From the NCBI GenBank assembly GCA_946412015.1, contig CAMKGA010000005.1:2265-66264 (forward strand): a stretch of 64,000 bases of DNA. The letters are read 5' to 3'. The stretch comes from an uncultured Bacillales bacterium. GTDB taxonomy: Bacteria > Bacillota_I > Bacilli_A > RF39 > UBA660. Below the pieces are notes generated by a model. The model was not told the origin of the DNA, did no database searches, and worked only from the letters and a program-made list of their open reading frames with translations. This document shows positions 1 through 64,000 of this stretch, piece after piece. Every line of letters begins with the position of its first letter. Position 1 is the first letter of the stretch. Made by a program: the position numbers and the translations under genes.

Positions 1-94
1 AAAGGAGTATATCTGTAGTAACAGCAATTGGATCAAATTTTCTAGGATCATAATTTTTTAAAAATTCTTCTTCCGATGAATATTCTTCTTTCAT
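1..94 (-). CDS. 5' fragment of a gene running off the window (MKEEYSSEEEFLKNYDPRKFDPIAVTTDILL...); Nudix/NrtR-type N-terminus suspected
   Basis: ATG at 92-94 is preceded by GGAGG and the frame is open to the window edge. The Y-D-P-x-K-F...AVT-T-D pattern resembles the start of Nudix-fold proteins. Only 31 codons are visible. Confidence 0.3.
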   Translation of the reverse strand, partial: MKEEYSSEEEFLKNYDPRKFDPIAVTTDILL

Positions 95-124
95 TCTTAC
101 CTCCAAATTAATTATACCTTAAAT

Positions 125-922
125 CTAATCAGATATCAATTTATTATGTATTCTAGTCGCAAATGAATAGTTATTTAATTTTAACATTTTAATCTTACTA
201 TCATCTAAGTAAGATTCTACACTCTTAACATTGTTATAATATTTATCAATTCCATCATAAGTAATAAAATAATGTCTTAAATCATCTCTTGGTATCACTT
301 TTACTATAGTATCTTTATTAAAGATAACTGGATTTCTGTAAGAATTATAGGCTTTAGTTGAAATTGCACCCATTGGTGTTACTTGTATTGTTGGAAATAT
401 AGGATCTATAGATGCACCACCATAACTTGCATTATGTCCTGTTGAGCCAATTGATGTTGATATAATAATGCCATCCCCTGTAAAATTCTCAAATAAATTA
501 TTATTACAATATATATCACTTTTTAGTACTTTACAGTTATTATATCTTATAATTACATCATTTAAAGAATGCAACACTTCTTTTTTATCATCATAGTTAA
601 TAATAGTTTTTTGAATATTTACTTTATTATCATAATAATCATTACTATTTAATCTATCTATAAAATTATCAACATCATTTACTTCCACTTCTGCTAAAAA
701 GCCTAAAGTTCCTGAATTAATACCTACATAATATGGACTAGAATCATAATTACAACTTCTTACCATTCTTAAGAATGCACCATCTCCTCCAATTGATACT
801 GCCATATCATAATTATTATTATCAATTATATATCCATTTTTTATAAATTTATCTTTAACTATTTTAGCATTTTTAATTGATTTATCATTATTATTAACAT
901 ATAATCTAATTCTTTTTATCAT
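125..922 (-). CDS. nadK: NAD kinase
   Basis: 265 aa. It has the GGDG signature (SIGGDGAFLRMVR) and TGDGIIISTSIGSTG, typical of ATP-NAD kinases. It is the last gene of the NAD operon. Confidence 0.9.
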   Translation of the reverse strand: MIKRIRLYVNNNDKSIKNAKIVKDKFIKNGYIIDNNNYDMAVSIGGDGAFLRMVRSCNYDSSPYYVGINSGTLGFLAEVEVNDVDNFIDRLNSNDYYDNKVNIQKTIINYDDKKEVLHSLNDVIIRYNNCKVLKSDIYCNNNLFENFTGDGIIISTSIGSTGHNASYGGASIDPIFPTIQVTPMGAISTKAYNSYRNPVIFNKDTIVKVIPRDDLRHYFITYDGIDKYYNNVKSVESYLDDSKIKMLKLNNYSFATRIHNKLISD

Positions 923-1459
923 CTAATCACCTACATTTCTATTGTATATTTTCTTTAATGTTTTAGGATTAATTGTTGCATCTATCCCATTTTCAGCAAG
1001 ATATGTATATGTATCTATTAAAACTTTATCTATCTTAGGGTTTATAAATTTACTTTTACCACTTTTTAAGTAGTATTCAAGTGGTTCTGAGACAGTCCAC
1101 TTATCTTTCTTATAAGTTTGTCCTGCAGCTATATTATCACATATCATCTCTACAGTATATTTATAAGGAATGAGTGCTCCTTTTTTATCAAGGAGATCAT
1201 ACCAATAATCAAAGTGATGTTTATTATGGCTTTTATGGTGTAACCATGCTTTAGAGTAACCTAATTCTTTTTTACAATTAATAATTGGGCTTTCATCACC
1301 TCGATAATACTTTGCACTTTCAAAAAATTCTACTGGCAAATATTTAGATAAATCATGTACTAGCCCTCTATAAGGAATACCTGCTTTAACACATAACTTA
1401 AATACCTTAAATCTATGTTTATTTACTAAATTAAAATGTAATACAATATTCCTAATCAT
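923..1459 (-). CDS. DUF5662-like histidine-rich protein, function unknown
   Basis: 178 aa. The HDLSKY...AWLHHKSHNKHHFDYW pattern is recalled from the DUF5662 family. It abuts nadK with no gap. Confidence 0.45.
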   Translation of the reverse strand: MIRNIVLHFNLVNKHRFKVFKLCVKAGIPYRGLVHDLSKYLPVEFFESAKYYRGDESPIINCKKELGYSKAWLHHKSHNKHHFDYWYDLLDKKGALIPYKYTVEMICDNIAAGQTYKKDKWTVSEPLEYYLKSGKSKFINPKIDKVLIDTYTYLAENGIDATINPKTLKKIYNRNVGD

Positions 1460-1462
1460 AAA

Positions 1463-1930
1463 CTATTTTATTACCTCAAGTAACTTATCAACTATTTTAT
1501 TAATAATTAATTCTTTGTTGAGAGCTCTACTAGGCTTAGTCGCTTCTGTTTTAAATTCTAAGTATTCATTATTATCTTTATCATAAATACACACAAACGT
1601 AATATTATCACTACCATAAGGATTATTCTTATCTACTCTATTTAATTTTCCTGTTATTCCAATGCCATAATTAGAATTAGCAAATCTAGCTATATTATAT
1701 GCCATTTCTCTAGCTACCTCACTACTATATACACTATATTTATCTATTGTTTTACTATTTACACCCATTTTAATTTTATATTCATTAGAATATGTTACTG
1801 CCGAAAATTTAAGTATTTCACTAGCACCTTCTATATTAGTAATTGCATTAGCTACTCCTCCACCAGTACATGATTCCATTGTAGAAATTGTTTTATTCAA
1901 TTTGGTTAACAAATTAATTACTTCTTGCAT
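1463..1930 (-). CDS. pncC: CinA-family nicotinamide-nucleotide (NMN) amidase, PncC-like stand-alone domain
   Basis: 155 aa. It has the ESCTGG motif (TMESCTGGGVANAIT) of the CinA C-terminal/PncC domain. Confidence 0.8.
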   Translation of the reverse strand: MQEVINLLTKLNKTISTMESCTGGGVANAITNIEGASEILKFSAVTYSNEYKIKMGVNSKTIDKYSVYSSEVAREMAYNIARFANSNYGIGITGKLNRVDKNNPYGSDNITFVCIYDKDNNEYLEFKTEATKPSRALNKELIINKIVDKLLEVIK

Positions 1931-2763
1931 AATATTTTCTCCTTTTTATAATAATTACTTAATATATCTTTCATATAATCAGGAATATACTTACTTACAT
2001 CTTCAATTATTTCGTTTGGTATCCCATAATATGCTTCTGCTAAAGCACCTGTAATACAAGCTATAGTATCTGTATCTCCTCCAATTGATAGTGCATTTCT
2101 AATAGCACTGTCAAATGAATATGATTTCAAAAAACAGAATATAGCTTGCGGTACTGAATCAATTGCCTTAGATGTAAAACGATAATTATGCCTTAAATCT
2201 TCTAAATCATAATCTAGATTAAAATAATTTTTTGTAATATAATCTATTAGTTCTACCTTAGATATACCATGTCTTAAAAAGAAAATCGAGGTTGCAACTG
2301 CAGAAGCACACTTAATACTATCTGGATTATTGTGTGTTGGAATTGTAGCAAGCATAGATTCTCTTTTTACATCCTCAAGTGAGTCAAATAAAAAACCAAC
2401 AGGAGATATTCTCATAGCACATCCATTACCAAAGCTATCTCCTTTAGAATTATTATTAAGCCAGCTTATAAAACCACTACCAAATCTACTTCTACCATAC
2501 TTATCAACACCTAAGTTTATTTCTCTTAATCCATACTCTTTAAGACAAGAACTATAATCTTTATTGTTAAGTATTGCATCCATAATAGAAATAGTAAGAA
2601 TAGAATCATCTGTAACTAAACACTCACTATTAAATAGTGGAGTATTATTATCAAGTATTTTAATTCTATCTATATAAGCTCTAATACCCTTTTTCTTTTT
2701 ATCAATAACCTCTAGCACTTCTAAATAAGAACCCGCAACATCACCTATAATTGCACCTAACAT
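1918..2763 (-). CDS. ADP-ribosylglycohydrolase family protein (DraG/ARH-like)
   Basis: 281 aa. The N-terminal GAIIGDVAGS and C-terminal GGDTDTIACITGALAEA metal-site motifs are typical of the family. It overlaps the CinA gene by 13 nt. Confidence 0.8.
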   Translation of the reverse strand: MLGAIIGDVAGSYLEVLEVIDKKKKGIRAYIDRIKILDNNTPLFNSECLVTDDSILTISIMDAILNNKDYSSCLKEYGLREINLGVDKYGRSRFGSGFISWLNNNSKGDSFGNGCAMRISPVGFLFDSLEDVKRESMLATIPTHNNPDSIKCASAVATSIFFLRHGISKVELIDYITKNYFNLDYDLEDLRHNYRFTSKAIDSVPQAIFCFLKSYSFDSAIRNALSIGGDTDTIACITGALAEAYYGIPNEIIEDVSKYIPDYMKDILSNYYKKEKILCKK

Positions 2764-2764
2764 A

Positions 2765-3319
2765 TTACACCTCGCATTTTTTTAATATATATTGATATGC
2801 CTCATCAAGAGTTTTATCTCTATCATAACTTGTATCAAAATATTTAATATTTAGTTTTTTACATTCTTCCTTAATATATATACTATAATTTATATTAGCA
2901 CTTATCATATTTAATAAATCAACATCATTTAATTTAGAACTCCAATAGTTTTTCTTATCATATTTTCTCATTATTTCTAAATATTCTTCACTAGTTATTT
3001 TACTATAACCTAAATATGCTATTAAAGCATTATTAGTATTTATATTTTTTATATCTTTAGGAAGTAAATGGCACGTATCAATTACATATTTTTCTTTTCC
3101 ATATACTGTATCAGTTTCATTTTCTTCAATCATTCTATTAATCATATTATACATTATATAACTCATATAATCCCAATTGTGACCATCTAAATTCATTATA
3201 TCACACATAGCTCTTTTTATCGTATCCATTTTATAATGATTAAAGCCAATTTGATTAAGTCTTATAGAAAGTGTTGTTTTACCAGAACGACATGTTCCAG
3301 CAATTATAACATGTTTTAT
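2765..3319 (-). CDS. P-loop NTPase / small-molecule kinase-like protein (2-phosphoglycerate-kinase-like layout); start extended beyond the ORF track
   Basis: The frame is open from 3328. The Walker A motif AGTCRSGKTT lies upstream of the first ATG (3229). GAGGT (3326-3330) is followed by 6 nt and then an ATA codon (3317-3319) overlapping the upstream TAA. No ATG, GTG or TTG is available. Confidence 0.6.
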   Translation of the reverse strand: MKHVIIAGTCRSGKTTLSIRLNQIGFNHYKMDTIKRAMCDIMNLDGHNWDYMSYIMYNMINRMIEENETDTVYGKEKYVIDTCHLLPKDIKNINTNNALIAYLGYSKITSEEYLEIMRKYDKKNYWSSKLNDVDLLNMISANINYSIYIKEECKKLNIKYFDTSYDRDKTLDEAYQYILKKCEV

Positions 3320-4350
3320 TTTTTTACCTCATATTTCATTAAGATATCTTCATTATCAACCCAGCTACCATTCAAGTTCCCATTAGGATGAAATACCATT
3401 TCATAAACTATATCATCATGTTTATTTTTTTCTTTTGTCTGTTGTTTTAAATCGGCTGACTCAGAACATACTACAACAGAATTATAATAATACATCTCCA
3501 CATAATAATAATATCCTAATAAATTTTTATATGGTTTAAATCTTGAATCTTTATCGATATCTTTCCATATGTCATTAAGTCTTACTTTATTTCTAACGTT
3601 ATAATCCATTTTTTCTAAATTACACATAGTATTTTCATCATAATCCATAAGTTCTCTAAATATTATATTATCAACACCCATTTTTTCATAGAATTCAATA
3701 TATTTAGAAATATCATCTACAGATTTAATACCATCTTTTAAAAGTAAACAACTAAGTCTTGGTCTTAATCCCTTTGATAAGGCATATGGAATAATCTTTT
3801 CAAGATTGGAATTACTACAATATCCTTTTTTATAACGCATTATTTTTTTATTAATTTCTTCATCATAATGTGTTTTACTAATATTTAAATGATCAAATTT
3901 TCTATCTATTAAATGATCTATTATTCTTTTACCATCAACATAATTTAAAAGTGCACTACCATTAGTTGTAATAGTTCTTTTTCTCATATTATGTTTATCA
4001 ATCAATTCAAGTATTTTTATAAATCTTTTTGATAGTGTAGGCTCACCACCAGTAATTGATACACTTACATTTAATGGTTCTATTTTTGTTAGTACCTCAT
4101 CAAGTCTTTTATAATATTCTAAATCATCTTCAATTTTAGGTTTTAAATAAGCCTTAGAAATGTTTTCATATCTTAACTGAGCAACACAAAATTTACAGTC
4201 TGCATTACAGTAATCATCAACAAAAATTGACAAATTACAATTACTATATACCTTTCTTTTTTTACCATCAAATTCAAAATCAATTAAATTTTTATCATTA
4301 ATATCAAAATCTTTTTGTCTTGTATATCTTATTTTTTCAAATTCACTCAT
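3316..4350 (-). CDS. radical SAM protein, MoaA/viperin-like architecture (paralog A)
   Basis: 344 aa. Motifs seen: CNADCKFC (CxxxCxxC), SITGGEPTL and TTNGSAL. No C-terminal auxiliary Cys cluster is present. An ATGA overlap joins it to the upstream gene. Confidence 0.8.
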   Translation of the reverse strand: MSEFEKIRYTRQKDFDINDKNLIDFEFDGKKRKVYSNCNLSIFVDDYCNADCKFCVAQLRYENISKAYLKPKIEDDLEYYKRLDEVLTKIEPLNVSVSITGGEPTLSKRFIKILELIDKHNMRKRTITTNGSALLNYVDGKRIIDHLIDRKFDHLNISKTHYDEEINKKIMRYKKGYCSNSNLEKIIPYALSKGLRPRLSCLLLKDGIKSVDDISKYIEFYEKMGVDNIIFRELMDYDENTMCNLEKMDYNVRNKVRLNDIWKDIDKDSRFKPYKNLLGYYYYVEMYYYNSVVVCSESADLKQQTKEKNKHDDIVYEMVFHPNGNLNGSWVDNEDILMKYEVKK

Positions 4351-5321
4351 TTTATCACTTCCTTAGCTTTTAAAATTGTTTTATTATTAAAACCACTATC
4401 TAAACTTCCATCTGGATAAAAGACAAACTCTTTAATTATATCAGAATTATTCTTTTTCTTTTCCTTATAACACTTTACAATTTTATTTTTATATTTATAC
4501 ACTTTAACTGTATAATACATTCCTTCTAATGTTCTTATATATTTAAAATCTTTATTGTTATTAATCTCTTCAAAAATCTTATTTATATCTATTTTTTGTT
4601 CTTTATACTTTTTACACATATTATTTAAATCAATAAGTTCTCTAAACATAACAGTATTAATATTCATATTATCATAGAAATTTACAAAATCTAATATATC
4701 ATTTAAATTCTTAACTCCACACTTTTGTAAAATGCAAGAAAGTCTCATATCCATATTATTGATATTACCAAATGTAAATATTCTATTTATATCTTGATTA
4801 CTCTGATTTATTCCCATTATCTTTTTATTTAAATTATCATCCACAACCATTCTACTAATATTTATATTATTAATAATATCATTATCTTTTAAATGTACTA
4901 TAATAGGTTTATTTTCATAGTAATCGAAAAGCCCTGTTCCATTAGTTGCAAATGTTCTACTTTTAAAACCAGATTCTCTTAATTTTCTTAAAATTGGTAC
5001 TAATTTTTCATCCTTTGTTGCTTCTCCTCCTGTAATAGTAAAGGGAATCTTTCTATCTTTAAATATATTAAGTACTTTATCTAAATGATAAAAATAATCA
5101 TTTTCACTAATATTTTTACAATCTAAAAATCTTTTTTGATAATTATTCATACAAAAGTAACAACTTCCATTACACTTTTTTGTAACATAAATAGAAATCT
5201 GAGCATTTGAATAATATTTATAAATTTTGTCATCAACTTTTAAATCTAAAATATCATAAACCTCAACATTATTAGTTTCTTTTTTTAAATCGTCTATATC
5301 TGAAAATTTTATTATATTCAT
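4347..5321 (-). CDS. radical SAM protein, MoaA/viperin-like architecture (paralog B)
   Basis: 324 aa. Motifs seen: CNGSCYFC, TITGGEAT and ATNGTGL. It shares RLSC(L/I)L, (I/M)FREL(M/I)D and F(H/Y)P(N/D)G(N/S)L blocks with the 344-aa neighbour. An ATGA overlap joins it to the upstream gene. Confidence 0.8.
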   Translation of the reverse strand: MNIIKFSDIDDLKKETNNVEVYDILDLKVDDKIYKYYSNAQISIYVTKKCNGSCYFCMNNYQKRFLDCKNISENDYFYHLDKVLNIFKDRKIPFTITGGEATKDEKLVPILRKLRESGFKSRTFATNGTGLFDYYENKPIIVHLKDNDIINNINISRMVVDDNLNKKIMGINQSNQDINRIFTFGNINNMDMRLSCILQKCGVKNLNDILDFVNFYDNMNINTVMFRELIDLNNMCKKYKEQKIDINKIFEEINNNKDFKYIRTLEGMYYTVKVYKYKNKIVKCYKEKKKNNSDIIKEFVFYPDGSLDSGFNNKTILKAKEVIK

Positions 5322-5983
5322 TTAAGTACCTTCTCATAATTACTACGTGCGATTAAATCTTTAAAAAAGCATTTACCATCACATGCATATATAAACCAAT
5401 TATCAATATTCTCAACTATTACAGGTTTATCATACTCAAGTTCATTTTCAAATTTACCATAACTTTGAAGATAAAATATATTAGATATATCAGTAAGATT
5501 CTGCTTTTCTATTTCTTCTTTTATAAAATTATCATCATGTCTTAATCTAACATTTAATAAAATATCAAATCCATCTATAAATTCAGTTGCTAGATAATAA
5601 TTACGTGCTTTATCAATGATTTCATTATCCATATTATAAAGCCAATAGTTTATACTTACTTTTATAACCATAGGAATTTTATAATATTTGTGAAATAATA
5701 CTAATCTTTCTAAATGTTTGTTAAGTAAAATACCATTAGTTAAAATAATTATTTTTTTACACCTATTAGTACTTCTCGCATATTCCATAAATAAATACAA
5801 ATTATTATGTAATAGAGGTTCTCCGCCTTCAAGTTGTAATTCAAAATCATCTTCTTTAGAATCTATAATTTTTTTAAATTCATCAAAAGTCATAAATCTA
5901 TGTTTATTTGAATCACTCCACATACAACAAAATTCACAATTAGCATTACAGTTATTAGTTATATTAATATATTGTCTTATCAT
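5318..5983 (-). CDS. small radical SAM protein (activase/QueE-sized)
   Basis: 221 aa. It has CNANCEFC at residues 12-19 and QLEGGEPLL. It lies 20 nt downstream of nadD and has its own GGAG. Confidence 0.75.
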   Translation of the reverse strand: MIRQYINITNNCNANCEFCCMWSDSNKHRFMTFDEFKKIIDSKEDDFELQLEGGEPLLHNNLYLFMEYARSTNRCKKIIILTNGILLNKHLERLVLFHKYYKIPMVIKVSINYWLYNMDNEIIDKARNYYLATEFIDGFDILLNVRLRHDDNFIKEEIEKQNLTDISNIFYLQSYGKFENELEYDKPVIVENIDNWFIYACDGKCFFKDLIARSNYEKVLK

Positions 5984-6003
5984 CTTAACAACTCCTTTTT
6001 TTA

Positions 6004-6534
6004 TTAATATAATTTATTATCATTGATATATTTTAATACTTTTCTATCTAAATATTTTGTTCTAATTTTTTTATTATTTCTTATTTCTGTTGATGATATT
6101 TGTATAGGATTAATTAAAGCAAATATCATATTATCATATTTAATATTAGTCTTTATATTATTCCTATCAACGACAATTACTCCATAGTTAAGTATTTTAT
6201 CATAATTTACCCATTTATGAAACTCTTTTAAATTATCCATTCCAATAATAAGTTTTATATCATCATTTTTATAATTTTTTTTATATAAATCCATTATTTG
6301 ATATGTATATTTTAATTCATTATTAGTTGTATCAACTATAGTATTACCACTACATACTAGTTTTAACATATTGATTCTATCATTTAATGGGGCAAGATTA
6401 TTTTTATTCCAGTATCCTAAAGTAGGTATAATGTAAATCTTATCAACATAATTGTTTTCAATTAACTTATTTGCAACATCAATATGTCCCTTATGCACAG
6501 GATTAAATGATCCTACATATATTCCTATTTTCAT
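6004..6534 (-). CDS. nadD: nicotinate-nucleotide adenylyltransferase
   Basis: 176 aa. It has GSFNPVHKGH (the HxGH nucleotidyltransferase motif) and ISSTEIR near the C-terminus. Confidence 0.85.
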   Translation of the reverse strand: MKIGIYVGSFNPVHKGHIDVANKLIENNYVDKIYIIPTLGYWNKNNLAPLNDRINMLKLVCSGNTIVDTTNNELKYTYQIMDLYKKNYKNDDIKLIIGMDNLKEFHKWVNYDKILNYGVIVVDRNNIKTNIKYDNMIFALINPIQISSTEIRNNKKIRTKYLDRKVLKYINDNKLY

Positions 6535-6535
6535 A

Positions 6536-7291
6536 TTATTTTCTTTTATACATTGGTGTTTTAAATTTATGTTGATTAATTTTATGTAAGGCCATTATTT
6601 TTTCCTTTACATCATTATCTACATATTTTCCTTTAATAACATTCTCAATATCATCATATTTAACACCTAATTTTTCTTCGTCAGTTAATCCAGATAATCC
6701 ATCATCAGGAGCTTTATTTACAACCTGATTTGGAACACTAATATATTTACCAATTTCAATAACTTCTCTTACTGATAAATCACCAAGCACCATAATATCA
6801 GATACATTATCTCCACCTTTGGTAAAATATCCTACATATAACTCACATGCATTTGATGTGCCAGGAACAATATAAGTACCACCTTTTATATTTGATAACA
6901 TAGCTGCATTATAATATAAAGTTGCAGTTCTAAGTCTAGGTTTTATATTTATATTAGCATCAGTTAGATTTTCATCTTTAATATTAGGATAAATATTTTT
7001 TATATTATCTACATAATTATCATAAATATTAGTAAGATCTACCTCTTTTATATTAAAACCAAAATGTTTAGCAACTAAATATGCATTCTTTTTATCATTT
7101 TCTTTAGAATGACATGGCATCCATAAACCTTGAATATTTTCAGGACCAATAGCACGAGCAAATAGCCCTGCAACAACTGCTGAATCTTTACCACCAGAAA
7201 TACCAATAACTGCTCCTTTTAAATTATTCTCTTTATAATAATTTCTTATAAATTTTATAATCTCTTCTGTTGTTTTCTTTACATCAAACAT
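6536..7291 (-). CDS. nadE: NH3-dependent NAD+ synthetase
   Basis: 251 aa. It has the PP-loop ISGGKDSAV, and its length and layout match the single-domain NadE. Confidence 0.9.
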   Translation of the reverse strand: MFDVKKTTEEIIKFIRNYYKENNLKGAVIGISGGKDSAVVAGLFARAIGPENIQGLWMPCHSKENDKKNAYLVAKHFGFNIKEVDLTNIYDNYVDNIKNIYPNIKDENLTDANINIKPRLRTATLYYNAAMLSNIKGGTYIVPGTSNACELYVGYFTKGGDNVSDIMVLGDLSVREVIEIGKYISVPNQVVNKAPDDGLSGLTDEEKLGVKYDDIENVIKGKYVDNDVKEKIMALHKINQHKFKTPMYKRK

Positions 7292-7292
7292 A

Positions 7293-7892
7293 TTACCTCT
7301 CCTTTACATACTTTTTAATTTTTTCAAGTGCTAATTTTGTATTTACCCCCATAATATAATTCATATCATTTAAATAATTTAACTCATCATAATTAAATGT
7401 CATATATTTTATTATTTCATCTTTATCTAAATTTTGTTCATACTTTTTTTTACAATTTAAAGCTAAATAAATTCTATTTAATGCCATACTGCATCCTTCA
7501 TCTTGATAAAATGTATCTATTAATTTAATACTATCAGGAACATAGCCGGTCTCTTCGGCAAGTTCTCTTAAAGCTCCCGCTTTAGCATCTTCTAAAGATT
7601 CTATATATCCGGCTGGAAATCCAATACCAACAGAAAGATCAGTAAATACTCTAGGTTCAATAACAGTTAAAAACTCCCCATCAACTAAAGGTACAATAAT
7701 AGCAGCAGAGCCATCACAATTACCTTTAATTAATCTTTCTCTTGTGATAACTCTACCATTATTAAGAGTATATTTAAAAGATTCACTCTGTAAAAACTTA
7801 TTTTCTTGTGTAATAATATTTTTCTCTTTTTTTATTACCTTTAATTCTTCTATTATTTCTTTTAATTTTTCTATTTTTTCTTTTCTAATCAT
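7293..7892 (-). CDS. Nudix hydrolase, ADP-ribose pyrophosphatase-like
   Basis: 199 aa. It has the Nudix box GFPAGYIESLEDAKAGALRELAEETGY. It sits in an NAD/ADP-ribose context. Confidence 0.7.
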   Translation of the reverse strand: MIRKEKIEKLKEIIEELKVIKKEKNIITQENKFLQSESFKYTLNNGRVITRERLIKGNCDGSAAIIVPLVDGEFLTVIEPRVFTDLSVGIGFPAGYIESLEDAKAGALRELAEETGYVPDSIKLIDTFYQDEGCSMALNRIYLALNCKKKYEQNLDKDEIIKYMTFNYDELNYLNDMNYIMGVNTKLALEKIKKYVKER

Positions 7893-7893
7893 C

Positions 7894-9336
7894 TTATCTT
7901 ACCTTTTTTTTAACTTTAGTATTCCTTACTTCTTTAATCATTGCTTCTTTTAATTCTCTTAACTTATTTGTTAAATCTACATAATATTGATGTGGATTAT
8001 CTGCTCTTTTAATTTCTGGATAAATTGTTTTAAATTCATTAGCACAATATTCTTTTTTCTCTTCTATTGTTGGCTCTACATATACTTGATTACCATTTTT
8101 AAATATAACCTCAGTCATTAATCTAACATTATAATTTTCTAAATCTGTAGTTTTCCATGTTTCTGTTGGAGATACTAAAGTATATTTATCTTTAGGGATA
8201 ACTTCATCATTAAGAGTAATTACATCTCCTAATGCATAATTAGTTTTTTTATCATAAAATCTGTATAACTTTTTATATCCTGGATTTATAGTCTTAATTG
8301 TATCTTCACTAACTTTAATTCTAGGAATAATTTCATTATCCTTTTCTATAGCTACTAATTTATATACTCCACCAACACGTTCTTTAGATGCAGCAATATT
8401 ATCACCAGCACCAATTGAGTCAATAGGAGCACCTTCCTTAATTAAATTAATGATAGCTTTTTCAGTAAGTCCATTAGATACACAAATTTTAGCATCAGGA
8501 AATCCTGCTTCATCTAACATTTTACGAGCTTCTTTAGCCAAGTAAGATAAATCTCCACTATCTATTCTAATACCTTTAAATGGATAACCATTAGGAACCA
8601 AATAATCTTTAGCAACTTTAATAGCATTAGGAATACCACTTCTAAGTGTATCAAATGTATCTACTAAAAATACACACTCATAAGGATTACTCTTAGCATA
8701 ATCTAGAAATGCTTCATATTCACTTTCTGCATCACAGATCATACTATGTGCCATTGTTCCCATAACTGGAATATCATATTTCATACCTGCATATACGTTA
8801 GATGTTCCTGCACATCCACCAATATACGCATACTTAGATGCTTCAATTGCAGATTCTTTACCTCTAGCACGCCTAGCACCAAATTCCATAACTGGTATAT
8901 TTGCGGCACTAGTAATTCTTTTAGCAGCAGTAGTAACTAATGTTCCATGATTAAACTCAGATAGAAGTGCTGTTTCTAATAATTGAGCTTCAATAACATT
9001 AGCCCTAACAGTTATAACTGGCTCATTTGGAAATATTACAGTTCCATCTTTTACTGCATATAAATCTCCAGTAAACTTTAAGTTCCTTAAATACTCTAAA
9101 AACTCTTTACTAAATTTATTTGTACTTTTTAAAAATTCAATATCTTTATCAGTGATTTTAAAATTATTAATAAATTTTATAATATTATCAAGTCCACCAC
9201 TTATTGCATATCCTCCATCAAATGGATTCTTTCTATAAAATATATCAAAATATACTTTTTTATTTACCTCACCCTTATCAAAATAAGTTTGAGCCATTGT
9301 AAATTCATAAAAATCTGTCATCATCGTATAATTCAT
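7894..9336 (-). CDS. pncB: nicotinate phosphoribosyltransferase
   Basis: 480 aa. It has the N-terminal MTDFYEFTMAQTYF and GTMAHSMI motifs of the NAPRTase family. Confidence 0.9.
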   Translation of the reverse strand: MNYTMMTDFYEFTMAQTYFDKGEVNKKVYFDIFYRKNPFDGGYAISGGLDNIIKFINNFKITDKDIEFLKSTNKFSKEFLEYLRNLKFTGDLYAVKDGTVIFPNEPVITVRANVIEAQLLETALLSEFNHGTLVTTAAKRITSAANIPVMEFGARRARGKESAIEASKYAYIGGCAGTSNVYAGMKYDIPVMGTMAHSMICDAESEYEAFLDYAKSNPYECVFLVDTFDTLRSGIPNAIKVAKDYLVPNGYPFKGIRIDSGDLSYLAKEARKMLDEAGFPDAKICVSNGLTEKAIINLIKEGAPIDSIGAGDNIAASKERVGGVYKLVAIEKDNEIIPRIKVSEDTIKTINPGYKKLYRFYDKKTNYALGDVITLNDEVIPKDKYTLVSPTETWKTTDLENYNVRLMTEVIFKNGNQVYVEPTIEEKKEYCANEFKTIYPEIKRADNPHQYYVDLTNKLRELKEAMIKEVRNTKVKKKVR

Positions 9337-9371
9337 AATTAATCTCCTCTTTCCTTTTTTATTATTTGAAA

Positions 9372-9965
9372 CTATTTCCTTTTTACAAGCTGTATACCTT
9401 GTTGTTCCATAAGCAAATATGCAGCATCAATATAGTTTTCTCTTGCATCCTCACCATATGTTGCAATAGCATCTTTATATGCTTTAATAGTTACATCTCT
9501 ATTCCACTGATCATTATAATTTGCAAGCCCGATTGCACCATTTACAACACATATATCAGTACAGCATCCACAAATTCCATACTCTTCTACATTATCAAGA
9601 TTTTTAACCACTTTTCTAAAATCAGGAGCTTCCATAAAGCTTGTAGAATTTTTTTCAATTGAAATTGTATTAACTAATCCTTCATATGGTATTAATTCAT
9701 CTACTAAATCAGCTTCTTTTGTTCCCTTTATACAGTGGTGAGTATTACCAAATCTTTTAAACTCTTTAGAATCTTTATTATGTGTATCTTTAATAAAGAT
9801 TACAAGTCCATCGCAAGCTAATGTTTCTTTGATTAATTTTATTTGTGTAGGAATAATGTTTGCAATAGAATTATCATGTAAAACACCTTCACGAACAAAT
9901 CCATTAACCATATCTACTACTATTAAACATTTTTTATACATTTTAAAATTATTTATTTTTTTCAT
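9372..9965 (-). CDS. pncA: nicotinamidase (isochorismatase fold)
   Basis: 197 aa. It has LIVVDMVNGF and CGCCTDICV (the catalytic Cys region). It is the first gene behind the promoter at ~10.05 kb. Confidence 0.8.
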   Translation of the reverse strand: MKKINNFKMYKKCLIVVDMVNGFVREGVLHDNSIANIIPTQIKLIKETLACDGLVIFIKDTHNKDSKEFKRFGNTHHCIKGTKEADLVDELIPYEGLVNTISIEKNSTSFMEAPDFRKVVKNLDNVEEYGICGCCTDICVVNGAIGLANYNDQWNRDVTIKAYKDAIATYGEDARENYIDAAYLLMEQQGIQLVKRK

Positions 9966-10048
9966 ATTATCTCCTCCATCGTTTGTTTTTAACTTTTTAT
10001 TAATATCACATTTGTAAAATTTAAACAGTTTTTTCAGCTGTTACTAAC

Positions 10049-10077
10049 ATTATATTAATAACTAAACAATTTGTCAA
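10049..10077 (-). promoter_or_regulatory. sigma-A type promoter of the NAD operon (TTGACA-17-TATAAT), followed by inverted repeat AACAG-N9-CTGTT
   Basis: The reverse complement of 10072-10077 is TTGACA and that of 10049-10054 is TATAAT, with a 17-nt spacer. The inverted repeat lies at 10023-10042, near the predicted +1. Confidence 0.55.
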
Positions 10078-10094
10078 CCCTTTTTTTCATTTTT

Positions 10095-10655
10095 TTAATA
10101 TTTTTTTAATTCAAAGTCTTCAATATTAGTTTTTCTATTAATAATATCATACATATTATTAGCATCATCAATCAAATCTATTCCACTTATTCCCATTTCA
10201 CTAGGTTGTGATATTACAATATCATTTTCCTTTAAATCTATTATTTTTCTTACTAAGCTATCATCACCTGGCCTGCCATAACCATATCGCCAAGAACTTT
10301 TTATATCTTTAGTTTCTTCTCTTAATCTAAATGATAATCTTCTTAAAAATGAAGGATGGCACATTGGAAAATATAGTTTTTTAACATTTGATCTTTCTTG
10401 AATGTTTTTTAAATTCCATACAAAATAAATCAACTGCTCATCACAATAAGCTATTTCAAACAAGTTTAAATTAACATTAAAGCCTAAACTTTCTAATACT
10501 TCTATTAAACTTAAAGTTATAACTCCTCTATTAAATATTTGATTATTATCAGTATAGCAGGCACAAGCTATATTAAAATAAATATCTATTTGTTTTCTCA
10601 TTTCTTTTTCTTTATTTAACATGGATAATGGGTTACCTTCTAAATATGCCTTCAC
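10095..10655 (-). CDS. C-terminal part of a vWA-like protein (CobT/ViaA-like partner of the AAA+ ATPase); lacks its own RBS
   Basis: 186 aa from a GTG. The frame stays open upstream to the TAA at 10728-10730 and is continuous with the 79-aa ORF. IDIYFNIACAC resembles a degenerate vWA beta1/MIDAS position. Confidence 0.4.
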   Translation of the reverse strand: MKAYLEGNPLSMLNKEKEMRKQIDIYFNIACACYTDNNQIFNRGVITLSLIEVLESLGFNVNLNLFEIAYCDEQLIYFVWNLKNIQERSNVKKLYFPMCHPSFLRRLSFRLREETKDIKSSWRYGYGRPGDDSLVRKIIDLKENDIVISQPSEMGISGIDLIDDANNMYDIINRKTNIEDFELKKY

Positions 10656-10727
10656 ATCCGGTGCATAACCAACATAATAATTATACTGTTTATTTTTTTT
10701 AACACTTAACTTTATATATTTTTCTAA

Positions 10728-10967
10728 TTATAATTTTAATTCTAAAAATCTATCAAAGTTTTCATTATATCCATATTTTATTAATTCTTTTGCCTCATCT
10801 AAGCTATTTGTTTTATACCAATCATAATCTGTAGCCTCACTCAATAAATCATAATTTTTAAATCCATTAGCAATTGGAGTATTATCTAGATAATTTAAAT
10901 ATTCTGTTATTGAATCAAAATATTGATACATTACATTATATTCATCTTTTTTATAATACTTATACAT
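10728..10967 (-). CDS. N-terminal part of the same vWA-like protein (79 aa)
   Basis: It has a good RBS (AGAAGG, then 7 nt, then ATG). It ends at a TAA that is in frame with the 10095-10655 ORF. Confidence 0.4.
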   Translation of the reverse strand: MYKYYKKDEYNVMYQYFDSITEYLNYLDNTPIANGFKNYDLLSEATDYDWYKTNSLDEAKELIKYGYNENFDRFLELKL

Positions 10968-10971
10968 AGTA

Positions 10972-11676
10972 CTACCTTCTTAGTGATAATCTCTTTACTG
11001 CATAATAATACTTATTATCATAATTAATATTATTCATAGATCCAATCAATGTATTTAAATCATCTTGTTGTAAATTTTTAATAACGTTTGATGTTAATAT
11101 ATCATTAACAGGAATATTATTAATTTCTTTTTTATATACTTTACCTATTCCCCTTGTTGATACAATATGTGGCATTTTAGTATCATATACTGCATTCCTA
11201 AATGACCACATAAATTTTAATACTTCTTCATTTGGATATAATGCTCTTTCCAAGTTTTTATCATAATCAAAGAAAATGTTATCAAATCTATCTAGGGTTG
11301 CTCCATCTAGAGCATTTCTACCAACGTATTGTAAATCAGCTCCCTTACCCCAAGTATTAGCAGCAGAAATAATTCTAAAGTCTTTATGTCTTTCTATTGT
11401 TTCATGTGGAAATGCCATATACCCATTAGCAAGTGCTGAATTTATAACAATCAATGCTGAAGGGTCTGAATTATCGATTTCATCTAAGAAAAATATTCCT
11501 CCATTTTTAAATGCTTTATAAAATTCTGTATCTCTATAATTTCCACCAGCATCAATAAAACCAGTAAGTTTAAATTCATTAGATGCATTATTAGTATAAT
11601 ACATATGAAGTCCTAAAGCATCTGCAACTTGTTTTATAGCGACATTCTTGCCACTTCCTGCTGGTCCTATAAGCAT
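10972..11676 (-). CDS. AAA+ ATPase, MoxR/CobS/AAA_5-like (as drawn it starts inside beta1 of the P-loop domain)
   Basis: It has Walker A LIGPAGSGKN, Walker B IFFLDEID and an arginine-finger region GATLDRF. No SD is present. The frame is continuous with the upstream 335-aa ORF across one TAG. Confidence 0.7.
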   Translation of the reverse strand: MLIGPAGSGKNVAIKQVADALGLHMYYTNNASNEFKLTGFIDAGGNYRDTEFYKAFKNGGIFFLDEIDNSDPSALIVINSALANGYMAFPHETIERHKDFRIISAANTWGKGADLQYVGRNALDGATLDRFDNIFFDYDKNLERALYPNEEVLKFMWSFRNAVYDTKMPHIVSTRGIGKVYKKEINNIPVNDILTSNVIKNLQQDDLNTLIGSMNNINYDNKYYYAVKRLSLRR

Positions 11677-11709
11677 TATCGGTTCATCTAATTGAACTTG
11701 CCTTAAAAT

Positions 11710-12717
11710 CTACTCAAACCTTTCATGAAAGAACCCTCCACCAGTTTCTCCCTTTTTTACATCATTTAAAGTAATTACATTATTTATTGGAACAATGTTT
11801 TTTTTCTTATACTCTTCTACAGCATCATCCAATATATTAGTAATCTTTTCATTAACCTGTTGTTCTATATTTAGCTCTTCCATCTTATTCTTTACCAATT
11901 TTAAAACTTCAATTTTAGTATCATTATCAAGCTGATTAACAATATAATCTTCTAATTTTTTCTTAGAATCATCAGATTTAAGATAATCATTAATTTTATC
12001 ATCTATTTGTTTTCTAACCTCTTCACCAGTAATTTGAAAAAGCATTGTATTAATTCCTTTTAATAGATAATCTGCATTTTCTCTTGTTTCTTTAACAAAC
12101 TGATTTCTCATATTATCACCTCTATTTCTTTCATTACCATAAAGATCATAAATAGTATTATCAATCATATATGAATTTGATTCTAATTCATATACTTTAT
12201 CACACAAATTACTTAATATCTCTTCACTATTAGAATACATAATATTAGAATCATTATCATATCCATAATATAAATGAGAATAAGTATTATTACCATCAGT
12301 TACACCTGCAACTAATTTTTTATTATATTTATCCCAAATAACTGAGCAAAAATCCATTTTCTGGCGGAGTGCTGAAAAAACACTTTCATTATAATACTTA
12401 TACATTTTATTAATAATACTATGTTTTCTATCAAAATCTGATTCTCCATAATCACTATAAAAATCATTTGCCTTTTCAATTTCTTTTTGATCAAATCCAC
12501 TAACGGCAACAATATTAGAATCATAATTTTTATATGGATCTCTATCTTCTATATATTCACTATATACAATTTTTGCCATGAAAACATTAGTATCATTATA
12601 CGTTTTTACTGTATATCTATCAGGACATAACATATCTAATTGATACTTAACTTTAATGTTGTTATATTGCTTACTTTTACATACAACAAAATATTTACCA
12701 CTTCTATATTCATCCAT
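11710..12717 (-). CDS. hypothetical protein; probable N-terminal region of the AAA+ ATPase
   Basis: 335 aa with a good RBS (AAGGTG). It ends ...GGGFFHERFE at the TAG (11710-11712), which is in frame with ILRQVQLDEPIMLIGPAGSGKN. Confidence 0.5.
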   Translation of the reverse strand: MDEYRSGKYFVVCKSKQYNNIKVKYQLDMLCPDRYTVKTYNDTNVFMAKIVYSEYIEDRDPYKNYDSNIVAVSGFDQKEIEKANDFYSDYGESDFDRKHSIINKMYKYYNESVFSALRQKMDFCSVIWDKYNKKLVAGVTDGNNTYSHLYYGYDNDSNIMYSNSEEILSNLCDKVYELESNSYMIDNTIYDLYGNERNRGDNMRNQFVKETRENADYLLKGINTMLFQITGEEVRKQIDDKINDYLKSDDSKKKLEDYIVNQLDNDTKIEVLKLVKNKMEELNIEQQVNEKITNILDDAVEEYKKKNIVPINNVITLNDVKKGETGGGFFHERFE

Positions 12718-12799
12718 GTTATCACCTTCTTTTGTTTGTTATTGTCATTTTGTTAATAACTAAATATAAAATTTTAACAGTTTGTCTCCTGTTAATAAC

Positions 12800-12828
12800 A
12801 TTATATTAATAACAAAACGATTTGTCAA
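12800..12828 (-). promoter_or_regulatory. sigma-A type promoter of the AAA+ cassette; near-copy of the NAD operon promoter module
   Basis: TTGACA (reverse complement of 12823-12828), 17 nt, then TATAAT (reverse complement of 12800-12805). An AACAG-N8-CTGTT inverted repeat follows. The 12768-12837 module is about 85% identical to 10017-10087. Confidence 0.55.
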
Positions 12829-12857
12829 TACTTTTTTAAAAAAAAATAAAAGATTTT

Positions 12858-13313
12858 TTATCTTTTAATTTTTTCTTTATTTGAATATATACTATATGGT
12901 CTTAAATTACCCGTTTTTATCATATCATCACGTATTTCTTCTGCTTCTTCCATATCATTAGCTCCAAAATACGCCATAACTAGTTCTCTTCTTATTTGTT
13001 TTAATTCTGCTTTTCTTTGAACTGAAAGTTCTTCTTTTTTTTCTAAGACAAAATTCTTACATTTAGAAACAATAAAACTATCAAGACAATTATTATTATC
13101 AACAATCTGATAACCATTAATAATAAAATCATAGTCATTAATATTCAATTTTGTAATATCATAAATTTTTTTACATTTAGAAGGGATACCATTTAGACAA
13201 TCCCAACATAAATGTTTATTACTTTGAATTATATTATATCTTTCTTTTGTATAATCAATTTGTTTTGTTATACCATTTGTTTTTTGATATATCGTTGTTA
13301 ATTTTTTACTCAT
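12858..13313 (-). CDS. hypothetical protein (151 aa from MSKKLTT)
   Basis: The ATG at 13313 follows GGGGGG. The upstream 21 codons in the track lack an RBS. I recognise no motif beyond scattered Cys pairs. Confidence 0.5.
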   Translation of the reverse strand: MSKKLTTIYQKTNGITKQIDYTKERYNIIQSNKHLCWDCLNGIPSKCKKIYDITKLNINDYDFIINGYQIVDNNNCLDSFIVSKCKNFVLEKKEELSVQRKAELKQIRRELVMAYFGANDMEEAEEIRDDMIKTGNLRPYSIYSNKEKIKR

Positions 13314-13377
13314 AACATAGTCCCCCCTTTTCATGAAATTAGAAAGTATGTTAGCACATTTAACCATTAAAGTCAAA

Positions 13378-14130
13378 TTAAACTAATCTTGGAGTTAATA
13401 TTTCATAACCGTCTTTTGTAACTAAAACGGTATGTTCATAATGGGCAGCTGGACTTTTATCCATTGTTTTAACAGTCCACTCATCGTCCATTAAATATAC
13501 TTTCGAACTTCCAAAATTAAGCATTGGTTCTATACAAATAACCATTCCTTCTTTAAGTCTAGGTCCAGTATTAAAAGTTCCATAATTAGGTACATCTGGA
13601 GCTTCATGCATTTCAGTACCAATTCCATGTCCACATAATTCTTTAACTACTCCTAAATTATGTTCTTTTGCATATTTATATACAGAGGCTGAAATATCCC
13701 CTATTCTATTACCTGGTTTTACCATTTTAATTCCTTCATATAAAGCTTTTTCTGTATGTTCCATCAAATACTTTTTATCATCAGATATATCTCCAACTGC
13801 ATATGTCCAAGCAGCATCCCCTTGGTATCCTTTATAACCAATAACCATATCAATTGTAATAATATCACCATTTTTTAATTTATAATTACCTGGAATTCCA
13901 TGAACTACTGTATCATTAACGCTTGTACAAAGTGCTGCAGGAAAACCCTCATAACCTTTACAAGTAGGTACTCCATTCATACTTCTAATATAATCTTCTG
14001 CAATCTTATCAAGTTCTTTAGTAGTAATTCCTTCTTTAATAAATGGTTTTAAATACTTATGAGTTTTAGAAACCATCATTCCTGCTTCTCTCATAAGATT
14101 TATTTCTCTTTCACTTTTTATTGATATCAT
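13378..14130 (-). CDS. map: type I methionine aminopeptidase
   Basis: 250 aa. It shows the pita-bread fold pattern, with metal-ligand motifs DMVIGYKGYQGD, GHGIG and ICIEPM. Confidence 0.9.
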   Translation of the reverse strand: MISIKSEREINLMREAGMMVSKTHKYLKPFIKEGITTKELDKIAEDYIRSMNGVPTCKGYEGFPAALCTSVNDTVVHGIPGNYKLKNGDIITIDMVIGYKGYQGDAAWTYAVGDISDDKKYLMEHTEKALYEGIKMVKPGNRIGDISASVYKYAKEHNLGVVKELCGHGIGTEMHEAPDVPNYGTFNTGPRLKEGMVICIEPMLNFGSSKVYLMDDEWTVKTMDKSPAAHYEHTVLVTKDGYEILTPRLV

Positions 14131-14218
14131 ATATTCACCTCACAAAAAAAACTTTAAGTAAAGTTTTTCTTCAACAATAATAGCACAATTATCTATTTTT
14201 TTCAATTACTACATTACT

Positions 14219-14494
14219 TTAAAAATGGCTTTTAATGTAGGTTTCAAAGTCTTTAAATTTTATTTTTTCATTATAACCATTAACAAATATGTCATCACAT
14301 TCATCAAACATTAAATAATCAATATTATTAACTTTAATAATATGTGGCATTACATAAGCAATGTTTGTTTCCTTAATACTTTTGATATTCCCATTTTTAA
14401 AAGTAGGTTTAGCACGAGCAAACTTACAAATCATTTCAACCTTTCTTTTTAGTTCTAAACTTATCTCTAATTCTTTAGTTTCTATTGTTAACAT
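14219..14494 (-). CDS. hypothetical 91-aa protein (copy 1 of an exact duplicate)
   Basis: It is identical in sequence to 22389-22664 and lies inside the 378-bp direct repeat. Confidence 0.5.
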   Translation of the reverse strand: MLTIETKELEISLELKRKVEMICKFARAKPTFKNGNIKSIKETNIAYVMPHIIKVNNIDYLMFDECDDIFVNGYNEKIKFKDFETYIKSHF

Positions 14495-14521
14495 ATAATC
14501 ACTCTCACTTTCTTAAATAAC

Positions 14522-14546
14522 AAAAAAACTAACTATTTCTAGTTAG
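14522..14546 (-). terminator. Rho-independent terminator inside DR-L
   Basis: On the minus strand, a CTAACTA-GAAA-TAGTTAG hairpin is followed by T7. Confidence 0.55.
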
Positions 14547-14737
14547 CATTTATTACTCTCGAAATGTAAAAGTTCGAGTTTCCTATCATATTGGAGCGGT
14601 TGGTTAAGTTATTTCAAACTTTTCCTCATTAATGAGAAATTAATGTTTTAATATCAATTTCTAATAATATTTTAACTTTTTCTTGTTTTTTATTCAATAT
14701 CATAATGTTCGGGATAATTATTATAAATTTTGTGTTA

Positions 14738-15544
14738 TTAATTATTTTTCATTTTACAAAATACATCAATATATGGATAACTTTTAAGTAGTTTTTTGTC
14801 ATTTGGATTGGAAAAATGTTGTTCTCTTAAATGATTTAGATAAATATTATAAGTATTCATTTCCAAAAAAGATTGCCTTAATAATTTTTTTCTTAAAATA
14901 TACAATGATGCTTTTTCATTATGTTGAATTTTTGTATATATTTCATTAAATAAACTATCATTTTTTTCTTCTATATTGATTATTTCTCCTGCTAAAGTTG
15001 CCGCATAGTTAATATCATGTGCTCCTTGTATTATTCTTCTATTCAAAAATTTTTTTGATTCAGATTTTAAGTTATTAATGTTATTTACCCTTTGCATTTG
15101 ATCAAACAATGTAGTTTTTTTATCAATAAATTGAAATTCATAATTATTAACTTTATCATCATAAAAAGTCAAATTTAATTTCGAGTTGTTTTCTAATTCA
15201 TTAAAATACAATCTAAATAATTCTAATTCTTGGGCATTATCCTTCAAAAACATGGTTATATCAAAATAATTCTCTTCACTATTATTATAAAGATTTAACA
15301 TATTATCTTTTTCAAAATGAAATACATATTTATGAGCTATTAACATCATATGTAAAATTTTTAAGAATAATACTTGTTGTTTTTTTTCAACAAATTCGTA
15401 CTTTGCGTCAAGATTTAAAATGCTTCTACGTGCATTATGAAAATATGTGTTAAAAAATTCTTTTGCGTTTTTGTTATAACAATTATATTGATTCAACAAA
15501 TTGTCTAATATTATATTAAATTTATCAAAATCTACTTGATACAT
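14738..15544 (-). CDS. hypothetical protein (IME cargo); possible HEPN-like R-x5-H motif
   Basis: 268 aa and predicted helical. NRRIIQGAHD fits the loose Rx4-6H pattern. Nothing else is recognisable. Confidence 0.4.
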   Translation of the reverse strand: MYQVDFDKFNIILDNLLNQYNCYNKNAKEFFNTYFHNARRSILNLDAKYEFVEKKQQVLFLKILHMMLIAHKYVFHFEKDNMLNLYNNSEENYFDITMFLKDNAQELELFRLYFNELENNSKLNLTFYDDKVNNYEFQFIDKKTTLFDQMQRVNNINNLKSESKKFLNRRIIQGAHDINYAATLAGEIINIEEKNDSLFNEIYTKIQHNEKASLYILRKKLLRQSFLEMNTYNIYLNHLREQHFSNPNDKKLLKSYPYIDVFCKMKNN

Positions 15545-15578
15545 AGTTAGTCACCTCCTCAATTTGTTAGTTATTATA

Positions 15579-16313
15579 TCATTTATTTAATTTATTTTCT
15601 AGTACTTTTTCTACTTCATTTATAAGTTCTTCTTTATTTGGAATATAATAAGTATAAGTGAAAGCAAAGATATTATTAGATAATCCACCTAAAGCATATT
15701 CCATAGTTATACCTTTTTTGCCAGTACAAAGAATAATACCTATTGTTTCATTATCAAATTCATCTTTAATCTCTTTATTATAACAATTAACATACATATT
15801 CATTTGCCCAGCATATTCTGGTTTCATATCATCCATTTTCAAATCTATCAATACATATGACCTTAACATTTTGTTATAAAATACTAAATCCACGTAATAG
15901 TGAGTATTGTTATCTAATGTAATTCTAACTTGGTTACTAACATACATAAAACCTTTTCCTAATTTCATTAGAAAAGATGATAGATGATTTATTAAATTCT
16001 TTTCTAAATCACTTTCAAGTAATGGTTTATTTTCTTTTATACCTAAAAATTCAAACACATAAGGTTCTTTTAATATATCAGTAGGATTACTTATTGTCTG
16101 TCCTTTTTTAGATAATTCTAATACTTTTTGTTTATTAACTTTACCATCTGAAAGCAGTAATCTTTGAAATAAAGATGAATCTATTTGTCTTTTTAACTCT
16201 CTAACAGACCATTTTGAATTAATACATTCTTTTTCATAAAAATTTCTTTCATCAATATCATCAATATATATTAGGTAACAATAATGACTCCAACTTAAAT
16301 TGCTAGACAGTGT
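15579..16313 (-). pseudogene. 5'-truncated DUF1016/YhcG-type PDDEXK nuclease
   Basis: The frame is open upstream of the track's GTG back to a TAA at ~16316. It reads ...LSWSHY...WSVRELKRQIDSSLFQR...YVDLVFYNKMLRSYVLIDLK (PD-(D/E)xK). The N-terminal part of the family is missing and there is no start or RBS. Confidence 0.6.
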
Positions 16314-16545
16314 TTGGTATTTTTAACTTCAATATAATTTTACCACATTTTATCTTTCAAATCTATCATCTTTTTCTCTGAATTTTATTCTAGAATTATC
16401 AATTTGCTTTAGAATATGATATAATTGAAGTGATATATGTTAATATTGAATTGGAGGATTAACCTGAAAACAAAAAGTAAATTTATTTTGGCAAAAATGC
16501 TAAAAAAAGGGCAGACTTCCCCTTACCCCAAGTTAAAGTCAAAAT

Positions 16546-17829
16546 TTAACTATCTAATTTGGCGTTCTGATTAATTATGCTAATAAGTTCATCAGATGTA
16601 AGACCTAAAGATAATAATTGCTTAAGAGATTGGTTGAAATTATTCTTAGTATATTTAATTCTATCTTTATCATCTGTTTCATTTGAAGCTAAATCAGATG
16701 GATTCCAAACTTCACCAGTTGATAACATATGATAGATAGCGACTAAGATTTTTCTAGCAATTGCAATATAAGCACGTTTCTTACCACTAAGTTTAGAAAT
16801 TTTATTAAATTTGTTGGCATAATAAGTATTAGCTTTATCTTTAACAGCACAATGTGCGACCTCGACTAGGCAAGGTTTAAGATAAACACCAGCTCTTGAA
16901 ATTTTAACAGATTTCTTTTTACCAGCAGATTCATTACAACCTGGAGCAAGACCAGCCCAAGCAGATAAACGATAGTGATTAGAAAATTGTGACATATCAT
17001 TACTTATTTCAGAAAGAATAGTAATTGCAGAATATCTATCAATACCAGGAATAGTCATAAGAAGAGTAATATAATCTTCATAAGGAGTGATTAAATTATC
17101 AACAATATCTCTTAATGAATTAATCTGATTAGTTAAATAATCAATATGTTCTTTGATAATATTAATTCTTAGTTTTTGTTCATTAGTAAAAGTAATACCA
17201 TTAACAGAAGATAGAATATCTTCATGAGATGACTTGCAATGTTTGTGTAAACAACTTATAATATCTTCATCTGAGAAATTATCATTATTCATAATGATAT
17301 CAACAATAGATTGACTAGATTTACCAAAGATATCGGAAAAAACCATATCTAATTTGCAATTACCAACGGTAAGTGCATTAGTATATCTATTTTTCTCAGA
17401 AGTTCTATTACAGGTAAGTTTGTATAAATAGCGAGTAAACTCTCTTAAGATTCTAAAATCTTTAGGTGGAATAAAACTAGAACGAACAATACCTAATTTA
17501 AACAAGTCTGCAATCCATTTTGCATCCTTGTTATCGTCTTTCTCACCTTTTATAACAGCAACCCATTTAGGATTGGCAACGACGACATTAGAGATATGAC
17601 CTTCTAATGCATTGTATACTGGAATATAATACTTACCAGTAGATTCCATGCATACGTTTTGACAGTCGTTTTCGAGTAACCAATTTCTAAATTCGATTAA
17701 AGAATTATTAAAGGTAGAAAAACGTTTTTTAGAGTATTTAGTTGTTTGTCCAGTAGAATCACAAATTACTGCAACAATAAAAGATTTGTGCACATCAACA
17801 CCACATGCTTTTGGATAAATAACTTTCAT
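16546..17829 (-). CDS. IS110-family transposase/recombinase
   Basis: 427 aa. It has an N-terminal DEDD (RuvC-like) region, GVDVHK...CMESTGKYY, and a C-terminal transposase_20-type region, IPGIDRYSAITILSEI. Confidence 0.9.
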   Translation of the reverse strand: MKVIYPKACGVDVHKSFIVAVICDSTGQTTKYSKKRFSTFNNSLIEFRNWLLENDCQNVCMESTGKYYIPVYNALEGHISNVVVANPKWVAVIKGEKDDNKDAKWIADLFKLGIVRSSFIPPKDFRILREFTRYLYKLTCNRTSEKNRYTNALTVGNCKLDMVFSDIFGKSSQSIVDIIMNNDNFSDEDIISCLHKHCKSSHEDILSSVNGITFTNEQKLRINIIKEHIDYLTNQINSLRDIVDNLITPYEDYITLLMTIPGIDRYSAITILSEISNDMSQFSNHYRLSAWAGLAPGCNESAGKKKSVKISRAGVYLKPCLVEVAHCAVKDKANTYYANKFNKISKLSGKKRAYIAIARKILVAIYHMLSTGEVWNPSDLASNETDDKDRIKYTKNNFNQSLKQLLSLGLTSDELISIINQNAKLDS

Positions 17830-17859
17830 AAATAAATCCTTCCTTTCAAAAATATTTTT

Positions 17860-18050
17860 GAAGGAGTGAGTTGTCTATGCAGTTAACACTAAGAATTAAC
17901 TAAAGTCAATGATTAACCTACAGCCTCAAAGGGACTACTTATGTGTGCTTGAAAAAACTGCATTTGCACTGCTTAAAATACTGGTTTAATCCCAAGAGTT
18001 ACAGGAAGTCTGCAACTCCTCCTACCGTGCTTTGTAGTACACACTCCTTC
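17860..18050 (-). ncRNA. candidate IS110 bridge (seeker) RNA in the left non-coding end
   Basis: A 9-bp closing stem (GAAGGAGTG at 17860-17868 with CACTCCTTC at 18042-18050) encloses ~190 nt directly upstream of the recombinase. Internal segments match the element's right end and left boundary. Confidence 0.4.
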
Positions 18051-29708: not shown

Positions 29709-30458
29709 ATGAAAGCAGTAATTGGTATTGTTCCCGGAGTTAGAAGAAATGATAATAATCCATATGAATTTAAATATATATTTTTAAATAGTTATTCAAA
29801 AATGACAACTAAATGTGGGGCTGTTCCATTCGGATTATTATTAAGTGATGAAGATGTATTAGATGAACAATTAAATATGTGTGATGGTTTTTTATTTCCA
29901 GGTGGTAAAAAATTAGAAAGAGCCCATTTTGATATAATATTGCACGCTCTAAAGTATAATAAGCCAATACTTGGTATATGTTTAGGTATGCAAGTTTTAA
30001 ATTTCTTTAGTGTATTAAAAGATATTTTGGTTAAAAGGAATATATCTATTAATAAAGAAAATTTATGGAAAATTTTTAATGAGGTTGAAAATGAAGATTT
30101 TTTTAAATTAAAAGATATTAAAACCCCAAATATCCATGGATATGAAATTATGCAAGATATAAAAGAATGTAACTATGATACTTTAAAAGAATCTATTCAC
30201 GATATAAATATTGATAATAATAGTATCTTATATGATATTTATAAAACTAATAAAAAAAGTGTATTATCTCTTCATTTAAAACAAGTAACAAATGTAGGTA
30301 GTGATTTTAAAGTAACTGCAAGAGCAAATGATAACATAATAGAAGCATTAGAGTATAAAGATAAATCATACTTTATTATAGGAGTACAATATCATCCTGA
30401 GCTAGATGATGATAAAATATTTAAATACTTTATAAATGAGGTTACAAAACGTGTTTAA
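29709..30458 (+). CDS. class I glutamine amidotransferase-like, peptidase C26 / gamma-glutamyl hydrolase family
   Basis: 249 aa. It has the nucleophile elbow ILGICLGMQ and QYHPE. Confidence 0.75.
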   Translation: MKAVIGIVPGVRRNDNNPYEFKYIFLNSYSKMTTKCGAVPFGLLLSDEDVLDEQLNMCDGFLFPGGKKLERAHFDIILHALKYNKPILGICLGMQVLNFFSVLKDILVKRNISINKENLWKIFNEVENEDFFKLKDIKTPNIHGYEIMQDIKECNYDTLKESIHDINIDNNSILYDIYKTNKKSVLSLHLKQVTNVGSDFKVTARANDNIIEALEYKDKSYFIIGVQYHPELDDDKIFKYFINEVTKRV

Positions 30459-31374
30459 ATATTCTAATACTAATAAAAGGTATTATACTCTAGATTATTA
30501 TTACAAGCACAAATTCTCATCCAAAGTAGCTAAAATAAATTTGGATGCTAATTTTACCTGTCCAAATATTGATGGCAAAAAAGGATTTGGCGGATGTATA
30601 TATTGTTTAAATGGTAGTAGTGACTTTAAAGAAAACGTTCCACTTTTAGAACAATTTCAAATAAGAAAAGGAATAATGTTAAATAAATGGCCAAATAGTA
30701 AATTAATTGGATACTTTCAGGCTAATACTAATACATATGATAAACTTGAGAAATTAAAAGAAAGATATGAGCTTATTTTAAAACAAAAAGATGTAATTGG
30801 TCTTTCTATTGCAACAAGAGCTGATTCAATAAGCGATGAGGTACTTGATTATTTAACTGAATTAAATAATAGAACCTATCTTACTATTGAGCTTGGTCTT
30901 CAGACAATACATGATGAAACAGCAAAATTAATTAATAGATGTCATACTTTAGATTGCTTTTATAATATGGTACATAAACTAAGAGAAAGAAATATTGATG
31001 TTGTAGTTCATATTATTAATGGACTTCCGAATGAAACTAAAGATATGATGATTGAAACTGTTAAATATTTAAGTAATTTAGATATTCAAGGAATTAAAAT
31101 ACATATGTTATCTATTGTAAAAAATACTAAATTAGCTCATATGTATAAAGATAATCCATTTAAAATATTAAGTATGGATGAGTATATAGATATTGTATGT
31201 GATCAAATAGAATATTTACGTGAAGATATTGTTATACACAGATTAACGGGTGATCCAATTAAAGAAGAATTAATAGAACCTAGTTGGATATTAAATAAAA
31301 TAAGTGTTTTAAATGGTATAGATAAAGAATTAAAAAGAAGAAATACATATCAAGGAATAAAATACAAAAAATAA
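30436..31374 (+). CDS. TIGR01212-family radical SAM protein (YtqA/YhcC-like)
   Basis: 312 aa. It has CPNIDGKKGFGGCIYC, the cluster spacing typical of TIGR01212. An alternative GTG start at 30451 is possible. Confidence 0.75.
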   Translation: MRLQNVFKYSNTNKRYYTLDYYYKHKFSSKVAKINLDANFTCPNIDGKKGFGGCIYCLNGSSDFKENVPLLEQFQIRKGIMLNKWPNSKLIGYFQANTNTYDKLEKLKERYELILKQKDVIGLSIATRADSISDEVLDYLTELNNRTYLTIELGLQTIHDETAKLINRCHTLDCFYNMVHKLRERNIDVVVHIINGLPNETKDMMIETVKYLSNLDIQGIKIHMLSIVKNTKLAHMYKDNPFKILSMDEYIDIVCDQIEYLREDIVIHRLTGDPIKEELIEPSWILNKISVLNGIDKELKRRNTYQGIKYKK

Positions 31375-31398
31375 AAGATTTTAAATCTTTTATTTTTA

Positions 31399-32013
31399 TT
31401 ATCTAATTACATATTTGTAACGACTGCCATCAGCCATTTTTATGATTATATATAGTTTTGATGTAGTATCTGTTTCAACAACTTCTGGACATTCAACTAA
31501 GCTATGAACATCAAGTGTTTCTAATGGTGCAATACTTGTAATATTAGCATATGTAAAACTTGATCTATTTTCTTTCCCTACTATTAGAGAGCCATTATAT
31601 TTATATCCATCATTATAATCTGCCTCTACATTATAAACCTCATCTGCTTCTAAATCTTGTTTTTGAAGATTCTTTATATCAGCATCAACGTGAATATAAA
31701 CCTTTCCACTAGCTGCTGGATAATGCATATAAAAGCTTGCTGGATTATCTGGATTTACATCATATGAAAGTTCAACTTTTCTTAATGTAAATTCAAAATT
31801 TTTAGTTGTAACAGTTTGACCTACACTAATACTTTTAGCACTACTAGAATTATCTTTTGTAACTTTAACATCATCTTTAGCTTTTTCAATAGTTTCTTCA
31901 GCTTGTTTAATATTATTTTTAGCTTGATTTATAAGTTTACTAGAATTACCACATCCAGTTAAAATTAAAAATGAAGATAAAACAATTGCACCAAATACCA
32001 TTTTCTTTTTCAT
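31399..32013 (-). CDS. lipoprotein, function unknown
   Basis: It has a signal peptide with the lipobox LTGC. The ATG at 32013 follows GGAG at an 8-nt spacing. Confidence 0.65.
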   Translation of the reverse strand: MKKKMVFGAIVLSSFLILTGCGNSSKLINQAKNNIKQAEETIEKAKDDVKVTKDNSSSAKSISVGQTVTTKNFEFTLRKVELSYDVNPDNPASFYMHYPAASGKVYIHVDADIKNLQKQDLEADEVYNVEADYNDGYKYNGSLIVGKENRSSFTYANITSIAPLETLDVHSLVECPEVVETDTTSKLYIIIKMADGSRYKYVIR

Positions 32014-32078
32014 AAAACACACTCCTATCTAAAATGATTATCTCATGTTTAATGCTTATTGTCAACTAAAAAGAAGCG

Positions 32079-33629
32079 TTATTTTGCTTCCTCAACAGCT
32101 CTCGTTTCTCTTATTACTGTTACTTTTATTGTGCCTGGATATTGTAATTCTTGCTCTATATTATTTTTTATATCACGAGCAACCTTATGTGCTTTTTTAT
32201 CATCTACCTCATCTGGTTTTACAACAACTCTAAGCTCACGACCAGCTTGCATTGCATATGACTTATCAACTCCAGGTATTTTATCCGCAATACCTTCAAG
32301 TTCTTGTAATCTTTGAACATAATTTTCTAAAGAATCATTTCTAGCTCCAGGACGAGATGCAGATAAGCTATCCGCTATTGCAACAATTGCTGAAATTACA
32401 CTTGTCGCCTCAGTATCGCCATGGTGAGATTCTATTGCATTTATAACAATTTCATTTTCTTTATATTTTTTAGCTAAGTTAGAACCAATTTCAACATGAC
32501 TTCCTTCAATTTCATGGTCCACTGATTTACCAATATCATGAAGTAATCCTGCTCTTTTAGCTAAATTAACATTTTCTCCTAATTCTGATGCCATCACTCC
32601 CGATAATGATGCAACTTCAATAGAATGTCTTAAAGCATTTTGTCCAAAACTTGTTCTAAAATTCAATCTTCCAATTAATTCAATTAATTCTGGTTCCATT
32701 TTAGCAATACCAAGTTCAAATAAAGCATTTTCACCATATTCCATTATTTTAGTATTCATATCTTTAGATACTTTATCATATATCTCTTCAATACGAGCTG
32801 GATGAATTCTTCCATCTTTAATCAAAGTTTCTAAAGTCACTCTTGCAATTTCTCTTCTTAAAGGATCAAAAGAAGATAAAACTATACTCTCAGGAGTATC
32901 ATCAATAATTAGATCTACACCTGTCACTGCTTCTATTGTACGTATATTTCTACCCTCACGGCCAATAATTCTTCCCTTCATATCATCATTTGGAAGATTT
33001 ACAACAGTTACAGTTTGTTCACCTGCAACATCACTTGCATATTTTTGCATACACTCAACAAGCATCCCTTTTGCTTTTTTATCAGCAACCATTTTAGCTT
33101 CTGATTCTCTTTCCTTAATATAGGAAGATATTTCTAAGTCCATTTCTTCTTCTACTCTTTTTAATACTAAGTCTCGTGCAACTTCCTTTGAATAACCAGA
33201 AATTTTCTCTAATAAATCCAGTTGTTCTTGTTTAATTTGTTCCACTTTTGCTTGTTCACCTTGAATATTATCTTGTTTTTCTTGTAATTTTTTTTCTTTT
33301 TCATCAAGCATATTTTCACGATTCTGCAAATTTTCATCACGTCTATCAATATTTTCTTCTCTATTTGCAAGACGTTTTTCACTTTCTTTTATTTCTTGCT
33401 TTTTTTCTTTTAAATCGTTTTCTATTTCTTCTTTATATTGTTTTGCTTCAGCCTTTGCTTCACTTAAAGCATTACTTTTTAACTCTTCTGCATCATCATA
33501 AGCTTTTTTTAAAATATCATTAGCCTTTTCTTGCTTTTTTGAATTTTTTATATTTATAATTACAAACATTACTATTAAACCAGTAATAATTCCAATAATG
33601 AATAACAAAATGGAGATTGTATTTATCAT
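32079..33629 (-). CDS. rny: ribonuclease Y
   Basis: 516 aa. It has an N-terminal TM helix, a coiled coil, a KH domain ([11 protein letters not shown]) and an HD domain (LLHDIGK). Confidence 0.95.
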
Positions 33630-33775
33630 ATTTATACCTCCAATTATTAATATAGATAGACTTGCTATCTAATACTAGTTTAATAGATATTAAAAAAAAA
33701 ATCAAGTATTAAAAAATTTGTATATTATTTTCTTTTAATATACCAATGATCAATATTTAATAAAAAAATTCATAT

Positions 33776-34885
33776 TTAGTTTTCTAAATATGAATCTATC
33801 AATTTAAAATCATTTGTTTTTAGATTTGTAGTTGCTAATTCCTCAAACATTTTTTTCTGTTTTTTATCTATCTTAGTTGGAATTACAATATTTAAAACAA
33901 CATACATATCACCTTTAGTACTACTATTGATATGAGAAACGCCTCTATCCTTTATACGGTGTTTATCTCCATTTTGACTTCCAGCTGGAATATTTAATTT
34001 TACATTACCATAAAGCGTAGGTATTTCTTTTTTACATCCTAATACTGCATCAGTAACTGTTATTGGAAGTTCAAGATAAATATCATAATCATCACGAATA
34101 AATAAAGGATGATCTTTTACCATAAACTCTAAGTATAAATCTCCATCAGCACCACCATTTATACCACTATCGCCTTTACCTGCTAATCTTAATCTACTTC
34201 CATTATCAACACCAGCTGGTACTTTAACCTCTAGCTCTTTATTTTTTCTAACTGTACCATCACCATGACAACTTGTACATATTTTGTCAAAAGATGTACC
34301 CTTACCGTGACAATCAGGACAAGTAGTTTGACTCATAAAAGCACCTAGTATAGTTCTCTGCTCACGAGTCACAACACCTTTACCATGACAAGTTTTACAG
34401 CTGTGAGATCCAAACCCACCTTTTCCATTACACTTTTCACATTCATCGTTTACATCAATTTTAATTTTTTTCTTTGTTCCAAATACTGCTTCATCAAAAG
34501 ATAAATTAATACGCATTAATCTATCATTGCCGTCTTTAGCATCACTACGTGAACCACGTCTACCAAATCCACTAAATCCACCAAAACCTGATCCAAATAG
34601 TCCATCAAAAATATCACTGAAATCAAAGCCCGAAAAATCAAAACCAGCTCCACCATTCATAGAATCAAATGCTGCATGACCATATTGATCATATTGAGCT
34701 CTTTTAGTCTCATCAGACAATACTGCGTATGCTTCCTGTGCTTCTTTAAATTTTACTTCTGCATCTGGTTCTTTAGATACATCAGGGTGATATTTTTTTG
34801 CTAGTTTTCTAAAAGCTCTTTTTATTTCATCTTGTGATGCACCTTTAGAAACACCTAATACCTCATAATAATCTCTTTTATTCAT
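33776..34885 (-). CDS. dnaJ: molecular chaperone DnaJ
   Basis: It has a J domain with HPD (KYHPDV), a G/F-rich region and four CxxCxGxG repeats. Confidence 0.95.
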
Positions 34886-34898
34886 ACTACACCTACTT

Positions 34899-36680
34899 TC
34901 AAATTAAATCATTTAACTTATTAACCATAGAATCAAAATATTTAATTGCATTTTCATATACACATTTATCTTCTAGGTCAATATCTATTATTTTAAATAC
35001 ATCTAAAACATCTATATCAGAACCTGTTTTTAAGAATTTTAAGTATTTATCTAACATATCTTTATTACCATCTAATATTTTAGTTGCAACATTAGTAGCA
35101 ACACTAATACAAAATGTATAATTAAATAAATAATAATTCATATAATAGTGGCTTCTCCTAATCCAAGATAATCCTGATAATTCATCTAATATAACTTTAT
35201 CTCCATAATATTTTTTTAGTGATTCTATTTCTAACCCTTTCATATAATCTTTAGTAATAGTATTTCCATCATTTACATAATTATAAAAATCAAGTTCTAT
35301 TTTTCCTTCTCTAACTGCACCAAATAAATTAGAAATAATAACATCAATAATATTAGAAATACCTGCAATTTTTGTATCATTATCTTTAGCATTATTAGCT
35401 AAATAATTTGAAAGTAAACATTCATTAGTTAAAGATGCAACCTCAGCAATTAAACTTGATACTCCTCTATATTCTAAAGGATTTTCTTCTGCAACATACT
35501 GATGATGTACATTATGTCCTCCTTCATGGATAATTGTTGAAATTGACTCTAAATCATAATTATAACTCATAAGTATTCTTGAATCTCTATCTAAAGGCGC
35601 AAACGAATACCCGCCAGAACATTTAGATGGATACTGAGCATAATCTATATATCTATTTTCAAATATCTTTTTAAAATGATTAACATAATCTTCTCCTAAA
35701 GGTTTAATAACCTCAAGACATAACTCTTGTGCTTCTTCTATACTATATTCTTTTTTAGATGAAGTAAAATCTAGGCCAAGATCATATTGATATAGATTAT
35801 CCAGTTTAAATCTTTTCTTATAAACATCGTAATATTTTTTTAAACTAGCTACAGAATTTTCAACTACATTAATTAGTGCACTATATGCTTTATCAGTTAA
35901 TTTTAATCCAAATAATTTTGCATCCCAGGCATCTTTAAAATTATGCAATTTAGATAATGTTATGCTAGATTTTACATATCCATTTAAAAACTGGGAAGAA
36001 GATACTCCATATCTATCAATAACTTTTGTAAATTTTTCTCTTACTTCTTTTCTTAAATTTCTATCCTCATTTTTCATTAATCTACGATAATTTGTAGTTG
36101 TAATCTTTTCTTTTTCACCATCAATTATAATATCTCCATAGTCATGTTCAGAGTTTAACATCGTAGATGACATATCTTCAAAATGATTCATTGCATTTGT
36201 AAGTTCACTAATAATATTTTCACTTTTCTCATCTAAAATATGTTCTTTATTACGATATATATCATCTAATGATTTTTTAAATTCTAATAATTTATCATCT
36301 TTAAATAAATCATTATATTCATCAGTTGATAACTTTAATAACTCTGGATTAAAAAAACTAACATTTAACGAATATAAATTATATAAATCACTTGTTTTAT
36401 TCTTTCTATCTATGCTTTTAGAATTACCTAATTCTTGATCATTAATTAAATAAGAATATATATATAATCTTTCAACTAAAGCTATAGTATTTATATCTTT
36501 AGTTAAAAACTCTAAAAGCTTATCTTTATCTTTTGTACATCCAACATATTTTTTTAATTCAGCAACATCCTTTTTTGCTTTTTTATATGATTTTTCAAAA
36601 TCAGTATCATCTTTAAATAAATCAGTTAAATCCCACTTATACTTCTCTTCTACATCAGCTCTAGTTTTGTATTTCTTCAT
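34899..36680 (-). CDS. pepF: oligoendopeptidase F (M3B)
   Basis: 593 aa. It has the zinc motif HEGGH, and its length and layout match PepF. Confidence 0.8.
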
Positions 36681-36735
36681 ATTATCTCCAATCTAATTAA
36701 TTATAGAAACAAAGTTCTAGTTACCTAGAACTTCA

Positions 36736-39073
<2,338 letters not shown>

Positions 39074-39074
<1 letters not shown>

Positions 39075-39754
39075 TACTGACTTACCTTAACCATAGCTGG
39101 TCTAATAACTTTATCTTTGTATAGATACCCTTTTTGTAATACTTCAATTACCATACCAGGTTCAACACCATCTTTTTCTTCCATTATAACAGCATTATGA
39201 TAATTTGGATCAAAAGGTTTATTAGCACCATCTATAGCTTTTACATCAAACTTCTCCAAAATGTTTTGAATACTACAGTATACCATTTGATAACCTTCAG
39301 TAAATTTTACAAACTCAGGTTCACTATGGTCTTCTGCAAGTTTTAATGCTCTTTCAAAATTATCTGCAACCGGAAGTAAATCTTTGATAATATCTTCATT
39401 ACAAAATTTAAGAAGTCTAGACACCTCTTCATCTTTTCGTTTACGGTAATTAATATTATCCGCACTAAGCATAAGATTTTTTTCTTCCAACTCTTTTATC
39501 TTAGCTTCATATTCTTTTAACTTTTCATCGTTTTTCTTAAAAAATTTCTTTTTTTCTTTCTTCTTATCTTTTTTATCTTTCTTGCATTTGCACTCATCAC
39601 CGCAAGCGCAATCATCACCACACGTGCACTCATCACCACAAGTACAATTCTCACTGCACTTATCATCTTTTGTACAATCGCAGTTATCACCACAGTTACA
39701 TTCTTCAGTACAATTGCATTCTTTATCTTTTAATTCTTCTTTTTCCTCTTTCAC
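39074..39754 (-). CDS. grpE: nucleotide exchange factor GrpE with Cys-rich N-terminal extension
   Basis: The C-terminal ~150 aa is a typical GrpE (coiled coil plus beta domain, ...GYLYKDKVIRPAMVKV). Residues 12-57 carry 15 Cys in CxC/CxCGDxC repeats. Confidence 0.85.
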
Positions 39755-39763
39755 AAATACCTC

Positions 39764-40750
39764 CTATTTTTCAATATTCTCCATTATATAATTAAGAAGG
39801 GTAATTACTCTATCATACTCCATACGCTTTGGTCCAATTAAAGCAATAGTACCTTCCTCACCATTTACTTGATATTTAGTTTTAATAACAGTTACATCAT
39901 CATCAAAGTTATTTTCACTGCCAATATATATGTTAATACCATTATCCTCTTCTTTAATGCTTTCAACCATATCTTTATCTTCAAACTTACTAACAATTTC
40001 ACGAATCTTATCAACGTCATTAAATTCTGGTTGCATAAGCATATTTTTAGTTCCACTAGTCTTAACATTTTCATAAGCAAAATCTGTAAATGCATTATAG
40101 AAAGCATTATATAATACTTCGTGTTGCTTTACATAATTTCCTATTATTGGTTTTACCTCAAACTCCAGAACTGAACTAACCTCATCTAAAGAGGTTCCTA
40201 CAATTAACTTATTTATAAGTTCAACTGTCTGTTTAACATCCTTCATATCAACAACTGCATCAATATATATATTTTTATGTTCTACATTACCCTTATCAGT
40301 AACAACTATAGCTACCAAATTTTTTTCATCAATTGGTACTACCTCTACTTTACTAATTAAATTATTCTTAGAGTGAGTACCTAAAACTACTGCAGCATAT
40401 GAAGTTAACTCTGATATAATCTCCATACTTTTTTCAATAACATCACTAACTACCAATGATTTATTATTTACAATTGTTTGTAATTTAAGCATATCATCTC
40501 CAGTTAGTTCTTTTGGTACCATTATATTATCAACATAATATCTATAACCCTTTTCACTAGGAACACGCCCTGATGAAATATGAGTTTTCTCCAGTAACCC
40601 GATATCTTCTAAATTACTCATCTCAGCTCTTACTGTTGCAGATGAACAGCCTAATATATCACATATTGATTTAGAAGATATTGGCCGTGCTGTCTTAATA
40701 TAATCCTCAACAATAATCTTAAGTAATTCTTCTTGCCTTTTTGACAACAT
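39764..40750 (-). CDS. hrcA: heat-inducible transcription repressor HrcA
   Basis: 328 aa. It has an N-terminal winged helix (LSKRQEELLKIIVEDYIKTARPISS). CIRCE elements lie upstream. Confidence 0.9.
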   Translation of the reverse strand: MLSKRQEELLKIIVEDYIKTARPISSKSICDILGCSSATVRAEMSNLEDIGLLEKTHISSGRVPSEKGYRYYVDNIMVPKELTGDDMLKLQTIVNNKSLVVSDVIEKSMEIISELTSYAAVVLGTHSKNNLISKVEVVPIDEKNLVAIVVTDKGNVEHKNIYIDAVVDMKDVKQTVELINKLIVGTSLDEVSSVLEFEVKPIIGNYVKQHEVLYNAFYNAFTDFAYENVKTSGTKNMLMQPEFNDVDKIREIVSKFEDKDMVESIKEEDNGINIYIGSENNFDDDVTVIKTKYQVNGEEGTIALIGPKRMEYDRVITLLNYIMENIEK

Positions 40751-40772
40751 AACAACACCTACTTATCTTTTT

Positions 40773-40799
40773 TTAGCAATCCAATTTCCTAACTGCTAA
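40773..40799. promoter_or_regulatory. CIRCE-like operator 1 (5' UTR of hrcA)
   Basis: TTAGCAATC-N9-AACTGCTAA, compared with the consensus TTAGCACTC-N9-GAGTGCTAA. Confidence 0.6.
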
Positions 40800-40819
40800 A
40801 AACATATTACCATACATTT

Positions 40820-40846
40820 TTAGCATTGTCAAGTATTGAGTGCTAA
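40820..40846. promoter_or_regulatory. CIRCE operator 2, overlapping the -35 of the hrcA promoter
   Basis: TTAGCATTG-N9-GAGTGCTAA. The promoter is TTGACA (reverse complement of 40827-40832), 17 nt, then TAATAT (reverse complement of 40804-40809). Confidence 0.75.
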
Positions 40847-40940
40847 AAAGTTAAAAAAGCAAACTTTATTTTATAATTTTTTCAGTTTAGTTTTTTTCTA
40901 TATATAATAAAAAAAGCAAGAATATCTTGCACCAATTTTA

Positions 40941-41919
40941 TTATATATAATAAGGGTTTTTTAATAATTTTTTTAATTTAGTTCCTACTTCTTCTATAGA
41001 TTCATCTTTTATTTTAGTAGCACCAGAATGCTCATTACCTCCACCTTGAAGTTGACTCATTACCTCTCCTACATTAAGCATTCCTTTAGATCTAGCTGAA
41101 ATAGATATAACATCATCACTAATCTTTCCCATAGCAAATACTGCATCAAGACCATATCTTAATGAATAATCTGCAGCTTTAGCAAGTTCTACAGCTTCTA
41201 CTATTTCATTCTCATCAGCAATAATAGTTCCTACTGTATAATGATTAATATCTAATTTATTAACTAAATTTTGTACTCTTCTATCACTAGTAAAATCCTC
41301 TGTAAAAAAGTCAGCAACTCTATTAATAGATGCACCACTATCTATTAATTTAGATACAGTTTTAAACGTATCAGACGATGTGTTTTTAGTAAGCTTATTA
41401 GTATCAAGATAAATTCCTGCAAGCAAGTAATTAGCAATAGAAGCTGGTATTTTTATTTTTAACATAGTAATTAATTTAGTTACTATTTCGGATGCACTAG
41501 ACATTTTAGTATTTATATATTTATAACTTGCGTTTACAGTATTTTCATTTTCATTATGATGATCTATAATCAATATATTATCATTTAATATATCATTTAC
41601 ACTTATTAAATTCTTTTTATTTACATCAGTTAAAATAAATAAATCATCACTATTTTTTTCTTTTAAATATTTATTTTTATCAATTACTAAATTTGATTCT
41701 CTATTTAACTCATCAACAATGATTTTTACCCCTGGATCAACCATAGATAAATTATCATTTACAATAATTTTAGATTCCTTTTTATACTTTTTTTGCAATC
41801 AAAGTAAGCCCCGCTGCAGATCCAATTGCATCAAAATCAGGATTATTATGTGGTATTAAAATAACCTTATGACATTTTAAAATCCTATCTGATGCATAGA
41901 CTTTTAAATCATTTATCAT
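40941..41919 (-). pseudogene. DHH/DHHA1 phosphoesterase (NrnA-like) interrupted by a frameshift in a homopolymer
   Basis: The N-terminal 45 codons (MINDLKVYASDRILKCHKVILIPHNNPDFDAIGSAAGLTLIAKKV, good GAGGAG RBS) are in a different frame from the 285-aa body (IIDHHN, GGGNEHSGA). The frames join at the A7/T7 run at 41788-41794. Confidence 0.65.
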
Positions 41920-41978
41920 ATTATACTCCTCTTAATAAATAGTATTATATTATACTTTATTTTGAATGTAAATAACAA

Positions 41979-42641
41979 TTATTTAGTTTTTTTAAAATTA
42001 TCTTTGTAAATATTAACATTATTATCTATATTTATATCATATGACATATTATGTTTTTTTACTATAGAAATAATATCATTAAAATTCATATTTTTTTCTT
42101 TATTATTTTCTTGATTAACAATAAGTATAACCTTATCTTCAAGTTTTATAAGTCCTTTAAAAGTTCTCCCATCAACAGATATATTAGAATTATTATTTGT
42201 AATATACCCTAGATTTAAACTACTTAATACATTAGGATAATATTCCAAATAATTTACACCCTTACTTAATGAATCATCTAATGCATCATTTAATACATAC
42301 TCTTCCCTGGCAAACCATAATTCAGGAATAATATCTTTATCATTATATTCTATTACACTTGGCGAAAAAGTTACCTCACTATATGGCTTATTATTATCTT
42401 CTAAAAATTTAATAATATCCTCTTTTTTTGCTACACCACCACGCATAAGCATAATTAAAATATCACTTTCTTCATTATATAAAATTGTATCAAATTGTCT
42501 TGAATCAATATTTATATCGCCTATTTTAAATGAACAGGTCATATTTGAATAAATTATATTCATACCATCTTTTATTTGTTTTAATGCAGTAATTAATTCT
42601 TCAGGGTAATATTGTATTGCCCATATATCTAAATTGCTCAT
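41979..42641 (-). CDS. hypothetical protein
   Basis: 220-aa ORF with a GGAGGAG RBS. No motif is recognised. Confidence 0.5.
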   Translation of the reverse strand: MSNLDIWAIQYYPEELITALKQIKDGMNIIYSNMTCSFKIGDINIDSRQFDTILYNEESDILIMLMRGGVAKKEDIIKFLEDNNKPYSEVTFSPSVIEYNDKDIIPELWFAREEYVLNDALDDSLSKGVNYLEYYPNVLSSLNLGYITNNNSNISVDGRTFKGLIKLEDKVILIVNQENNKEKNMNFNDIISIVKKHNMSYDINIDNNVNIYKDNFKKTK

Positions 42642-42689
42642 AACTCCTCCTATTTACTGATAAATTATACAATTGAATAAACTTATTGT

Positions 42690-43295
42690 CAACCACCCTG
42701 TACTAAAGGTACAGGGCTTGTTCTGAAGCTGAAAGCTTACTATGAGAGTAAACTCTATTTTATCACTAATTTATTCCACTATTTTAAAATTCTCATCATA
42801 TTCATCTTCTTGATTTTTGATATATTCCTTTATAATATTCCTTGTAACTGTACCTACACTCCTACAAAAGTATCCACTTGCCCACAAATGTCGTCCCCAA
42901 TATCTCTTTCTTAATTCTTTAAATTCAATCTGTAAAGTTCTTGATGTCTTACCTTTTAATTGTTGTACAAGCTTAGACACTGACAAACTTGGTGGACAAC
43001 TTACTAACAAATGAATATGTTCCTTACCTATAGAGCCTTTTATTATATTAACATTCATACTATTACAACTTTGTATTACAAGTTTTCTTGCTCTTTCTGC
43101 TATTTTTCCTACTATCACTCTATATCTGTATTTCGTTGTCCACACAATATGATATTCTATATCATATTGTACATGTGAGCTTTTTCTCATTGCAATCGCC
43201 TCTCTTTAGTTGTATATTGTACAACAATTAAAAGGCTTATGGCAATGAATTACCTCTAAATTCTTAAGAATTTACGTGCTAAAGCACGTAGCCTG
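42690..43295 (-). mobile_element. IS200-type element (IS200/IS605 family, tnpA only; boundaries approximate)
   Basis: The Y1 transposase ORF is flanked by terminal hairpins: CCCTGTAC-TAAAG-GTACAGGG (42696-42716) and TACGTGC-TAAA-GCACGTA (43273-43290). There is also an RBS-proximal stem, GTTGTA..TACAAC. Confidence 0.6.
42771..43190 (-). CDS. tnpA: IS200/IS605-family Y1 transposase TnpA
   Basis: 139 aa. It has YHIVWTTKYRY, an HUH region (EHIHLLVS) and a catalytic Tyr region (SGYFCRSVG). Confidence 0.9.
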   Translation of the reverse strand: MRKSSHVQYDIEYHIVWTTKYRYRVIVGKIAERARKLVIQSCNSMNVNIIKGSIGKEHIHLLVSCPPSLSVSKLVQQLKGKTSRTLQIEFKELRKRYWGRHLWASGYFCRSVGTVTRNIIKEYIKNQEDEYDENFKIVE

Positions 43296-43333
43296 AACTT
43301 ATTTCCCTAATGGTCAATAAAAAAAGGATAAAA

Positions 43334-44842
43334 TTACTCTTTATCCCTTTTGTTAGCTTTATCTCTTATCATATCAGCTACAATATTTCCACCTGTTAAC
43401 TTATCAATTGTCTTATTGTTAACTATAGATTTTACTATATTATTATTAACACTAGTTCCTTCTACTCTTCTGTTATTAGCCCCATTCATATAAGAATTTC
43501 TAAGACGTTTCATTTCTTTTATATATGTATCTACTTGTCTTAAATTAGATATTTCCTTTTTAGTTTCAGATTCATATGTATGTCTAGCATTAGAATTACG
43601 ATATCTAAAATACATTATAAGAAAATATATTACACCTGCAAATAAAAATGCCCATTTATAATCAAATTTTACAAATATCATAGCAATTATACCAGCAAGT
43701 TCTACAAATGACGATACGATTATTAGTTTAGGCATATGTATTGGTACACTACCCATAGTCTCTTTTGTTCTTGCATTAACAGCTACATAATGAAGTAATT
43801 TCTTATTACCTTTTACCTCTTGATAACTATATAACCAAACAGGTAAATATGCAGCTTTCCATTGTTGTCCCTTAATTTTAAATTCTTCCTTATCCCATCT
43901 AACACCACGATCATACTGTTCCATTGTATCATTTGCAGCAAATCTAGCAATATCTTTAGATTGAGTATCTACAAGTTCTTTTATATCACTAATTGATGTA
44001 TCTCTTTTTTCTGATGTAAAACCGTGCAAATAATTAGCATTATATTTAACTACATTTTCAACATCGAAAGGCATAATAGAATTAATTATGTTATTTGTTT
44101 TTTCCTTTGATGCATTATTTAGTCTATCAGAACTAGATTCTACTGATAACCCTGAAATTGCTACATCAAATTCTCTTTCAACATGATATAATTCTGCATC
44201 ATATACTTTTTGTCTATCTTCATCAAAGCCAATATAATATGATTTTGTTTCATGTTCTCCTTCACCAGAAAAATTAGCATGAGCATTTATATCAACAAGC
44301 ATATATGGAAAATATACTCCCATAATATTTTCTGTTGTAAATTCTCTTCTAAATTTAGGGTGAGCAAAAAACTTCCTTTTTCCAACAAATTTTTCTATAG
44401 ATGCTCGTGCTTCTTCTTTTTTTACACTAAATGGAAGTACAACATCTGGAACTGCTCCATTAGGTATTTGTTCATTTAATGATAACATATTCCTACACCA
44501 GTGACATCTAGCTTGAGTTGATGATGAAGTATCTATTACAACCTCAGCACCACAACTACTGCATTTTAATGTAACTGTATCACTAGCGCTTGCATTATAA
44601 TTATTTGCTCCAGATGAAATAACTTGTCCTTCCAACTTACTAATATCTGTTTCCATTCCTGATATTTTTTCAGGTTCAAACTCATGACGACAGAAATTAC
44701 ATCTAAGTTTACCAGTGTTTTGATTTAATGATATATCAGTTGCGCCACACTTTGGACATTTATCTTGCCCATTTTTAGAATCGTTTGAAGTTTCTATAAT
44801 TCTTATATCTTCACTAACATTATTCTCTTGATTAGTTTCCAT
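43334..44842 (-). CDS. double zinc-ribbon membrane protein (YdjG/YdjH-like partner of the SPFH protein)
   Basis: 502 aa. It has two CxxC...CxxC ribbons (CPKCGA..CNFCRH and CSSCGA..CHWCRN) and C-terminal TM helices. Its start lies 1 nt after the SPFH gene stop. Confidence 0.6.
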   Translation of the reverse strand: METNQENNVSEDIRIIETSNDSKNGQDKCPKCGATDISLNQNTGKLRCNFCRHEFEPEKISGMETDISKLEGQVISSGANNYNASASDTVTLKCSSCGAEVVIDTSSSTQARCHWCRNMLSLNEQIPNGAVPDVVLPFSVKKEEARASIEKFVGKRKFFAHPKFRREFTTENIMGVYFPYMLVDINAHANFSGEGEHETKSYYIGFDEDRQKVYDAELYHVEREFDVAISGLSVESSSDRLNNASKEKTNNIINSIMPFDVENVVKYNANYLHGFTSEKRDTSISDIKELVDTQSKDIARFAANDTMEQYDRGVRWDKEEFKIKGQQWKAAYLPVWLYSYQEVKGNKKLLHYVAVNARTKETMGSVPIHMPKLIIVSSFVELAGIIAMIFVKFDYKWAFLFAGVIYFLIMYFRYRNSNARHTYESETKKEISNLRQVDTYIKEMKRLRNSYMNGANNRRVEGTSVNNNIVKSIVNNKTIDKLTGGNIVADMIRDKANKRDKE

Positions 44843-44843
44843 A

Positions 44844-46034
44844 CTATAATCCTAATAGTTGTGCTTTTACTTTGTCATAATCTTCTTGAGTAATAGCACC
44901 AGCATCAAGAAGTTTTTTCATTTCCATTAACTTAGCAGTTGGATCTTGTGCTTGAGGTTCATTATTTGTTCCTCCAAAATTAGGTTGATATGTACCATTA
45001 GTATTAGGTTGTTGCATAGCACCCATCATATTACCGGCAGCATTCATGCCCATTCCCATAAACGCCATACCAGCTCCTCCACCATTTTCTCCTGCACCTT
45101 GTAATCCACGAGCAGCTGCTTGTTGAAAGAATGCATTTCCACGAGCACCAGATAGAGCATCTGCTTTTTTTACATCCTTCATTAATTCTTTAGTATCATC
45201 ATCGTATTCGATTGCAAGAATAGCAGTTTTAACAATTTCTAATCCTCTATCACTTTTCCATTTATAACCATCTTCAACAGCTTGTGATAAGCTTTGAGCA
45301 AATCCTATTTGATCACCTTGAATTTTAGACATTCTATTTCCTTTAGATGGATCATTTGTATAATTCGAAAATGCTGCTGATAAGCTTCCAACTACTTCAT
45401 TAAATAATTGACTTGCTGCATCATTATCCATATCAGCAAAATCAAATACATCTGCATTTGGTTGTAAATATTTTGCTGGAACAAAATTCTTTACAAATAA
45501 AATTGGATCTGTAATTTTTAATGTATATGTACCACGAGTAACAGCTCCTACTTGTGTTCCAAAGAATGCATCATCCCAATATATTTCTGATTGTGTACCA
45601 AATCTATTATTAGGTATTTCTTTTAAATTTACATAAAATGCAAGTTGTTGTGATGTAGCTTGTCCACCAAATTTAAATTTATCCCAACTAGATTTAATAG
45701 TTGATGCAATAATTCCATCACCTGCAAAGAATGATCTAGAATTAGGATCATCTGATCTAAATTCAAACCCTCCTGGTTCTGAAATAAATCCTGTAATCGC
45801 ACCATCTTGAATAGTAATTAATGCAGTTCCTTCTGGTACTACTATTTTACTACCATTAGTAATTACATTTTCACTACCTTTAGTGTTTGAACCACGCCCA
45901 TTATTTGTTCCTTTAGGTACTGCTTGAAAAATTGCAGCAGTTGCTGGAACATCTTCTCTAGGCATATAGAAATCTTTCCATTGATCTGCAAAAGTTCCTC
46001 CTAGAGCTCCTGTAAATGCTTTAATAAATCCCAT
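44844..46034 (-). CDS. SPFH/virion-core-like protein (YdjI-like) with C-terminal SHOCT domain
   Basis: It starts MGFIKAFTGALGG after GGGAGGA. It has a Gly/Met-rich linker and then LMEMKKLLDAGAITQEDYDKVKAQLLGL, a SHOCT pattern. Confidence 0.65.
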   Translation of the reverse strand: MGFIKAFTGALGGTFADQWKDFYMPREDVPATAAIFQAVPKGTNNGRGSNTKGSENVITNGSKIVVPEGTALITIQDGAITGFISEPGGFEFRSDDPNSRSFFAGDGIIASTIKSSWDKFKFGGQATSQQLAFYVNLKEIPNNRFGTQSEIYWDDAFFGTQVGAVTRGTYTLKITDPILFVKNFVPAKYLQPNADVFDFADMDNDAASQLFNEVVGSLSAAFSNYTNDPSKGNRMSKIQGDQIGFAQSLSQAVEDGYKWKSDRGLEIVKTAILAIEYDDDTKELMKDVKKADALSGARGNAFFQQAAARGLQGAGENGGGAGMAFMGMGMNAAGNMMGAMQQPNTNGTYQPNFGGTNNEPQAQDPTAKLMEMKKLLDAGAITQEDYDKVKAQLLGL

Positions 46035-46249
46035 AAAAAATCCTCCCTTTAATTTATTAAACATAATAATTACATTATTATACAAATTAATTATATCATA
46101 TAAAATTATTTATTCCAATAAATTATATGTTTATTTTTACTAAAAAACACATCGTTGATATGTATATATTAAATTTAAATTATATCTTAAAAGCATACAT
46201 AATTATAAAACATTTTTATGATAAAAATAAATATTTTTTTCATTTAAAA

Positions 46250-47698
46250 CTAGTAATGTGTTTTTATTTTTATATTATCAAATTCATTTACAAACTGATT
46301 AAATTCTTTAAATGTAAGCCCATCAGGTATAGAATCAATTTCAGTTATTTTTCTAATATCTCCTTTTTCTTTATAGCTACTTGTAATATCCTTAATTGCA
46401 GTATCCAATGATATATATCTATGTATTCCTTTTTTTAGAATATTAGAATGTTCAAAATGATACCAACTATTATCATAATAAAACAATACAAAGCAATGCA
46501 TTCTAACATCGCTATCAAAATTTTCTTCTGTTTCATATCTTCTATAACAATATAATTTATTTTTAATACCCATTCTATCAAAAAAACATTTAATCATTTT
46601 AGCCTGCTCAATACAAGTACCTAATCCGCTTTTTAATATTTCATCAAGCGAACTAATCCTATAATTCTCTCTAAATCCAGTAAGATTATTAAAATGTCTC
46701 AAACCATTTGTATCAATCCAACCATATTTTATATTGATGTCCATAAAGTCCATTAATTCTTTTGGGGTATTAATACTATTAAAACTCATCTCATCTTTTA
46801 AAGCAACTATTTTAGAATCGAGAACTATATCATTTTTTAATTCATTTAAATCAGGATGTTTTATTAAATGTTTTAGATTATAAACCATATCATAGATTGC
46901 AAGTCGTTGACTTAAATATGGAATACTAACTAATTCTTTATAATATTTTTCTATATATAAAATAATATTTGCATAATCACTAGAGTCAATATATTTTTCA
47001 GTACTTTCACTAGCATATTTCCAAGGTTTTCTAATCATTCTATATAATATATCTAATTCATAATCTCTAGGTGCATACATTGATCTTTCAAAATCTATTA
47101 ATTTAATTTTACCATCATTATAAAATATATTATCAAAGTGTAAATCATTATGAATTAAAACAAAATCTTGTGAATCTAAATATTTATTAAATTTAGAATA
47201 TGCATAATCAATAATTTTTTTCTCTTCTTCATTAAAAATATTAAGTTCATTTGCTTGATCATACAACATTATAAACTTATCTTTAATAAATTTATTCCAG
47301 TCATATTTTTTTCCAATGTTACTGTGAATTTTTTTAATAGCACTACATAACATTTTTATAATTTCTTCTCTTTTATCTTCATTAAAAGTATGCCAAGCAT
47401 TATATAGTGATACCCCATCTATCTTCTCAATTATTTCATAAAAGTATGGAATATCTTTTTTCTCAGTATTTGAATAATACATTTTAGGAATTAATGGATT
47501 ATCTTGATTTTGTTTATAAAACTCTATTTCTTTTGAAAAGCTTTCTTCATTATTAGTATTAGTACATACTTTAACAATAAATGAATCATTAATACTATAT
47601 ATAGTATTAGTAAATCCTACATTAATCTTTTCAACTTTATTAATGCTTCCAAATATAGAATAATTGTTCTTTAATATTAAATCTATAATATTACTCAT
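46250..47698 (-). CDS. APH-like phosphotransferase fused to a transglutaminase-like Cys-protease domain
   Basis: HNDLHFDNIF and LIDFE are kinase catalytic-loop and DFG-equivalent motifs. The C-terminal GLGTCIEQAKMI...RMHCFVLFYYDNSWYHFEHS is Cys/His transglutaminase-core-like. The ATG at 47698 follows AAGAGGAG. Confidence 0.6.
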   Translation of the reverse strand: MSNIIDLILKNNYSIFGSINKVEKINVGFTNTIYSINDSFIVKVCTNTNNEESFSKEIEFYKQNQDNPLIPKMYYSNTEKKDIPYFYEIIEKIDGVSLYNAWHTFNEDKREEIIKMLCSAIKKIHSNIGKKYDWNKFIKDKFIMLYDQANELNIFNEEEKKIIDYAYSKFNKYLDSQDFVLIHNDLHFDNIFYNDGKIKLIDFERSMYAPRDYELDILYRMIRKPWKYASESTEKYIDSSDYANIILYIEKYYKELVSIPYLSQRLAIYDMVYNLKHLIKHPDLNELKNDIVLDSKIVALKDEMSFNSINTPKELMDFMDINIKYGWIDTNGLRHFNNLTGFRENYRISSLDEILKSGLGTCIEQAKMIKCFFDRMGIKNKLYCYRRYETEENFDSDVRMHCFVLFYYDNSWYHFEHSNILKKGIHRYISLDTAIKDITSSYKEKGDIRKITEIDSIPDGLTFKEFNQFVNEFDNIKIKTHY

Positions 47699-47712
47699 AC
47701 TATTCACTCCTC

Positions 47713-48696
47713 TTATAAGTGCTTATTTTCTGGTGTAATAGCACTTGTTTCTGCTAATTTACTGTTTTTTAATACATAATACATTTTAATTTCTTCAAGT
47801 CTTTCTTTAGAAACATCAGAGTATTCTATTTCTACTTTCTCTATCGAAGAGTTAACAACATCATTTGCATTCTTTTTTTTATGCCTAACTGCATAACTTA
47901 CAGCCTCCGCTTGATAGTATTTTTGTCTTTCTATAGGTTTTAAAGTACCGATAACATCTCTCTCATCTAAAGAAAAAATAGTTTGTTCATTTATTTGTGG
48001 ATATCTATCCATTATATAATTGCAAATATCTACATACGAAATATATTGTGGAGCAATTTGATGATATAGACCATGTCTTTGACAAAAATCTATAGAGAAT
48101 TTTTCTACAAAGCCCTCATTCAACATAAATCCAACCATACCTCTTGAAGTTATAACTTCACCATTAGACATATTAATTACCATTCTTTCATTTGCAACTT
48201 CTTCAGGCATTAACATTTGAATTATTATATGAAACAATTCGTGTGGTAAAGTTCCATTAGCAGCTAACATTTGAGTATAAATATCAGGATTTGGATTTTT
48301 CTCTGTTTTGCCAATTCTTGCTAAGTTGACAATTACCTTTCCATTTTTTGGATCTGCACTAAAATCATGATCATCATTTGCATCATTGATTACTACAACT
48401 CCACCTGATGGAATCATGCTATTTAATTTTTTTAATCTATCACTTGGAATTAATTCCGAATAATTGCTATTAATTAACTTTATTATTGTAGTCATATATT
48501 CAGTTAATTCCTGTCTAATCAATTCTTCATCAGGTAGCCGGATATTAGCATATTTTTCTCTAAGTCTTGCAACTTCAACTTTCTGAGAATTAGCCATTTG
48601 CTCGAGTTCTTCTTTAGAATACCTATTTTTAATTCTTTCAACAGACTCTTTTGTAGTAAATCTTGTTTCAAATAAAATTTGACTGAAATCATCCAT
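47713..48696 (-). CDS. hypothetical protein with HExxH motif
   Basis: 327 aa. LPHELFHIIIQ is a possible zinc-metallopeptidase motif. It lies 14 nt upstream of the kinase fusion gene. Confidence 0.45.
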   Translation of the reverse strand: MDDFSQILFETRFTTKESVERIKNRYSKEELEQMANSQKVEVARLREKYANIRLPDEELIRQELTEYMTTIIKLINSNYSELIPSDRLKKLNSMIPSGGVVVINDANDDHDFSADPKNGKVIVNLARIGKTEKNPNPDIYTQMLAANGTLPHELFHIIIQMLMPEEVANERMVINMSNGEVITSRGMVGFMLNEGFVEKFSIDFCQRHGLYHQIAPQYISYVDICNYIMDRYPQINEQTIFSLDERDVIGTLKPIERQKYYQAEAVSYAVRHKKKNANDVVNSSIEKVEIEYSDVSKERLEEIKMYYVLKNSKLAETSAITPENKHL

Positions 48697-48942
48697 GCTA
48701 TCACTTCCTATAATAATTATACCATGCTTTCTATACTTTTTTACGTAGTGTTACAATTGATGTAAAACAATACCAGTTAGACCAAAATTATCTTTATTCA
48801 TAACTATAACATACATATTTACGATATTATATCTTTTTAATCTATTTACTTGTTTAATATAAAATAATATACTATAATTTACATAGGGAAACTTAATTGT
48901 TGAGTGCTTGCCAACTTCTATAAAGGAAGGAGGCTGATAGTT

Positions 48943-49029
48943 ATGCATAAGAAAGATTTTTTAATCTTTGCTTTAATCATTATTATCTTCTTACTAATTG
49001 GCCTGCTTTTTACATTAGTAATACATTAG
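48943..49029 (+). CDS. 28-aa hydrophobic peptide (MHKKDFLIFALIIIIFLLIGLLFTLVIH), type I toxin-like
   Basis: A strong SD (AAGGAGG) lies 9 nt upstream. A promoter TTGTTT-17-TATAAT lies at 48850-48878. The peptide has a single predicted TM helix, and the flanking UTRs can pair. Confidence 0.4.
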   Translation: MHKKDFLIFALIIIIFLLIGLLFTLVIH

Positions 49030-49200
49030 TAAAATAGTACCTATATAAGAAAAACAGCACTCAATCTCATAGATTAAGTGCTTAACCATTTAATGGGTAA
49101 GTACTCAACTCTGCAAAGTTAAGTCTTCCCTTTTTTATTTTATGCAAGTTTCTCTGACAAATACATATTATCATATTTTTATGACATTGTCAAAACAACC

Positions 49201-49599
49201 TTATTTTTTATTCATATCAATTTTTATTTCTTCAATAATATGACCAATATTGCCCTCACCAGCATATTTATTCATATCAAAGAAATTATCATCTATAGGT
49301 ACCCATTCAAGTTTATTTACTTCTTCAATTAAAGTAACATCTTTATTTAATACTCCATAGTAAACTTCTAATTCTTTATTCCATTTTATATATGAAAGAT
49401 TCATAAAGTAAATTAAATCAACATCTGACTTTTGAATATTTGTTTCTTCAGATAATTCTCTATATGCTTCATTTAATCCATCATTCTCTTTTTCAATTTT
49501 ACCACCAACAAGATTATACATTCCCATATATGGTTCTTTAGTTCTTTTACACATTAAAGTCTTATCTAAATTTTTATCAAAAATCACAATAACATTCAT
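49201..49599 (-). CDS. Nudix hydrolase
   Basis: 132 aa. It has the Nudix box GGKIEKENDGLNEAYRELSEETNI. Confidence 0.8.
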   Translation of the reverse strand: MNVIVIFDKNLDKTLMCKRTKEPYMGMYNLVGGKIEKENDGLNEAYRELSEETNIQKSDVDLIYFMNLSYIKWNKELEVYYGVLNKDVTLIEEVNKLEWVPIDDNFFDMNKYAGEGNIGHIIEEIKIDMNKK

Positions 49600-49636
49600 T
49601 TTTTTTATAATTATACTCCTATATTTACTAATAAAA

Positions 49637-49713
49637 TGGCGTCCTCGATTGGAATCGAACCAACGACCTATCGCTTAGGAGGCGATTGCTCTATCCTGCT
49701 GAGCTACGAGGAC
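49637..49713 (-). tRNA. tRNA-Arg (CCT)
   Basis: A 77-nt cloverleaf was folded by hand. The acceptor stem is GTCCTCG/CGAGGAC, the anticodon stem is ATCGC/GCGAT with loop CTCCTAA, the T-loop is TTCGATT and CCA is encoded. Confidence 0.85.
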
Positions 49714-49876
49714 ACAAGAAAATTATATCACATAAAAGCGAGAAAATAAATATTCTCGCTTATTTTATCAGAAAAGTTACTCTATTCTACTGAGCTAATT
49801 TTTAAAAAAACATAACTCATAAAATAAATCATTTTTTAAAGTTATATCATTAATTTTAACTTTTTCTAATCTAGAT

Positions 49877-50554
49877 TTAAATGCTATTTCTATTTTGTCC
49901 TAATGTTTTTACCATATATAACAAATCTTCTTTTTTTACTTCATCCTTTACATAAGGATTAACATATTCTTGCATAAATTTATTATGATATTCTTCAATA
50001 AGAGATTTTTCATTATCTGTAATATTCTCATAACTAAAATCTTTTCTAAATATAGAACATATTCTTTCTTGATCATCATCACTTAAACAATCTAAACTAT
50101 TTTCAAACATATATAAATAGCTTCCTTGAGCTATACTATTTAATGTTTTTTTTGGATTATTTATTTTAGAAATTCTAATATCATTTTTATCTAAAATAGC
50201 TAATGCAAGAATTAATTTCATAAAATTATTCACATTTTCATGGTAATTCTGCTTAAATTCTTCATAATTCATACCTAATTCATTTATATAATTTGCAAGT
50301 TCTTCCGTACTTAAATTAGATAAATCTTTAAGTGATTCATATCCAGCATGAGATAAATCTTTAACTAAAGGTACAAATCTAGATAAATATTTTACATATT
50401 CATTGTTTGCTTGTTCATTAGTAATCTTATCCTTTTTTTCTTTTCTGTATACAAAATATATCTTAGCCATTATCTTTAATAGTCCTTTTTGATCTTTTTT
50501 TGTTAATTTTAATATAACATCATATTTATTATTAGTCTTTTTCCTTCTTGCCAT
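49877..50554 (-). CDS. hypothetical protein
   Basis: 225-aa ORF with an RBS (GGGGGAAAAG). It is followed by the hairpin AGCGAGAA..TTCTCGCT plus a T-run. No motif is recognised. Confidence 0.5.
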   Translation of the reverse strand: MARRKKTNNKYDVILKLTKKDQKGLLKIMAKIYFVYRKEKKDKITNEQANNEYVKYLSRFVPLVKDLSHAGYESLKDLSNLSTEELANYINELGMNYEEFKQNYHENVNNFMKLILALAILDKNDIRISKINNPKKTLNSIAQGSYLYMFENSLDCLSDDDQERICSIFRKDFSYENITDNEKSLIEEYHNKFMQEYVNPYVKDEVKKEDLLYMVKTLGQNRNSI

Positions 50555-50591
50555 ATTCTTTTCCCCCTAAAAAATTGTAGCATTAATACTT

Positions 50592-51101
50592 TTACTTTAT
50601 AGCATTAAATAATAATATTAATCCTAAGTTTGCAGCATACTTTAATTTTTTTGATGCCTTTTTATAGAATTCATATGTTGCAACTACTTTATCTACACCG
50701 CTAACAACCCAGCTTTCAAAATACTTAGGTATTTTTATATCAATTGGAAACATATGTGATATTATAATATCCTCTTCAAGAGCATTAATATCAAAATATT
50801 TCTTAGCATTTTCTAAAGCTTCTTTTGGATGATTATGTGTATATAATTTAAATTTTTCTTTAAATTTATCATGATCCACAGTTCTACCAAAGTAAAAATC
50901 GTGTAATAAACCTGCACGTGCAACTTCTTTATATTTTAATTTTAATTTTTTTGCAATAACATAAGAATAGTAAGAAACCTTAATTAAATGATTCATTCTA
51001 TTAGAATTATGATGCTCTATATAAGCCATTTTCTTAAATTCTTCATTATCCATTATATCTTTAACTATCATCGAATATTCTCGATCTAGATTTCTTTTCA
51101 A
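50592..51101 (-). CDS. HD-domain phosphohydrolase
   Basis: 169 aa. It has the H...HD pattern (IEHHNSNRMNHL...GLLHDFY). A TTG start follows GAGGTG. Confidence 0.65.
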   Translation of the reverse strand: MKRNLDREYSMIVKDIMDNEEFKKMAYIEHHNSNRMNHLIKVSYYSYVIAKKLKLKYKEVARAGLLHDFYFGRTVDHDKFKEKFKLYTHNHPKEALENAKKYFDINALEEDIIISHMFPIDIKIPKYFESWVVSGVDKVVATYEFYKKASKKLKYAANLGLILLFNAIK

Positions 51102-51204
51102 AATATCACCTCAAAGTTATATAAAACTTCTGACTAACTAATTATATCATATTTTTATAAAAATTAAAAATTAACACTACAATATTATATGCAGCATTAA
51201 TTTT

Positions 51205-54129
51205 CTATTGTAAATTAATATCTATTACCTCAATATTTTGAGCTATAATTTGATAATTATCTAATCTTTTTTCGACTTTACCTTTAATATATAAAATATC
51301 TCCTTTATTTATTTGATACATACTATAGACATTTGGAAATAATACTACTGTTGTAGAATCAACCTCATCACTAACTGTAACAAATGCCATTTTTTCTTTA
51401 TTATTTTTAGTTTCTATTTCCTTTATACTATCAACAATAACAACAATATCTATATTCTTATTAAAATAATTCTTAATCATACTAATAGATATATTATTAT
51501 TTTTAATTCTTTTAGCAATACTAATAGGATTGTTTTTTAAATAAAAACCAAAATAATTATATTCTATATTCATAATTTCTTTTTTAGAATAATCTTCAGT
51601 TATATTAATTTCAGGAACTAATGCATATTCCTTAAGATCATTATATAATTCTCCATAATTAATTATAACATCCAAATTATCTATAAGTGTTTTTCTATTA
51701 AAGCCAAAATTATCAAAGCATCCCGTATATATTAAAGCCTCAATTACTTTCTTATTTATATTCTTATTATAGCACCTGCTAACAAAATCAAATATATCTT
51801 TAAACTTACCATTTTTTCTTTCTTCAATTATATTAAGCACAATAGAGGTATTAATTCCTTTTATATATGATAGTGGATATATAATTTTGTTATTATCTAT
51901 AAAGTATTTATCTAAACTTAAATTTATATCTGGATTTATTATCTCAATGCCATTTTTTCTAAGTTCATATATATATTGTTTAACTTTTTCTTTACTTCCT
52001 TTATCACTTTCTAGTAAACATAAATAAAATTCTTTTCTATAATGTGCTTTTAAATATGCCATTTTTATCGACACCATTGAATAACCAACCGAATGTGATT
52101 TGTTAAAACCATATTCTGCAAATTTAAGCATTAATTCAAAAACTCTATTTATAGTTACTATATCATATCCCTTTTTTAAACTTCTATCTTTAAATATATC
52201 TTTTTGACTTTCTAGTAAGTCTTTTTTCTTTTTACTCATAGCTTTTCTTAAAATATCCGCTTCTCCAAGAGTATAATCGGCCATTATTTTTGCAATTTGC
52301 ATTATTTGTTCTTGATATATTATTATTCCATATGTAGGAGTTAAAATATCTTTTAGGCTATCATGAATATAATCTATTTTTTCTTTTTTATTTTTTCTTT
52401 TTATATAAGTATCAATATTTTTCATAGGTCCAGGCCTATATAGTGCGATACAGGCAATTATATCATCAAAACAATCCGGTTTTAATTTTGTTAAAAAATT
52501 AATCATTCCTGCAGACTCGAACTGAAATATTCCAATAGTATCAGCTTTAGTGAAAATATCTATACTATATTTATCCATTTTTATCTTTTCAAAATTTAAA
52601 TTTATATTATGATTTTTATTAACCAAATCTATAATATTGTGAATAATAGTAAGATACTTAATAGCTAAAAAGTCCATCTTTAAAAGTCCTATTTCTTCTA
52701 AGTATGTCATATCATATCCACTAATATAAAAATTATCGTGTTTAGTAAGTGGAATAATATTATCTAAATTGGTATTTGACATTACTATACCTGCCGCATG
52801 TATAGTTGTATGTCTTTTAAGTCCTTCAAAATGAATTGCATCTTTATAAAGATTAAATAAATCATTTTTTCTAGTTAAAAAGGCCTGTAATTTTTTATTT
52901 TTTTCATAATTTTCTTTTAAACTAATATTAGAATCCAATAATTTACTTAGTGCATCTATCTGTTTTAAATCTATATCTAAACATCTTCCAACATCTCTTA
53001 TTGCAGCTTTACAGCCAAGAGTCCCAAATGCAATAATAGGTGCAACTTTTTTCTTACCATATTTTTCTATACAATAATTAATCACTTGATCCCTTTTATC
53101 GTGTTCAAAATCAATATCAATATCTGGCATACTAATACGCTCTGAATTTAAGAATCTTTCAAATAATAAATCGTATTTTAATGGGTCAACATCTGTAATA
53201 TTTAAAAGATATGCAACCAAACTAGATACAGCACTTCCTCTTCCTGTTCCAACAATAATATTATTACTTTTAGCATAATTAACATAATCTTGAACAATTA
53301 AAAAGTAATCACTAAATCCCATTTTATTTATAATAGATAATTCATATTTTAATCTATCTTGATAAATTTTACCTATTTTACTTCCAAACCTATTTTTAGC
53401 TCCATTAATACATAGTTTTTTTAAATATTCAAAACTATTTAAAGAAAAATCATTTTTAAATGTTGGCATTAAATTATTATTAAATACTATTTCACAATTA
53501 CAATTTTCATATATATAAATATTGTTATTTATATCATCTTTAATAATTTCATTTTCTAATTTTAAATAATTATCAGAATAATTATTATCAATAAATTTTA
53601 ATGACATCCCCTCTTTTATTGCCTCTAAATATTTTAAATACTTAGTATCACTTTTATTTAAACACATAATAGAATTCATATATAATTTATTATATTTAAT
53701 ATTATTTTTTTCTTCGTTATTTTTATACGATACAAACAATATGTTAAATGCATCTTTTAATTTGTCATATATATCAATACTATCATAAGGAATGATTGCA
53801 ATAAGATCAAAAGCATGTGTATATAAATTATGAATATCTATATTAGATTCTGACTGTAGTGTTGATAATTTTACTAAATTTAAATATCCTATATAACTTT
53901 TCGCATACAAAATAATATGTTTATCATTTATATTAATATCTAACCCTATTATTGGTTTTATATTATTCTTTTTACAAGCTTTATAAAAATCTATTACTCC
54001 ATACATATTATTATCAGTAATAGTTAATGCTTTAATACTATTATTAAGTGCAAAAGATATTAATTTATTTATAGATATCATGCTCGATTGTAAAGAATTA
54101 TCAGTTTTTATATTTAATGGAACATACAT
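51205..54129 (-). CDS. dnaE: DNA polymerase III alpha subunit, DnaE type
   Basis: ~974 aa. It has an N-terminal PHP domain, GRGSAVSSLVAYLLNITDVDP, MPDIDIDFE and a C-terminal OB fold. Confidence 0.92.
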   Translation of the reverse strand: MYVPLNIKTDNSLQSSMISINKLISFALNNSIKALTITDNNMYGVIDFYKACKKNNIKPIIGLDININDKHIILYAKSYIGYLNLVKLSTLQSESNIDIHNLYTHAFDLIAIIPYDSIDIYDKLKDAFNILFVSYKNNEEKNNIKYNKLYMNSIMCLNKSDTKYLKYLEAIKEGMSLKFIDNNYSDNYLKLENEIIKDDINNNIYIYENCNCEIVFNNNLMPTFKNDFSLNSFEYLKKLCINGAKNRFGSKIGKIYQDRLKYELSIINKMGFSDYFLIVQDYVNYAKSNNIIVGTGRGSAVSSLVAYLLNITDVDPLKYDLLFERFLNSERISMPDIDIDFEHDKRDQVINYCIEKYGKKKVAPIIAFGTLGCKAAIRDVGRCLDIDLKQIDALSKLLDSNISLKENYEKNKKLQAFLTRKNDLFNLYKDAIHFEGLKRHTTIHAAGIVMSNTNLDNIIPLTKHDNFYISGYDMTYLEEIGLLKMDFLAIKYLTIIHNIIDLVNKNHNINLNFEKIKMDKYSIDIFTKADTIGIFQFESAGMINFLTKLKPDCFDDIIACIALYRPGPMKNIDTYIKRKNKKEKIDYIHDSLKDILTPTYGIIIYQEQIMQIAKIMADYTLGEADILRKAMSKKKKDLLESQKDIFKDRSLKKGYDIVTINRVFELMLKFAEYGFNKSHSVGYSMVSIKMAYLKAHYRKEFYLCLLESDKGSKEKVKQYIYELRKNGIEIINPDINLSLDKYFIDNNKIIYPLSYIKGINTSIVLNIIEERKNGKFKDIFDFVSRCYNKNINKKVIEALIYTGCFDNFGFNRKTLIDNLDVIINYGELYNDLKEYALVPEINITEDYSKKEIMNIEYNYFGFYLKNNPISIAKRIKNNNISISMIKNYFNKNIDIVVIVDSIKEIETKNNKEKMAFVTVSDEVDSTTVVLFPNVYSMYQINKGDILYIKGKVEKRLDNYQIIAQNIEVIDINLQ

Positions 54130-54286
54130 CAAATCACCCCTAATAAATATCTAAATTTAATTTTATTTTAACAATATACTATATTTTTTTCAAGAAAATC
54201 ATATAATTTTGTTATTTTATTTGACTTAAAATATATTTTATGATAAACTGGATAGGCAGAGAAAAAACTTTGAATGGAGGAATAAC

Positions 54287-54457
54287 ATGGCAAAAAAAGC
54301 AACTGAAAAGAAACCACTTGCTGGTAATAGAAGATCTCACTCATTAAGAGCAACAAAACATTCACAAAAACCAAATTTACAAGTTGTTAATATAAATGGA
54401 AAAAGAGTGAGAATAAGCGCTAGAGAAAAAAGAACATTAGATAAATTAGCAGCATAA
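54287..54457 (+). CDS. rpmB: 50S ribosomal protein L28 (56 aa), not in the ORF track
   Basis: It translates to MAKKATEKKPLAGNRRSHSLRATKHSQKPNLQVVNINGKRVRISAREKRTLDKLAA. This fits the L28 core pattern (GN..SH....T.R...PNLQ......G...RV.VSA...R), and a GGAGG RBS is present. Confidence 0.85.
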   Translation: MAKKATEKKPLAGNRRSHSLRATKHSQKPNLQVVNINGKRVRISAREKRTLDKLAA

Positions 54458-54470
54458 AAAGAAATAAGAC

Positions 54471-55214
54471 CTACATCTTATTTCTTTTCTTTTCCTTTTC
54501 TATTAAATATTTATATCTATTACTTTTATTTAAATTATACTTTCTTTCTAAACTAATAAAATGAAATTTTATTTTTGCAATATTTAACGGATTATTATTC
54601 AGTTTATTTATTTCATCCTTTATTTGATAATAAAGTTTTAAATCTTCTTTACTAACAGATTTTATATCTTTAAGCATTTGTGTCAATACTTTAAAACGTT
54701 GTGCAAAATCATTATTAGTATTATCGCTTTTTTTAGGTGGCTTAATATCAATATTATCACTAGGTATTTGTTCTTTGTAATCATATTTATCTCTATAATC
54801 ATAATTTACAAAATTTGGAATATCTAATTCAACAGTTCCATTTTTATAACCTTCAGTATTTATAATAACACTTATCGATTTTAAAACATCTTTTAAACAA
54901 AGAGAAACATCTTTAAGATCATATTTACTTAGTCTATCTTTTGCTTCAAAATCATTTATCATAAATAAAGCATACAATCTTTGATACATAATAGTTAAAA
55001 ATGCATTTATTTTTCCAATTTTCATACTTAGATATGGTTTTAAAGAAATAATATTATTAGGAATACTTAGAAACATATCATTATTATTTAGTATAACAGT
55101 TCCTTTTGAATCAATCATTTCTAATCCTGCTTCTAATACTAATAAACTTTCCTTTAATGACTCTAATATATCTTCTATTTCTGATAACATTAAATTTCTT
55201 TTTTCAATATCCAT
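54471..55214 (-). CDS. hypothetical protein
   Basis: 247-aa ORF. No motif is recognised. Confidence 0.5.
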   Translation of the reverse strand: MDIEKRNLMLSEIEDILESLKESLLVLEAGLEMIDSKGTVILNNNDMFLSIPNNIISLKPYLSMKIGKINAFLTIMYQRLYALFMINDFEAKDRLSKYDLKDVSLCLKDVLKSISVIINTEGYKNGTVELDIPNFVNYDYRDKYDYKEQIPSDNIDIKPPKKSDNTNNDFAQRFKVLTQMLKDIKSVSKEDLKLYYQIKDEINKLNNNPLNIAKIKFHFISLERKYNLNKSNRYKYLIEKEKKRNKM

Positions 55215-55323
55215 AAGAACACCTCTACTTTAATATAAGTATAACATATTTTATATTAAATATATAAAAAAACGTTTATTTACATACAAATTGTAGTAAA
55301 AAAACGTAAATTAAATATCTATA

Positions 55324-56202
55324 TTATTTTTTATTATCTATATATTTAATTACAGAATTAACAGTATTATCAAAATTATCAAAATCTACATTAAACCATT
55401 TTATATTTAATTGATGATTAAACCAAGTATACTGTCTTTTTGCATATCTTCTACTATTCTGTTTTATTTTTTCAATACATTCTTCCAATGTATTTTTTTT
55501 ATCAAAGTATAAAAACAACTCCTTGTAACCAATTGGTGTCATAACAGCTTTACTTCTAATATTTGTTTTATACAATTTATATGCTTCATCAATTAGTCCT
55601 AAATTTATCATATCATCTACTCTTTTGTTTATTCTATCATATAAATTATTTCTATCTGTTGTAAGGCCAATAAATAAAGTATCATAAATTAATTTATCAC
55701 TTTTTTCTTTTTCACTAAAAGGTTTATTTGTATTCTCCATATAATTTAAAGCACTTTCTAATCGTTTTCTATTATTTTTATGAACTTTATTATTTTTATC
55801 TAAACTTATAACTTTATTATATAATTCATCAATAGATAAGCTATCATAATTATTTTTTTTATATTCAATAAAATCATAATTATATAAAGCAGCTTTAATA
55901 TATAAACCTGTCCCCCCCACCATAATAGGTGTTTTTCCTCTAGCTATTATATCATCTATTACACTTCTACAATCTTTTTGATAATCGTAAACACTATATT
56001 CTTCATCAATATTTTTTATATCAATTAAATGATGTTTAACCCCTTCCATTTCTTCCTCAGTAACTTTAGCAGTAGCAATAGAAAGTCCAATATATACCTG
56101 AGTAGAATCAGCATTTATAATCTCTCCATTTAATTTTTTTGCAAGTTCAATGCTCATTTTTGTTTTACCAACACAAGTTGGTCCTGTAATAACAATAACC
56201 AT
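55324..56202 (-). CDS. miaA: tRNA dimethylallyltransferase
   Basis: 292 aa. It has the P-loop ITGPTCVGKT, plus DSTQVY and GGTGLY motifs. Confidence 0.9.
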   Translation of the reverse strand: MVIVITGPTCVGKTKMSIELAKKLNGEIINADSTQVYIGLSIATAKVTEEEMEGVKHHLIDIKNIDEEYSVYDYQKDCRSVIDDIIARGKTPIMVGGTGLYIKAALYNYDFIEYKKNNYDSLSIDELYNKVISLDKNNKVHKNNRKRLESALNYMENTNKPFSEKEKSDKLIYDTLFIGLTTDRNNLYDRINKRVDDMINLGLIDEAYKLYKTNIRSKAVMTPIGYKELFLYFDKKNTLEECIEKIKQNSRRYAKRQYTWFNHQLNIKWFNVDFDNFDNTVNSVIKYIDNKK

Positions 56203-57236
56203 TACATCACCTTCTTTATAGACTTATAATAATTGTTTATAGAATCATCAATATTTTTAATAAATACATCACTATTTATATCTATATCTAATTTTTTTAA
56301 TATATCTGATAAAGTTAAATTTTCATATTTTTTGGTATTTAGATTATCAACTAAATCAATTATATCATTTTTATTAAGTGGATAAAGCGCTAAAACTGTA
56401 CCTAATATGTATCTATAATCTTCACTAAATACTTTTGCCATTTCAAAAATTAAATCAGATTCATCTACAATATAAGAATTATTAATACAGTCTTTTAAAT
56501 ACTCACTTTTAATATAATCAAATAATTCAAGCTTTTCTTGACACAATTCATTAAAATCATCTTCATCAATAAAATAAAAAAATTTACAAAATAACTCTCT
56601 ACTTTCTAAATCAATAGCACCAAAATGATAATACATTAATATTAATGGATAATTTTTTATAAATTCATAAGTATTGTCAAGCAAATATTCAATAAGCAAA
56701 CTGGCCTTTAGCTCTTTTTCCTTATATCCATTACTAATTAAATACTCTACAGCTTGAATTTCAAAATATCTTCCTATAAATTCATCTAGCAAATATCCAA
56801 TTTTAGTCTGTTTTTTTCCTTTATTACATAGATAATGTCCAAATTCATGGGCTAAATTTATGACATCTTGAAAATTATATTCTCTATCAATATTTATTAT
56901 CCCAAGGCCATTTTCGCTTAAAAAATAATTTCCTTCCTCTTCTTTATTATAACTAAAATTTAATTCACCATTATTTAGAATATTTTTTAGATCTGGAATA
57001 TACTTACAATCTATCTTTTTAATTATATTTTCAACACGATAAATTATATCTATAAATGATAAATTATTTGTGGTCTCATTATCATCAAAATATAAATCAT
57101 TAAAAGATTCATAAATATGCAAGCTTATATTATATATATTATTTAAATACATAAATAAGTATTTATCATTTTTTTCTAAATAATTAAATATATTGTTTAA
57201 ATATTTATTTAATTTTATATAATCATCTTTATTCAT
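56202..57236 (-). CDS. HExxH metallopeptidase-like protein (M3-like, half-size)
   Basis: 344 aa. It has LAHEFGHYL. Its stop overlaps the miaA start. Confidence 0.45.
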   Translation of the reverse strand: MNKDDYIKLNKYLNNIFNYLEKNDKYLFMYLNNIYNISLHIYESFNDLYFDDNETTNNLSFIDIIYRVENIIKKIDCKYIPDLKNILNNGELNFSYNKEEEGNYFLSENGLGIINIDREYNFQDVINLAHEFGHYLCNKGKKQTKIGYLLDEFIGRYFEIQAVEYLISNGYKEKELKASLLIEYLLDNTYEFIKNYPLILMYYHFGAIDLESRELFCKFFYFIDEDDFNELCQEKLELFDYIKSEYLKDCINNSYIVDESDLIFEMAKVFSEDYRYILGTVLALYPLNKNDIIDLVDNLNTKKYENLTLSDILKKLDIDINSDVFIKNIDDSINNYYKSIKKVM

Positions 57237-57244
57237 AGTATTCC

Positions 57245-58267
57245 TTATTTTATAAACATACTATCGCCAAACGAGAAGAATCTATATTTATTTTTTATTG
57301 CTTCATTGTATGCATTTAATATTATTTCCTTACTTGATAATGCACTTACTAACATTAACAAAGTTGATTTAGGCAAATGAAAATTAGTAATAAGTGCATC
57401 TATTGCCTTAAACTTATAACCAGGATATATAAATATGTCAGTAAATCCACTACAATCTTTAAACTCACCATAAAGTGACATAATAGTTTCTAATGTTCTT
57501 GTTGTAGTAGTTCCAACACTTATTATTCTTTTACCTTCCTTCTTAGCATCATTTAATATTTTAGCAGTGTCGAAATCCATTGAATAGTATTCGCTATGCA
57601 TTTTATGCTTAGTAACATCTTCAACATTAACTGGTCTAAATGTTCCAAGTCCTACATGTAGTGTAATAAATACTATCTTTATTCCTTTTTTTCTAATTTT
57701 ATCCATAAGATCAACAGTAAAATGAAGTCCTGCTGTAGGTGCTGCTGCACTACCTATATTTTTAGCATAAACAGTTTGGTATCTATCTTTATCGCTTAAT
57801 TTTTCATGAATATAAGGTGGAAGTGGCATTTCTCCTAGTTCATCTAATATCTCATATAAAATACCATTATATATTAATTTAAATATTCTAATTCCTTCAT
57901 CACCAATATCAATACATTCAGCACTTAATCTATCAGAAAATTTAATAATAGTACCTACTTTAATTCTTTTCGCTGGTTTAGTTAAGCATTCCCAAACATC
58001 TTCATCTTTTTCTTTTAATAAAAGCAATTCTACTAAAGCATGAGTTTCCTCTTTAACACCATATAATCTTGCAGGTATTACTTTAGTATCATTCATAACA
58101 AGTATATCATTTTCAGATAGTTCATCTATAATTTGATTAAAAACTTTATGCTTAATCTCTCCAGTATTTTTATCAAGCACCATTAACTTTGAATTATCTC
58201 TTTTCTTAATTGGAGATTGTGCAATTAATTCTTCAGGTAAATAATAGTTAAAATCATCCGTTTTCAT
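57245..58267 (-). CDS. queA: S-adenosylmethionine:tRNA ribosyltransferase-isomerase
   Basis: 340 aa. It has [20 protein letters not shown] and GTTTTRTLE. Confidence 0.92.
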
Positions 58268-58321
58268 AAAATCACCAAAGATATTTTAGCATATAAATAA
58301 AAAAAAGAAAACAAAAGTTTT

Positions 58322-59401
58322 CTACATTACTCTACTGCTTACTGGTTCTTCTATTTCTTCACCTCTAAGTTCACTAAGCAATTCCACATTTTGTGCACGC
58401 ATTAAATCAATTTGTTCTTGATTTCTTTTTATTATTTCTTCTTTAGATGAATTTAGATGTTTTTTGAAAAATTCTCTCATTGCATTTCTTCTCGCCTGAC
58501 TTGAATCTGCATAATGTTTACCTTCATAAGAATTACTTAAAATACTACTAATTCTTTCTTTTAATTCATTATATTTTTCAATAGAAACTGTCTTGATTTT
58601 TGTAATTTTTCCTGTTATCTTTAATTTTATTCTACCGGCAATTTTTCTCTTATCACTAATTTCGTGTTTAACTTTTTTAACAATTTTATTCTTCAATTCA
58701 ATAATATTATCTCTTAATTTCTTTAATTGATCAACTGTAATATGTTTTATAAATCTTTTTGATTTTTCAAACTTACGTTTAATTTGTTTTTTTGCAAGAT
58801 TCTTTTTATCTATTATAGTTATTTTCGCCTTATTAACTGCGTCTTTTACAGCAACAGCGCCCTTTAAAGCTACATTCTCAACAGTTAATCCCGCAAGTAT
58901 TGCTTTTTGTTTTAAATTAGTAAATCCAATAGAATTACTTTTTACCTCAATTTGCTTTTTTAATAATTGTAATCTTTTTTTTGAGACTCTTTTAATAATT
59001 CTAACTCTTGCAACTATTCTTCTTTTCTTCCTTTTTATTAAATGTTTCTTTTCTTGTAACGTTACTTTCACACTGTTTACTTTATCAGTTATGTTATTTT
59101 TAATTTCCCCAAAAAAGTTAGAAACTTTACTTTTTATTGTATTTTTTAATTTTTTTAGTCCTTCTAAAGGCATTCTAGCAATCTTAGTTACTTTATTAAT
59201 AATTCTAACTCTAATATTTGATTTTCTCAAATGTTTCTTTTTATAAAATATAATCTTTTTCTTGTTCTTTTTCTTTTCTAAGGAATGTGCCTTTTCAGCT
59301 ATTTTTTTTGCAGTATTTTTATATAATTCATCATTCTTGTTCTTTTCAGCTTCTTCCAGCTGATTTAGCAACTCTCTAATTTCATTTATATCTGGTGTCA
59401 T
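58322..59401 (-). CDS. highly basic Lys/Arg-rich repeat protein
   Basis: 359 aa. It has about four internal ~45-aa repeats, for example KKKHLRKSNIRVRIINKVTKI... and EKKHLIKRKKRRIVARVRIIKRVSK.... Confidence 0.5.
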   Translation of the reverse strand: MTPDINEIRELLNQLEEAEKNKNDELYKNTAKKIAEKAHSLEKKKNKKKIIFYKKKHLRKSNIRVRIINKVTKIARMPLEGLKKLKNTIKSKVSNFFGEIKNNITDKVNSVKVTLQEKKHLIKRKKRRIVARVRIIKRVSKKRLQLLKKQIEVKSNSIGFTNLKQKAILAGLTVENVALKGAVAVKDAVNKAKITIIDKKNLAKKQIKRKFEKSKRFIKHITVDQLKKLRDNIIELKNKIVKKVKHEISDKRKIAGRIKLKITGKITKIKTVSIEKYNELKERISSILSNSYEGKHYADSSQARRNAMREFFKKHLNSSKEEIIKRNQEQIDLMRAQNVELLSELRGEEIEEPVSSRVM

Positions 59402-59403
59402 AA

Positions 59404-59697
59404 TTACTCCATTATTGCATTAACAGCTTCTGTTACAAGGTTAAGTTCTTCTTCAGATTCAATATCATCTAAACTAACAGTATTATCAGGAAGTGTATTA
59501 ACAATAAATGCAGTAATATCAAAATTCCCATCCTCGGCAGGCAAACTACACATTGCATATTGCTTATCACTACCTTCTAAGGAAAATAAAGTTAAAACCT
59601 CTGCTTTTTTTATTGTTCCATTTGCATCAACATAGTCAAAAAATACATCTTCATCTTCTTCTACACTGTTAACTAGTTTTTCCATATTATCAAACAT
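59404..59697 (-). CDS. DUF1292-family protein
   Basis: It starts MFDNMEKL after AGGAGG. The acidic small protein has the pattern DANGTIKKAEVLTLFSLEGSDKQYA, as in DUF1292. Confidence 0.6.
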   Translation of the reverse strand: MFDNMEKLVNSVEEDEDVFFDYVDANGTIKKAEVLTLFSLEGSDKQYAMCSLPAEDGNFDITAFIVNTLPDNTVSLDDIESEEELNLVTEAVNAIME

Positions 59698-59779
59698 TTT
59701 ATATCCTCCTATCATAGTAAAATGATATCACAAAAAAGGAATAATTGCAATGAAAAAAATATCTATTTTCTAGATATTT

Positions 59780-60784
59780 CTATAAATTAGTCAAATATTT
59801 AGCAGTTCTTACCATTTGAGCAGTATAACTGTTTTCGTTATCATACCAAGCAACTACTTGAACTTGATATAAATTATCATCTATTTTACTAACCATTGTC
59901 TGTGTTGCATCAAATAATGATCCCTCTGTAATTCCTACAATATCAGTTGAAACTATTGGCTCTTCTGTATAACCAAATGAATCATTTACATTTTGCTTCA
60001 TATATTCATTTATTTTTTCTACAGTAACATCACTACCTTCTACAACTGCTATTAATATTGTTGTAGATCCAGTTGGAACTGGAACTCTTTGTGCTGAACC
60101 TATTAATTTTCCTTCTAACTCTGGTATAACAAGTCCAATTGCTTTTGCTGCTCCTGTTGAATTTGGAACTATATTAATAGCACCTGCACGAGCTCTTCTT
60201 AAATCACCCTTACGATGTGGGCCATCAAGTAACATTTGATCTCCTGTATATGCATGAACTGTAGTCATAATTCCACTTTTAATTTTATATAAATTATTTA
60301 AATTATTAGCCATAGGTGCTAAACAATTTGTTGTACAAGATGCTGCACTAATAATTTTGTCATCACTATTTAGTATTTTTTCATTTACACCAAATACAAT
60401 AGTTTTTAAATCATTACCAGCAGGAGCTGATATAATTACTTTTTTTGCTCCAGCATCAATATGTGCTTGAGATTTTTCCTTACTTGTAAAAAATCCTGTA
60501 CATTCTAAAACTACATCTACATCAAGTTCACCCCATGGTAAATTTCTAGGGTCAGCTTCCTTATAAATTTTAATCTCTTTACCATCTACTACAATAGCAT
60601 CTTCCAATGCTTTAATATCATGTCCTTCATATCTTTTTTGTGCTGAATCATATTTTAATAAATGTGCAAGCATCTCAGGACTAGTCAAATCATTAATTGC
60701 TACTATCTCATATTCTGTACCAAACATTTGCCTAAAAGCAAGCCTTCCTATTCTACCAAAACCATTTATTGCCATTTTTATCAT
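59780..60784 (-). CDS. gap: type I glyceraldehyde-3-phosphate dehydrogenase
   Basis: 334 aa. It has INGFGRIGR and the active site SCTTNCLAP. Confidence 0.95.
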
Positions 60785-60798
60785 ATTATACCTTCTTT

Positions 60799-62457
60799 CT
60801 ATTTAAAACAACTTCCACCAATAAATTCTCTAATTACAGAATCAATTGGAATATCATCACTAGGGATGGGCAAAAAACTTTTTAAAAAATTAATTAATCT
60901 AAGTGCTTCAGGATATTGTTCATCATCCTGATTTATACTATAAAGTAATGGTTCAGCGTATGTTTTTAAAACACCAACTTCATATATTAAAGATGAATTA
61001 ATTGCTGAATTAACATTGCTTTGATATGGAAATATACTTACCATTTCTCCTTTTTTTATCTCTGGCCACATACCAAGAGTTTCACTCGCTCCAAGTCCTC
61101 TTGTTCTATTATCTCTAACTATTCTTCTTAATTTTCTAATATCATCTGCAGATATTGGATTATGATTATCTATATTAATACTTGATAGTGGGCTTATATA
61201 AACTTTATGTTTATATTTACTATCTATATCCTTAGATAACATATCATTTAAAGCATGTATTCCTTCAACTACTATTATATCATTTTTACTAATTTTAGTT
61301 TTTTCTTTTCTAAAATTACTAATACCCTTTATAAAATCATAATATGGTAAATTTACTTCCATACCACTTAATAATTGATTAACTTGCTCTGAAAATAATT
61401 TAGTATTAACAGCATCTATAGATTCAAAATCATAAGATCCATCTGGTAATTTTTTTCTATCTAATAAATTAATAAAATAGTCATCAAGAGATATAGATAT
61501 TGTATTACAACCTTTCGACTTTAAAAATATGCTTAGTTTCTTTGATGTTGTAGTTTTTCCACTAGAAGATGGACCAGCAATTAATACTACTCTAGATTTT
61601 TTATTTATAATTTCATCAGCCAAATTCATTAATTGCATATCGTAATATGCCTCTGATGTCATAATTATATCTTCTGAACTTCCTTTTGATACTTTTTCAT
61701 TTAATTCAGCAGCATTTTTTATATTAATACTTTTACTAAAATTAATTGCCTGAAAAAATATATCGTGTACTTTACTATCTTTAAATTTATACCACTCTTT
61801 TTTTTCTTCATAAATTCCTGGCAGTTGTAAAATATATCCACCATTTAATTTTTGAATTTTAAAAGAATTAATCTGTCCAGTACTATATGCCATTTTACTA
61901 TAAAAATAATCATACATATCATCAATTCTATATAAATTTATATATGTATTGGCAATATACTTTAACATATTAGATTTGTCATACATCTTTTTTTTATTAA
62001 AAAAGTTTATTGCTTCCAATCTAGATACAGTAAGATGAGTAAACAAATAATCTGAATCAACAATATTTTGAAATTCACGATTTAATTTAGTGGTAATATT
62101 ATCATCAACTTTGACTCCATCGATTTCAAAGAAAATACCTCTATCTTGTGAATGAACAACGATTACCTTTGCTCTTGAGCCTAAAACTCTTCTAACAGCT
62201 AAAAGCAATATAAATCTAGCACTTTTTGAATATACATTGTTTCCATATTCATCATTAACTGTATAAAAAGTAATATTACAATCTTTTCTTAACTTATTAC
62301 CTAGATCTTCAAAATCATCATCAACTTTAGCAATTAAGATTTCACTATCATAATAATCTTTATAAAAATCAGCAATTGCTTTATAAGTAGTTCCTTCAAT
62401 AAATGATTTTGTATCACCATTACAAGTTACTTGATAATACTTATCCATCATATCCAT
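60799..62457 (-). CDS. uridine-kinase-family nucleoside kinase with long N-terminal domain
   Basis: It has the P-loop [12 protein letters not shown] in the C-terminal half. The ATG at 62457 follows AAGGAAGG, and the track's TTG start is unlikely. Confidence 0.7.
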
Positions 62458-62565
62458 TATATCTACCTTCCTTAATTTATATTCTATCAAAAAGAAAACT
62501 ATTTGTCATCTTTTTTATTGTATAAAAAAATTTTTTTATACTAATATAATATAGGAGATGATTTC

Positions 62566-63135
62566 ATGATTATACCAACGATATTAGAAAAACAAAGTAA
62601 CAAAGAATATGCATTTGATATTTATTCAAGATTATTACAAGATAGAATTATACTTTTAACAGGAGAGATAAATGATTCTACTGCCAATATAATTGTTGCA
62701 GAATTATTATATTTAGACTCAATTAATAATGATGATATTAGTATATATATTAATTCACCAGGAGGAAGTATTACTGCAGGGATGGCAATATATGATACTA
62801 TGAACTTCGTAAAAAGTAATGTAAGTACTATTTGTATTGGAATATGTGCAAGTATGGCTGCATTTTTATTAAGTAGTGGTTGCATTGGTAAAAGATATTG
62901 CCTTTTAAATAGTGAGGTTATGATACATCAACCATTAGGTGGTGCACAAGGACAAGCAACAGAAATTAAAATTGCTGCAGAAAGAATTCTAAAGCTAAAA
63001 AATAAAATAAACAAAATACTTGCTAAAAACACAAATCAAGATATAAAAAAAATAGAACAAGATACAGAACGAGATTATTTTCTTGACTCTAAAGAAGCTC
63101 TAGAATACGGAATAATAGATAGTATACTAAATTAA
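62566..63135 (+). CDS. clpP: ATP-dependent Clp protease proteolytic subunit
   Basis: 189 aa. It has the catalytic Ser region [11 protein letters not shown], the His region MIHQP and an Asp region. Confidence 0.95.
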
Positions 63136-63170
63136 AAAATGTCACTTATAACCGAACAGTTTTTCATTTA

Positions 63171-63210
63171 GAAAGGACTCGAGGATTTATATCCCCAAGT
63201 CCTTTCTTTG
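63171..63210 (+). terminator. clpP Rho-independent terminator
   Basis: GAAAGGACT...AGTCCTTTC is a 9-bp stem with an inner GGAT/ATCC pair, followed by TTTG. Confidence 0.55.
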
Positions 63211-63274
63211 CTTATACGGCATTTTTCTGCTAAAATATGGTTAACTAAAAAAATAATAGAAAGCAGGTAGCCGT

Positions 63275-64000
63275 ATGAATAAAGTATATAATACTCAAGA
63301 AGAAATTGCAACTAAATTAAAGAATTTTTTATTAGAATGTTTTGGTAATATAAGAAAAACTCAACTTAAAATTATTCCTTATATTGTTATTTGTATGATT
63401 TTAGCTGGTTCTACTGTTGCATCCGATATCGCAATGAAATTAAAGGATAGCTTTTCACTAATACAACATGACTATATTATTAAAAGAATAAAAAGATTCT
63501 TTACAAATAAAAACTATACTGTAAAGCATGAGGATAAACGTGTTCATATCATTTTTGACCATATGTTCTCTCACGATAATTATACTGTTTTTATGATTAC
63601 TATGAGAATTGGAAAACAAGGTATACCTTTATGGTTTAGATGTTATAAGGGAAAAGATGATCCTAAAGCATTCGATGAGGAAATGTTAAAAAAAGGAATC
63701 TCCTATGCATCATCGTTATTTCCAGCTGATTATGACCTAATTTTCCTTGCCGATAGATGGTTCAATTCTACTTCACTTCTTGATCACATTAATTCTTTAG
63801 GAAGAACTTATGTTGTTAGATTAAAAGGAAGTATAAGGTGTTATGTTTATGATAAAAAAGAGGGGCATAAAATTTGGACAACCACCGGTAATTTATATGC
63901 TTAAGGAAATAAATCGGCATTTTACAATGATATTGAAATCACTAACAAACAATTTAAAACAAATATCACAGTAAGCAAAAAGAAAGGCGTTAAAGAACCA
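63275..64000 (+). pseudogene. IS4-like DDE transposase, interrupted by an in-frame TAA and truncated by the window edge
   Basis: A DDE_Tnp_1-like segment (LIFLADRWF...TYVVRLKG) is present. The frame continues open for 32 codons after the TAA at 63902-63904, up to the window end. Confidence 0.55.

Follow-up and report, generated by a model that had tools for sequence, protein, structure and literature searches.

Radical-SAM genes within a NAD-salvage operon: a rare two-component system possibly directed at NAD-related nucleotides

Introduction

A 64,000-nucleotide stretch of genomic DNA from an uncultured Bacillales bacterium of the gut (the window) contains three consecutive radical-SAM genes (rSAM1, rSAM2, and rSAM3) and a P-loop kinase gene embedded among NAD-salvage genes, which raises the question of what these enzymes do there. 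The initial annotation regarded the four genes as a candidate uncharacterized module that modifies a nucleotide with the help of the kinase, possibly in NAD-centered phage-host conflict. We examined this proposal by sequence profile searches, structure prediction, and comparison of gene neighborhoods.

Results

The operon and its regulation. The block lies between nadD and an ADP-ribosylglycohydrolase (ARH) gene in a 13-gene NAD-salvage operon on the minus strand with one consensus promoter. The features are as follows:

9984..10063, no strand assigned, 25-bp palindrome TGTTATTA-N9-TAATAACA in two copies (sites 10039 and 9984, two mismatches each)
10049..10077, minus strand, operon promoter TTGACA, 17 nt, TATAAT (sigma-70, 12/12 matches), upstream of pncA
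9372..9965, minus strand, pncA-like nicotinamidase of the isochorismatase family (ORF; homologues annotated PF00857)
7894..9336, minus strand, pncB, nicotinate phosphoribosyltransferase (Pfam NAPRTase on the 99%-identical contig L079)
7293..7892, minus strand, Nudix hydrolase (PF00293 on L079)
6536..7291, minus strand, nadE, NAD synthetase (PF02540 on L079)
6004..6534, minus strand, nadD-like nucleotidyltransferase (CTP_transf_like)
5318..5983, minus strand, rSAM1, small radical-SAM protein of 221 aa (CNANCEFC, EGGEP), core partner of rSAM3
4347..5321, minus strand, rSAM2, 324 aa (CNGSCYFC, GGEA), rSAM3 paralogue and Firmicute-type accessory
3316..4350, minus strand, rSAM3, 344 aa (CNADCKFC, GGEPT), predicted MoaA/viperin-fold radical-SAM protein, the most conserved component
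2765..3319, minus strand, P-loop kinase of NMP-kinase-like fold, 184 aa (ATA start)
1918..2763, minus strand, ARH (PF03747, 112.9 bits)
1463..1930, minus strand, CinA/PncC-type domain (NMN deamidase family)
923..1459, minus strand, DUF5662 protein
125..922, minus strand, NAD kinase
1..94, minus strand, NrtR-type regulator (Nudix plus NrtR winged helix), 5' end only, the rest lying outside the window

The regulator is identified through L079 (99.2% identical), whose gene at 8257-9035 matches PF00293 and PF21906. A DUF5662 domain also occurs about 2 kb from the radical-SAM pair on contig L173.

All three radical-SAM ORFs of the initial annotation, with their clusters and motifs, are borne out, each scoring above the Pfam Radical_SAM gathering score of 29.5 bits (45.6, 31.3, and 49.5 bits for rSAM1, rSAM2, and rSAM3, respectively). 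Direct reading of the sequence likewise upholds the tight gene packing it described: ATGA overlaps join rSAM1 to rSAM2 (5321-5318) and rSAM2 to rSAM3 (4350-4347), the rSAM3 stop and the kinase start overlap as ATAA, the 20-nt spacer between nadD and rSAM1 contains AAGGAG, and a single nucleotide separates the kinase stop from the ARH start. No minus-strand terminator was found from the promoter down to position 1, and with this single promoter the block is cotranscribed with pncA-pncB-Nudix-nadE-nadD and ARH-CinA-DUF5662-NAD kinase, as had been claimed.

The 25-bp palindrome is probably an NrtR operator. One of the two window copies overlaps the -10 box, and sites with at most one mismatch number 10 across the loci (0.13 expected), with placements in the promoters of pncA-first, rSAM1-first (in other genomes), and NADAR-NrtR-first operons; a neighboring AAA+ operon bears the same candidate operator. 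Like described NrtR regulons, the operon contains pncA, pncB, nadD, nadE, and Nudix/NrtR genes, with the regulator at its end and a palindromic operator on its promoter. However, most NrtR sites are described as having a GT-N7-AC core (PMC2330246), which was looked for here and not found, so that NrtR is a putative regulator. Our literature search found no radical-SAM genes in described NrtR regulons and no paper combining the two terms.

Family tests and predicted folds. In HMM searches, all four proteins stay below every curated family cut-off, the best NCBIfam scores being about 50 bits against cut-offs of 180 to 325, and we found no description of the rSAM1/rSAM3 family in the literature. 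By sequence comparison (34% identity over 326 residues; E = 4e-48), rSAM2 is a Firmicute duplicate of rSAM3, in line with the paralogy previously noted. The only cysteines invariant across 32 rSAM3 homologues are C48, C52, C55, and C201, and rSAM2 retains its three cluster cysteines plus C196; this conservation agrees with the earlier view that neither protein has a second or SPASM cluster. The rSAM2 cluster motif is lost in two loci, and rSAM3 has 11 invariant Arg/Lys residues.

The rSAM3 structure model (pLDDT 90.5) has MoaA (E = 1e-14, TM 0.62-0.64), SuiB, and viperin (TM ~0.5) as its top PDB folds; the predicted fold is thus closest to that of MoaA, with viperin next, and rSAM3 lacks defining features of both. 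MoaA, the GTP 3',8-cyclase of molybdenum cofactor biosynthesis, is the best match of rSAM3 in sequence too (37 bits with the PDB profile), and the two are alike in their N-terminal CX3CX2C cluster, GGE motif, and approximate size. As a radical-SAM enzyme, MoaA acts on a nucleotide, abstracting a hydrogen from its ribose. Unlike MoaA, rSAM3 lacks the C-terminal auxiliary [4Fe-4S] cysteines, has Ser where the HMM alignment puts MoaA residue 17 (Arg17, which binds GTP and is Ala in the mutant that was aligned), reaches 51 bits where the equivalog cut-offs lie at 231 to 325, has no MoaC or other molybdenum-cofactor neighbors, and needs a second radical-SAM partner.

The mechanical ORF list misses the kinase frame (3319..2765) because its Walker-A motif (AGTCRSGKTT) lies 5' of the first ATG (3229). 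In eight 99%-identical metagenome contigs, the kinase start and rSAM3 stop read ATG/TGA in two and ATA/TAA in six; every homologue has an ATG start, placed a few codons ahead of the P-loop. That the start is ATA in most sister strains suggests a kinase that is dispensable or poorly expressed. Its model (pLDDT 95.9) matches UMP/CMP, dTMP, adenylate, shikimate, and dephospho-CoA kinases, and it is confined to Bacilli-type loci.

A conserved pair with lineage-specific accessories. rSAM1 adjoins rSAM3 in 49 of 56 dereplicated lineages from Bacteria, Archaea, and phages, and the two are fused in some proteins (e.g., P0310, whose halves match with E = 1e-36 and 1e-77). They are therefore the conserved core, an obligate pair, to which rSAM2 and the kinase are lineage-specific accessories. 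The earlier module thus stands insofar as it belongs to no known family, but its unit is rSAM1 plus rSAM3 rather than three radical-SAM proteins and a kinase; the kinase overlaps rSAM3 as described, with the corrections that its start in the window strain is noncanonical and its presence accessory. The family is very rare, with some 125 clusters (50% identity) in a set of 1.84 billion representatives, and is sporadically distributed across domains, prophages and phages included; the block is kept even in very small genomes (e.g., the 748-kb contig behind L005/L014). A distant subfamily (33-47% identity) is linked instead to PaaK-like ligases and Methyltransf_24 proteins, and a PaaK/F390-synthetase-like adenylating enzyme adjoins rSAM1 in 11 lineages and is fused to it in L051/L054.

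Linkage to NAD and ADP-ribose genes. A NAD or ADP-ribose gene lies within 10 kb of the pair in 19 of the 56 lineages, with six or more different gene orders, the commonest NAD neighbor being NAPRTase/PncB (9 of 13 NAD-linked lineages). Examples are as follows:

L012/L014, rSAM-kinase-pncB-pncA-nadE-nadD-NrtR
L036/L061, rSAM1-2-3-pncA-pncB-Nudix-nadE-nadD-NADK-NrtR
L034, NADAR-NrtR-rSAM1-2-3
L041, NrtR-PncA-rSAM1-rSAM3
L046 and L057, PncB nearby
L141 (IMG/VR contig), NAPRT-rSAM1-rSAM3-rSAM-NadE-NadD-NrtR
L170, Nudix-rSAM-NMNAT-CoaE-rSAM1-rSAM3-NADAR
L164, NAPRTase...rSAM1-rSAM3...Tad2-like...NADAR

Phage or putative phage contigs with the pair carry NAPRTase, NMNAT, NadE, NADAR, Nudix, and Tad2-like genes. 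The linkage is conserved, recurring across several bacterial phyla and phages, and has been reinvented in several gene orders. Of the two computational tests put forward with the initial annotation, neither this one nor the family tests, in which HMM and structure comparisons assigned no protein to a characterized housekeeping family, refuted its interpretation, which is thus supported in part; the suggested role in NAD-centered conflict gains contextual support from the phage neighbors. The 37 lineages in which no such gene was found within 10 kb count against our best reading, given below, as does the different linkage of the distant subfamily. NAD, RNA-repair, and antidefense genes co-cluster in large phages anyway, which makes phage adjacency weaker evidence, and many of the NAD-linked Firmicute loci may share ancestry, so that not all are independent events.

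Discussion

The best reading of these data is a nucleotide-directed radical-SAM system in NAD-pool maintenance and NAD-centered phage-host conflict. We tentatively propose, at somewhat less than an even chance, that the block represents, in its Firmicute form, a radical-SAM system of two components that is rare, has spread horizontally, acts on a NAD-related nucleotide, and belongs functionally to NAD-pool maintenance. The core would be rSAM1 plus the MoaA/viperin-fold rSAM3, to which the Firmicute form would add rSAM2 and the coupled NMP-kinase-fold kinase. rSAM3 would bind NAD, NaAD, ADP-ribose, or an adenine nucleotide, and its 5'-deoxyadenosyl radical would abstract a ribose hydrogen, as in MoaA and viperin; rSAM1, in complex with it, would perform or complete a second radical step. 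rSAM2 would be an additional subunit that can be catalytically dead, and the kinase would phosphorylate the substrate or product; in phages, its position is occupied by CoaE-like kinases and PNK3P or HAD phosphatases. The nucleotide substrate and the kinase role, both part of the original proposal, are suggested by fold resemblance (TM ~0.6 for rSAM3) and gene context. NrtR senses ADP-ribose (PMC2330246), and by this logic the operon would be induced once ADP-ribose signals NAD cleavage. Its output would rebuild or protect the NAD pool, which would explain carriage by phages among NAD-reconstitution and anti-Thoeris genes.

An unlikely alternative is an oxygen-independent pyridine carboxylate route, in which rSAM3 and rSAM1 form nicotinate (or NaMN) out of a precursor other than niacin or release it from one, PncB/NAPRTase feeds it into the Preiss-Handler pathway, and the PaaK-like ligase of the distant subfamily activates the same kind of aromatic acid. 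The prevalence of NAPRTase/PncB, directly 5' of rSAM1 in L141 and close in L057 and L164, would fit, as would the carboxylate-acting enzymes adjoining or fused to rSAM1 and retention in very small genomes. Yet such rarity is odd for a two-enzyme path to an essential vitamin, the invariant basic residues and MoaA/viperin fold are a better fit for a phosphorylated nucleotide than for a small aromatic acid, and phages with only the pair and PNK3P are hard to account for. We know of no chemical precedent.

We give similarly little credence to a viperin-like maker of a modified, toxic, or chain-terminating nucleotide (e.g., 3'-deoxy or didehydro), used by bacteria or prophages against phages, or by phages against hosts or rival phages, in which the kinase makes the substrate or primes a leaving group and coregulation with NAD salvage reflects merely a common ADP-ribose alarm. 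Viperins and prokaryotic pVips are, like rSAM3, single-cluster radical-SAM enzymes of sporadic cross-domain distribution, often paired with nucleotide kinases, as in the translational coupling seen here, and viperin structures rank high among the fold matches. The pVip HMM matches are weak, however (49.6 bits against a cut-off of 180, the N-terminal half alone aligning); the MoaA fold is closer, the obligate second radical-SAM protein is without counterpart in viperins, and the block sits within an apparently housekeeping NAD operon of small genomes and, on (putative) phage contigs, among counterdefense genes (Tad2-like, NADAR, NAPRTase) rather than in defense islands. In L016/L017, the gene after the kinase encodes a Ham1-type NTP pyrophosphatase, which would suit a nucleotide maker but may simply reflect the common rdgB-hemW gene pairing.

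Quite improbable is an RNA- or tRNA-end-modifying or repair system with an indirect NAD link through Tpt1 (NAD-dependent RNA repair) and nucleic-acid ADP-ribosylation. RNA-repair genes occur within 10 kb in six lineages, including Rnl1, Tpt1, and a CCA-adding-type enzyme in L087/L168 and an RNA ligase in L164; PNK3P lies immediately 3' of rSAM3 in a ~150-kb phage clade and in L173, RlmN/Cfr-like radical-SAM genes (assigned by motif reading) lie near the pair in L168 and L141, and NADAR, which is reported to reverse nucleic-acid ADP-ribosylation, flanks it in L031, L034, and L170. This reading leaves unexplained the nadD-ARH or NAPRT-NadE insertion under a NAD-type operator in bacteria; moreover, no RNA-binding domain was detected in the proteins, and large phages often carry RNA-repair genes in any case.

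That housekeeping enzymes (MoaA, QueE, a glycyl-radical activase, or a peptide maturase) lie in the operon by chance, despite generic N-terminal similarity to MoaA, NrdG, QueE, and SPASM maturases, is scarcely credible and is refuted as far as sequence tests go, since all equivalog cut-offs are missed by a wide margin, a second cluster is absent, the annotated neighbors of the block, in the window as in related loci, include neither MoaC or another molybdenum-cofactor gene nor a glycyl-radical enzyme or a precursor peptide, and the linkage is conserved across phyla.

The proposed NAD-directed system has partial parallels among known ones. NARP1, NARP2, and NARP3 are phage-borne gene sets that rebuild NAD and defeat NAD-depleting immunity with ADPR-PP synthetase and Namat, NadV and NMNAT, or PnuC and NadR (PMC13464706); similarly, on contigs that are viral or putatively so, the pair has NAPRTase, NMNAT-like, NadE, and kinase genes for neighbors, but no NARP includes a radical-SAM enzyme. 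ARG-centered systems under Nudix/NrtR control, for which a role against viral ADP-ribosylation has been predicted (Iyer, Burroughs and Aravind 2022; PMC9503650, section 3.8), likewise place an ADP-ribosylglycohydrolase under an ADP-ribose-sensing Nudix-HTH regulator, with optional NADAR; theirs come with phosphatases, chaperones, and nucleases and without radical-SAM enzymes or a full NAD-salvage pathway. Ophion, an anti-jumbo-phage system of Gammaproteobacteria (rSAM, PHP, and phosphoribosyltransferase; bioRxiv 10.1101/2025.09.30.679545), also joins a radical-SAM enzyme and a phosphoribosyltransferase in phage-host conflict, but by its description differs in architecture and taxa and lacks a second radical-SAM protein and NAD-salvage genes. 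That bacteria and phages without close relationship have the pair near NAD and ADP-ribose genes suggests that cells and viruses handle NAD by way of a step not yet described.

The radical-SAM block is part of an NrtR-type NAD-salvage operon

Three coupled radical-SAM genes (rSAM1, rSAM2, and rSAM3) and a gene for a 184-aa P-loop protein (hereafter, the kinase) form a block inside an operon of the following composition, in a region of 25% G+C with nearly all genes on the minus strand.

Genes of the NAD-salvage operon in the window
9965..9372, minus strand, pncA
9336..7894, minus strand, pncB
7892..7293, minus strand, Nudix gene
7291..6536, minus strand, nadE
6534..6004, minus strand, nadD-like nucleotidyltransferase
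5983..5318, minus strand, rSAM1 (221 aa)
5321..4347, minus strand, rSAM2 (324 aa)
4350..3316, minus strand, rSAM3 (344 aa)
3319..2765, minus strand, P-loop protein (the kinase; 184 aa)
2763..1918, minus strand, ADP-ribosylglycohydrolase (ARH)
1930..1463, minus strand, CinA/PncC domain protein
1459..923, minus strand, DUF5662 protein
922..125, minus strand, NAD kinase (NADK)
From 94, off the window end, minus strand, NrtR-type regulator (Nudix plus NrtR winged helix), from metagenome contig L079 (99.2% identical)

Direct reading of the sequence gave ATGA overlaps at 5321-5318 and 4350-4347, a 20-nt nadD-rSAM1 spacer containing AAGGAG, and a 1-nt kinase-ARH spacer. The sole perfect sigma-70 promoter ahead of the cluster on the minus strand lies at 10077..10049, and no minus-strand terminator was found between it and position 1. 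Because the overlaps and spacers were read directly and there is one promoter and no terminator, the initial annotation described the ORFs, their junctions, and their co-transcription accurately; the block is co-transcribed with NAD salvage and probably also co-regulated with it. Contig L079 places the NrtR-type gene directly 3' of NADK, and, the inserted block aside, this is a classical NrtR/Preiss-Handler operon.

The possibility that the window is phage DNA was rejected, as it encodes DnaK, ClpB, RNase Y, and DnaE, has no match among GenBank phages, and has the same operon on bacterial metagenome-assembled genome (MAG) contigs; related operons occur on contigs of 0.5 to 0.75 Mb from uncultured Bacilli and from a MAG that carries the label Dojkabacteria. 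The window also encodes an IS110-family transposase and a large serine recombinase (16546-17829 and 20323-22191) a few kb from the NAD region, which may mark a mobile or rearranged segment. In sister genomes, the block is broken up by insertions: rSAM2 is split in L009 (7212-9999) by an opposite-strand 426-aa ORF, and L010 has two copies of a 531- to 534-aa ORF (2576-4171 and 6665-8269), one of them between nadD and rSAM1, and rSAM1 there has a copy of its own of the palindrome described below. DUF5662, present in the window operon (923-1459), is also found about 2 kb from the rSAM1-rSAM3 pair in L173 (6704-7264), a 102-kb putative phage contig (so labelled by gene content) that additionally carries PNK3P and a nucleoside deoxyribosyltransferase-like gene.

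The kinase has a polymorphic start codon

Mechanical ORF calling recovered only a 154-aa ORF from the ATG at 3229, with the P-loop missing; the kinase frame is open from just past the rSAM3 coding region, and the Walker A motif lies upstream of that ATG. In every homologue, the kinase begins with ATG and the P-loop follows three to about ten codons later; the gene mostly overlaps the end of rSAM3. For the start codon, we compared eight contigs that are 99% identical and come from independent samples. Two of these read AAAAAATGAAAC, which gives the kinase an ATG start and rSAM3 a TGA stop; the other six, like the window (3316-3319), read AAAAAATAAAAC, with an ATA start and a TAA stop, so that the ATAA overlap originally reported is literally right for the window and for these six. 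The site is a start-codon polymorphism, not a frameshift, and the majority allele is a weak, non-canonical start. Two other explanations, -1 slippage on an A_AAA_AAA stretch where rSAM3 ends and a sequencing error in a homopolymer, were rejected because the only difference among the sister contigs is whether this one codon is ATG or ATA.

The Walker A motif (GTCRSGKTT) and the fold predicted by the structural model (pLDDT 95.9) mark the protein as an NMP-kinase-like P-loop protein, the model matching UMP/CMP, dTMP, adenylate, shikimate, gluconate, and dephospho-CoA kinases with TM scores of 0.45 to 0.61. No specific kinase family (NRK/NadR AAA_28, CoaE, CMP kinase, etc.) reached its threshold in Pfam or NCBIfam: the score against AAA_18 is 20.6 bits (threshold, 29.4), the best E-value against AAA_28 across 12 family members is 1.3e-4, and NCBIfam returned no match. 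The family comprises only 42 clusters in 5.8 billion proteins. In L016 and L017, a Ham1 gene adjoins that of the kinase; we treat this cautiously, since rdgB-hemW is a common housekeeping pair.

The radical-SAM proteins fall outside the families tested

The three proteins contain the radical SAM cluster motif (CNANCEFC, CNGSCYFC, and CNADCKFC in rSAM1, rSAM2, and rSAM3, respectively) and score 45.6, 31.3, and 49.5 bits in the same order against PF04055 (gathering threshold, 29.5); none passed any Pfam family narrower than this superfamily. Their best NCBIfam matches, MoaA and viperin, score about 50 bits against cutoffs of 180 to 325, with alignments mostly restricted to the N-terminal cluster-binding half, and the PHROGs and PADLOC matches are equally generic. 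rSAM2 and rSAM3 are clear paralogues, as first proposed (34% identity; E = 4e-48).

The nearest fold to the AlphaFold model of rSAM3 (pLDDT 90.5) is that of MoaA (E = 1e-14; TM 0.62 to 0.64), followed by SuiB and then by viperins (TM 0.41 to 0.51). MoaA is likewise the top match of the rSAM3 profile among PDB sequences (37 bits), and its N-terminal half is the best match of the rSAM1 profile. MoaA, the GTP 3',8-cyclase, has a C-terminal auxiliary [4Fe-4S] cluster, held by three conserved cysteines, that binds GTP. An alignment of 32 rSAM3 homologues (mean column identity, 70%; 11 invariant Arg/Lys) lacks these cysteines: the only invariant ones are C48, C52, C55, and C201, of which C201 alone lies outside the SAM cluster. 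An auxiliary or SPASM cluster is therefore absent from rSAM3, and the earlier statement that there is no second cluster is borne out. In the profile alignment, rSAM3 has a serine at MoaA position 17, that of the GTP-binding Arg17, which is replaced by Ala in the aligned triple mutant. Against the MoaA equivalogs TIGR02666 and TIGR02668 (cutoffs, 284 and 325), rSAM3 scores 51.4 bits and rSAM1 and rSAM2 score 47, and no molybdenum cofactor partner (MoaC and others) was found among the genes of the operon or of the annotated related loci.

Other assignments fared no better. SPASM/twitch maturases combine a C-terminal Cys-rich domain with a precursor peptide, whereas the block has no conserved extra cysteines, and neighborhood clustering found no conserved small-ORF partner. 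As a glycyl-radical activase, rSAM1 scores 25 bits against NrdG2 (cutoff, 131), and no glycyl-radical enzyme gene is present in any annotated locus. MoaA, viperin, QueE, NrdG-type activase, and SPASM maturase identities were thus all rejected for failing cutoffs or defining features.

rSAM1 and rSAM3 constitute the conserved unit

The rSAM3 family is small: it accounts for some 125 clusters at 50% identity in a set of 1.84 billion representatives, and clustering at 90% gives rSAM3 529 relatives. We compared 71 genome loci, 77 IMG/VR loci, and contigs encoding chosen homologues, dereplicated them at 85% identity into 56 lineages, and counted neighbors within 10 kb of rSAM3. These lineages include uncultured Bacilli, Clostridia, Bacteroidales, Myxococcota, Proteobacteria, Cyanobacteriota, DPANN and Asgard archaea, and phages. 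The four-gene block first proposed as a module proved conserved only in part: rSAM1 accompanies rSAM3 in 49 of the 56 lineages, but rSAM2 does so in 18 and the kinase in 6. rSAM1 and rSAM3 are an uncharacterised obligate pair, with a Firmicute-specific paralogue (rSAM2) and kinase. In P0310 and P0332, the two are joined in one polypeptide, rSAM1 first, which argues that they act together; such fusions lead one to expect a heteromer in which the pocket is shared. The rSAM2 proteins of L016 and L017 have lost both CX3CX2C and GGE, suggesting that rSAM2 can be a non-catalytic subunit. Among phages, the pair adjoins the gene for a 2,162-aa virion protein in a clade of ~150-kb contigs and lies beside an acetyltransferase in Dulem virus 40, and prophages of Muribaculaceae have rSAM3 alone. 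A fold search of BFVD recovered only unnamed phage radical-SAM proteins, and a plasmid search recovered one distant match only.

Several further architectures were observed. P0297 is another rSAM3-domain fusion of 1,836 aa. P0293 (L028, 11007-12983) has an N-terminal domain of ~330 aa ahead of the rSAM3 domain, a type that recurs beside the pair in Lachnospiraceae and Ruminococcus, and P0393 and P0400 have a C-terminal domain with a GS...DxD motif, which we read as resembling a minimal nucleotidyltransferase. Neither the 330-aa N-terminal domain of the 650-aa fusions nor the P0393 C-terminal domain had a significant match among PDB sequences.

Bacterial and phage loci repeatedly place the pair near NAD and ADP-ribose genes

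The linkage to NAD genes noted in the window extends to related genomes. A NAD-synthesis or NrtR gene lies within 10 kb in 13 of the 56 lineages, an ADP-ribose-processing gene in 13, and one or the other in 19, against a NAD-gene background of a few percent per 20-kb window, a figure that is our own estimate and not derived from matched random loci. The gene orders in bacteria include rSAM1-2-3-kinase-pncB-pncA-nadE-nadD-NrtR (L012/L014), Prs-nadD-rSAM1-2-3-kinase-(rSAM)-CinA-NADK (L008/L011/L021), rSAM1-2-3-pncA-pncB-Nudix-nadE-nadD-NADK-NrtR in Erysipelotrichaceae-type MAGs (L036/L061), NADAR-NrtR-rSAM1-2-3 in a Lachnospiraceae MAG (L034), NADAR-rSAM1-2-3 (L031), and NrtR-PncA-rSAM1-rSAM3 in Johnsonella (L041). 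In Ruminococcus (L046), the pair faces PncB-PncA-(HemN-like rSAM-Nudix)-NrtR, and in a Polyangia MAG (L057), PncB is upstream of it. The IMG/VR locus L141 reads NAPRT-rSAM1-rSAM3-rSAM-NadE-...-NadD-NrtR-like-Rnl1. Two contigs, labelled putative phages by gene content and without a confirming DNA match to GenBank phages, read Nudix-rSAM-x-NMNAT-like-CoaE-like kinase-rSAM1-rSAM3-NADAR (L170) and NAPRTase...RNA ligase-HAD-rSAM1-rSAM3-x-x-Tad2-like-Cas3/Cas7/Cas6...NADAR (L164). Many Firmicute loci may descend from one ancestral arrangement. Common descent by itself, though, does not readily account for the varied gene orders, for the Clostridia loci with only the two genes, or for the myxobacterial and phage loci.

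Some of these loci have other features. The L046 gene between PncA and NrtR (12867-14777, minus strand) encodes a HemN/HemW-like radical-SAM protein fused to a Nudix domain, and L016 (13455-14789) encodes a related 444-aa protein; these may represent another connection of radical-SAM proteins with NAD loci, unrelated to the pair. In L164 (134 kb), a compact Cas3-Cas7fv-Cas6 set resembling a type I-F variant (12089-17083) directly follows the Tad2-like gene, near the NADAR and NAPRTase genes. In a different phage clade, L155 (6716-16432) has a distant 317-aa relative (27% identity) beside a reverse transcriptase and ~5 kb from a PncA-Prs-like-NAMPT/NAPRTase-NadE cluster. Two phage lineages have extra radical-SAM genes with RlmN/Cfr-like motifs (GCxxGCxFC, MGMGEP-like) near the pair (L168, 15645-16547; L141, 3695-4591 and 9027-10055), one of those in L141 directly after rSAM3.

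A shared palindrome suggests NrtR control

NrtR proteins release DNA upon binding ADP-ribose, and in most groups, their operator is a 21-bp palindrome with a GT-N7-AC core (PMC2330246). A search of the loci for this strict form found essentially nothing. A subsequent de novo palindrome search showed that the operon promoters share a different 25-bp palindrome, TGTTATTA-N9-TAATAACA, without that core, which overlaps the -10 box and is often repeated ~50 nt downstream. In ~1 Mb of loci, it occurs at 10 sites with up to one mismatch (0.13 in shuffles) and at 29 with up to two (4.0 in shuffles). It precedes the pncA-first operon of the window (10039 and 9984), rSAM1-first operons (perfect in L036/L061, one mismatch in L010, two in L016), the NADAR-NrtR-rSAM1 operon of L034, and the small c10 gene upstream of Prs-nadD-rSAM1 (perfect in L008/L010/L011, one mismatch in L021). 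As all these loci encode NrtR, the palindrome is a probable NrtR operator; NrtR genes are found in the window and also in L012/L014, L034, L036/L061, L041, L046, and L141.

The neighboring minus-strand operon (12717..10095) encodes a 335-aa protein, a CobS-like AAA_5 ATPase (phrog_249), a 79-aa protein, and a DUF7192 protein (phrog_1909), from a perfect TTGACA-17-TATAAT promoter (12828..12800). It has two copies of the same palindrome (12790 and 12737) and so probably belongs to the same regulon. It was rejected as a conserved partner of the pair, beside which it occurs in no other locus.

Proposed function and comparison with known systems

We infer that the substrate of the radical-SAM proteins is a nucleotide, on the strength of a MoaA/viperin-like fold, the many basic residues that are invariant, and the nucleotide-handling genes that recur nearby. 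These neighbors are kinases (the 184-aa family, CoaE-like, and NADK), phosphatases (PNK3P, HAD, and metallophosphoesterase), nucleotidyltransferases, and Nudix hydrolases. In the model that we tentatively prefer, rSAM3 would abstract a ribose hydrogen from an NAD-related nucleotide, rSAM1 would complete the chemistry so begun, and the kinase would prime or trap an intermediate; with ADP-ribose signaling NAD cleavage, the output would help to rebuild or protect the NAD pool. A more far-reaching reading is possible but rather doubtful: the pair would catalyse a hitherto undescribed, oxygen-independent radical step of NAD metabolism that either makes or regenerates a pyridine-nucleotide precursor (nicotinate, NaMN, or an ADP-ribose-derived intermediate) or converts NAD to an analogue that resists or inhibits NADases, under ADP-ribose/NrtR control in gut Firmicutes and as a fourth NAD-rescue counter-defence in phages.

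Other functions appear less probable. The frequent NAPRTase and PaaK-like partners suggest a route to nicotinate or another aromatic carboxylate, which we consider unlikely. A PaaK/F390-synthetase-like ligase is within 10 kb in 11 of the 56 lineages, fused to rSAM1 in L051/L054, and a Methyltransf_24 protein in 7; these ligase and methyltransferase contexts are those of a more distant subfamily (33 to 47% identity). It is similarly improbable that the block produces a modified nucleotide in the manner of viperin, whose product is 3'-deoxy-3',4'-didehydro-NTP: the viperin/pVip model NF038283 (cutoff, 180 bits) gives 49.6 bits over residues 43 to 188 only, and the PADLOC pVip models give ~50 bits over the N-terminal part only. 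Modification or repair of RNA ends, with an RNA-repair gene (Rnl, PNK3P, Tpt1, or CCA-type) within 10 kb in 6 of the 56 lineages, seems more doubtful still. That the radical-SAM proteins are ordinary housekeeping enzymes is very improbable; the HMM and structure comparisons placed neither them nor the kinase in a characterised family, in keeping with the initial view of the module as uncharacterised, and MoaA is only the nearest fold to rSAM3.

To our knowledge, radical-SAM enzymes have no part in any route by which NAD is made, salvaged, or repaired. The phage NAD-reconstitution pathways NARP1-3, Tad1/2, and NADAR are all recent discoveries. On the features tested, the block does not qualify as MoaA, viperin, a SPASM maturase, or an activase. 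NARP1-3 include no radical-SAM enzyme (PMC13464706), and their signatures (Adps with Namat, NadV with NMNAT, and PnuC with NadR) are absent from the window operon, which is of the Preiss-Handler type (pncA, pncB, nadD, and nadE). The ARG-centred NrtR-regulated systems of Iyer et al., as set out in section 3.8 of that work (PMC9503650), likewise include none. Ophion (bioRxiv 10.1101/2025.09.30.679545) combines a radical-SAM protein with a phosphoribosyltransferase, an architecture different from that of the block. Full-text literature searches for radical SAM with NAD salvage, NrtR, NAD reconstitution, ADP-ribose, or RNA repair found no description of the rSAM1/rSAM3 family.

In our assessment, the block resembles a known kind of system, a nucleotide-type radical-SAM enzyme with a kinase; if a role in NAD metabolism is confirmed, the reaction would be categorically new there. 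Given the small family, the two-gene minimal unit, the natural fusions, and the obvious candidate substrates, the question of function is directly testable. A radical-SAM pair that is strongly conserved across phyla is built into NAD-salvage operons and, in phages, into clusters of NAD, ADP-ribose, and anti-Thoeris genes. If this link is functional, a cofactor pathway that is among the most thoroughly mapped would gain a new enzymatic step, and the contest between bacteria and phages over NAD depletion would gain a new participant.
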